Under the pieces are notes generated by a model. That model was not told the origin of the DNA. It ran no database searches and saw nothing but the letters and a program-made list of their open reading frames with translations. Positions 1 to 64,000 of a stretch of DNA of 64,000 bases are shown here, one piece after another. The position numbers and the translations under genes were made by a program. This DNA comes from Macrostomum lignano (Eukaryota): positions 248,001-312,000 of the forward strand of contig NIVC01000889.1 in the NCBI GenBank assembly GCA_002269645.1, read 5' to 3'. Within the stretch, counting starts at the first letter, position 1, and the number at the start of each line of letters is the position of its first letter.

Positions 1-65
1 ACAGACAGACAGACAGACAGACACAGACAGACAGACAGACAGACGGACGGACAGACAGACAGACA

Positions 66-98
<33 letters not shown>

Positions 99-103
99 AC
101 GAA
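1..103. repeat. (CAGA)n/(CAGG)n tetranucleotide microsatellite
   Basis: Direct reading: acagacagac... changing to gcaggcaggc; runs off the window start. Confidence 0.97.
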
Positions 104-736
104 CAGATTCTAAAGAAACTGGAAGCGTAAACAAGTGCAGGAATACGCTCGTAATTATTGCTACTAACCTGTCACCCAATGCTGCTGCTGCATTTGTCAA
201 TGTATATTTAATCATAAAGAATAGACGAGCAAACCAAAAAGCGCATGGTGATTAACATTGTACGAGTCTAGTGAAAATTTGCTCTAAGATATAAGCAATG
301 GCTAAACAGCATTGTATAGACAGGCCAAGCAGCTGTGGCTGCGGGCTTTAAAAAGAAACTTCAAATTTCAGAGATAAAACGCGTTCAGAAGAACTCCAGC
401 AGCTTCAGCCGTTGCAACGCGGCGTTGCGAAAAAAAGTCAATGGAGCAGTTTTAGAAAGAGTTTTATTTATTAAGAACTAAGAGAAGGTTAAATTGTGCA
501 TATATCGTATTGTTAGCATCAACTCAGGAGGTACCGACGTTGGCTGCACGAAAAACACCTCTAGATGACTGGAGCAAAGTCCATATGGTCCCGAATCCCA
601 GCGTACGAATCCCTATCAACAGTGGATTCAATATAAGATGTATAAAAAGCAGCAAAAATATTGAAGTATAACTGCAATAACAAGTGCGTCTGTCTACGTT
701 TGCAGCAATTCAGTTCGGTTCAGTAAAGCAGCTTCA

Positions 737-3700
737 CTATTCGACATTTCTGGCAAAGTGGAACCAGCAATTCGAGCCGTCGTAGGCGCCGAGCTCTTGA
801 GTGACCTTGGCCAGCCTCTCGTGCTCCTTCTCAAGCCAGTCGATCTCCTGCATGACGCTATCCTGCTCCAGCTGGTAGCGACTCACCAGTTCCGAGACCT
901 GGCGGAGCTGCTCACTCTCCGTGACGCCGCCGCCGCCGCTGCCGCTGCCGCCACCGCTCGTGGCGTTGCGCAAAAGCGCCTCAATGCTGGCGTTCAGGGC
1001 GTCCGCTTGTGCGTCAAAGTCGCCATTTTCTGTCGTGGCATCATTGGTTTGGGATTTATTATTAGGGATTCAAGTTTGGAAAATTCAACCGGAAAATAAA
1101 CAAGAGAATGAGACCTGCGGGTCAAAGTTTTAGTCATCCTAGCAACACGCAAAAGACATTAACTAACAGAACGCTCATAATTAATAATTTATAAAAGCTG
1201 CCCCAATCGGGCCAGATGTGCAACCGACAGCTCAGCCGCAGCTATTGCGCGGCGCATCTGAAGGCTGCGTACGGCTGTTCAGTCCAAGGACTGGGGGTCG
1301 CCACACACACCCTCAATTACCTCAGCTAATGCTGGCACCCATTTTACAGCTGGGTGAACTGAAGCAATGCAGAGTTAAGTGTCTTGCTCAAGGACACAAA
1401 TTATTCCGAGTGGGTTAAGAATCGACCTTTCATTCGTGAGTCAAACGCTCAAACCACTAGGCAAAGCCCAGAATGCACCACCAGAAAAAACCTTCCCGAT
1501 AAGATACCAATGGAAAATCTTGTAATATAACAGTAGAAGTTCGACAGCAATAGGACACTCACTGGAAATGTTCACCAATGCTTCGATGTCTTTAGCCAGA
1601 TCGGCGGCACTCCTCTGTAGTAAGCTGGCATTGACTTTCGCTTCGCTAGACAGTTTTGACAGTTGGCCCAGCTTCAAGTCCGTCTCAGCCTGCCTGTCGA
1701 GAATCTGACCCAGCCTGGTCTCCATGTTGTCTAGGGAGTCGGCCACCGACCTCACTTGCTGATAGGCCGACATCGCATCCGACAAATTGGCATTCGAATC
1801 TCTTAGCAGGCTTTCCGAGCGCTAAATTTTTTAAACCATAGTAAGGTTAACAATGTTAGTAATAATTTCGGTGAAAACCATTGGTGACATCGTCCCACAA
1901 ACAGCGCTGATGCAATGCTTCCCATTTCACTGACTCATATTACATGTACGTTACAGAGTGAAATACTAAATACTACTCTGCACATTTGCAATAGAAAATT
2001 AATGATCCCAACGAGGAATTAATTCGTTTGTTCCGGTTGAATGATCCAATTATGACGGCCTACAGACACAGATGTGATCTATCGCAGACACGGATGTAAC
2101 TGATCACAGACACGGATGTGATGGATCACAGACACGGATGTAACTGATCACAGAAACGGATGTAACTGATCACAGACACGGATGTAACTGATCACAGACA
2201 CGTATGTGACGGATCACAGACACGGATGTGACGGATAACAGACACGGATGTGACGGATCACAGACACGGATGTGATGGATCACAGACACAGATGTGACGG
2301 ATCAAGGACACGAATTTGACAGGCAATCGACCTTAGTGTATCATAACGCATCTCAACTAGAATTGGCAAGCAATTTGGAACTCAAACCTTTGCTTACATT
2401 ATACAGAGTAGACGCCAGCTGCTTCGTGTCGTTAGCTTGGCCAGCAGCCTCTGTCGCGGCCGCGAAGTGATCGTCATGCAGTCGCTGAGCTTCCTGCAGA
2501 GTCGAGTTTGCCGACATGGTAACGTTTCTAACTTTGGCCAGCTCCTCAATTTTCAACAGAGCGTCAGTTCGGCTTGCTTCGATGCTGTCCTTGTAGTTAT
2601 TCAGCTTTTTTAGCAGCTCGTGTGCGCTGGCATTGTAGCTCAGAGAGCGGTTGAGCAGCTCCTGAAATTTTTCGCGATTGATTGCACAATTTAGAATCTT
2701 GATTTTTTTAGACAACAGTCTGCCTTCAATTGAAAGAAATTATTGTTACCAGAGTTAGTAAGTAATGCTTCATTTTGAGTAGGCAGTGATAAAGGGGAAA
2801 TTAGATGATTTGATAATGAGACAGGAAGAAACGGTCCTCGAACCTGAACTTCCGCCTTCTGTCGCAGCAGGTCCCTATAGAATTGATTCGTCCTGGCCTG
2901 AGTGTCGTTCTGGGTTCTAAAATCTGTCTCGGCCCCGTTCACTACTCGGGTGAGATTGGCCTGGGCGCCTCGGATGCGGTCGGAAACGTCGGCGTGTTTG
3001 CGTTTCACCTGCTCGTTGAGCTTGGACAGATCGTCGAGAGAATTGTTGAGCTTCTTCAGCTGGGTGGAGTCGGGCTGGGGCAGCTGGCTCAGCAGCTGGT
3101 GGTACCTGCGAGATTTCATGGTTTTACGCTATTTTACACAGATGCTCAGTTTGTCAGAACCGACAGAGCGGTAACGCGTGGGGGCTAAACCTCATGAGTG
3201 TCAATCGCGAAGCCACCGGTAATACGAGCGTATGATTTTCGTGTCAAATAATACATCGCCCTAAGGACGGAAAAGCCATACCTGGCCGTAAAGTTTGTCG
3301 CTCTTTCTCTTGCCGCCTCCACGGCAGCCTCCGCCCGGTTGGCCAATTCTAGCAGCGCGTCAGCCTCTCGGCCAGCCTGGCCAAGCCGCTGCTCAGCCGC
3401 GGCCACCTGTTCGGGAGCGTCGGCCAGCTCTCTCATGAGAGTCCGCGACTCTTCAAGTCGTTGGGTAGCTAATCGGCGAAGCTCGTCCGCTTGGCGTTCC
3501 AGCTCGTTTGATGCGGAGTCAACACTTTTCAAACGCTTCTGTCCGTGTGGTTAACGCGTAGAATTGGATTAGATTAGGAAAAAAGGATTGAGGGACTGAC
3601 CATAAAACTGATAGGCCCACCTCGCGCCGCACGGTTAGGAAAGAGGGGGTTGAAGGACTGGCCATAAAACTGATAGACCCACCTCACGCCGCACGGTTAA

Positions 3701-6700
3701 GAAAGAGGGGTTGAAGGACTGACAATAAAACTGATAGACCCAACCTCACGCCGCACGGTTAGGAAAGAGGGGGTTGAAGGACTGACCATAAAACTGATAG
3801 ACCCACCTCACGCTGCACGGTTAGGAAAGAGGGGGTTGAAGGACTGACCATAAAACTGATAGACCCACCTCACGCCGCACGGTTAGGGAAGAGGGGTTGA
3901 AGGATTGACCATGAAACTGATAGACCCTCACGCCGCACGGTTAGGAAAGAGGGGTTGAAGGATTGACCATGAAACTGATAGACCCTCACGCCGCACGGTT
4001 AGGGAAGAGGGGTTGAAGGATTGACCATGAAACTGATAGACCCTCACGCCGCACGGTTAGGAAAGAGGGGTTGAAGGATTGACCATGAAACTGATAGACC
4101 CTCACGCCGCACGGTTAGGAAAGAGAGGGTTGAGGGACTGATGGTTATCACCGCCACACAAAGAAGCAATGACAAAGTGCTATTTGTATATAACTCACCA
4201 ACAAGTCGGTGTTGGTCTTGTTTACATCCCCGGCCAGGCCAAGATAGTCTTGCAGCAGAGCCTGCGCCTGCTCCAGTGTCACATTTATTGGTCGAAGCTT
4301 GGCATCGATTTCCTGACTAAGCTGTTGCAGCTCTCGTTTGATAGCTGGCAGGCGACTTGAAAAAAATGTCTGCGCCTGGTTCAAGTCCGTATCCGCCTTG
4401 GCTAGATTGTTGCTGGCCTCGTCCAGCATCCGGCTCAGATTCTGCATCAGGCGCTGGTTTGTCTGGCTCAGCTACAGTGTAGATTGTAGATTGTGTGATA
4501 ATGGAGACTTAGTTTTTGTACAAGTAAGCAGATATGAGGGCCCAGAAGAGTATCCGTTTAACAATGATCACTCACACCAGGTCCGAGAAGGGTCTCTAGA
4601 TATCGCACAAGCCGGGTCGCCCTGTCCCTGGCCCTCTCCAGCTTGCCTCGGACATCGCCAACAGCGCTGATGTTCGGAGTCTGGTCGAACAGAGTTTCAA
4701 TGATGGCCAACTCGGAGCGAAGATCGTTGACCAGCTGTTGAACAACGCCGTAGCAGTCCGGGCACTCCGGGCAGCCGCGTGCGACGTCGAACCGGTTTTC
4801 AGCGCAGCGATCGCACTTGGCGCCAACAATGTGCTGCTTGCAGCTGCACTGCCCGCTGGCGTCGCAGATGGCCTGTAACAGGATGAGCAAGTAAGTGGGT
4901 AGGTATTTAGGTAGGTAGGTAGGCGGTTAAGTAGGTGAGCAGAAAGGTAGCAACGGTAATAGTGTAGTAGCAGTAATGTGCGAGTTGTAGTATTGTAGTA
5001 ATAAACAATAAGTAATCATAGTAGTAATCATAAAAAGTGATATTAATACATGCATAAATAGCACAGTAGTGTGATGAGTAGAGCCAGCAGCAGTACATAC
5101 CTGAGCGGGGTCCCGGATGCCCAGCGGGTTGCACTGGCAGGGTGTGCAGCCGCGCTCGGTGAAGTTAAAGAAGCCGGGCAGGCAGGAGTCGCACTTCAGC
5201 CCGCCCACTCCGGACAGGCAGCTGCAGGCGCCGGTGTCGGCGTGGCAGGTGGCGGAGCCGCCGGTGCCGGTGTAGTTGCAGGCGCAGGACTCGCAGCCTG
5301 TCCCGCTGCTGATGTTGAAGAAGCCCTGCTGGCAGGTGTCGCACCGGCGTCCGTCCACATTTGGCAGACACTGGCACTCGCCGCTGACCGGGTTGCAGGT
5401 GGCTGTCAGGTTTGTGCCGGCCGGATGGCAGCCGCAGGAACGGCACTTGACTCCGCTGGTGGCCAATGCGTTGCCATAGTAACCATTTTTGCAGCGCTCG
5501 CACTTGTCACCGCCGGTCTCGTGGATACATTTCGTGCACACGCCCGTGTCTGGGTGACACACCTGGGTGAGAAAGGAGTGGGATGAATACAGATGATGAG
5601 GAGAATGGGGATCAATACAGGTGATGAGGAGAATGGGGATCAATGTAGGTGATGAGGAGAATGGGGATCAATACAGGTGATGAGGAGAATGGGGATCAAT
5701 ACAGGTGATGAGGAGAATGGGGATCAATACAGGTGATGAGGAGAATGGGGATCAATACAGGTGATGAGGAGAATGGGGATCAATACAGGTGATGAGGAGA
5801 ATGGGGATCAATACAGATGATGAGGAGAATGGGGATCAATACAGATGATGAGGAGAATGGGGATCAATACAGGCGATGAGGAGAATGGGGATCAATACAG
5901 GTGATGAGGAGAATGGGGATCAATACAGGTGATGAGGAGAATGGGGATAGCTACAGATGGGAATAAATAGTCAAATCCCCGTTCACTCGAAATCCCAAAT
6001 CCACATTCGCACCTGCAGATCGTTGGGATCAGTATTGCCGTTGCACTCGCACCTGCGGCAGTTGGGCGGCCTGCCGTAATAATTCAACGCGCAGGTGTCG
6101 CATCGAATTCCCGACAGGCCCTCCGGGCAGCGGGTGCAGATCACCTGGCCTCTACGCAGATCCTGAGCGCAGGTGGAGTTGCCGGGGCACGGGCAGGGCT
6201 TGCAAGCGTCTGGAACGCCGCTAGACGCGTTGCCATAGTAACCATCGGCGCACTGGTCGCATTTGAAGCCGACGGTGTTGTGATCGCAGATCCGGAGCTC
6301 CTTGGGGTCGAGGCCGCGGCCCTCTACTCGGCCGCACTCGCCTGTGGCGAGAGGGATATGGCAGGAATCATGGTAACTAATTTTGAGCTGGTCCCATCTC
6401 TTCAGTCAGATCCAGGCAATTGAGATTCCCGTCTGTACATACGGCTCGTAGTCCCATCTCCCACAATGCTATCCCATTCCGTAGTCCATATCTCATCTCC
6501 CAATTCATAGGTCCCAGCTCTAGCCCCATCTACCAATCGAGAGATCCCATCTCGAGCCCCACTTCCCAATCAAAAGATCCCATCTCGAGCCCCACTTCCC
6601 AATCAAAAGATCCCAGCTCTAGCCCCACTTCCCAATCAAAAGATCCCATCTCTAGTCCCACTTCCCAATCAAAAGATCCCATCTCGAGCCCCACTTCCCA

Positions 6701-9700
6701 ATCAAAATATTCCATCTCAAGCCCCACTTCCCAATCAAAAGATTCCATCTCAAGCCCCACTTCCCAATCAAAAGATCCCATCTCGAGTCCCACTTCCCAA
6801 TCAAAAGATCCCATCTCTAGTCCCACTTCCCAATCAAAAGATCCCATCTCTAGTCCCACTTCCCAATCAAAAGATCCCATCTCTAGTCCCACTTCCCAAT
6901 CAAAGAATCCCATCTCAAGCCCCACTTCCCAATCAAAAGATCCCATCTCGAGCCCCACTTCCCAATCAAAATATCCCATCTCTAGTCCCACTTCCCAATC
7001 AAAAGATCCCATCTCTAGTCCCACTTCCCAATCAAAAGATCCCTTCTCTAGTCCCACTTCCCAATCAAAAGATCCCATCTCTAGTCCCACTTCCCAATCA
7101 AAGAATCCCATCTCTAGTCCCACTTCCCAATCAAAGGATCCCATCTCGAGTCCCACTTCCCAATCAAAGAATCCCATCTCGAGTCCCACTTCCCAATCAA
7201 AGGATCCCATCTCTAGTCCCACTTCCCAATCAAAGGATCCCATCTCTAGCTCACCAGTCTCGCTGTTGCACGTGGCCGAATGATTGAAGCAATCGCAGGG
7301 CACGCAGGCCCCGTAGGGTCCGGCGTTCGGCACCGACCTCCGGTAGCCGTCCTTGCAGCGCTGGCACATGGGCCCCGTGTGACCCTCCGGACAGTCGCAT
7401 TTGTGCATCGTGATGGCGTCTGGAGCGCCTGCCGCTGCGGCAGTCCTGGGCACCGTGCCCTCCAGTGTGATGCTGTGCAGGCTGGCAAATACTACAGGGT
7501 GGTTGGTGGGGGTTGCTCTCCCTGTACCCTTCGCGATCTCTGTGACATCTTTGTCCCTCTCTGATCTCCGCCTGTCTCTCTGATCTCTCCGCCTTTCTCT
7601 CTGATCTCTCTGTCTGTCTCTCTGATCTCTCCGCCTGTCTCTCTGATTCTCTCCGCCTGTCTCTCTGATCTCTCTGTCTGTCTCTCTGATCTCTCGGTCT
7701 GTCTCTCTGATCTCTCTGTCTGTCTCTCTGATCTCTCTATCTGTCTCTCTGATTCTCTCTGTCTGTCTCTGATCTCTCTGTCTGTCTCTCTGATTCTCTC
7801 TGTCTGTCTCTCTGATCTCTCTGTCTGTCTCTCTGATTCTCTCCGCCTGTCTCTCTGATCTCTCTGTCTGTCTCTCTGATCTCTCTATCTGTCTCTCTGA
7901 TTCTCTCCGCCTGTCTCTCTGATTCTCTCCGCCTGTCTCTCTGATCTCTCTGTCTGTCTCTCTGATCTCTCTGTCTGTCTCTCTGATCTCTCGGTCTGTC
8001 TCTCTGATCTCTCTGTCTGTCTCTCTGATCTCTCTGTCTGTCTCTCTGATCTCTCCGCTTGCCTCTCTGATCTCTCTGTCTGTCTCTCTAATCTCTCGGT
8101 CTGTCTCTCTGATCTCTCTATCTGTCTCTCTGATCTCTCTGTCTGTCTCTCTGATCTCTCTGTCTGTCTCTCTGATCTCTCCGCTTGTCTCTCTGCTCCC
8201 TCGGCCTGTCTCTCTGATCTCTCTATCTGTCTCTGAAGCAATAAAGTCATAAATTAGTTTTCGACAGTAAAACCGCCACTTGCTACTTAAACAACTAAGT
8301 AGAGTGTACCGCGCACTGAATTGGACAATAAATATTTTCCTCTCTCCAATTCTTCTCACTTAATCCACCGCTATTGGCGCCGCGAAAGTTGGCCCGAACT
8401 CGAATCTGGGTCAGGCCGGCCAGCACGTTGCGGAAAAGTTCGCGCGAGTCGCTCAGCCGATGCCATACGGAGCTGGCGGGGTCGTGCGCGAGGCGGAAGG
8501 CCAGGCTGAACCGGCCCTGCCTCGGCTTGTCGGGGCCTTGCGACGAGTCAAACGAGGCGGAGAACACCAGCCCGCGAGACTCCAGCTCGACGTCCTTAAG
8601 ACCGGACCGGCTGTCCGGTGTGGGGTCCTCGGGCAGGGACATCAACAGCCGCAGCTGCCGGTTGTAAGAGCCGGACTGATCGCCCAGCATTGAGGGCGGC
8701 AGGGTGAAGTACAGGGTGTTGTAGGGCGGCTCCAGACCCACCTGCGGGTTTGAGGGGTGACGCTTAGTATTGGCGAAGTGATGGCAAACATCGGTTAAGC
8801 TAAAATACACTGTCACTCTAACACTGTCACTTCAGCAACGTCACTCCAACACCGTCACTCCAACACCGTCACTCCAACACTGTCACTCCAGCGCCATCAC
8901 TCCAATACTGTCACTCCAACACTGTCACTCCAACACCATCACTCCAATACTGTCACTCCAACACTGTCACTCCAACACCGTCACTCCAACACCGTCACTC
9001 CAACACTGTCACTCCAGCACCGTCACTCCAACACTACATTAATCGGTTAAGCTAAAATACACTGTCACTCTAACACTGTCACTTCAGCAACGTCACTCCA
9101 ACACCGTCACTCCAACACCGTCACTCCAACACTGTCACTCCAGCGCCATCACTCCAATACTGTCACTCCAACACTGTCACTCCAGCACTATCACTCCAAT
9201 ACTGTCACTCCAACACTGTCACTCCAACACCATCACTCCAGCACTGTCACTCCAACACTGTCACTCCAACACCGTCACTCCAACACTGTCACTCCAACAC
9301 CGTCACTCCAACACCGTCACTCCAACACTGTCACTCCAGCACTGTCACTCCAACACCGTCACTCCAGCACTGTCAATCCAACACCGTCACTTCAGAACTA
9401 TCACTCCAATACTGTCACTCTAACACTGTCACTCCAACACCATCACTCCAGCACTGTCACTCCAACACCGTCACTCCAACACTGTCACTCCAACACTGTC
9501 ACTCCAACACTGTCACTCCAATACTGTCACTCTAATACTGTCACTCCAGCACTGTCACTCCAACACTGTCACTCCAGCACTGTCACTCTAACACCGTCAC
9601 TCCAACACTGTCACCCCACACGGGCACCCACCAAAGCAGCTGCAATGCGTCTCTCGGGGTACATCTCCACCGCGTCAGCCGCCGAGACGTTCTGCTCCTC

Positions 9701-12700
9701 CTCCACAGTCAGGCCATCTATTCTACGTCGAACGAAGCCGACGCCCCAGGGCCGTTTCGTCTCGTCGGTAAAGTTCTCGACGGTGTCCTGGAGCGACATG
9801 GCCGGGTGTAACTGGCAGCTGGTGCTGTGCCCGTAGCAGAAGCACTGCTGGCAGCCGTCTGGATCGGTGGCGCTCAGGCCGAAGAAGAACGACCGGCACT
9901 CGTTGCACAGACGGCCGACGGCGTTCGGCTTGCATCGACATTCGCCAGTTATGGGATTGCACTCGCCCGTGTTGTTCACCGTGCCTTCGGTCGCGCAGCC
10001 GCAAGGTCTTGAAAGAATGACGGTGTTGGAGTGACAGTGTTGGAATGACTTTGCTGGAGTGACAGTGTTGGAGTGACAGTGCTGGAGTGACAGTATTAGA
10101 GTGACAGTATTGGAGTGACAGTGTTGGAGTGACAGTGCTGGAGTGACAGTGTTGGAGTGACAGTGTTGGAGTGACGGTGTTGGAGTGACGGTGTTGGAGT
10201 GACGTTGCTGAAGTGAAGGTGTTGGAGTGACAGTGCTAAAGTTGACAGTGTAACAGTGTCAGGGTGACGGTGTTTGGTGACTGTTAGAGTGACTGTGTTG
10301 GAGTGACACTGTTGGAGTGACACTGTTGGAGTGACTGGGTTGAAGTGACAGTGTTAGAGTGACTGTGTTATAGTGACTGTGTTGAAGTGACAGTGTTGGA
10401 GTGATAGTTTTGGAGTGACTGTGTTGGAGTGACTTTGTTGGAGTGACTGTGTTGGAGTGACTTTGATGGAGTGATTGTGTTGAAGTGACGATGTTGGAGT
10501 GACAGTATGGGAGTGACAGTATGGTAGTGACACTGTTAGAGTGACAGTGTTAGAGTGAAGGTGTTGGAGTAACGGTGAGTACTGGGACAGTTTCAGATAG
10601 TGTGAGTTGACAGTGGGATATTCAAGAGTGTTGTCTTGAAATTTTCGCTGTGGATTTCGCAACTAGCGTAGTCGAAGCGTAAAGTGAAATTTTGCCTAAG
10701 CACTTCAACAGTCGAGAGTGCCTCAAATTGGAAATCTCGATGCGCAATTCTCGTCAAATTTTCTCCTAAGCCCCGTTCACTGGGATACTGGCGATAAATA
10801 CTGTCCCAGTTTAGCTACCAACATTGCACCAGCTTGTACCGCAGTGCCGATGGTTAGGGATGGGGGGTAAGGGACACCTACACTTCAGCAGCCTCATTCA
10901 TTCTTCCTCTTCTTCATGACTTGGGGGCCTTGGCATGGCAAATTCACCATGGCAATGACTGAACCGCCGTCCACCGCTAGCCCAGCCCCTTCGTCTGTGC
11001 GCTCCCCGTGTGGTACCGATCGATAAACGTTGGACCAGGCTGATGTGCGACCAGGGTGGGCTGGGTTCCATTGCGCAAAGAAGACAGGAGGATTCACCCA
11101 TCCCTCATTCCCTCTCTCTCTCCTCTCTTTCTCCTCCCTAACCAACCCAGTTCTTCCCCATCCCATTCGAATTCGATAGCAGAAAGGTTTCAAGCAATGC
11201 GCCGAATTTGGGACAAAGAACCCCAACGCAACATTGCAATTTCAGGCCACATTTTATATCGACATATTGGAAAGCGCTAATGAAATTGTTTAGTAGGAGG
11301 TTTAAAATACAAAAACAATTACACTTATTCTACTGAAAAAGAGTTCGAGCAAACATTTACATGTCAGATATTCCATATCTGTTTCCTGTGTTAGCCTGGA
11401 GTCATGCGGCCTTTTTATTTCTTTGCGTGAGCAAAGATCTGCCGTCAATGCTTCAGTCGTGCCTAGAAGCCCATAGTTTGTTAAGGTTTTCGTTATCTAA
11501 AAGACTGCTCAGCCCTGATAGGTGAGGCAGCACCGAATAGCTTGTAAGAAGAACCAAATTGAAGAGGCCGGTTGAGCACCAGAGAAACAGTGGCGGGGAG
11601 GTCAGGCCAGTGACAGAAAAGCAGGCAAGGGTCAGACTCTATCTATTAGCTAACTAACTTTCAGCTACTCAATGGACTGATTGCAGCTATTCAAATGCTC
11701 GGTGCAAAAGCACTAACTTAGAGGCTAGTATAAATCTGGATAGATTTAAGGCATCAGAGAGTAATCTGCTCTGAAGGGTTTGATACTTTTAATCACCAGT
11801 AAATTAAGGTGTTCAGAATGATCATAGGGTTTTCAACATTCGGGCGCAACACACCTTTTGGCGGCATCGTCCCACCGCCAGCGCTTCTGAGGCAACTCTG
11901 CCTATTCCGCTGACTTCTAAGCACATACATGTACAAGCACGCCAATACTGCAGTACGCAGGCACGCACTCGTACACACGCTCACACTGGGTGTACAGCCA
12001 GCCCTGACTTTCTGATCGTCAGACATGTACACTTTCTGTGCTTTGGGAGCTGGCCATCATGGGTGTGAATCACACGACACTGTTCAAACGGACTGACTAT
12101 GAATGAAAATCGAGAAAGCAGTCGAACTTACTTGCATCCGCTAGCCGTCAGATTGTAGTAACCCGTCAGGCACCTGTCGCACTTGTCCCCAGTGACTCCT
12201 GGCTGACAGACGCACCGTCCCTGATCGTCGCACTGGCCGTGCTGCGACCCCACAGGATGGCAGTTGCAGGCGACGCAGCCGCTGGCGCCGGGCGTTGGTC
12301 GCCTGTGATTCGGCAGGCAGCGTTCGCAGTGCGGACCTTCGGTATTGTCGCGACAATTGACGCATCGTCCGCCGCTGACGTTGCCGCTGGCGTAGTACAG
12401 GTCCCAGTCGAACTGGCACTGCTCGCTGTTGCCGGAGCAGTTACACGGCCGGCACTCCCACGCGTTCTCCTGTGTGGCGGCGCGCCAAGGCCTGTCGTTA
12501 TAGTCTTTTCGGCATTTCTCGCACTGGATGCCTTCGGTGTTGTGCTGACAGGAGCAGGAGCGCTCCTGAGTGGTTGGATTGGTGTTGCAGACTGCCGCGT
12601 GACCGTTGCACTGGCACCGGCCGCCCACAGTGATGTCCGTGATGGCGTAGAAGTACTTGTAAAGCACGTCGGCGCTGAACGTGTCGCCGTGGGTGTTGAG

Positions 12701-14302
12701 CCGGTCGAGACTGATCAGGATGTCCGAGGCGAGGACCCAGTCCTGCGCGGCGTGGGGCATGGAAGGGGACAGTTACTAAGTTAGATTGACACGTTTCTGA
12801 AGTATCTGAGGATAGCTGATGTCCTGAAGTATCTGGGCGTAGCTGAGGTCCTGAAGTATCTGAGGGTAGCTGAGGTCCTGAAGTGTCTAAGGGTAGCTGA
12901 GGTCCTGAAGTATCTGAGGGTAGCTGAGGTCCTGAAGTATCTGAGGGTAGCTGAAGTCCTAAAGTATCTGGGGTAGCTGGGGCCCTGAAGTATCTGACGG
13001 TAGCCGTGAAGCTGTATAAGTAGTTGATTGCATTCTTGAAGGACCAAGAGTGCAGTGGCCCAGCAATCAATTCAAGAACTCGATCCTTGCCTGCATTCTG
13101 TCGTCTTTCCAGAAGCCGTCCTTGTCATTGACATCCAGCCGGTCCATCAGGGACACGAACAGCACGTTTCCATCAGTGAGTGGCACCATGTCGGAGAAGT
13201 GTGACTTGCAGACGGGCTGGTACTTGTTGCCATCCGTGATTTGTTCGTCCGAGATCATTTTGTACTGGGCCTCACAATTGCGGCTGAAATAGGCCCACGG
13301 CTGCCAGGGCAGGTTGCGCTTCTTTCGCCGGTAGATAGCCATGCTGTGAGGCCTGGGCGAGTGGAACAGCAGTCGGATGTAGGTGACCTGCGTCTGGATG
13401 CCTGGGATGGAAGGGCAGTCAAAACTTGGATGAAAATTAGTTAATTAAAACATTGAAAACTGGCATTGTTTGTGATTGTGAATCATAAATAATTTTTCAA
13501 GTAAAACTAAAACATTCAGGAAAAAATATAGCAAAAAATTATATAAAAAACGGAATCGAAATTGGACTGATTGGGAAAACTTTAATGCACACATTTCAAT
13601 TTAGTGTTAGGTTTTAAATATTTTCGTAACAATACTAAAGTTCAAAATATAAAAAATATAACTTTTGTTTTTAAAGGAAATTATATCAATAAAGTTGAAA
13701 CTAAATAATCAGATTTTTTATACTTTTTATATCTTTAAAGTAAATAAAAAAAGTTTTTCTTGAAAAAGCAAGTAAAAACGACAATTTTTTCATAGATAAA
13801 TGGAAAAATTGATATTTTAGTATTTTCTACAGTAAATTTGGCAATCAATTTGCTCACCAAAGTCAATAGTAATATTGACATTAAATTTGCTGCTCCTTGT
13901 TGGAGTTTCATACAGAGTCTGACTTTGCCAGAATGTCTTCCACGGATTTTCTCTGTTGAAGTCGGTCAGAAACTTGGCGCTGTGAGATTTGTCCCGCTCG
14001 GCCTCGGAGCAATAGAAGCAGTACCGATCCTGAATGGAGGTCGCCTGAATTGACGTTTGAACGCAGAATCTTTCCCGACTTGTCATTCCGCACGTGTTCG
14101 AAGCGACTGGCTCTCTACCGTAAGCAAGATTCCAGAATTTTGTCAAGCACATTTTCGGCTTTCGATTTTTATAACACTCGGAGACATTTTCGTTGCTCCC
14201 GATCGGATCGCCAGGGGTACCGGAGGATTGGGCTCTGGCTGTGCTAATCAAGAAAATTACTAGAATAATTACAGCTAACAAATTTTGGCTAAGTTGCCAC
14301 AT
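737..14302 (-). CDS. LAMC1: Laminin subunit gamma (gamma-1/LanB2-like), complete 15-exon gene, ~1682 aa
   Basis: Exons read by eye (minus): 14302-13858, 13401-13091, 12742-12132, 10007-9632, 8741-8369, 7491-7255, 6341-6013, 5562-5101, 4872-4576, 4471-4199, 3538-3282, 3105-2844, 2661-2398, 1821-1563, 1029-737. Total 5049 nt, all phases compatible. Domains: signal peptide (MWQLSQNLLAVIILVIFLISTARA), LN domain ([53 protein letters not shown]), LE repeats, one L4 domain, more LE repeats including an NTDPN loop, then a long coiled coil with a short Cys-containing tail. The donor at 8369 is the least certain (alternative near 8360). Confidence 0.93.
1200..1469 (-). mobile_element. tRNA-derived SINE, copy 1 (last laminin intron)
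   Basis: Reverse complement of the copy at 61689-62000, with a degraded tRNA-like head, the central gtgtccttgagcaagacacttaac...cagctgtaaaatggg segment and the 3' cacatctggccc segment. Confidence 0.85.
2080..2310. repeat. Intronic minisatellite, 22-bp unit (gatcacagacacggatgtaact)
   Basis: About 10 tandem copies inside laminin intron 1822-2397. Confidence 0.92.
3585..4140. repeat. Intronic minisatellite, ~58-63-bp unit
   Basis: About 9 copies of gaaggactgaccataaaactgatagacccacctcacgccgcacggttaggaaagagggggtt inside laminin intron 3539-4198. Confidence 0.92.
5578..5950. repeat. Intronic minisatellite, 28-bp unit (ggggatcaatacaggtgatgaggagaat)
   Basis: About 13 copies filling laminin intron 5563-6012. 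Confidence 0.93.
6505..7250. repeat. Intronic minisatellite, 33-bp unit (cccacttcccaatcaaaagatcccatctcgagc)
   Basis: About 22 copies abutting the donor at 7254; produces the spurious EMGSFDWEVGL / SSPTSQSKDPI ORFs. Confidence 0.95.
7555..8236. repeat. Intronic minisatellite, 21-bp unit (ctctctgatctctctgtctgt)
   Basis: Fills laminin intron 7492-8368; produces the spurious REIRETD ORF. Confidence 0.95.
8808..9614 (+). repeat. Intronic minisatellite, 14-bp unit (tgtcactccaacac), with one ~250-bp higher-order duplication
   Basis: Fills laminin intron 8742-9631. The unique anchor atcggttaagctaaaatacac occurs at ~8790 and again at ~9041. Confidence 0.95.
10018..10580 (-). repeat. Same 14-bp minisatellite in inverted orientation (gtgttggagtgaca)
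   Basis: Reverse complement of the 8808-9614 unit; starts ~10 bp from the splice acceptor at 10008-10009. Confidence 0.95.
12790..13005. repeat. Intronic minisatellite, 27-bp unit (gctgaggtcctgaagtatctgagggta)
   Basis: About 7-8 copies in laminin intron 12743-13090. Confidence 0.9.
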
Positions 14303-15950
14303 GACTAAAAGTTAATTAAAATACCATACGATCAAAACGCAGAGTGCGAGAAGTTCATGTTCAACTGATTATCATTTAAAGTAGTGCGAAAGATTTGCGC
14401 GGACGTAGTAAAACAACACACTGGGAAAAACGGTGCGTGCTTTCAACTTTTCAATTGTTCAACCAAGTTATTGCATGCAAAAAGTTTACAAAAAAAGTTT
14501 AATACTTCTTAAAAATAATTAGCGGTAGTAGAAACGCACTGAAATTATTAGGAACCTGCATATGTACTAACTTGAAGCTAAAGTATCTGAGGGTCGCTGT
14601 GAAGCATCTGTCCAGAGATCCACTATCCAGAGACCACTTAAGCAAGGACCACTATGTCGTACATGCTGTTGTGTCTTGAGGGAAGCATTGGTTCTTTTCT
14701 TATAACTTTTTTAAAGGCTGTGGCTTTACGTAAAAATACACTTTCAATATATTATTTTCCATTATAAAGCAAAAAGACGTAACCATCAATACTTTGATTG
14801 TATGCAGATTGATCAAATATGACTTCTCGGTTTTAGTGTCAATCAACCGCTAATCTTTGCAAAAACAGGCAAGTCCTGTATTAATTACCTTCCAATAAAA
14901 CGATATCGCGGATTTAAGTGCGCATGACTTGTTGGCGCAAATGTACTGTCTGATTTCTTCGTCTGCATCATGCATGTACATCTACCGACTCGTGTATTTA
15001 CGATCGTATTATTTGACAACGTTTGGGTGCACTACTCCGTTTTCTATATTGTTTTGCAAATGCAAAACAACGCAAAAAACGTTAGTATTTAAACACTACT
15101 GATATAGTTTAAGCAATACATTACCAATGTCATTGGCCCCTGTTCGGTACTCTTCCGCTTGACTACTCCATCTTAACGAAAAAATGTCCATGCAATTTTT
15201 ATAAGTGTCCCCTGAAAACCGCATTATATTCGGAGTCGAGCTGCATAGCTCTTAAAGAATGTTTAGAAAAGAGCTTTGCACACAGACAAATCAAGACCAT
15301 AGACAACAAAATTTTCTCTATGGTAAACGTTTTCTGTACATCCCTGCTGCGCGCATTGGCACAGTAATAAGTATGACCTCGCATGTACATTTACATATTT
15401 TCTGGCACCCCAGGGAGCACGGCATGAAGCTTTCACGTTCTCTTGGTCATATGCAGTGAGTGCTCAAACATGCATAATAAATAATTGAACTAAATTTCAG
15501 TCCTCACTTTTTGAGAGCACGCGTACTTGTAAACATAAAAAGATAAAGGAACAGTAAACAGAAAGAAATTAACAAACGTGATGTGATATGCAAGATATGA
15601 TTTTGCATTTCCATGATATGCTCGTATAAGGATCCAAAAAATCTACATAGATTTGCTCAAGCTCAATTACTGCCATAGCGCACTGCTGCTATGCCACTGT
15701 ACAGTCATGCATTTGGTGTACTCTCCTGTGCAAAATGGCCAGTGTACACTGTTCCCTGCATGCACTCTCTCTCTACCCTTGCAGCCTGTACGCCTGCTTT
15801 AATTTCAAGGTACTAAAACTGATAGCATTTAAGCTGCAGTTATTAGAATTTATTCATTTATTTATTTATAAGGCTTATTGAACTGCGCCAGATTAACTTT
15901 ATAATCTTCAAAACCTTGTTCTGCATATCGAACACATTTGCCAGCAAAGT
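14303..15950. promoter_or_regulatory. Probable divergent promoter region between laminin gamma and the ankyrin-kinase gene
   Basis: Positional only: the two start codons point away from each other ~1.65 kb apart. No specific motif was identified. Confidence 0.35.
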
Positions 15951-18900
15951 ATGTTCTTTGATGACGGTAAGTAACATTGGAAAACTGCTTTTAATGGACT
16001 CAGACTCAATTTGGGTTGTCTTAAGATTATTAAAAATTTAGCGTACTAGGTAACGACATTTCTTGAGACTCGTCAAAGATTTCTCAAATCAAATGAGTCG
16101 CATCTTTTTTGCTGCGTTCTGATCTAGTTACAAGTTTCTTAGGGGAATTATTAGTTTCTCAAGGGAATTACGAGCTTCTCAATGGTATTACTAGCCTCTT
16201 AAGGGAATTACTAGTTTCTCAACGGACTTACTTAAGGGAATTACTAGTTTCTCAACGGACTTACTTAAGGGAATTACTAGTTTCTCAAGGGAATTACTAA
16301 AGCTTCTCAAAAGACTTACTAGTTTCTCAAGGGAATTACATGCTTCTGAAGGGAATTACGAGCTTCTCAAGGGAATTAATAGTTACTCATGGCTTTGCAA
16401 AACTCTTGCAAATGAAAGTTTTCAGGCAGGCTTAGAACCATCTAATTAAGATTTCACCTGTGGCACATGGACCTGTGTGATGATAACCAGATGGTTAATA
16501 AAGTTCAGTTAATTGTGAGAAAGTGGCAAGATTTGTAGCACAACGCAATCCATATACTAAAAATGGTCTGTCGGTAGGTAGGTATGTTGTGTGTGATCGA
16601 TTTCAGAAAAAATGGCTCAACTGATTTTCTTCAAACTTGGATTAGGATTAGTTTTTTTTACGTTTTTTTCGGTTTACTAATAGTAGTAGCGAACATTTTG
16701 CCAAAATTGACGGACATCTCATACCTGCAGAATCCAGCAGCGGTGCCAGCCTGTTTGCCCAGCTGCTGGCCGGCATGATGCAGCAGCAGCAGCGCCAGGA
16801 GCAGGGTCGCAACAATAAAATGTTGCTGTTCAAGGCCGCCATCGAGGGCAACGGGTCCATGTGCCAGCGGTTAGTCGCTTCCGGAGTTGACCCAGACGTA
16901 CAACACGAGAAAGGCCTGAGGCCGCTGCACCTGGCCGCGCACCAGGGCCACGAGAAAACTGTGGCGGCGCTGCTCGACGCTGGCGCCAACGCGGACGTCA
17001 CTGACGAAGACGGCGACACCCCGCTGATGGTGGCGATAATGCAGAAGGAGTGGCAGACAGCTCGACTGTTGATTGAACGAAACGCCGAACTGCGATTGAA
17101 GAACAATAACGGCTACACGGCAGCGGATTTGGCGTTGGCCAAGGGCAACCTCGGCCTTGTCAAGATGATGGAGCGCAAGAGGCCGGCGCTGCAGTTGAAC
17201 GGCCGAATGAACGGCTCACAGCTGCTGCAGGTGACAAAATGATTTTATTGAAAATGCACTGTACTAAAATATAAGGACGCTGGGCTTGAAAACGGTGTAT
17301 GGGGAGAGCATTGAACACAAGGCACGGCCAACCATATTCAACCAAAGCTGTGACGATTGTCTATGGCCAAAACCGTGATGGGGGCATTGAATTCAAGACA
17401 GCCAACCATATTCAACCAATGCTGTGACGATTGTCTATGGCCAAAACTGCGTATGGCGGGCATTGAATTCAAGACCTCGAGCAGTTGAATTCAGACTTTA
17501 AATTCAGAACCATTTGCAAAAATTGATAAAGGTAATTGACTGTTTTTCATGCTCATAAAGCGAACAAGTTAAAACTGCAACTGTAACTAAACTGTCAGCA
17601 GTCTCAAAGCAAAGAAAAAACCAGTACATTCCTTTTAGGCCAATGCATTTTAAAGCCACATTGGGCATTCAATTCAAGGTGTTACTTGAGACAAAACAGA
17701 CATTCTACAGTTGAGACATCTCGTGCTTTTAGGATCCCTGGGCTGAAAAATTGTGACTTATTTATCTTTCATCATTTCTTTCAATTGTTTGATACTATTG
17801 ACGGTCGCATTCGAAGAACAGTGCAATATGAGTGCAGAATTTGGTGGTGCATTTACCAGGCCGCCCAGGACGGAAACGACGACCTCATCGGGTTCTGGTT
17901 GGACCAAAACCCTGACCGGTCGGCGTGCAACGTTCAACTCAAAGACGGCCGAACCCTGGCGTTTGTGGCCGCCCTGAACGGTCACTTGGACATCATCGAG
18001 CGGCTGGAGCGATGCCGCGCCGACTACAACATCGCCGACAGCGAGGGCAACATTCCGCTGTTCTGCGCCGCCCAGAATGGCCACGACAAGATTCTGAAAA
18101 TCCTCATCAAACGAAGCCGGGTGAATCATCGCAACGAGAACAAGCGAACCGCTCTGTTCTCCGCCGTGCTAAACGGACGCGAGACGGCCATGAAGATGCT
18201 GCTAGACGCCGGAGCCGACACTGACGCGGCCGACTGTCAGGGCCTGACGCCGCTCGCCTGCTCCATTGTCAGCAACAACCCTGACCGGATTGTCCGTCTG
18301 TTGGCCAGTCGGACCAAAGACCTGAGCTTCGTGGACAAGAATGGCTACGGGTATGCTCATCTGGCCGTTATCTCCCAGCGCCTGCCTGTGCTCAAGACCC
18401 TGCGCAGTCACGGCATAATTCTCGACACGCCCAACACCGGCGACGGCGAGACGCCGCTGCTGGCAGCCTGCCAGGTTGGACCGCTGGAGACTGTTGAGTA
18501 CCTGCTGAAAGAGGGCTGCAACTCCGGGCATCAGAACAATCACGGCGTGAGTCCGGCTCTGCGGGCTGCCTACTGCAACCAGGAGGACATCCTGCGCCAT
18601 CTGGTCAATCACGGAGCTCCGTTGGATCTGAAAAACCGCAAGGGCGAGACGGCGATTCTGTGCGCGGCGGAGAAAAATAGCTTCTCTATGGTGCAGCTGC
18701 TGCACAGACGCGGCTGCAACCTCCGCGTGGCCGATCGCTCCGGCATGACGGTGGCTCACTACGCTGCCAAGCACGCCAACCACGAGCTGCTGGGCTACCT
18801 GGATCAAAACGGCGTCGCTCTGGACAAGCCGGACTCCGACGGCCAGACGCCGCTGATGATGGCCGCCGGCGCTGACGACATGAACTGCACAGTTGTGCGC

Positions 18901-21523
18901 CTGCTGGTCCGCGCCGGCGCCAACGTCGATGCGCGGAACAATAAAGGAAAGAATGCGGCTCAGATTGCCAACGGTCAGGGCAACCGGCACCTGGTGCACC
19001 TGCTGCAGTCGGGAGGCATCAGCGACCAGTAAGTTCTCGTATCATATGCTAGCTCCTGCCAAGGACTACTCAAGTAGAAGGACTGGAAACAACATTTCTT
19101 AGAAAATGTTTAGGAGGCTGGTTTTCGCCGAAAAATACACTATGGAGGCAGACCCAATGTTCTAAATGAAAAGCTTTATGAATATCCATAGAGCTATAAG
19201 AAAAGCACAACGTATCAAGAGATAAACATCGGGTCTGCCTCTTATCGAAAGCAATAACAATTTTAATATAAAAAAGCGAAAAGTTACTATATTCATGGTG
19301 TGTTTTTTCAGTGAAAACCAGCCTCCTAAACATTTTCTAAGAAACGTAGTTTCCCGTCCTTCTACTTGAGTACTCGTAGTCCTTGGCTCGTACATGTAAA
19401 GTAGAGGCAACTTGAGTCGAAAGGCGCAAAATCGTGAAAATCACAATGCAATTTTAAGTTTTGTAATCAATAAAGCCACTATATCTGTCCATAAGTACTT
19501 CCGAATTTACGCCTAATCCGAGGTTGAGTGGTAAAATTACCTTGTTGAGAATGATTAACTCTCGTTGACGCTCCTTCCAACAACACACAGGCCGAAGAAC
19601 CCGCCTCCGTCGTACCCGAAGCCTCCCAGGGAGTCGTCAACCCCGAGAGCTGAAATTGACGAAAACTTCGACACCTGGGACTTCTTCATCGAGGAGGGCG
19701 ACAAGAAGAAGCCAATCGGCAGCGGCGGCTTCGGCAAAGTCTACAAAGCCTTCACCGATCGGCACCAGTTCGTTGCCGTGAAGGTCATCAAACCCATGGG
19801 CAATATGGACAGCGCACAGCGGCGCCAGATCTTCCTGCAGGAGAAGCAGGCCATGGATTTGCTGCGTCACGTCCGCCACGAGAACATTGTTCGCTTCCTC
19901 AAAGCCGAGGAGAAGGATGGAAAGTTTTACATCTTTTCCGAGCTACTTTCTGGCTACACCATCCAGGAGATTATGTTTAAACAGAAGAAGCCAATTGACG
20001 AAGGCGGCATTAAGAGGTTCACTATTCAGGTTAGTAAATCAGTAGCAATTGCGCTTACAATAAGCTCAAATACCTTTCCGTTGTCTCTTTCTAGGCTCTA
20101 ATTAAATGAGCGTAGAATCTTTACTGCGTCTCGGGACTGATACCGAGATGTTTCGGGACTGATACCGAGATGTCTCGGGACTGATACCGAGCTGTTTCAG
20201 GACTGATACCGAGCTGTTTTGGGACTGATACCGAGCTGTTTCGGGACTGATACCGAGCTGTTTCGGGACTGATACCGAGATGTCTCGGGACTGATACCGA
20301 GATGTCTCGGGACTGATACCGAGCTGTTTCGGGACTGATACCGAGCTGTTTCGGGACTGATACCGAGCTGTCTCGGGACTGATACCGAGCTGTCTCGGGA
20401 CTGATACCGAGCTGTCTCGGGATTGATACCGAGATGTCTCGGGACTGATACCGAGATGTCTCGGGACTGATACCGAGCTGTCTCGGGACTGATACCGAGC
20501 TGTCTTGGAACTGATACTGAGATGTCTCTGGACTGATACCGAGATGTCTCGGGACTGATACTGAGATGTCTCTGGACTGATACCGAGATGTCTCGGGACT
20601 GATACTGAGATGTCTCGGGACTAAGACCGAGATGTCTCGGGACTAAGACCGAGATGTCTCGGGACTAAGACCGAGATGTCTCGGGACTAAGACCGAGATG
20701 TCTTGTGACTGATACCGAAATGTCTCGGGACCGATACCGATCTGTCTCGGAACTGATACCGAGACGTCTCGGGGCTGATATCGAGCTGTCTCGGGACCGA
20801 TGCCGAGATGTCTCGGGACCGATACGAGATGTCCCGTTGGTTCTATAGTCGACTGATCTGACCAGTTATTGACTGGTCTGATCAGTTATTGACTGGTATG
20901 AACAGTTATTGACTGATCTTACTGAGATTGAATAAGACAGAAACGTGGGACTTTCAATGATTCTAATACGCAGTGGAAATCTACTCAGAAGTTGCAAGTA
21001 AAGTTAACCTTCCTTTGACAGACAGGAGAATTATAACTATGCGCGTAAATTGCAGGTATGCCAAGCCTTGAGCCACCTGCACAGCCTCCCAAAGCCAATC
21101 ATCCATCGCGACATCAAGTCGTCAAACATCATGCTGACGAACCCGGGCATCGTCAAGCTGATTGACTTCGGTTTCGCTCGCGAGATCAGCAACTCGCAGA
21201 TGATGATGACTCGGACCCAGTGCGGCACCCCGTTCTTCATGGCGCCGGAGATACTCGCTCCGATGAACGAAGGCGTCGCCTACACGTCCAAGACGGACGT
21301 GTGGGCTCTTGGCTGCACAGTCTTCGAGATGGCCACAATGGAGCCGCCAAACTCGGAGATTCAGGCGCTATTTTTTCTGGGAATCGTCGTGTCCAGCAAG
21401 CCGATGCCAAAGATTCCGGGGGCGTCCGCTGAACTGCAGGATTTCTACCAGCTGTGCGTGGAACGCGAGCCCAGCAACCGTCCAGAGGCGTCTCGGCTGC
21501 TGCAGCACAAGTTTTTGAAGTGA
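15951..21523 (+). CDS. Ankyrin-repeat (about 15 repeats) plus C-terminal Ser/Thr protein kinase (STE11/MEKK- or NEK-like), ~863 aa
   Basis: Exons 15951-15966, 16731-17230, 17860-19028, 19591-20029, 21056-21523; 2592 nt, phases 1,0,2,0 all compatible. Ankyrin motifs include LHLAAHQG, TPLMVA, PLFCAAQNG, TPLLAACQVG. Kinase motifs are intact: GSGGFG, VAVK, HRDIKSSN, DFG, GTPFFMAPE, DVWALGC. The kinase ORF has no own ATG and its acceptor (cacag at 19590) needs a phase-2 donor, which CA|GTAAGT at 19028 supplies. The first micro-exon is less certain. Confidence 0.8.
16130..16390. repeat. Degenerate ~20/33-bp tandem repeat (gaattactagtttctcaagg)
   Basis: Direct reading; lies in intron 1 of the ankyrin-kinase gene. 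Confidence 0.75.
16549..16645 (+). mobile_element. Isolated 5' fragment of the non-autonomous Helitron family at 50-59 kb
   Basis: A|TCCATATACTAAAAATGGTCTGTCGGTAGGTAGG...GATTTCAGAAAAATGGCTCAACTGATTTTCTTCAAACTTG matches the 5' end of unit 2 (reverse complement of 55940-56037). No 3' hairpin or CTAG seen. Confidence 0.7.
20125..20835. repeat. Intronic minisatellite, 22-bp unit (gggactgataccgagatgtctc)
   Basis: About 32 copies in kinase intron 20030-21055. Confidence 0.95.
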
Positions 21524-22983
21524 AAAGCTTTCTTAGCTTGCTCGCTGGCTACTCCGAGGAGCTCTAAGCGGTTAAACGATGAACACGATCGTATGTTTAT
21601 GATTAACGTCTAAATTTTTATTATCCTTATCGTAAGCTTTCTTCTGTGTAATTTTTTATGTACAATTACCTCATTGCATCATGTCGGCCTTGTGAACTAT
21701 TTTTATTACCAGTCAGTTTGAAGTTAACTCTTTAAATTCAGGTAATTACTACGATCCAGCTTTCATCTGTGTTTAGGATTTCATTTCAATAGACTGCCAA
21801 GCGCACTCTCTCCTTGATAAACTCCGATCCTGCCTGCAGGGTCTGTAACTAGCCTGAAAGTGAGTAACCCAACCCAACCATGCCATCTCTAATATGGAAT
21901 ACGTTTTTTATTCAAATCCTCGGTGAAAGTTACATTTCTCTACAAGTATAGCTATTTAAACTGATCATCCATATGGATTGTAATATTGTCATTTTTACGT
22001 TAGAAAATTTTCTCATCAGCTATTTACCCCCCCCAGACTTGATAAATGGTTTCAAATTTGTCATTAGTTAATTCCAATTGTTTTAAAGTAAATTAAAGAC
22101 ATAAAAGACTCGCGAATCAAGACAAACAAAAACTATATACAGGAACCGATTTAAACGTTATGATTACTATTAATAAATGTTTGGCACCGTTTTAAAAAAA
22201 GATTTCGACATTTTAATCCCCTTCAAATTTATTAGCAAAATACGCGACACCGACTACTTAATGCTGAGTTAATTTATTGACTGTCAAAACTGATTGACCA
22301 TATTCCGATAGTATTGGGATATTAGAATGAAAATTTAGAACCTATTTACCAATTATAACTATTGATTCTGGCAGGTATGACAGCTCTGACTGACACAGTA
22401 TCGACCCGTGCATAATGCGCGCAATTAGCAGTCTGATATACCAGAATTTTGGGAGTAGAGAGGAATTATGAGAGGAAAGAGCGAGGACGTCAATCCGTAT
22501 AGCTGTTGGCTGCCTGCAGTGTACTTACTAACAGAGGGACAACCACCCAGCTAATTCACTTTTGGGTGCAAACGCGCAGGATAAGCGCCCACCAGGTGAG
22601 GGAGACAGAGATAGGGAGAGGCGTGAGGCCTGGAAGCGGAAGCCGGGGTGGTTTGGCCGGTGAATAAATTTGCTTCATTGGCTTTCGACATTGGCCAGAG
22701 GGGAGAGGGAGAATTTTCAGGAATTGGAAGATCGTTGCTTGGAGATTATCGATATTAGCTGCTGTTGCAGAGACAGAAGTTTTTTGGGACGGTCTGGAAA
22801 CGGCAGGGACTGGCTTAATCACTTATTCACAAAGGCCTGGCTGATTATAATTTTTGTGCACCAGTTGAGCTCAAAAAGCATTGACTGGGATAAAACCCGC
22901 CCCAGAGAGTCGGGGATTCCACTGTTAGGAGACGGACTACCTGGCACAGCTCTTGAACCGGTCTGGAGGCAATTAGGGTTGTC

Positions 22984-27148
<4,165 letters not shown>

Positions 27149-29920
27149 GAGAAAGTAAATTTCTCATCGCCCCCGATACTTGCAGAGGCCAGAATCGTGC
27201 AGTATAGAACTTGCATACTTTTACGAGTATACGGACCATGCAGCTTTTACTACTAATGTATCAATACTTTGCTGGTTACAGCTTGCAATTAAAGAAATGT
27301 TAACATTGCAGTACGAGACTGCAGAGAATATTCTCTGCGAGACTGTTGATACTATGAGGAACTTGCTCTCTTAATACTAAATTGCGGAGAAACTACTGTA
27401 CAAGCTACAGAATGTAAGGTCTTATGCCACAGATGCCATAGAATATAGTATTCTGTGTTCTATACCATATGCCAAGAACAAAAATGTACTTATTTCTTTC
27501 ACCAGCATTTTATACTCCTCATATTCGTTTACTTTCCTATTAAATTCGATAGAGGCGCTCCTCAGGCCATGGTAATGTCCGCTGCTGCTTTATTTATGTA
27601 CTTTTTGGTTTTTATTTCTGCGCTCGTAAATACTTTATTTCGCCAAAAATAAAACGAATTGTAAGTTGGATTCGCTGACAGCGCAACAGTTTGCTTAGCC
27701 TTATAGGTGTATCAGGCCGGCACAACGATACCTGTACGGGTTGGATGGTAGCTTTTTTCATCACCGCGATCATTGAAGGTGGCTCGCACCTCCCAGAGCT
27801 AGGCTCGTGTCTCAAAAGAAGTCCGATATACATGTAGTAGGAAGTCTGGTGCCACAAAACCTTCGTGTCACGCAGATCGCCATGTTGGCGGTAACCATGC
27901 AGCTGCTCTGGCACGTTGTACGCACGGAGAACCATCTGGGGAGAACTCCTATCCACGTAGCTATCCATGTAGCTCTTTACGCCTCTATATAGCTCCTATA
28001 TACGCCTCTAAGTACAGGCCCTATACGCCTCTGTGTCGTTGATGCATTTGGGCTAGGACCATTTCAGAATTCTGTAAAATAATTATTTCAGCTACAGCCC
28101 AGCGTGACAATGCTTTTCTATAGCAAATATGCAGTACAATATAGATTTGTACAGTCCGCTGGATGCCGCGGTCAGATGTCATGAATACCTCGTAGAGCGC
28201 GGATGTACTGGGAGGTCACGACGGCGAAAAGCCCATATCGGTGATGGCATGGTTGGAACGGCATCCAGCAGAAAATCCCAATGTACGATCTAAAAAACCC
28301 AATGTAAAACCCAATCGAATCCTGACACTGAAATCCCGACTGTTCTGGACTCTCTTCATTTCTCTTCAGGAAAGACAAATTTCTAGTCAGAAGTTTTTAA
28401 AGGTAGCTTTTAGAGTTAAAAAATTCACAGTAGATAGAGATTGCTCTGCAGATCGCACAGTAATTCTGATATGAAGTAGCAGTAGTAGTAGTAGTACTTG
28501 ACAATCTGGATTTTCCAATACTATATGATCAAATCCCTATGCAGTGGTATAAAGAAGCGAACTAATATAGTGTGCATGTGTATACATATATGCGACTTAA
28601 GGATACGGTCAATATTTTCTTTCACCAGTGGTAATTATGTTTCATATTAAATTAAAGCGATGCGTTTTAATTTGTTTATACACACTGATTGTCCCATAAA
28701 TTCAAACTGACAACTGACGACAATGAAAATTTCATTTTTTGTTTAATTCAATGTCGTACTACAGTGGTATGGTGTATGTGTGTGTGTGTAATTTCAATTG
28801 AAGTTGCTGTTGTAATTGCGCATGTAAAACAACGTGGTCTTATTATTGATAAATTGCTGTTTGAAATTGTGAACAGCAATTTCTGTGGCTGCGTTATAAC
28901 TGAAAATGAGAATTAAATCAAGGATAGATGACACTATGACAGTTGCTCAGTTGCTGGCTAGGTCTAGCCTAGACGCCCTAGAGCTAGAGGCAGTCAATTT
29001 TGTTGAACTTCTGAGTATGACGTTCTATGTTAAATTTGATTTGGTACAGGCCTAGGCCTATGCCACCTATTAGTATTTAGGCATTTGATATATATTTATA
29101 AATAAAAGTGTACTTTGTAATTATGTTCGCCATTGTTTGGAACTGACCCAGGAACAAATTTTACCATTGCATTGGCATTGATTAGTGTATGTGTATAATA
29201 CTATAATTATATATAGTATGCAATGTTAGGAATGATATGATTGAGCTATATGCATTTATTATTTGTAGTAGGCCTAGTTTTAAACTTAATTTGCATTCAG
29301 AACTCACAATAAATAGTTCAAGTCTCATTAAGACCTTTGCCAAGGATTTTTAGCTACTTACTAGCCAAACATCCCCTTTCAGGGAATCTATGTTTAAGAG
29401 TTGTATTTTCAAGTTTTCAGGTTACAAAACAATGTACTTTTATCAAGACAGATTTGTAAAAATCCTTATGGTAGTTCAGAATTCTGTTTAAAAAAACTTC
29501 ATTTTTGTATGGGCCCTGCAGTAAAGTATTTTTACAGTTTGTTTCATTTGGATAAAAAATAATTTTGGTCTTCCAAAGTGGTACTGATGCTGAATTGATG
29601 CAGAAATGAAACCAAATAAAATATTTCAAATAGGTAAGTAGCATTGCACATAAAAAGTTCAAAATTAAACTTAGTGAAAATCTTTGCATTTAGATATATT
29701 TTTAGAATTTTGTAATACGCTGATATTTACATAAAGTATTTCATCAGAAAAATAATTGAAAAATGAATCCTGTATGATTCTACTCTTTATATGCAGGCAA
29801 AGTGCTATATATTTCAAGGCAAGTTATAAAGATTGGTTTTGAATGCAAGTTTTACTTTTTATTGCAAAAAAAACTGTTTCTTATGTGCTTACTTTAACAT
29901 TAAATAATAATTTAAAACAT

Positions 29921-30735
29921 TAGGCCTATTATGTCTACTATGTCTAACTGATTTCGAAAAAAGTATAATCTAAAAAACTAGACAGAAAATAGCTACTGAG
30001 AGAATGAAGTGAAATTTGTCTGCATTACCTTATATTTACAATTAAAAAGCTTTCATAAAAATCATATAATAAAAATAAATCAATTTTTATATTTTTGAGA
30101 AGAAACTTCATAAATACTTCTTACCCATTCACAGCAATGTTGGCCATTTCCTTAACCTTTTTAAAGTTGAAGTGCGACATGCAATAAACCACTTCTTCAG
30201 CAATGTCCACTTTGCCATCCTTATCAATATCTAGTCTCAACTCTAGCACATTTACAGCTATATTAAACTAAGAATCAATAATCTTCAAACTATTACCTTT
30301 GATTCTAATACAAGTGCCCTCCTTGCACTTTTCCCAGGTAGCTTCCAACTGTTCACCAAATATGGAAACTTTAATTTCACCTGTGGAATCTCTTAAGAGC
30401 AAAGAAAAAACCTGGCTATTAGAGCTTGACCGGTTGAAATTTTGGATCTGTGAATAAAGGCAATAAGGGCAATATATTGATATTAGAGGATTAAAGCCAT
30501 TTTAATTAATGATTTCTATTCATAACAATAGGTCATTTTACTTCATTTTTCTGACCTGTATATGAAAAAAATATCTAGAAAAATACTCAAAAATCAAAAT
30601 AGCACTTAGATTCTGAATTTAAAGATCTGAAATGACAAGTAAATTACTTATTGCAGTATGCATAAAAACCAGTCCAGTCAATTCTTGACTTATTTGACCA
30701 CAACTATTTAGTTTATTAATAGTTATCATGTTGAC
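29921..30735 (-). pseudogene. RPA70 (RPA1)-like OB-fold gene fragment, spliced, with an in-frame stop
   Basis: Exons 30735-30648, 30555-30542, 30447-30125 splice in frame to ...ISQKNEIQNFNRSSSNSQVFSLLLRDSTGEIKVSIFGEQLEATWEKCKEGTCIRIKGNSLKIIDS*FNIAVNVLELRL...FNFKKVKEM. This resembles RPA1 DBD-A ([27 protein letters not shown]...KGTLKIANKQF). VDIIGL at ~29938-29921 resembles the start of DBD-B. TAG at 30270-30268. Confidence 0.7.
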
Positions 30736-31233
30736 CTGAAAAAGTTACAATTTTGCACATATTTATACTAAATATATATAGAAGCCACATTAATACAAAA
30801 TAAATAAGAATTTCAATATCAAATTGATTAATTAAAATGTTATATTAAATTAAAATACATAAAAATATGGGAACATTAAATTTGAAATGTATCTGTAATG
30901 CTATAAAGGTAATTTTTATATATAAAGAAAAATAAAGTAAACAATTAGATATACAGTTATTATTTTAAATCTCTACTGATATAATTAAATAAGTTTAAGT
31001 TTAATTATAAAAATGTAATAATATTTTTTATAATATGACTATATATCAATACTCAATTTCTATATTAAAATAAAAATGCAAATAGTTAGGGTTCATTTTT
31101 AGTATATAGAAAGACTACAGAAAAGAATACAGAAAATATAGAAAGAAATTAATAAACTTTGTGCTTTTGTAATTTGTGTATACTTTTATAAAAAATATAA
31201 ATTGCATTTATACTTTTCTATCAATCTATACCT

Positions 31234-34200
31234 CAGTGGTGGGAGTGAGGAGTGCCCATTTTTTCACGCCTACAATTTTTTTTGCACCGCAAGTTTTTTG
31301 TGTCAATCTTTTTTTGCCATACATTGACTATATAATGTTCAAAAGAGTAACTCTGATTGAAAAAAAACGATTGTTGTGTTGTTGCAACAGCTTGACTATA
31401 ATTTAACATCGTAGTCATAGACAATAGTGCGCTACTCGCACTCGTGGGTCTCGTGTATTGCATTTTATTAGGTCTTACAAATGAATTATTTAAATGAAAG
31501 TTATTGAATTGCTAAAGATTAAATTCGAAATAATCGTAACTTGCATTTGTTATAATTCAAGCTAGACTAAATCTAGTATATGAAATCAAAAGCTATATAC
31601 GAGAGCATATCTAACTTTGGAAGATGTAATTTTAAGCAAGTAAAAGGCAACTAACATAGCATTAGCCTAAAAAAACATTACGACTAATTGTTCAATATTG
31701 TCATTGTCACGCTGTTATTATCCAGAGCGGAACTTTTTCTGTTAAACGCTTTCTGGCAGAGGGTTCGACAATGACTGCTCAATAGCTCGATGCTTGAGCA
31801 CCGTCTCAGTGATTTTCTCGGCCTGTTTCAGCTTCTTCTTCTGCAGCTTGTCTTGTCTGTGTTGCAGGTCGTCCAGCTCACGATCTCGGTCCTCCTTCGC
31901 CTTAGTCATTTCCAGCAACAGCTTCTGAGCATCATCCCTCTGCTTTTTCTTTATCTGCTCGTTAGTCTCCAGAACAGAATTTTCTAAGTCTGTGAATGTC
32001 TTGCTTGCGCTTTTCTCATTTCGAATTTCAGAGAGGACACTCTTCTTGAGCTCTTCCCTCTTCTTGCGCTCCTCTTCTTGCTTCTCTTCTAGCCGTCGGC
32101 GGTACGTAGCATAGGCGCTGTTGCACAGGTTCTGCAACCTAAGCGAGACTGGTAGCGTAGCAGCTGTCCAACATTTAGCAGCAAGGCAAGAGTGCGCGAC
32201 AACTAGTGCCTTAATGGTGTGCGCTCCAAGAGTGGAGCGCTTCTTTGTAACGACATCATTAAGATTGCTGAAAATTCTCTCAACTTCCGCGTTGCCATGC
32301 GGCAAGACGAATAGCACACATACTATGCGCATAAGAAGTGGGCGATTGCCAACTGCGGCAACCTTTCCCTAGAAGTTACTAGCCGATTCGGATTCAATGT
32401 CTAACTCAGCAATCAGCACATCTTGTTGATGAGCACAAGCCTCAACTCGCAACATGTCGAGCTCGCTTGCTGTCATGATTGTTGGTAGCTGCCTGGCAAT
32501 GGTATCAACCCACTGAACAAACCGTTTGTCTGCTTTTTGGATCCAGCAGTTGGCAGGCACAAAGAGTGGAGCTGCTCAGCGGCAAATATTCAAAGAGTTT
32601 CTCTGTTCCCTTTACAAAGAACGCTTTCACCAAAGCTAGACAGGCCTGTTGGTCACTAGCAGACATCTCAATGAAGAGACGCCTAGCCTGCTCCCCCATG
32701 CCGATTTGCAGATGGGGCAGCCAAATTGAACTGTCCTTTAAATCCAGCTTCTAGACTTTGGCGGGTAGTTTGACTGGTGAGACAAAGCGCAACAGCCAGC
32801 AGCGTGTCAGGTCATTCAGCACTTTGTACAGCCGGAATATTTGGCAGTCTTCTTGTTGGAACAACAGCTCAAACTTCTGCAGAGGACGCAAAACTTCGAA
32901 CAAAAATAGAAGAAAAAAATCGACTTTGGGGTCACAAACTTGGGCCTTGAGTGTGCTAAATTTTACGCCATGCTCCTTAGTTGCAGAGTTGAAGAAGTAC
33001 TTTTTTAGAGGCTCTAACAGTCGCAAAACTCGTTCAACTACCGGCAACAGCTGCAGCCAATAGGTGTCAACTGGCCGAATAAATGCCAGCTTTCGCACTT
33101 CATCGAATTCAGTTGCAATGACATGTAAGCGGTCCTTTTCGTCAAGCAAAAACTTGAAATGGCAATAGAGGTCGCGCACTAGTGTCTCCACGCTGAGACC
33201 TAAGTCCAAAGCGTCGCAAGTGTTTTTTGCGGCGTTGTGGATGTGATGAAGGCTGCAGCCGCCTACATCAATGATATTTCGAAGGTCATCCCGAAGTCAA
33301 ACTACTACTCCGCTCTTGAAGCCCCGCATGGTGTTGCAGCTGTCCGACATCACTCCGACACACTTTGACTTGTTGAGGTTGCACTCCAAAATCATCTGCA
33401 AAACAGAAGCAGAAATAGCTGCGGCAGTTGTAGAAGACAACATAGGCAAATCTATGCAGACTGATTTGGCCTTCATGGTTTTTTTGGTACTATTTTCTGA
33501 AAGATATCGCAGAAGGATGCTGAGAAACTTTCCATTCTTATTGGCTTCATCAATTTGCACTGAAAAAAAGCCTGAGTCTGGTGACTTGCTGTTGCTGCAA
33601 ACATCGGCCAGAATAACCTCTTTCAGGTAGGGAAAGAGGCCGTGAGACACGAGGTAAGAAATCTTTGATCGATGAAGCTGTATTGCAGTCGGAAACTTGG
33701 AGTCGGGACAAATCGCACGTAAGTCCTCAACAGCGTCATCCTTAGACTCAAAGCTACGATTTTTAATAATAATCCTTGTGATAAAATGAATTTCCAAGAC
33801 TTTCGCAGAGTGACTTAAGTCATTTGGCTCGCAAGACCCGCCAATACTCTGATCAGCCTGGCCTGCGGATGCCCCTGCCATCAACATCTTGAGAGAGCTG
33901 CTGCTCCGACGGGCCTTCGAAATTTCGCGATGACTTACTGCCTGTGAGTGGCTCTTAAAGTTTGTAATGCCACTTCGAAAAACAAAATCAACATTACACC
34001 AGGCACAATCTGCTTTAAAGTCGTCTCGCTTACGTGCCCAAAGACCAATGACGTCACCATTATAGTCGAGCTTATTTAACCAATTGTTGTTCCATTGAAC
34101 ACGCTTCGCCAAGCTTAATTTTAATAACAATTGTCAGTAGCACTGGAAGGCGAAAATGGAAGAGATGCTGTAGTGAAAACTATTAGTCTATGAGTGTTGT

Positions 34201-34565
34201 CTTAACTTGGTATTCAATTTTTAGTCACAACGGATTACTGATTTCCAAGAATAGAATAAGAATAAGTTTCAGTTCTATTTCTAAAATTGCTAAATAAAAC
34301 TAAGACACTTAAATGTCTGATAAAACTACAAAATTCTTCAGCATTACACAAGTTTATTTAAACAACAATAAGTTTACAAGTGAAAGTATAGCTGTAGGAG
34401 ACACTGGGGGTGTGGCAGTCACTGGCAAAGTAAAGCAAAATCAGCTAACATTTTTCGCGCATTGAGCATTAAAAAAAATCGCGCCTCGCCTCAGAAATCG
34501 CGTATTCGCGCCATTAATCCCGAAATTCGCGCCAGGCGCGAATTCGCACCTCACTCCCACCACTG
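31234..34565 (-). mobile_element. Full-length hAT DNA transposon, 3332 bp
   Basis: Perfect 17-bp TIRs CAGTGGTGGGAGTGAGG (31234-31250 and 34549-34565), perfect 8-bp TSD CTATACCT (31226-31233 and 34566-34573), and clustered subterminal TTCGCG/CGCG motifs at 34455-34548. Confidence 0.95.
31742..34130 (-). pseudogene. hAT transposase pseudogene (BED-like finger, DDE core, hATC domain)
   Basis: Motifs W..C.WC...F...G..H....H, SVQIDE, GVMSD...MRG.KSGV, CSLHHIH, YWL, LPHGNAEVERIFS. In-frame stops at 33297-33299, 32751-32753 and 32369-32371, and one frameshift near 32530. Confidence 0.9.
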
Positions 34566-36875
34566 CTATACCTATAAAAATCAAAACTCTGTCTATGTGT
34601 CTGTGTGTGGACAATTTTGATCGTTAAATATAATAATACATGTTGCAATTAGCTATTTTATAACTTGAGATATTGAAAATGCTAAATTTACAAAAGTTTT
34701 GACTAATTGATATAGTAATAATTGTTTTAATAATAGCTATTCATTATTGCCTAATACTTTTGCCTTAATAAAGCTACATTAGTTGTTACTACATTGTGAA
34801 AATTATATATTTTTTGTTAGCAAAACATTTCTATTCTTTTTTTGTCTATTACGATTGCCTAAATATCATACTTTGCCTTAATATGCATGAAATACTTATT
34901 ATCCTGTTTAATGTTGTTAGAATTTAGCTGCCATATTTAATAAAATCATTATATATATCAGCTAATAAATAAAGCTACTAAAAGTTGACTGTGTCACTCA
35001 TTTGGAGGCACCCTACCTGCCCTTCCCCTAAAAGGTTTTGTTTAGCTATAAGCGTATAGCCTTTCTTTCCTTCTCTCAAAAGGAGCATACACTCCCTTCC
35101 CAAGTGATTATCTCACCCTTTCTCAATTGAACAAGTGTGCTGCCTTTCCAATCCCTAGATCCTTAGTCTAATCTAGCATTCTGCTAATTCCCCTTTCTAG
35201 ACTTATTGTCTGCCCAAGCCTTTGCCTATTCTTAACCCCTCTTTTAACATTAGGCATCCTGCCTCCCTCCCTATCCAACTTTCTCTCCCAATTATTAGGC
35301 ACCTTGCCCTTTCCCAATTCCCTATTAAGAGCCTAATATCTATAATAGATAGACAGTAAATAGTATAATAGATAGTATCTTGCCACTTAGACACTATGCC
35401 ACTAGGAGCAACCCTAGGCATAATCATAATAATGAGAATTGAACATTATCCCAATTCTAAGAAAGTCCTAAATCCTGAGTCGAGTTAACCCTGTAACAAT
35501 TTGGTGACTAAGCGGTAGAATCAAGCTATAACTTAATAGACCCTATGATATAATGTATTATTAAATCTTTAATGACCTTTTTAAAAGTTGGTATATTGAT
35601 TTTGGTATACAAAACTGAAAATGAATATATGAATATATGAACTATAAGAATAGTATATAGGATAACTGACTAAATCCAAAATATGACAATATAATGACTC
35701 TAATAATGAATATAAAAAATACTTTACAAAACATTTTTTCCTAATAAAAGGTTTGCCAGGAAGACTTTGTTAGTTAAAGATAAACTCTATCAACTATGCT
35801 GCATATAGTTGCTTTGATTTAAGTTATAAATGTAATATCCATTTTAATATTGTTTTCTTGAGTCACATGATCATGTTATTTCTTGAAAAATTGAGAATTT
35901 TGAATTAAAATAGGTCAACTTAACAAAACCCTATTGGAACCTGCAGACATACAACACAAAGTCTAAAATTATAGCTCAAAAACCTGGTATAACACAGAAC
36001 ATATAATTAACTTTTGCATTGAATACATATTATATAATACTAATTAGATGATAAGGCATTTAACCTTCATAAGATATAGTGATAGTTACTCTTGCCATTT
36101 TACCTTAAAACTATACCACTCCTTGACACCACTTGCCTTAACTCCAGCCACAATTTGATACCAGAAAGTTCCAAAAGGGAACAAAATAAATAGGCTAATA
36201 ATAATGTAGACCTTAATTTTTAAAGCAAAGAAATACTGCAAAGGCAAAAACACTTATTGCAAATTAAGGGCACATGTTCTATATTTTGTATCTAATTCTA
36301 CTTTATTCTTTATAATCTAATAATCTATTCTAGGCACGATAAGGTAAACCAGAGCATCAAGAAGTGTGGATATTAGTTATATATAATAAACAAATTGAGC
36401 CTAAAATAATAGCCTATTTTTATATGCACAAAAAAGACTTTATGTTTTTGCTAAGTTTTCTTAGAAATGCATATAGTTAAATTTATGCAAAAAAGAAATT
36501 ATTTTTATTTTTGTTTAAATGTTGTTATTATCAAAAATATTAACTTTTGTTTAAAATGCATTGGAAATTATAGTATAAATAGAAGCTCAAAGCGGGCCAA
36601 GAAAAATAAACTTTATTGCCTTAACTCATTAAGAGTTCTCAAACTTTGAGCAAACTTAATAAGCTCTTTTTAAATCTCTAAAAAAAGTTGTTCAAATCAA
36701 CTTATTCATTTCTAAAGTAGCAAATCCCCTTCTTGGGAGTATCAGAAACTGCTAAGAGCAAGAATTGCCTCAAGGCAAGGAAAGTGCCTCAGGGCAAGGA
36801 AAAAGCATAAATCTATGACACTCTGATCCCAGGAATGCCCAGGACTGAGAAAAACTTATAGGAATAAATAGAGTA

Positions 36876-37665
36876 GGGCCATTTCATATAATTATGGTCG
36901 TAATATGACAGACTATTTTTACTTATAAAATGAAATCTAATAATAGAATGTACTAAACCAATATTTTGAATGAAAGATTATTTTGTCAAGAATATGTTTA
37001 TAAAGTTTCATATAGATGTCATCATTAGTATAGATGCTATTAAACCTTGAATGGCACTTATGGTCCTAACAACAGGATTTTTGACATATAGAAACTAAAA
37101 GGTAAAAGTCTTATAACATTTTTCATTTTTGATATGTTGCAAAAATTTTTTTTAAATTTGACTAAGAACATCTTTAGAAGTCATACTCTTTAATTAGAAT
37201 ATATAAACTCAAAAAGGCAACAAAGATACAAAAGAAAAGGCAGCCTTTTGGTCATAACATTATGGTCGTAACATATTTTTTTTCTGTCAATTTAGTAACT
37301 TTAAAGTACTAATATATTAAAAATATTATATAGATTATATGGTTGCTAATGTTTTTATCTGATGATGCAAGTACTATAATTTTATATATAGTTTTTTTTA
37401 CCTTCTAAAGCTTTCTATTTGTTTTTAAAAGGTACATAAACTTAATGATGTCTTTTGCTTAGAAAATGTCCAATTTTTTACAAAAATAACTTTTTGCCAA
37501 CTGATAACATACTAATCCAACATTTTATCATTTATTTATTCTTAGATTGTATACATTACATACAAAAAAGATTTGGTAAAAAAATTGGCTGATAAGGCAA
37601 TGACAAGCAAAAATATTGACTTTTTTCTATTTTCCAAATATGTCCATCTTATATGGAATGGGCCA
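36876..37665 (-). mobile_element. ~790-bp AT-rich MITE, copy 1
   Basis: Reverse complement of 45085-45882 along its whole length. Ends GGGCCATTTCATATAA / CTTATATGGAATGGGCCA; internal TATGGTCGTAAC motif repeated; GTA on both flanks. Confidence 0.85.
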
Positions 37666-38020
37666 GTAGACAGTGCCATTAGACCACTTAGACCAAAGAG
37701 TACAGTACATATAAAGATGCTACCAGTAAGATAAATAGACACTACCCAGATAGAAGTAGATAGAATTAGTCACACTTCTCTTTGTACAAAAGTACATTAA
37801 ATTAAGTATAGGAATTAACCCTGTAATATCTGGTAGCATTGTGAGATTATTTATAACGACAGAAGGTAACCCCTTTGACAACTTTGGTGGCAGCAAGTAA
37901 GATTAACAGTAGAATAAATAAGAGCTCTGGGACAAAATATAATTAATTTGCTGAATATATATATTAAGTTATAAATGCAAATATAAATGTTATTTATGAG
38001 ATTAAAGGCCTACTATAAAA

Positions 38021-38182
38021 TTACCCCATCGAATGCTGGCACCTATTTTACAACTGGGTGAATTGAAGCAATGCAGAGTTAAGTGTCTTGCTCAAGGACA
38101 TAAATTGTTCCCGTGCGATTGGGAATCGAACCCCGACCTTCAAGTCGTTTGTTCGACGCTCTGACCACTAGGCTACAACCCC
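38021..38182 (-). mobile_element. tRNA-derived SINE, copy 3 (head and core only)
   Basis: Reverse complement reads ggggttgtagcctagtggtcagagcgtcg...ggggttcgattccc (A and B boxes), then gtccttgagcaagacacttaac; the 3' half is absent. Confidence 0.85.
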
Positions 38183-38351
38183 TTAATCAGAGTTACAAAG
38201 AAAAATGTCTTAGATTTTTGCTTCATGCTAAGCAAGTCAGTGCCCAACTAAAAATCAATATATTGAATTAGATGCTAATCAAAAGCTGCAATTGTGAATT
38301 GCATGCAAATTAATTTTCAATTTCCAACTTAATCATCAGCAACAGTCAGTC

Positions 38352-41300
38352 ATGGACTCCACATCGCGCACCCCATCTGAGCGGTCTCGCCTATACAAAA
38401 ACAAAGACAAAGATGGCGAAGAGTTGCGCCGTCGTCGCAACGACGCAAGCGTTGAGCTGCGCAAAGCGTCCAAAACTGATCAGATGATGAAGCGGCGAAA
38501 TATCGACCTGGCCGCCGGGGATGACGACGAGGACGTGGCCCTTGGCGACGGTCAGCAGCAGGCCAGCGGCAAAGTGCTCAGCCCGCTACGCGACGCCAAT
38601 AACGTCTTGGCTAATGCCAGCATTGACGACATCTGCAAGGCTATGAAGTCCGGATCTCCTGCCGATCAGTTTGCCGCCATCCAGGCCTGCCGACGGGCTC
38701 TGTCTAAGGAGCGGCACCCGCCTATTGATGAGTTCGTTAATAGGGGCGTGCTGCCCGAGCTGGTTGTGGCCCTGACCAAGCCGGCTAATCACCAGGTGCA
38801 GATTGGCCTGCGTTATTGTCATGCTTTAATAGTTTCAGCCAGTCAGTGTGGCTCATTGTATAGGCGCTGTCATTAGGGGTGTTCATATCTCCGTAAAGCA
38901 GCTTGTTTTACAACTCCGACATTCATTTCTCTGACACTGCATGTCTCCGACTATTCATATATCCGACTCTTCATATTTCCGGACACTTAAAATCTCCGAC
39001 ACTTCATATTTCCGACTCTTCATATCTCCGACACTTCATATTTCCGACACTTCATATTTCCGACTCTTCATATCTCCGACACTTCATATTTCCGACACTT
39101 CATATCTCCGACACTTGAAATCTCCGACACTTCATATCTCCGACACTTCATATCTCCGACTCTTCATATTTCCGACACTGCATATCTCCGACACTTCATC
39201 TCACTGACACTTCATCTCACTGACACTTCATCTCACTGAAACTTCATATTTCCGACACTTCATATTTCCGACAATTCATGTTTCCGACTCTTCATATCTC
39301 CGACACTTCATATCTCCGACACTTGAAATCTCCGACACTTCATATCTCCGACACTTCATATCTCCGACTCTTCATATTTCCGACACTGCATATCTCCGAC
39401 ACTTCATCTCACTGACACTTCATCTCACTGACACTTCATCTCACTGAAACTTCATATTCCGACTCTTTATATCTCCGACTTCATATCTCCGACACTTCAT
39501 ATTTCCGACACTTCATATCTCTGACACTTTATCTCACTGACACTTCATATCTCCGACACTTCATATTTCCGACACTTCATATCTCCGACACTTTATCTCA
39601 CTGACACTTCATATCTCCGACACTTTATCTCACTGACACTTCATATCTCCGACACTTCATATTTCCGACACTTCATATCTCCGACACTTTATATCTCACT
39701 GACACTTCATCTCACTGACACTTCATCTCACTGACACTTCATCTCACTGACACTTCATCTCACTGACACTTCATATCTCCGACACTTCATATCTCCGACA
39801 CTTCATATCTCCGACACTTCATATCTCCGACACTTCATATCTCCGACACTTCATATTTCCGACTCTTCATATCTCCGACACTTCATATCTCCGACTCTTC
39901 ATATTTCCGACACTTCATATTTCCGACACTTCATATCTCCGACTCTTCATATTTCCGACTCTTCATATCTCCGACGCTTCATATTTCCGACACTTCACAA
40001 CTCCGACACTGAATGTGTGTTGTGTCCCTGCACCCTCGGATGAGTGAATGTGTATTGTGTCCCACAAAGTCTACAGTTTCTTGCATCGGTACTATATTTA
40101 AACGCATCAAGCATTGGACTGTGCAGTGCCTATTATTAAGCCATTAATTCGCCATCACAGGTGGTATTCGAAGCGGCCTGGGCCCTCACCAACATAGCCA
40201 GCGGTGAGGCTCAGCACACTCGCGCCGTTGTTAACGCCGGCGCCCTGCAGCCCCTGATTGAACTGTTGAACTCCGAGCATCTCAACGTGGCCGAGCAGGC
40301 CGTCTGGGCTCTCGGCAACATCGCTGGTGATGGCTCCGAGCTGCGCGACCGCGCCATCAAAGCTGGAATTGTCCAGCCGCTGCTCCGGCTGCTCCAGCGG
40401 GTGTCACGCGATTCCGCCATCGCCGCTAGCAGCAGCAGCTCGGGCTCGGATAATAGCGTCTCGTTGCTAGGCAACTGCGCTTGGCTAGTTAGCAACCTGT
40501 GCCGCAATAAGAATCCGCCACCGCCAGCTAGCGCCGTGCTGGAACTCCTGCCGGCTATGGCCGCCCTGCTGCAGGCGCCGCACAAGGAGGTGGTGCAGGA
40601 CACCTGCTGGGCTCTGAGCTACGTTACCGACGCCGTTAATGATCTTATTGGACAGGTAATTCAAAGGCAACAGTGTTTAACAGAATGGATAATGAAGTGT
40701 CCAGAAAAATTAGTTATACGTACTAATGCTGAAATGTGCCAAAATCACATGCTGATGTACGAGTATGTAACAGAATCCCATGTTTGATGTACATAGGAGA
40801 ATCCCATGTTTGATGTACATAGGAGAATCCCATGTTTGATGTACATAGGAGAATCCCATGTTTGATGTACATTGGAGAATCCCATGTTTGATGTACATTG
40901 GAGAATCCCATGTTTGATGTACATTGGAGAATCCAATGTTTGATGTACATAGGAGAATCCCATGTTTGATGTACATTGGAGAATCCCATGTTTGATGTAC
41001 ATTGGAGAATCCCATGTTTGATGTACATTGGAGTATCCCATGTTTGATGTACATTGGAGAATCTCATGATGTTGTACATTGGAGAATCCCATGCTGATTT
41101 ATATTATAGAGAATCTCATGCTGATGTACGAGCTACATTGAAGAATCCCGTACTGATGTAAATTGGAGAATCTCATTCTGATGTACATTGGAGAATCTCA
41201 TGTTGATGTACATTGAAGAATTCCATGCTGATGTACATTCGAGAATCCCATGCTGATGTATTTTGAAGAATCCCATGCTGATGTACATTATAGAGAATCT

Positions 41301-42839
41301 CATGCTGATGTATTTTGAAGAATCTCATTGGTGTGTACATTATAGAAATGTACATGCGAAAACTCATTTGCTAACTCTGTACCAACAAAAGCCAACTAAT
41401 GTACACGGGGAAATCCCACTCAATGGCATAGCAGATATCTTAACTGTTGACATTAGAGAAACCAATCTTCAATGGCTTTAATATTCCGTCTAATTGCGCC
41501 TCACTCAAGGTAATTGCTAGCGGTGTCCTACCCACCCTGGTGGCCCTGCTGGACCACACGGAGGCCGCCATTGTCACGCCAGCCCTGCGCACCATCGGCA
41601 ATATTGTGACTGGCACAGACCAGCAGACTGACACGGCTCTGGCTGCCGGATTTTTGCCCAAGTGCCACCGCCTGCTGCTGCACAATAAACCGAACATTGT
41701 TAAGGAGGCCGCCTGGGCTCTGTCCAATGTTTTGGCCGGATCGCAGCCGCAGATTCAGCAGGTTTGCACTTTTTGGATGATTGGGTGTTTGGTAGATGTA
41801 GATCAGGTCCATCGATGGTCCGCCATGCCCTCCTTACCCTGTCTTTCAATGGGCTGCCTTACCCTCCTCCCCATGATCTAATAGGCTGTCTTCCCTCCCC
41901 AAGATCTAATAAACTGTCTTACCCTCCCCAAGATCTAATAGACTGTCTTACCCTCCTCCCCCAAGATCTTCCAATGGGCTGTCTTACCCTCCTCCCCAAG
42001 ATCTTCCAATGGGCTGTCTTACCCTCCTCCCCTAAGACCTTTCAATGGGCTGCCTTACCCTCCTCCCCCAAGACCTTTCAATGGACTGTCTTACCCTCCT
42101 CCGCCAAAATCCTTTGATGGGCTGCCTTACTATTCCTCTGTTCAAGGTCCTCAATCAACCCCTAGCCCTGGACTGCCTTACCCTTTTCCCCAATGTCCTT
42201 AAACAGTCCACCTTACGAATTTTCCTTGCCATCGCGTACCTAAATATTGAAATTCAGAAAATTCCTTGTTGATACACATAACTTAAAATTTTCTGTATTC
42301 CGATATGTATCGAAACAAGCATTAAAAAACTAAAAATCCTCCAGGTGATCGACAACAACCTGATCCCGCCTCTAATTGGCATAGTTATTAATGGCGATTT
42401 CAAAGCCAAGAAAGAGGCCACCTGGGCCCTCACTAACATGGTTACTGGCGGCGACGAGGCCCAGATCAGCTACCTGGCCAATCAGAATGTTGTGCCAGCC
42501 CTGTGCGAGATGCTGTCGGTGCAGGAGGCCAAGATTGTCTGCATCGTGATGGAGTCGCTTACCGCCCTGCTTAGTCTGGCCAAAAAGTACAACCAGGCCG
42601 ACGATATGTGCATCGCTATCGAGGGCTGCGGTGGATTAGACAAACTTGAAGCCCTGCAGGAGCACGAGAATCCTCGAGTGTACGAGATGTCACTCCAAAT
42701 GATCGAGGAGTTCTTTGGCAACGACGAGGACGGCGGCGGCAACGAGTCGGGCGCCGCTGCCGCCGGTGACGGCGCCGGCCAGATGATGTTCTCAGCCCCG
42801 ACTGACGGCAACGCTCCCGCTGGTGGATTCAAATTCTGA
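38352..42839 (+). CDS. KPNA2: Importin subunit alpha (alpha-2/KPNA2-pendulin-like), 561 aa
   Basis: Exons 38352-38795, 40161-40655, 41510-41761, 42345-42839 (1686 nt, all phase 0). IBB domain [36 protein letters not shown]; ARM repeats [57 protein letters not shown]; C-terminal [14 protein letters not shown]. Subfamily assignment is by motif only. Confidence 0.93.
38910..40010. repeat. Intronic minisatellite, 16-bp unit (cttcatatctccgaca)
   Basis: Fills importin intron 1 (38796-40160). Confidence 0.95.
40770..41335. repeat. Intronic minisatellite, 26-bp unit (gagaatcccatgtttgatgtacattg)
   Basis: Importin intron 2 (40656-41509); degenerates towards the right. Confidence 0.93.
41830..42200. 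repeat. Intronic minisatellite, ~35-bp unit (tgggctgtcttaccctcctccccaagatcttccaa)
   Basis: Importin intron 3 (41762-42344). Confidence 0.88.
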
Positions 42840-45084
42840 TGGCCAGTTAATCTCCGATAATATTTCTACAACTCCCAAAAATACAGTACTACTAATAGTA
42901 GTTTATTTTAAGGTCAACTGGTAACAACTTAGAATCTATAGTAATGACTGCTACACTTTTCAGCTAAAGATCTTTGCTACTAATAGTAGCTTGATTCCGT
43001 TTATCACAAATTTAAGCAACTATGCTCGTAGAGTATAGTATTGCTACTAAAAGTAGGTTGTCAATTTTCGACTAAAAAGTAGCATTAAGAATTTAACTGC
43101 ATCTCGTTATATTGCTAGTAACTACTGAACTCTAAAAGCATTTGTCACCGTTTGCAATTAAATATTTTCTTACTCAATTTTTCTTTAAGCGTCTACAAAG
43201 CTGAGTGAGTCTTATTTTTACAAATTAACTTTTTAGTACTACACGAATGATTATTCTTAATCGTTCCAGCTTCAATCCAATCAGCGTTCCTAGCAACTAA
43301 CCAGTGATTCTCTCGTACGTGTAACTCTAGACTATGGTGCAATTAGCTCGTATTTATTTTTTCTAATAATTTACACTTTTTAGTCAAACAATACTACATT
43401 GTCAAATCAGCTGGTGCTTATTAAATATATTTTGTTCCAATTGAGTTATGCCCAAGTGCGCGCGATATTAATTTTTTTTAATTCTACTAAGTAGCTCGTA
43501 CGTTTAAATATATAAACTGAACTAAAATGTCAAGTTAACTTTTTGACCGTAAAAAAAATTCCATCTTTGTCTTATCTGATTAAAATTTGAGCGGCATTCG
43601 ATTTATTGCTAATTCGAATTTTTTTACAAGCTGTGGATTGGGATCGATCGAATCGTGCTGAGTACTTGTATGGGAACGTTTTCTCTAAATCTATTGCAAT
43701 ATAACGGTAAAAGATTGATCAGCAAGCTTTATTAATCATAAATTTACGTTTCTATCAAGCATGCAGCTATAAGTGCAAGAAAAGTCGAGAAATCTTGAAT
43801 TAAATATAAAAGCAGATAGCGTTATTGTCTTGAAAAAGCAATTATTGTTCAACTTTACGGTACTTAGTTTTTATATTGAATTAAATGTTAGTTTTAATTA
43901 CTGAACGATGGTATCGAAATGGTTCATTCCCGCGATAGTTAATTCCCGGGCTGCAGGCTTAACAGAGCCTTAGGAAGACCCGTTTTCCTTACTTTGAAAT
44001 CTTATTTCCGATTGGCTGATACGATCTGCAATTAGTTAGGTGAGCAAGTCCATCTTATTGTTAATATTTAGGTGTATGACTGGGAGGATGATTGAAGCAC
44101 GCACAAGCGTGTGTGTTAATGCCCTAATCAGCAATTTCTGGCAGCAGTAACTAGGCATTCGTTGAATCAGATGAGCTTTTGCCAAATTATTTGAAATTCT
44201 TGAGTATTTATTTTGTTGGCTCTATTACGTCATAGTGGCAATATTTTGCATCTTGGTGTTATATTTTTCAACTATACAGAAACAAAAACTTTCTGAATGT
44301 CACAAGCTAATTTTTTCCTACGTCGGACGGTTGTTGTGATTCGTTGTAATTTTTTCGCACTTCTTTAATTTTCTTATTTCCTTCAATTTCGCGGGCTCGA
44401 GTACTTACTTTCGTACTCGTAAGTTTCAACTCAAATGCTTAGCGATAATTTTAGCCTATCTTAAGCACAAAGACGTAAGTAATAATCCTAAGTTAAAATG
44501 TCGTTTAAGCTTCAAAGATTCTAGATCTATTGATGTATTGTCATTTGTGATCAATGTTTAAATGGGGCCAGATTATCCTTTCTAAGTTTCTTTGCCAATC
44601 AAAATACAAAAATTTCACAGCTTGCCAGACCAGATCCAGTTCAGATTCAGATAAAGCTGGTCTTAAACTCTTAGGCCTATCTTTTTTGCCCCAGATAAGA
44701 CTGGAATACTAAGTTATTTTTAACTATGTCATATGCTAAATATTTATCCACAAAAACATCCATTGGCCATGGCCAAAGATGAATATCTAGGAGTAAAAAA
44801 ACTTGACAATTGCAGGGCCTAGGCTGCCTAGCATAAGCCTAGCTAGTGTCTAGAGCCTTTAAGATTTTTTTGACTAGAAAATTTGTAGGCCTATGACTTG
44901 TTTAGTATCTATGATGTAAATTAAAAGCAAATCAAGAACATTAAACCCAAAATACTATGAGGGTATCATAGAGCCTAGTTAGCATCATGATATTGTAACT
45001 AGTAATATGTTACTAAGTACTTATTAGGCACAAACTTTAAAGGTGGAATTAATGAATATTTATATGGTATTAAAAGTATATTTA

Positions 45085-45882
45085 AGTAGCCATATGGCTC
45101 ATTCCATATAAGATGGACATATTTGGAAAATAGAAAAAAGTCAATATTTTTGCTTGCCATTGCCTAATTAGCCTATTTTTTTACCAAATGTTTATATTGT
45201 GCAATATATACAATCTAAGAATAAAGGAATGGTAAAATGTTGGATTAGTATGTTATCAATTGGCAAAAAGTCATTTTTGTAAAAATTTGGACATTTTTCG
45301 AAGCAAAAGACATCATTAAGATTTTGTACCTTTTAAAAACAAATAGAAAGCTTTTGAAGGTTGAAACAAACTATACATAAAAGTATAGTACTTGCATCAT
45401 CAGATAAAAGCATTGGTGACCAAATAATCTATTATATTTTTAATGTATTAGTACCTCAAAGTTACTGAATTGACAGAAAAAAATATGTTACGACCATAAT
45501 GTTACGACCATAAGGCTGCCTTTTCTTTTGTATCTTTGTTGCCTTTTGAGTTTATATATTCTAATAAAAGAGTATGATTTCTAAAGATGTTCTTAGTCAA
45601 ATTTAAAAAATGTATTGCAAAATATCAAAAATGAAAAATGTTATAAGACTTTTACCTTTTAGTTTCTATATGTCAAAAATCCTGTCGTTACGACCATAAG
45701 TGTCATTTAAGGTTTAATAGCATCTATACTAATGATGATATCTATATGAAACTCTATAAATATATTCTAGACAAAATAATCTTTCATTTAAAATATTGGT
45801 TTAGTATATTCTATTATTAGATTTCATTTTATAAGTAAAAATAACCTGTCATGTTACGACCATGCTTATATGGAATGAGCCA
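45085..45882 (+). mobile_element. ~800-bp AT-rich MITE, copy 2
   Basis: Perfect 18-bp TIRs TGGCTCATTCCATATAAG / CTTATATGGAATGAGCCA, TA on both flanks, no coding capacity. Confidence 0.9.
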
Positions 45883-46151
45883 TATAGAAGGTTTATAGAA
45901 TTTTCATCAACTTTTTTTTATCAACTTGGTTGACGAATATTCCAACCCTCATTTCTGCAGTTCACGAATATTCCAAATCTTCCCCTGCCTGTTGACAAAA
46001 GTTCCACAGCCAGATTGAAAGCATTAGAGAACTGCCTTTGTGCACAATTTAGGGCCTATTGTGTACACTGCATTGCATATTCAACATGTGTTGATTACCA
46101 TTGCGCAATGTTGTTGTGCATTACAATCTAAGCATGAACTAGCTAGCAGAT

Positions 46152-46517
46152 GTACATGACTTGTTCAAATGCGAGGAAATGAGCATCTACAACCAGACCA
46201 TTCATATGAACAATGAGTGTGAGAGGTGGCATCGGCAACTAAAGCACTGAACAGAGTAAGGTAACATCTGCCTGTATCCCTTGTTGCAGCTACTGCACAA
46301 TGAGGCTCTCATGGTGCCAGTTCAGACAGCACTGGTGCAGCAAGGGCAGACTCAGCGGCAGCATCGCAATCGATACAAGAAGCTGCAAGAGCTAGTAGAC
46401 CAGCATTGGTGTGATTATCGTAACAGCCAGCTTACTATCCACAGGCTTCTAGTAGACTGCTCCCGGCTGAATCATTCCAAAATTTGGTCAGAAAGGATAG
46501 TGAATACAGTTTTATGA
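46152..46517 (+). pseudogene. MULE/Mutator transposase C-terminal relic
   Basis: SIYNQTIHMNNECERWHRQLKH*TE*GNICLYPLLQLLHNEALMVPVQTALV...RYKKLQ...W.DY.....RLLVDCS resembles the MULE RTNNxxEGWHxxL...LLHxEA tail; two in-frame stops. Confidence 0.7.
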
Positions 46518-46773
46518 GATGAAGACTACTAGACTATATGCTTTTAATATACTCCATTATGCTCCATATATCCCAATACCCCATATACTCCATTTTTAAT
46601 ATAATCCATATGCCCCATATACTCCATATACTCTATATACTTCATTTTTTAATATAACCCAGGCTTATTGGTTATTGGCCCAATAGCCCAACCCTCACCA
46701 CTTCCACAACATCAAGCCAAGCTATATTGTACAATATTTATACTGTAACTGCATGTTTGTACTGTAGCTTGTA

Positions 46774-47552
46774 TCCTTATAGGAAAAAGTTGTAAAACCG
46801 CGGACAGTGTCTGGCGCACTTTTGAAATTTTTCTAAAGCACAGCGTGTGCACAGGCGCATCGCCTGCATGCACGCTGCCTTTTCTTACTGGCTGCTGCTC
46901 TAGCAAATACATATACATGGAAATGGGTATAATACCTCTGTTGAAGGGGCTTATACACTTGTAATTTATTAAGCTTAGCTTAAAGATGTTCCAAAAATTC
47001 AATTTCAATTTTCCAAAATTTGAAATTTTTTAAAGCAAATTTCAATTTCAAAAAAAATTGGAATTGAAAATTTTGGTAGTGTCTAAAAAGTTGCTAAAAA
47101 TAAACTACTTTCTACTACATATACATGTATTACTTTTTGCTTAAGCTAGTAAATTGAAAGTAAAAAAGTAAGTGTTGATCATACTAAACTTTGTTTTTCT
47201 AAATTATGATTTTGGAAAATTTTAATTTTGATTTTAGAAAGTTAGCAAATTTTGATTTCGACAAAACTGCAGATCTTTCGGAACATCTCTAATAATCCTA
47301 AAGCGCGGTAAAATAGTTTGACAAGTGTGCGTCTGCAGGTTTTTAACATTTATTCTAATAGGGACTTGTATCTTAACATTTTAACATTTTTTACCATTGA
47401 AAATTTGTTCGATCAACTCTCAATAAAAAACTGCACCAGATTGTTACTGTTAAAGTTGGTGAAAAAACAAAAAAGTAAAATGTGGTACAACTGGCACTAG
47501 GATACTAGGACTTAAATCCCTATCTAGGACTAGGACTTAAATCCCTATCTAG
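46774..47552 (+). mobile_element. Probable non-autonomous Helitron (family B, copy A)
   Basis: Starts A|TCCTTATAGGAAAAAG, ends CTAG, no TSD, and is followed immediately by a second copy starting TCCTTATAGG. The 3' end has a duplicated ~27-bp ctaggacttaaatccctatctag. No strong GC hairpin was seen. Confidence 0.6.
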
Positions 47553-47601
47553 TCCTTATAGGAAAAATAAATAAAGCTTAAGATCAACATTTATGGCAAA
47601 A

Positions 47602-47639
47602 ACCAACGCGTTTCAACCCACTAGGGCCGTCGTCAGGGT
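47602..47639 (-). ncRNA. Minimal type I hammerhead ribozyme (antisense copy)
   Basis: Reverse complement identical to 48223-48260. Confidence 0.78.
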
Positions 47640-48222
47640 ATATTTTATCACTGAACGAAACACTCAATATAAATAAGCAAACAATTGTACTATCTCAAGT
47701 GTCAAATTGAAAACGGGAGGGTAACCAATGTACGAAAAACATAAAAAACTAGGGGTTGGAGTTAAGCGAGAATAATGAGAGAGAGAGAGAGAGAGAGAAG
47801 GCAAACAGATGTAAAAAAAAACAAAATGTACGCGCAACAAAAAATAGTCAAACTCAAAACAAACTAAAAACTCAAAAATTATTGACCATGCTAACTCTGA
47901 ATTCAAGCTTAGCATTCTTGAAGCGCTGCACATCAAAGCTCAAAATCCCAGTCTCAATGTGCAATTGCTACATAGTGGTGCGGGCCACCTTCTTAGGGTG
48001 TTTTGAGTTTGACTATTTTTTGTTGCGCGTACATTTTGTTTTTTTTTGCATCTGTTTGCCTTCTCTCTCTCTCTCTCTCTCTCTCATTGTTCTCGCTTGA
48101 CTCCAGCCCCTGGTTTTTTATGTTTTTCGTACATTGGTTACCCTCCTGTTTTCAATTTGACACTTGAGATAGTACAATCATTTGCTTATTTATATTGAGT
48201 GTTTCGTTCAGTGATAAAATAT

Positions 48223-48260
48223 ACCCTGACGACGGCCCTAGTGGGTTGAAACGCGTTGGT
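48223..48260 (+). ncRNA. Minimal type I hammerhead ribozyme
   Basis: acc CUGACGA c GGCCC-uagu-GGGUU GAAA C-gc-GUU^ ggu: intact core, stem II with two G-U pairs, palindromic stem III (AACGCGUU), 3-bp stem I. This is the form typical of Penelope pseudo-LTRs. Confidence 0.78.
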
Positions 48261-49155
48261 TTTCGCCATAAATGTTGATCTTAAGCTTTATTTATTTGCT
48301 ATTAATTAAGCGAGCAACTCTACCACAATTATAGGAAAAAGTTGTAAAACCATGGACAATGTCTGGTGCACTTTTAAAATTTTTCTAAAGTGTAGTGCCT
48401 GCATAGGCACGCAGCGCCTACACGCATGCTACCCTTTCCTGCTGGGTGCTGCTCTAGCTAATACCTAATACCTTTGTGGAAAGGGCCTATACACTCGTAA
48501 TTTCTCGTATAATGCTTAGATGTTCCAAAATTTGGAATTTTTAGGTGAATTTTAAATTTTGAAAAAAATTGGAAATCAAAATTTTGGAAGTGTGTAAAAG
48601 AGTAGCTAAAAATAAACTAATTTATGCTATATATACCACAGATACTATAAACACTAGATAGGCCACTCAGGCTAATTTTCTGGGCAAGTTTTTTATTCTA
48701 CTTTCTGCTTAGTAGCAATGAAAGGAAGCAACAGTATTATTTGCTAAATTAGACAAATCGAGTGACTGTTTTTAAGACATCGTTTTGCTAACGCCATAAA
48801 CAACTAACTTGTTTGTGCAGTAATGGTGTACATTAAGACGCGACAGACAGTGTGCAATGCCGCTAACTTTCAAAGTGGAGGAAGGGGGGTAGTCTGGAAT
48901 AGGGTTAATATCAGTTTCGTATAAGGCAGGGTGAGTGGATCGATAATTTAGGCCCACTGGTGGTGGGATAGAAAATAAAGGACTGCACATAGCTAGCCTG
49001 GGTTAGGGGTGGGGGTTGAGAGGTTGTGGGTTAGAAAATTTGGGGGTGGCGAATCGTGCTTAAATACAAGCTTATATAGATGAACAGGACAAGAGTCAGA
49101 GTTAAAGAAAGTTCGAGTGCATACTAGCTTTTCTATCTAATCTTGTACTCGAGAA

Positions 49156-50388
49156 ATGTTTTGATTCGAACCACTGCTGTGCTCCCACTTGCTTTGTACT
49201 AGTGCTATTAACATCCGAGAAAGAAAAATCCGTTGCGAATGCATAAATTACCTAAAGATGACACTGGCGAAGCGCTGGCAGCAGCTACTGCAGGAGCGTG
49301 GATATTGACCTTTATAAACAATTAAATCACGGGGCCTACGTGTGTTCAGCTTGCACTTTATGGACGAGGCCTACTGCTGCCTTACAAAGTGCCACGGATG
49401 TGCAAGACATCTGTTTTCGCTGGGACGCAATCCCACACAAAGAGTTGATGCTGCCTCGGCTCGTTCAAATAGACCAGCTACCCTCTGTGCAAAGGACTGA
49501 TAAACGATGAAGAGGCAGACGACATGTACCCTCCAGTGCTGGGGCCAATTAGCAATCTATCTGCAGCCGAGCCTGCGACTTGCCTGCTGCCAGTGCTGTG
49601 GCAGAGCAACCTTCGGCTACCAGATTCTGCGCCGAGAACAGCTGTTGCGGCTAAAAGCTCTCACCTCTGCAGCCGATTCGCGGGTTCCAAGCGCTAGAGG
49701 CAACGATCAAGCGGCTGCAGCAACGATCCCGAGGCCGAAAGTGACAGGCGAATCAAGCGGCTGCAGCGGCAATCCCGAAAGCGACAGGCGAATCAAGCGG
49801 CTGCAGCGGCAATCCCGAAAGCGACAGGCGAATCAAGCGGCTGCAGCGGCAATCCCGAAAGCGACAGGCAAATCAAGCGGCTGCAGCGGCAATCCCGAAA
49901 GCGACAGGCAAATCAAGCGGCTGCAGCGGCAATCCCGAAGGCGACAGGCAAATCAAGCGGCTGCAGCGGCAATCCCGAAAGCGACAGGCAAATCAAGCGG
50001 CTGCAGCGGCAACTCTCGATGGTCAAGGCAAGTGCAGCGCAGTCGTGCATCCATGGACTGTGGAGGCGTGGCTAGCGCAGCTTCCAGCGGTCGACTGGGC
50101 GGCAGGGCGCTCGCAGTCAGGGGTGCTCTGGTCAAAGGATGTCATCTCATCAGCAGCTCATTGCAGCTGCACCACAAAAGTCCTGCTGCTTATCGGCTGC
50201 CTGTTACGAAACCACTGAGGATTGGCTCTCCATCGGATACATCCCTGGACCTTGAAGTGGCGCATTCGCCAGTTTTTTTCATCTGTTGGGCCGTTCTGAA
50301 TGCTGCCTCTGAACAAGGGTGACTGGCGACCCTGTTCTTCGACAGCACGCTGCGAGTTTCACAAACAGATGAGCTGATTAGGATGAGA
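49156..50388 (+). pseudogene. P-element/THAP9-like transposase relic (THAP domain, coiled coil, start of core)
   Basis: Across frameshifts: NHCCAPTC, MHKLPKD, KRWQQLL, YVC-SLHF, DAIP (C2CH THAP signature), then IKRLQ and WSKDVI..SLQLHHKSPAAYRL. Cut at 50388 by the Helitron array. Confidence 0.68.
49745..50012. repeat. 40-bp tandem repeat inside the THAP relic
   Basis: About 6.5 copies of aatcaagcggctgcagcggcaatcccgaaagcgacaggc(g/a). Confidence 0.92.
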
Positions 50389-53108
50389 CTAGCAATCTTC
50401 GCCCCCCGTTGGGGGACATCTGGATAGAATCTCTGTTCTCTACAAGTAACATAAAGACAGCTAAATAAAGCCTTCACAAAGACCACAGACAAACTGCTCA
50501 AATAAATTGTAATGCAAAAAGAAATCATCCCAAGACAGCAAGCATCCCCCAGATAGCAAGCATCCTCCAGATAGCAAGCATCCCCCAGATAGCAAGCATC
50601 CCCCCTCCCGGATAGCAAGCATCCCCAGATAGCAAGCAGCCCCCAGATAGCAAGCATCCCCCAGATAGCAAGCATCCCCCAGATAGCAAGCATCCCCCAG
50701 ATAGCAAGCATCCCCCCTCCCGGATAGCAAGCATCCCCCAGATAGCAAGCTCTATAGTGGCTCCTTTAAAATTGGCATGACGCTTACTTTTACGTTTGAA
50801 ATTGTGTAAATTTTGTTTGACATGGTGGCTCTTAATTTTTGACATGGTGGCTCTTTAATGTTCGAAATGGTGGCTCTTCAATGTTAGACATGGTGGCTTT
50901 TTAATGTTAGACATGGTGGCTCTTTAATGTTTGACATTGCGGCTCCTTAATGTTTGACATGGTGGCTCTTTTATGTTGGACATGGTGGTTCTTTTATGTT
51001 CGACATGGTGGCTCTTTTATGCTTGACATGGTGGCTCTTTACTGTTTGACATGGAGTCACATATATGTTTGACATGGTGGCTCTTTAATGTTTAACATGG
51101 TGGCTCTTTTATGTTTGACATTGTGGCTCTTTAATGTTTGACATGGTGGCTCTTTAATGTTTGACATGATGGCTCTTTTATGTTTGACATGGAGGCTCTT
51201 TTATGTTTGACATGGTGGCTGTTTTATGTTTGACATGGTGGCTCTTTAATGTTCGACATGGTGGCTCTTTAATGTTTGACATGGTGGCTCTTTAATGTTT
51301 GACCTGGTGGCACCTTAATGTAATGATGGCTCTTTAATGTTTGAAATGGTGGCTCTTTAATGTTCGACATGGTGGCTCTATAATGTTAGACATGGTGGCT
51401 CTATAATGTTCGACATGGTGGCTTTTTAATGTTTGACATGGTGGCTCTTTTATGTTTGACATGGTGGCTGTTTTATGTTTGACATGGTGGCTCTTTTATG
51501 TTTGACATGGTGGCTTTTTAATGTTAGACATGGTGGCTCTTTAATGTTTGACCTGGTGGCACCATAATGTAATGATGGCTCTTTAATGTTTGACCTGGTG
51601 GCACCTTAATGTAATGATGGCTCTTTAATGTTTGAAATGGTGGCTCTTTAATGTTCGACATGGTGGCTCTATAATGTTAGACATGGTGGTTCTTTTATAT
51701 TCGACATGGTGGCTCTTTAATGTTTGACATGGTGGCTCTTTTATGTTGGACATGATGGTTCTTTTATGTTTGACATGGTGTCTCTTTTATGTTTGACATG
51801 ATGGCTCTTTTATGTTTGACATGATGGCTCTTTTATGTTTGACATGGTGGCTGTTTTATGCTTGACATGGTGGCTTTTTTATGTTTGACATGGTGGCTTT
51901 TTAATGTTAGACATGGTGGCTCTTTAATGTTTGACATGGTGGCTCTTTAATGTTCGACATGGTGGCTCTTTAATGTTAGACATGGTGGCTCTTTAATGTT
52001 AGACATGGTGGCTTTTTAATGTTTGACATGGTGGCTCTTTAATGTTTGACATGGTGGCTCTTTTATGTTTGACATGGTGGCTGTTTTATGTTTGACATGG
52101 TGGCTTTTTAATTTTAGACATGGTGGCTCTTTTATGTTTGACATGGTGGCTCTTTAATTTTTGACATGGTGGCTTTTTAATGTTAGACATGGTGGCTCTT
52201 TAATGTTAGACATGATGGTTCTTTAATGTTCGACATGATGGCTCTTTAATGTTCGACATGATGGCTCTTTAATGTTAGACATGGTGGCTCTTAAATGTTC
52301 GACATGGTGGCTCTTAAATGTTCGACATGGTGGCTCTTTAATGTTAGACATGGTGGCTCTTTAATGTTAGACATGATGGCTCTTTAATGTTCGACATGGT
52401 GGCTCTTTAATGTTCGACATGGTGGCTCTTTAATGTTCGACATTGTGCATTTTTTGTGTTTAGCATTTTGTGTTTTTAAGGTTTTTTGAATAAAAAAATC
52501 TTTTTGCACTACTAAAATTCGAACCCAGGTCGCTGCATTAGCAGTCCAGTCTGTTCGCAGCTATGCTATCTCTTGTCAATTGGAGGACTTGAATTGTGGC
52601 CCTTATAATTAAATTCTTATAGCAAATCGGTTAGAGTAAAAAGTTATGACATAATCAATTTCTCAGTCAGCCAGTATCAGTGTCAATTTAAGTTAGCAAT
52701 ATGGTTACGCAATTTCAATCAAGTTTTGTGTGCATTTCTTTGGCACTGTTTTCAACTGGTTGTGATGCAATCTTTATCACAATTGGAATTCAGTCAGTCA
52801 GTTTTTCTCTAGTATTCTTACAATGCATTTCAGGTCGAAAGAGCTGCTTGACCTTTGCAAAAAAGCATGTTTTTCGAATATTTAATCCCTTTAACATTGA
52901 GCAATTTCTTAGCCAAGATACATGTACCGTCCCAGGAAAATTTCTGATCGAATGGTGCAAGTTTGATAAAAATCGGTTGAGCCAATTTTTCTGAAATCAA
53001 TCGCATACCCATATACACACAGACAACTCATTTTTAGTATATAAGGATTTTCTGAAATCAATCGCATACCCATATACATACAGACAACTCATTTTTAGTA
53101 TATAAGGA
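50389..53108 (-). mobile_element. Non-autonomous Helitron, unit 1 (2720 bp)
   Basis: The minus strand starts TCCTTATATACTAAAAATGAG...AACCGATTTTTATCAAACTTG and ends CCCCC-aac-GGGGG hairpin, ~10 nt, CTAG|T. Contains 18-bp (atagcaagcatcccccag) and 23-bp (tttgacatggtggctctttaatg) arrays. Confidence 0.85.
52517..52572 (-). ncRNA. tRNA-like Pol III promoter module in Helitron unit 1
   Basis: gagatagcatagctgcgaacagactggactgctaatgcagcgacctgggttcgaat: B box clear, A box degraded, no acceptor stem. Confidence 0.5.
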
Positions 53109-56037
53109 CTAGCAATCTTCACCCCCCGATGGGGGACATCTGGATAGAATCCTTGTTCTTTAAAAATAACAAATAGACAGCGAAATAAAGCCTTTAAAAA
53201 ACAACAACAGACATTCCCTCTTAAAAACAAAACATCCCAAGACGGCAAGCATCCTCAGACAGCATTCAAGCATCGATCCCCAAATAGCAAGCATCCCCCA
53301 GACTGCAAGCATCCCCCAGGTAGCAAGCATTCCCCCGATAGCAAGCATCCCCCCCATAGCAAGCAACCCCAGATAGCAAGCATCCCCAGATAGCAAGCAA
53401 CCCCAGATAGCAAGCATCCCCAGATAGCAAGCATTCCCCCAGACCCCAGATAGTAAGCATCCCCCAGATAGCAAGCATCCCGCAGATAGCAAGCATCCCC
53501 CAGACAGCAAGCATCCCCAAATAGCAAGGATTTTCCCAGACCCTAGATAGTAAGCATCCCCAGATAGCAAGCATTCCCCCAGACCCCAGATAGTAAGCAT
53601 CCCCCAGATAGCAAGCATCCCGCAGATAGCAAGCATCCCACAGATAGCAAGCATCCCCCCATAGCAAGCAACCCCAGATAGCAAGCATCCCCAGATAGCA
53701 AGCAACCCCAGATAGCAAGCATCCCCAGATAGCAAGCATTCCCCCAGACCCCAGATAGTAAGCATCCCCCAGATAGCAAGCATCCCGCAGATAGCAAGCA
53801 TCCCCCAGATAGCAAGCATCCCCAGATAGCAAGCATTCCCCCAGACCCCAGATAGCAAGCATCCCCCAGATAGCAAGCATCCCCCAGATCGCAAGCATCC
53901 CCCAGACAGCAAGCAACCCCTGATAGCAAGGTTATCCATAACCTGGATGCAAAGATACCTTATAGATATCTAGCAACCCCCTCTCAGATAGCAAGTACCT
54001 CCACCCACAAGAGCAAGCATCTCCCTGTAAGCAAGTATCCATCCTTAAATAGCAAGCATCCACCAGAGAACAAGTAGCTAGTGCAACAATTTCCTTAGCT
54101 TTATAATGGTTCCATTTTGTTTGGCATGACACTTCTTTTATGTTTGAAATGGTGTCTCTTTTTTGTTTAAAAAGGTGGCTCTTTAATGTTTGACATGGTA
54201 GCTCTTCTATATTTGACATGGTAGCTCTTTTGTGTTTGACATGATAGCTCTTTAATGTTTTACATGGTGGCTCTTCTATGTTTGACATGGTGGCTCTTTA
54301 ATGTTTAACATGGTGGCTCTTCTATGTTTAACATGGTGGCTCTTCTATGTTTGACATGGTGGCTCTTTAATGTTTAACATGGTGGCTCTTCTATGTTTAA
54401 CATGGTGGCTCTTTAATGTTTGACATAATGGCTCTTTAATGTTCGAAATGGTGGCTCTTTAAAGTTTAACATAAAGTCACATATATGTTTGACATGGTGG
54501 CTCTTAAATGTTGGACATGGTGGCTCTTTTATGTTTGACATGGCAGCTTTTTAATCTTTGACATGGAGTCACGTATATGTTTGACATAGTGCTTATTTTA
54601 TGTTTGGCATAGTGGCTCTTTAATGTTTGACATAATGCCACATATATGTTTGACATGGTGGCTTTTAAATATTTGACATAGTGGCTCTTTAATATTCTAC
54701 ATGGTGGCTCTTTTATTTTCGACATGGTGGCTGTTTTTTTTTCTACATGGTAACTCTTTTATGTTTGATTCGGTGGCTTTTTAATGTCTGACATGGTGGC
54801 TGTTTTATGTTTGAAATGGTGGCTCTTCTTTGTTTGACATGGTGGCTCTTTAATGTTTAACATGGTGGCTCTTTTATGTTTGACACGGTGGCTCTTTAAT
54901 TTTCGACAAAGTGGCTATTTAATGTTTGACATGGTGGCTCTTAAATGTTTTACATGGTGGCTCTTTAATGTTCGAAATGGTGGCTCTTTAATGTTCGAAA
55001 TGGTGGCTCTTTAATGTTCGAAATGGTGGCTCTTTAATGTTCAAAATGGTGGCTCTTTAATGTTCAAAATTGTGGCTCTTTAAAGTTTGACATAAAGTCA
55101 CATATATGTTTGACATGGTGGCTCTTAAATGTTTGACATGGTGGCTCTTAAATGTTTGACATGGTGGCTCTTAAATGTTTGACATGGTGGCTCTTAAATG
55201 TTAGACGTGGTGGCTCGTTTAGGTTTGATATGGTGGCTCTTCTATGTTTGACATGGTGGCTTTTTAATCTTTGACATGGAGTCACGTATATGTTTGACAT
55301 AGTGCTTATTTTATGTTTGGCATGGTGGCTCTTTTATGTTTGACATGCTAACTCTTTTATATTCAAAATGTTGGCTCTTTAATGTTCGACATAGTGGCTC
55401 TTCTATGTTTGACATTGCGCTTCTCTTATGTTTAGCAGTTTTGTGTTTTTAAGGTGTTGTGATAAAAAAAATCTTTTTAAATTTTCTTTTTGCACTACTA
55501 AGTTTCGAACCCAGGTCGCTACGTTAGCATTCCAGTCTGTTCGCATCTTGGCTATCTCTTTTCAATTGGAGAACATGAATTGTGGCCCTTATAACTCAAT
55601 TCTTACAGCAAGTCAATTGAAGTAAAAAGTTATGACATAATCAATTTTTCAGTCAGCCAGTATCAGTCTCAATTTAAGTTAGCAATATGGTTACGCAATT
55701 TTAATCAAGTCGTATGTGCATTTCTTCGACACTGTTTTCAACTTGTTGTGATGCAATCTTTATCACAATCGGAATTCAGCCAGTCAGTTTTTTCTCTAGC
55801 ATTCTTACAATGCATTTCAAGTCGAAAATTTTGCTTGACCTTTGCAAAAAAGCATGTTTTTCGAATATTTAATCCCTTTATCATAGAGCAATTTCTTAGC
55901 CAAGATGCATGTACCGTCCCAGGAAAATTTCTGATCAAATGGTGCAAGTTTGAAGAAAATCGGTTGAGCCATTTTTTCTGAAATCTATCGCATACCTACC
56001 TACCCACATACAGACAACTCATTTTTAGTATATAGGA
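53109..56037 (-). mobile_element. Non-autonomous Helitron, unit 2 (2929 bp)
   Basis: Same termini and module order as unit 1; joined CTAG|TC to unit 1 with no intervening base. Confidence 0.85.
55503..55558 (-). ncRNA. tRNA-like Pol III promoter module in Helitron unit 2
   Basis: gagatagccaagatgcgaacagactggaatgctaacgtagcgacctgggttcgaaa. Confidence 0.5.
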
Positions 56038-59031
56038 CTAGCCAATTCCAACCCCCGTTGGGGCTTTCCGTCAGAACTCCTACCCAAGTTTTCCCACGCA
56101 AAAGAAATTCACCCAACTGAACCCCCCATCCAAAGAATCTCTCATCCATAAAGTCCCTGATGCAAATAATCTCACATGCAAAAAACCCTCATCCAAAGAA
56201 TCCCCATACAAGGAATCCCCCATCGACAGAATCCCCGAATCCGAAGAATACCCCATTCAAGGAATCCTCTATCTGTAGAATTCCCTATTTAATGAATCGC
56301 CCATCCATAGAATCTCACATGCAAAGAATACCAGTCCTTCTCGTCCCATCCCCATCCCATCCCATTGATAGAATCCCCGATCCAAAGAATTCCCCATTCA
56401 AGGAATCCTCCCATCTGAAGAATTCCCCGTCCAATGAATCCCTTATTCAAGAAATCCCCCATCCACAGAAACCCTCTATCCAAAGAATCCCCCCACCCAT
56501 CCCTATCCAAAGAATCGCCCATCCATCCCTATCTAAAGAATCCCCCATCCATCCCTATCCCAAGAATCCTCCTATTCATCCCTATCCAAAGAATTTCCCC
56601 ATCCATTCCTATCTAAATAATCCCCTTAACCATCCATATCCGAAAAATTCCTTGTCCAAAAAATCCCCCCCTCTAAAAAGTTCACATCCTTAAATAATCC
56701 CCCATCAAAAGAATAATTGGCCAAAGAATCCAGAATCCCCTCATCTAAAGAACCCCCGTTCAAATAACCCCCATCTAAAGAATCATTCATCTAAAGAACC
56801 CCCCATTCAAACAACCCTCTATCGAAACAATGCCCCACCGAAGAAATTGCCCAATGAATCACCTATCCAAATTTATCCATTAGAAGCATCCCTCATCCAA
56901 AGAATCATCAATCATTGGGTGAATGAATCAAAAGAATGAATCAAAAAATCCCCCATCCAAAGAACCCCTATCAATAGAATCCCGGATCCAAAGAATTTCC
57001 CATTCAAGGAATTCTCCTATCTGAAGAATTTTCCATCCAATGCATTGCCCATCCATAACATCTCACATGCAAAGAATCCCATTCAAAAGTATCCCTATTT
57101 AAAGAATCCCTCATTCACAGAATCCCCATCGAAAGAATCCACCCATCCATATCCAAAGAATCACCCATCCATCTCTATCCAAAGAAACCCCACACCCATT
57201 CATATCCAAAGAATCCCCCATCCATCCATCCCCATCCATTCCTAACTAAAGAATCTCCCTCCAAAGAATCCCCATGCAAATAATCCACGTCCAAATAATC
57301 CCCATCCACAGAATCTCCATCCACATTATCCATTGATTCTCCCATCAAAAGAATAATTGGCCAAAGAATACCCTCATCTAAAAAAACCCGTTAAAAAAAA
57401 TCCACGTCCAAATAATCCCAATCAACAGAATCCCCCATTCAAGGAATCCAAAGAATCTCCCATCCAAGTAATCCGCCCATTAATAGAATTCTTGGCCAAA
57501 GAATCCCCTCATCTCCTCGAGATATCCATTAGAAGCATCTCTCGTTCAAAGATTCCCCAATCCATAGAATTCCTCCCCAAGACTTAACATCTCAGCAATT
57601 CCCACCAAGCCTTGACACCTCAGAAATTCCCTCCAAGCCTTGACACCTCAGAAATTCCCTCCAAGCCTTGACACCTCAGAAATTCCCTCCAAGCCTTGAC
57701 ACCTCAGCAATTCCCACCAAGCCTTGACACCTCAGAAATTCCCTCCAAGCCTTGACATCTCAGCAATTCACTCTTAAGCCTTGGCATCTCAGTAATTCTC
57801 TCAGTAAGCCCTTATATCTCAGTAATTCCCCCAGTAAGTCTTGACATCTCAGCAATTCCCCTCATGTCTTGATATCTCAGCAATTCCCTCTTAGCCTTGG
57901 CATCTCAGTTTAATAAAATTTTTTGAATATACTACATGAATACTCGTAGCTTCTCTTCTACCTGATTTACCTGACGTTTTTTTTAGTTTTCTTTAGCTAA
58001 AAAGTTTAAAATTATTTTTTTTGAATAAAATACTTCTACAATTTAAAAATTCGAACCCACGTCGCTGCATTAGCAGGTCAGTCTGTTTACCTCTAGGCTA
58101 TCTCTCATTGTTTTGATAACATAAATTGTAGCACTTACGAGTACATAATTCAACACTTTCAAAACTCCACGCACAGAGTATGCGTCACATAGACACTCGC
58201 CCGGGGAAAAAGGGGGATACATCACATGACGCAGTTATGACATAATTTCTCAGCCAGTCTGTATCATTTCAAATAAAGTCACCAATATGGTTACGCAATC
58301 TAAATCTAAATTCAATGGCGCTGGCTTGAATTGTGGAGTTGCGATAAAGTAGGGGTTTGCGATATTGGAGAGCGTACAATGAGTATATAAAGTAAAATTC
58401 ATAGGAATCTTCTTTTTAATAATGTGCTTTTAATTTTTCGAATCTAAGCAAAGAAATTATATTCCCGAACTCAGCGTTTCAAGCTCTTTCTAGCAATACA
58501 AGGCTCTCTTCTGAAAGTAAAAAACTCGAAGCACAAACAACGATTGAAGATTCCTGCTTTAAAGCATTCAAATTCATAAGGTGTACATTCAGCGCCAGCT
58601 ACAGTGAGAGGCCTGCAAGTTGATGCATTGAAATTAACAACCAAGCCAGCCCATGAATAATTGTATAGCGACACCCGCCCCTCAATTAAAATGTGTTGCG
58701 CAACCTTTCAACGCTTGTAGCTCTCCACGCGAGTGTAGAGAACCAATGCTATAGTTGGCACTAAGTTATGATGCAATACAATTCCATTGGCAGTCAGACT
58801 GCTTCTCAATCGGAAAGAACTGTTTGAACTTTAAAAAACAGGGAGAAAATCGAGTTTTTCGAACATTTAATCCCTAAAAAATAAAGCAATTTCTTAGCAA
58901 AATTATGTGTACCAGCGCACCATCAATACGCATCGAATGCAGAAAACCCCGCAAAATTCGGACCACGCAGAGTCAAGTTAAACGAAGGTTCCTATAGATA
59001 GGTACATAGTTTTGATTTTTAGTATATTGGA
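56038..59031 (-). mobile_element. Non-autonomous Helitron, unit 3 (diverged subfamily, ~2994 bp)
   Basis: 5' TCCAATATACTAAAAATC; 3' CCCC-aac-GGGG hairpin then CTAG joined to the TC of unit 2. Shares aatttcttagc, atttaatccct, aatatggttacgcaat and gttatgacataat blocks with units 1-2, but carries different arrays (irregular aagaatcccc at 56100-57560; 28-bp ccaagccttgacacctcagaaattccct at 57590-57905). Confidence 0.78.
58049..58104 (-). ncRNA. tRNA-like Pol III promoter module in Helitron unit 3
   Basis: gagaTAGCCTAGAGGTAAacagactgacctgctaatgcagcgacgtgGGTTCGAATttttt: good A and B boxes followed directly by a T-run. Confidence 0.6.
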
Positions 59032-59269
59032 AATCTTTCTATTTTGCTACACGAATATGGATTATGGAGTATATGATATAGCTCGTATTTGCTAAATATA
59101 CAATAGTTGACTGCAATAATATAGCCTTCTATGCAATCTAAAGCATTCACAATGTTGCTTTGAATTGTGGAAAGTATAACTATAAGTTTCTTTTTGCAAA
59201 AAATCAATACAATTGCTGCATTGCATTCATCTGTTTTTTATTTTTAAAAAATATAAATAACGCTAAAAT

Positions 59270-59600
59270 GTTTTTACTACTACTAAGCAGAAAGTAGAGT
59301 AAACTGTCGTGTTGTGAAAATTAGCTGGAGGGGCCTATCTAGTGTTTATAGTATCTGTGATATATACATGTATTTTGTTTTGCATAGGCAGTAAATCTAG
59401 AGTAAAAAAGTTAGTTTTGGTCATACTAAACTTTGTTTTCCTGAATTTTGATTTTGAAAAATTTTAATTATGATTTTGGAAAGTTAGCAAATTTTGAATT
59501 CAACAGAAAATAATCCTAAAGTGTGGTAAAATAATTTGACTCTTTTTCTAAAGTGCGCATCCCTGAGTTTTCAACATTTATTCCAATAGGGGTACTTGTA
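59270..59600. repeat. Third fragment related to family B
   Basis: 59362-59600 matches 47118-47375 directly; 59270-59360 matches 48637-48720 in inverted orientation. Confidence 0.7.
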
Positions 59601-61688
59601 ATAATATCACACTGCTTATAGTGCTTGTCTATCTATTTGTAATTAAACTTAGTACAAGTTGTTAGTCCAACTATTGGTCCCAGACTCCAAGGTGTGTAGG
59701 AGACATGTACTCCATTTTTATACATACCCATTTGAAAATGTGTTCTTTGACAAGGTTAAAACAAAACAATTTAATTTGAATAGCAAAATCTAATGACAAT
59801 AATGTTAAATTTCAATGAACACTACAGCTTTCTTTAAACTTTAGCATTCACAAAACTGGTTATTTCCTAACTGACTACTTGCTTAATTGGCTGTTACCAA
59901 ATTCTAACAGCCAATTTCCAAGTGCTTTAACTTTGATTATTAAGTCTAAAAGACCATTTTTTATAACTTTAGGTTGTCTATTAGGTTCTAGTTTGTTAAT
60001 GATTTATAACTAATTGCATATATGTTTCAGTATAGGCATCTTTCATAAAAAGTATTATTGACCACTAACCAGCCAGACAAAATGTAAGGCATGCAATAGT
60101 TTGGCAAATAGCAAGCAAGAGGCAATAATAGAAAGTGGCCTCTAGCCAGGCAATAACTATTTATTTATAGACAACAGCATTAGCAAACAATATACATTAG
60201 CAATAATATTTAATTCTAAGGTTAAAGATGTGGAAATAGAAAAAGATAGTTTAATATAAATTAAAAATAAACCAAAAAATGTAGAAAAATAACTTAATAA
60301 GCAACATTATAAATTGAGCCAGTTGCACCATAAGACAGCTCACTAAAACAGAGCTGAGACACTATTAGCAAAATTTTTAGCAACCTCAGCTGCCTAATAA
60401 AACTAAGAGAAGTAACACTGCATAGTCCCACTCCTCTTAGTCACTAATGTGCATGATGTCAGACACTAGGAGGCCAAGCATGGATAACTAGGTGGCTCCT
60501 CTATATAGACTATGTATATGCATGGAATAAAGTTCTTATTGAAGGCCTCTTAGTTAGCAAGTGTGAGCTGCCACTTCTATCAGTGTAAGATCAGAATGGT
60601 AATTCCATTAACTGCAATCAAGTGCAGATGTGTCACTTGACTGCACTCACCAGACACAAGGCTAGCCCCCATGTCAATCTTAGCAGCAGTACCATGTGTT
60701 TTGAACTAGACTTGTACTTTGAGTCTTTATACTTTGTGTTTGTTAGGTCGGCTTACCTCTACATATATCCTAAGCTATTAGCTATTTGCTTTTTAATGCT
60801 TAAAGACTAAATTAGAATGTAATCTTAATTAATATATGCTTTGCAATATTTTTGCTTTGACTCAATTAAATATCATTTATTTTGTTAAGTTGATCTATTT
60901 GTTTTTTTATTTTGAAGTTTATCATACAAGTGTATTATTAAATAATTTATTAGCTATATATAAATGCCCAACACTTGTCTGACCTGTCCAAACCAGACAG
61001 GTGAAATGGCAAATAGCAAATGGAAAATGGAAAAAGTGTAAAAGGAAAAATTGTGGGAAGAAAAAAAGGAGAAGTAGAGAAAATAAAAAGAAAGGAAGGA
61101 GACAAGAGAGAGGGGAAAAAGGAGAGAGAAAGAGAAAAAAAGAGAAAAAGGCAAGAAAAGTCATACAAAGTGAAAATTAAGTTGCAATCGAGAGGAACTA
61201 AGTTGCAAATCTAGACAAATCTAAGTTGCACCAGGTGGGTGAAATTTCGAGGTTGGGCATGTATGAGACTATGTAAGGCATATATCCTAGAAGGCTTAGT
61301 AGGTAAATGAAAGGCATTTAATACACTTAGAAATATATGTTTAGTTTCTTATATATAAAAAACGAATAGTCAAAAGTAATTTCAATAATCCTGAGAGCTC
61401 CTGAGATATTAAAAGAAAAGGGGGTGTATCAGTATAAGCCATAAGTTAAAATGCTGCAGGTAAATGTGATAGTTGTGTTCCAAGTCAATGGCAGCCTAAA
61501 CTCAAAGCTAATATAGTGGTACCATTGAAGAGGCAAGAGTCCTACATGGAGAGGCAAACTGGTTCAAGTACCAATAAAAAACCTGCCTCCCCCAAGATGT
61601 CCCAGAGCCACGAGTTGAAAATGTTAAGTCACTGGAAGCCTGGTGGTCATAGTCTGCCACACCGCTACCTACCTACCGCCAGCCTAGT

Positions 61689-62000
61689 GGGTTGCAGCCT
61701 AGTGGTTAGAGCGTCGGACCTACAACTGGAAGGTCGGGGGTTCGATTCTTGACCCACTCGGAACAATTTGTGTCCTTGAGCAAGACACTTAACTCTGCAT
61801 TGCTTCAGTTCACCCAGCTGTAAAATGGGTGCCAGCATTAGCTGGGGTAATTGAGGGTGTGTGTGGCAACCCCCCAGTCCATGGACTGAACAGCCGTACG
61901 TAGCCTTCAGATGCGCCGCGCAATAGCTGCGGCTGAGCTGTCGGTTGCACATCTGGCCCAATTGGGGCGCCAGGTGTAATCAACTATTATTATTATATTA
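61689..62000 (+). mobile_element. tRNA-derived SINE, copy 4, full length with CORE-like central domain
   Basis: Head gggttgcagcctagtggttagagcgtcgg...ggttcgattc (A and B boxes); centre gtgtccttgagcaagacacttaactctgcattgcttcagttcacccagctgtaaaatggg; (TAT)n tail; 16-bp TSD TTAAGTCACTGGAAGC at 61624-61639 and 62001-62016. Confidence 0.92.
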
Positions 62001-62161
62001 TTAAGTCACTGGAAGCACTCAACGCCGCGTTGACCTACAGTCTGCAATTACTAGTTTTGTTAGTATCTGTGGATTAGGGTTAGGTTTAGGGCCAAGGTTG
62101 GCTACCAATTGTTGTCAACCAATTAAGGCACACTGACATTCCCTGCTTGCAAAAATTCCAG

Positions 62162-64000
62162 TCTCAATTAACAGCTTCATCATCAGCTGCCGGCTTCGAC
62201 ATTGAAGTCGCAGCCGATGCAGGCGCAGAAATTCCAGTTCGCCTACTGGATGACCTGTGCAGCCGGTTCATTGTTAACCTGCCCAGTCACTACTTCACTA
62301 ATGCTGTGAAACTGTTCTACGAGATTGAGCACGCCTATTGGTTCTATTTGGACAATCTGGTTGCTGAGCACAGTCTGAAGCCGATGAATATGTATCGATT
62401 CTCTGCTCTGGTGTTCCAGCACTGCAGCAAATTGGCCAGCTACACTTACACCTGGCAGGCTCATTATGACGAATGGCGCAAGACCAAAGCTGAGACGCCA
62501 ACCTGCGGCGCCGCCTTAATGAACTCAGATTTGGATCAGGTGTGATTTTTTGTTTAGAAATATCATGGACTGTATTTTAGTAAATATCGCCTCTGAATTA
62601 TATCCCGTTAGAAATGCATTGAAAAATCACTCCTGATGTCTGCCTCATTAGAAATCGCCCTGAACTCTCCACCTCATTAGAAATCGCCTCTGAACTCTCC
62701 ACCTCATTAGAAATCGCCCCTGAACTCTCCACCTCATTAGAAATCGCCCCTGAACTCCGTCTCATTAGAAATCGCCCCCTGAACTCTTTGCCTCTTTAGA
62801 AATCGCCCTTGAACTCTTTGCCTCATAAATCGCCTCTGAACTCTCCACCTCATTATAAATCACCCTTGAACTCTTTGCCTCATTAGAAATCGCCTCTGAA
62901 CTCTCCACCTCATTAGAAATCGCCCTTGAATTCTTTGCCTCATTAGAAATCGCCCTGAACTCTCCACCTCTAGAAATCGCCCCTGAACTCTTTGCCTCAT
63001 TAGAAATCGCCCCTGAACTCTCCACGTCTAGAAATCGCACCAACTGCAATCTGAGCCGCACCCTTCTCCCCCAGGTGGTGCTTGTCAAAGGCTTCACGCC
63101 CGGCTGGATGTTCCCGCGCGGCAAAATCAACGATCGCGAGGCTAAAGCAAAATTCTATCCCCAGGCCGCTGCCAGAGAAGTTCTGGAGGAGACCGGGTTT
63201 GACATTGGGCCGATACTGGACCCCGAGCTCTACATTGAACGGGTGGTGGGCTCGGCTCTGTCTAGGCTCTACTTAGTACCCGACGTGCCAATGGATTTCA
63301 AATTCAAACCGGAAACTCGAAACGAGATCGAAGCGATTCTGTGGTTCCGGCTGTCCGACCTGCCAACCAGCCGATCGGACGAGGACTGCGCCAGGCGGAT
63401 CGCTTTAAAGTCGAAAGATTTCTTTCTAGTGATACCGTTTGTGTCTCAGCTGCGCCGTTGGGCCGCGCTGGTCCGTCAGGGCGGCTTAAACCGGGTTGCG
63501 GCTCTGAGGAAGTCTGAAAATTCGTCTGTGCAGCAGCAGCAGCCGCCTCCGCTGATGCTTCAAGCTTCTGCAGCTGCCCAGCAACACCAGAAGCGATCTC
63601 AACAGCAGCGCAAAAATTCTAGATCTTCAGCTGCCGCTGCTGGCTCTGGCGATGCCGCGGCCGCTCCGTTGCCTGTCAATAATACTACTACTACAACTAC
63701 TACTAACAGTAGTAATAATAATAATAATAAAGAAAATGGCGGGGGAGGCAGGCGCGGTGGAAAACAGAAACGTGGTGGTGGCGGTGGCGGCGGAGGTCGC
63801 GGCCGAACGCCTTCAACTTCCGCCGCTGCTGTTGCTGCAGATTCAGCCGCATCATCCAACGCTGCGGCAGCCACAGCCGCATCATCCAACGCTGCGGCAG
63901 CCACAGCCGCATCTCTGGGCCTGTCCCATCCAGTTGTCAAGTCTCCGTCGGGCATTCTAACCGTCCCTGATGCCGATTCTATGAGTTTTCAAGAGTTGAA
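62162..64000 (+). CDS. DCP2: mRNA decapping enzyme Dcp2 (Box A plus Nudix domain, low-complexity tail), 3' partial
   Basis: Exon ~62162-62539 (IPVRLLDDLCSRFIVNLP...IEHAYWFYLD...PTCGAALMN) splices in phase 0 to 63075->64000 (VVLVKGF...WMFPRGKIN...REVLEETGFDI...PETRNEIEAILWFRLSDLP), which is open to the window end. Start uncertain; one candidate is ATGCTGCAG|GT at 61451-61459. Confidence 0.9.
62640..63035. repeat. Intronic minisatellite, 30-bp unit (ctcattagaaatcgcccctgaactctccac)
   Basis: About 13 copies in Dcp2 intron 62540-63074. Confidence 0.93.

What the first reader, a model, noticed from the sequence alone, without database searches (positions are those of the whole stretch)
15951..21523. 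Hidden ankyrin-array/MAP3K-like kinase fusion, with a built-in kinase-less isoform
Seen: four separate ORFs splice into one 863-aa frame with ~15 ankyrin repeats, a Pro-rich linker (PKNPPPSYPKPP) and an intact kinase. The linking donor CA|GTAAGT contains the in-frame TAA, so retention of intron 3 yields a 562-aa ankyrin-only protein. Established: animal ankyrin-kinases (ILK, TNNI3K, RIPK4, ANKK1, LRRK, DAPK, Shark) use TKL, CAMK or TK domains. The motifs here (HRDIKSSN, GTPFFMAPE, DVWALGCTVFEMAT..PP) look STE11/NEK-like. Inference: an unusual, possibly lineage-specific sensor-kinase architecture.
Basis: partly seen in the sequence, partly recalled or inferred. Interest (0 to 1): 0.7.

Follow-up and report, generated by a model that had tools for sequence, protein, structure and literature searches.

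The report
Flatworm ankyrin-repeat protein kinase gene
This is a real, already annotated five-exon gene of the flatworm Macrostomum lignano that joins 16 ankyrin repeats to an active-looking protein kinase of a genus-specific family; the proposed "built-in kinase-less isoform" is only a generic side effect of the splice-site consensus.

Summary
The gene model is correct. Five GT..AG exons (15951-15966, 16731-17230, 17860-19028, 19591-20029, 21056-21523) give an 863-aa protein with 16 ankyrin hairpins, a disordered Pro-rich linker and a kinase with every catalytic motif.

It is not hidden. The window is Macrostomum lignano Mlig_3_7 contig NIVC01000889.1. The protein is identical to GenBank PAA74415.1/PAA75360.1 (BOX15_Mlig023526g2/g3), whose annotation comes from RNA-seq transcripts.

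The fusion is supported in four ways:
- The kinase exon has no Met before its Gly-loop and catalytic Lys.
- Three paralogues keep the same ankyrin-then-kinase order.
- An intron-free cDNA-like contig from a relative carries one ankyrin+kinase ORF.
- Two genomic copies differ by 22 synonymous and 4 non-synonymous changes.

The kinase belongs to a Macrostomum-restricted clade. A published orthogroup holds 73 entries from 4 species. The clade is STE-like but falls outside the MEKK/STE11 and STE20 clades in a small tree, so "MAP3K-like" is not established.

The TAA after the exon-3 donor is generic. Any phase-2 intron with a GT[AG]A donor stops at once, and all 13 introns checked in four family genes stop within 40 codons. 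No 562-aa product is on record. This is an ordinary, uncharacterised lineage-specific kinase gene of modest interest.

The parts
15951..15966 (+). Coding exon 1 (ATG plus 13 nt, aa 1-5.3), donor GACG|GTAAGT, phase 1
   Evidence: Splice map reproduces deposited protein P0241 exactly.
15967..16730 (+). Intron 1 (764 nt, 36% GC), with a 20-nt minisatellite at 16128-16389
16731..17230 (+). Exon 2: N-terminal tail plus ankyrin repeats 1-4 (aa 6-172)
   Evidence: tblastn 100%.
17231..17859 (+). Intron 2 (629 nt), with a 74-nt direct repeat at 17327-17475
17860..19028 (+). Exon 3: ankyrin repeats 5-16 (aa 173-561.7), ending CA|GTAAGT in phase 2
19029..19590 (+). Intron 3 (562 nt, phase 2). If retained it reads CAG TAA. 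It contains a 354-nt foldback at 19043-19396
19591..20029 (+). Exon 4: Pro-rich disordered linker (aa 563-582), conserved D-x2-F-x2-W pre-kinase motif and kinase N-lobe (Gly-loop 605-610, K626, E646). No in-frame Met before residue 69 of this exon
20030..21055 (+). Intron 4 (1026 nt, phase 0), at a position conserved in all paralogues examined. It holds a 22-nt x 32 minisatellite at 20128-20833
21056..21523 (+). Exon 5: kinase C-lobe (HRDIKSSN 725-732, DFG 745-747, APE 771-773, R850) and TGA stop

Best explanation
Window 15951-21523 (+) is one protein-coding gene of Macrostomum lignano, BOX15_Mlig023526g2/g3 on NIVC01000889.1 at about 263951-269523. Its five exons encode a soluble 863-aa protein in three parts: an N-terminal solenoid of 16 ankyrin repeats, a ~26-residue disordered Pro-rich linker, and a C-terminal Ser/Thr kinase domain that looks catalytically competent.

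Shown:
- the exon structure;
- identity to the transcript-derived GenBank model;
- the domain content and the intact catalytic residues;
- purifying selection between genomic copies;
- membership of a kinase clade found only in Macrostomum so far. Many members of that clade carry N-terminal ankyrin repeats, one has two kinase domains, and the sister gene has a different helical N-terminus.

Inferred:
- By analogy with other ankyrin-kinase proteins, the ankyrin solenoid is the partner-binding or regulatory module. It would recruit the kinase to its targets or restrain it. The kinase would phosphorylate Ser/Thr in an STE-like signalling role.
- The in-frame TAA at the exon-3 donor is a by-product of a phase-2 GTAAGT donor, not a designed switch.
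For: - Gene model: the splice map reproduces the 863-aa protein. It equals P0241 (PAA74415.1/PAA75360.1) with zero differences. The annotated range equals the finding's coordinates, and L003 is identical to window 5951-31523.
- Origin of the annotation: StringTie/TACO transcripts were cut at SL trans-splice and poly(A) sites by TBONE (PMC5730564).
- No independent kinase start: the first Met in the exon-4 frame lies after the Gly-loop and VAVK. The SL's terminal ATG joined at 19591 is out of frame. An in-frame stop lies at 19556.
- Paralogues: Mlig024438 and Mlig002250 have the same ankyrin-linker-kinase order, a phase-2 linker intron, and the kinase-internal phase-0 intron at ..Q|[IV]C.
- Transcript evidence in a relative: contigs L001/L002 from two sequencing runs carry an uninterrupted 877-aa ankyrin+kinase ORF. 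They are collinear with the Mlig024438 exons and lack the introns.
- Selection: 22 synonymous versus 4 non-synonymous differences between the g1 copy and the window copy, while introns are 4-12% diverged with indels.
- Catalytic and family-specific residues are invariant in 12 family members.
- Structure: 16 ankyrin hairpins at pLDDT ~90 and a disordered linker. The best fold matches are the ankyrin-B/R solenoids, and RNase L matches across both the ankyrin and the kinase-fold parts.
- Lineage restriction: an exhaustive search of 1.84 billion representatives shows that every close single-domain hit looked up is M. lignano, apart from one unnamed cDNA-like contig. Identity then drops to <=41%.
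- Orthogroup OG0000013 has 73 entries from 4 Macrostomum species.
Against: - I saw no RNA-seq read or cDNA contig for this particular gene. Two look-ups found none. The 19028/19591 junction therefore rests on the published transcript-based annotation, on sequence logic and on paralogues.
- No expression, localisation or activity data were found.
- The kinase part of the model has low confidence over aa 722-765, which covers the catalytic loop and activation segment. This probably reflects the 12-sequence alignment.
- The roles assigned to the ankyrin solenoid and the kinase are by analogy only.
Confidence: 0.85

Rival explanations
1. Regulated retention of intron 3 deliberately produces a 562-aa ankyrin-only protein that acts as a kinase-less (for example dominant-negative or scaffold) isoform.
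For: - The unspliced reading gives CAG TAA straight after exon 3, so the product would be a clean ankyrin-only protein.
- The same phase-2 GTAA donor is present in paralogues Mlig024438 and Mlig002250.
- A very stable 354-nt foldback lies 14 nt downstream of the donor and could in principle affect splicing.
Against: - The stop follows automatically from a phase-2 intron with the consensus donor GT[G/A]AG, which was found in 122,399 of 187,627 donor regions (PMC8629364).
- All 13 introns of four family genes stop within 0-40 codons on retention.
- No 562-aa protein appears among database hits or cluster members, although the GenBank annotation kept alternative transcripts with different CDS.
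- A stop codon upstream of two exon junctions would normally mark such an mRNA for nonsense-mediated decay (general knowledge).
Confidence: 0.07
2. Two separate genes, an ankyrin-only gene and a kinase gene, were wrongly fused by the transcript assembler. They could, for example, lie in an operon resolved by SL trans-splicing at 19591.
For: M. lignano has operons, and about 7% of assembled transcripts are polycistronic precursors (PMC5730564). I saw no read evidence for this junction myself.
Against: - No Met precedes the Gly-loop and catalytic Lys in exon 4. The SL ATG is out of frame and stops after 21 codons. An in-frame stop lies at 19556.
- The acceptor ACACAG does not fit the trans-splice motif [T/C]TNCAG (sequence read).
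- TBONE cuts at SL sites, yet it left this model whole in three genomic copies.
- Paralogues and a relative's cDNA-like contig have the same fused ORF.
Confidence: 0.03
3. A decaying duplicate or pseudogene in a highly duplicated genome, with no function.
For: The assembly carries three near-identical copies of the locus. M. lignano has large recent duplications (PMC5730564).
Against: All copies keep the full ORF and all splice sites. Substitutions are 22 synonymous to 4 non-synonymous, while introns have diverged 4-12% with indels. Catalytic residues are invariant across paralogues.
Confidence: 0.03

Closest known systems
Macrostomum paralogues (BOX15_Mlig024438, Mlig002250, Mlig014128, Mlig032061, Mlig007464, Mlig032503, Mlig015280; orthogroup OG0000013 of Brand et al. 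2020)
   Same: They share the same kinase clade (45-49% identity; 83-96% bootstrap for the clade). They have N-terminal ankyrin repeats and a conserved kinase-internal phase-0 intron. The D-x2-F-x2-W pre-kinase motif and the HRDIK[SC]SN and GCTV.EM motifs are invariant or nearly so.
   Different: The ankyrin arrays differ in length (about 4 to 16 repeats). Mlig002250 has two tandem kinase domains. The sister gene Mlig005235 (62% kinase identity) has a non-ankyrin helical N-terminus and a phase-0 linker intron.
MEKK-type (STE11) MAP3Ks, e.g. Selaginella MAP3K3, an F-box/WD40 MEKK-alpha-like protist kinase, human MEKK2
   Same: These are the highest-scoring non-Macrostomum single-domain hits (169-171 bits, 39-41% identity). 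They share the subdomain IX motif D[IV]W[SA][LF]GCTV.EMA.
   Different: Human MEKK2 scores only 113 bits, below STK24 at 147. The family groups with the MEKK clade in only 20% of bootstraps. No MEKK found here carries ankyrin repeats.
GCK-III STE20 kinases (STK24/MST3, STK25, MST4)
   Same: They are the best PDB matches (148 bits, ~34% identity). They share GTPF[WF]MAPE and ..EPPNSE after subdomain IX.
   Different: STE20s have SLGITAIELA where this family has GCTV.EMA. The family lies outside the 95%-supported STE20 clade. STK24 is also the second-best PDB hit for a genuine plant MEKK, so this ranking discriminates poorly.
Animal ankyrin-kinase proteins with an N-terminal ankyrin module (ILK, TNNI3K) and RNase L (ankyrin + pseudokinase + RNase)
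   Same: The order is the same, with an ankyrin sensor or scaffold N-terminal to a kinase fold. RNase L is the PDB multi-domain structure that aligns across both parts of the model.
   Different: Those kinase folds are TKL or pseudokinases (established knowledge). None is among the top 60 sequence matches. This protein ends at the kinase C-lobe and has no KEN/RNase domain.
Giardia Nek-ankyrin expansion (Manning et al. 2011, PMC3218828)
   Same: Both are lineage-specific expansions of a Ser/Thr kinase fused to variable, evolutionarily mobile ankyrin arrays.
   Different: In Giardia the kinase is N-terminal and the ankyrin repeats C-terminal, with a TALM repeat signature, and many members are catalytically dead. 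Here the order is reversed, there is no TALM motif, and the catalytic residues are intact.

Membership tests
Eukaryotic protein kinase (Pfam PF00069), catalytically competent | GxGxxG loop, VAIK Lys, alpha-C Glu, HRD catalytic loop with Asn, DFG, APE, subdomain XI Arg | tested here: met
   Pkinase scores 196 bits over aa 600-862. GSGGFG 605, VAVK 623-626, HRDIKSSN 725, DFG 745 and APE 771 are present. K626, E646, D727, N732, D745, E773 and R850 are invariant in 12 family members.
Ankyrin-repeat proteins | Tandem ~33-residue helix-turn-helix repeats forming a solenoid | tested here: met
   Ank_2 scores 312 bits in 10 stretches. The model has 16 helix hairpins at pLDDT ~85-95. The best fold matches are the AnkB/AnkR 24-repeat domains, E ~1e-26.
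STE11 / MEKK-type MAP3K | Kinase domain groups with MEKK kinases in phylogeny and scores best against them | tested here: inconclusive
   Plant and protist MEKK-like kinases are the best outside hits at ~170 bits, and the GCTV.EMA motif is shared. Human MEKK2 scores only 113 bits, and family+MEKK is recovered in 20% of 300 NJ bootstraps. No curated kinome HMM set was available.
STE20 (GCK-III/MST3-like) | Groups with STE20 kinases; subdomain VIII GTPxWMAPE plus subdomain IX SLGI(T/M)AIE | tested here: not met
   The STE20 clade has 95% bootstrap and excludes the family; family+STE20 is recovered in 9%. Subdomain IX reads ALGCTVFEMA, not SLGITAIELA. STK24 is nevertheless the top PDB hit.
NEK kinases | Groups with NEKs in phylogeny | tested here: inconclusive
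   NEK1 and NEK7 score 121-124 bits in PDB, and Nek4-like scores 117 bits. Only one NEK was in the tree, and it served as the outgroup. MEKK+STE20 excluded the family in 68% of bootstraps, so a position between NEK and STE cannot be excluded.
TKL-group ankyrin kinases (ILK, TNNI3K, RIPK4/ANKK1) | Kinase domain of TKL type | tested here: not met
   None of these is among the 60 best PDB sequence matches, which are all STE20, NEK, ASK1 or PAK kinases, apart from one PKR-fusion chain.
RNase L / Ire1-like ankyrin-pseudokinase-RNase | C-terminal KEN ribonuclease domain after the kinase fold | tested here: not met
   The protein ends at the kinase C-lobe (aa 863) and has no further Pfam domain. The structural match to RNase L covers only the ankyrin and kinase-fold parts.
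Giardia-type Nek-ankyrin proteins | N-terminal Nek kinase followed by TALM-type ankyrin repeats | tested here: not met
   The domain order is reversed and there is no TALM motif. The family definition is from PMC3218828.

The most novel reading that the evidence does not exclude
The Mlig023526-type kinases are an orphan, Macrostomum-specific kinase family with dozens of genes. A conserved STE-like catalytic module is coupled to interchangeable repeat-domain N-termini: ankyrin arrays of different lengths, a non-ankyrin helical domain, or a second kinase. On this reading the family is a diversified recognition-and-signalling repertoire, for example for stress, immunity or reproduction. It would be analogous to the Giardia Nek-ankyrin expansion but would have arisen independently in an animal.
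Probability: 0.15. Interest if true: 0.5.

Novelty: new variant of a known kind. Interest (0 to 1): 0.25.

Why it matters
Ankyrin-kinase fusions are a known architecture, so the gene is not surprising in itself. It does document that a free-living flatworm genus has expanded its own kinase clade, one that sits outside the standard STE11, STE20 and NEK families and has recruited ankyrin solenoids. This is a small addition to the catalogue of lineage-specific kinome innovations. M. lignano is transgenic- and RNAi-tractable, so the gene could serve as an entry point for functional work. For the scan itself the main value is calibration.

Tried and rejected
1. Direct RNA evidence for this gene. 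Exact-protein look-up of P0241 returned only the two GenBank contigs. A junction-spanning 263-aa query found no transcript-derived fragment. Both were null, so I relied on the published transcript-based annotation and on the relative's cDNA-like contigs.

2. Expression or function in the literature. 'Mlig023526' occurs in no searchable full text. It is absent from the supplements of PMC5816591 and PMC12896417. It appears only as an orthogroup member in PMC7336406.

3. Kinase classification from the PDB ranking alone. I rejected this as biased. A genuine plant MEKK also ranks STK24 second.

4. Ankyrin+kinase hits P0019 and P0080 from the full-length search. They have the kinase N-terminal, the ankyrin repeats C-terminal, and only 68-75 bits to this kinase. 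They are unrelated.

5. Exon shuffling through a shared phase-2 linker intron as the source of N-terminal diversity. This is not supported, because the sister gene Mlig005235 has a phase-0 intron there.

6. Single-sequence AlphaFold model of Mlig005235 to identify its N-terminal domain. Mean pLDDT was 37.8, so the model is unusable.

7. Paralogue in the same window: none. Rfam families in the window: none.


Full report
**What is in the sequence**

The region 15951-21523 on the + strand has four long ORFs plus a 16-nt ATG-bearing mini-exon. They join through canonical GT..AG introns at exons 15951-15966, 16731-17230, 17860-19028, 19591-20029 and 21056-21523. The result is a 2592-nt reading frame of 863 codons plus a stop. 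The four long exons have 54-62% GC and the introns 36-49%.

Pfam places ankyrin repeats over aa ~36-560 and a protein kinase domain over aa 600-862. An AlphaFold model built on 12 family sequences (mean pLDDT 78) has three parts:
- 16 helix-hairpin ankyrin repeats over aa 36-556, arranged as four repeats, a short break near the exon 2/3 boundary, then twelve repeats;
- a disordered linker over aa 557-582;
- a kinase fold.

The linker begins PKNPPPSYPKPP. The motifs GSGGFG, VAVK, HRDIKSSN, DFG and APE are all present. The exon-3 donor is CA|GTAAGT in phase 2, so unspliced RNA reads CAG TAA and would give 562 aa.

**Where it comes from, and whether it is hidden**

The 863-aa protein matches Macrostomum lignano proteins. 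It is residue-for-residue identical to P0241, which is GenBank PAA74415.1/PAA75360.1, 'hypothetical protein BOX15_Mlig023526g2/g3'. A third copy, g1 (PAA77795.1), differs at four residues.

The locus fetched for P0241 from NIVC01000889.1 (assembly GCA_002269645.1) is identical to window 5951-31523. Its annotated gene range equals the finding's coordinates. The window is therefore NIVC01000889.1 at about 248001-312000, and the gene model is already public.

That annotation is not an ab initio prediction. It derives from a genome-guided RNA-seq transcript assembly (StringTie plus TACO). The TBONE pipeline cut these transcripts wherever reads showed spliced-leader trans-splicing or poly(A) sites, and TransDecoder then called the ORFs (PMC5730564).

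**Is the ankyrin-kinase fusion real?**

I could not see reads for this gene. An exact-protein look-up returned only GenBank contigs. A junction-spanning query found no transcript-derived fragments. Four independent lines support the fusion.

1. The kinase cannot start on its own. In the exon-4 frame the first Met lies after the Gly-loop and the catalytic Lys. The M. lignano spliced leader ends in ATG (PMC8629364). Joined at 19591, that ATG is out of frame and stops after 21 codons. There is an in-frame stop at 19556 in the intron.

2. Paralogues Mlig024438 and Mlig002250 have the same layout. The order is ankyrin, linker, kinase. A phase-2 intron sits in the linker, and a phase-0 intron sits inside the kinase at ..Q|[IV]C. 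The kinase-internal intron is conserved in both kinase domains of Mlig002250 and in Mlig005235.

3. Two contigs from separate sequencing runs (L001, L002) carry an uninterrupted 877-aa ankyrin+kinase ORF that is 80% identical to Mlig024438. They are collinear with its exons but lack the introns, so they are a spliced mRNA of a relative.

4. The g1 copy and the window copy differ by 22 synonymous and 4 non-synonymous substitutions across the CDS. Their introns are 4-12% diverged with large indels. Twelve family members keep all catalytic residues and a D-x2-F-x2-W motif just upstream of the kinase.

**What kind of kinase?**

Against PDB sequences the best matches are STE20 kinases: STK24 at 148 bits, then MST4, STK10 and SLK. 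NEK1/7, TAO2, ASK1 and PAK1 follow, and there are no TKL, CAMK or TK kinases.

An exhaustive HMMER search of 1.84 billion representatives gave a different picture:
- Every close single-domain hit that I looked up is M. lignano, at 45-62% identity.
- The next best, at ~170 bits and 39-41% identity, are MEKK-type kinases. They include Selaginella MAP3K3, a Diphasiastrum protein, an F-box/WD40 kinase and a diplonemid protein.
- STK25 scores about 137 bits.

As a control, the Selaginella MEKK hits human MEKK2 (9p6a) at 243 bits, then STK24 at 195 and ASK1 at 191. The window kinase scores only 113 bits against MEKK2 and 147 against STK24.

Motifs are mixed. Subdomain IX, ALGCTVFEMA, is MEKK/ASK/NEK-like rather than the STE20 form SLGITAIELA. 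GTPFFMAPE and EPPNSE resemble GCK-III.

In 300 NJ bootstraps of 32 kinase domains:

| Grouping | Bootstrap support |
|---|---|
| Macrostomum family | 83% (96% with Mlig009993) |
| MEKK clade, including human MEKK2 | 88% |
| STE20 clade | 95% |
| Family + MEKK | 20% |
| Family + STE20 | 9% |

I conclude that this is an orphan, STE-like clade. 'MAP3K-like' is possible but not shown.

**Family size and distribution**

At least ten M. lignano transcript clusters belong to the clade. Eight of them, counting the window gene, have Pfam-detected ankyrin repeats N-terminal to the kinase. In Brand et al. 2020, Mlig023526.g1 sits in orthogroup OG0000013. That group has 73 entries: 39 from M. lignano, 18 from M. 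spirale, 10 from M. hystrix and 6 from M. pusillum (PMC7336406).

No comparable protein from another flatworm or phylum appeared in either search. Other ankyrin+kinase hits have the reverse domain order and unrelated kinases. The N-terminal module varies within the clade. The sister gene Mlig005235 has 62% kinase identity but a non-ankyrin helical N-terminus. Mlig002250 has two kinase domains.

**The 'built-in kinase-less isoform'**

The stop is a consequence of intron phase. The M. lignano donor consensus is GT[G/A]AG (PMC8629364). Any phase-2 intron with that donor reads NNG|TAA or NNG|TGA. All three phase-2 introns I mapped stop immediately. All 13 introns of four family genes hit a stop within 0-40 codons when retained.

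No 562-aa protein is present among database hits or cluster members. The annotation pipeline kept alternative transcripts with different CDS. Such a transcript would also be a typical target of nonsense-mediated decay (general knowledge). The idea is not excluded, but nothing supports it beyond what is true of a large share of introns in this genome.

**Mechanism**

Shown: a soluble two-module protein with an intact catalytic apparatus, under purifying selection.

Inferred by analogy: the ankyrin solenoid would act as the partner-binding and possibly autoinhibitory module, tethered by a flexible linker to a Ser/Thr kinase with an STE-like signalling role. The analogies are to the ankyrin-B/R solenoids and to RNase L, ILK and TNNI3K, whose ankyrin module is also N-terminal (and established knowledge). 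The Giardia Nek-ankyrin expansion is a conceptual parallel with the reverse domain order (PMC3218828).

**Verdict**

This is an already annotated but uncharacterised member of a Macrostomum-specific ankyrin-kinase family. I rate it a new variant of a known kind of architecture, of modest interest.

Noticed in passing
window 19043-19396 (intron 3): A 354-nt foldback with 93-nt arms at 83% complementarity. As RNA it folds at -172 kcal/mol, z = -16 against shuffles. It starts 14 nt after the exon-3 donor. It is conserved at 96% in the g1 copy, is not repeated elsewhere in the window, and has no Rfam match. It could be a MITE-like insertion or a long intronic hairpin.
   Followed up: partly
window 20128-20833, 16128-16389, 17327-17475 and many others across the window: Introns and intergenic DNA are full of minisatellites, for example 22 nt x 32 copies in intron 4. 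Intron lengths differ strongly between gene copies (intron 4 is 1026 nt here and 657 nt in g1; intron 1 is 764 and 1121 nt) while exons are ~99% identical.
   Followed up: partly
window 19604-19615 (aa 567-570): The linker contains PPSY, a canonical PPxY (WW-domain-binding) motif. It is identical in the g1 copy but not conserved in paralogues Mlig024438 and Mlig002250.
   Followed up: no
window 16725-16731 (exon-2 acceptor): The acceptor CTGCAG fits the published SL trans-splice acceptor motif [T/C]TNCAG. The SL's ATG joined there would be out of frame (stop after 16 codons), so the true 5' end and start codon (M1 versus M21/M22) remain open.
   Followed up: partly
L006 10001-13952 (NIVC01001141.1): Paralogue Mlig002250 (1180 aa) has an ankyrin array followed by two tandem kinase domains. 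The first kinase C-lobe and the second kinase N-lobe are encoded in one exon. Mlig024438g1 lies on the same contig.
   Followed up: partly
L008 3001-5707 (NIVC01000013.1): Mlig005235 has the kinase closest to the window gene (62% identity). It carries a ~400-aa all-helical N-terminus with no Pfam match in place of ankyrin repeats. The single-sequence structure model was too poor to identify it.
   Followed up: partly
window ~1-14300 (- strand); L003, L004, L007: A 1685-aa laminin gene (Laminin_N, EGF_laminin, Laminin_B) lies head-to-head upstream. The same laminin plus ankyrin-kinase pair occurs on three contigs (NIVC01000889, 000949, 000723), consistent with the known large-scale duplication of the M. 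lignano DV1 genome.
   Followed up: partly
window 38352-42839 (+) and 31742-32332 (-): Exons of an importin-alpha gene (IBB, Arm, Arm_3 domains) lie downstream. There is also a weak hAT-transposase dimerisation-domain remnant.
   Followed up: no
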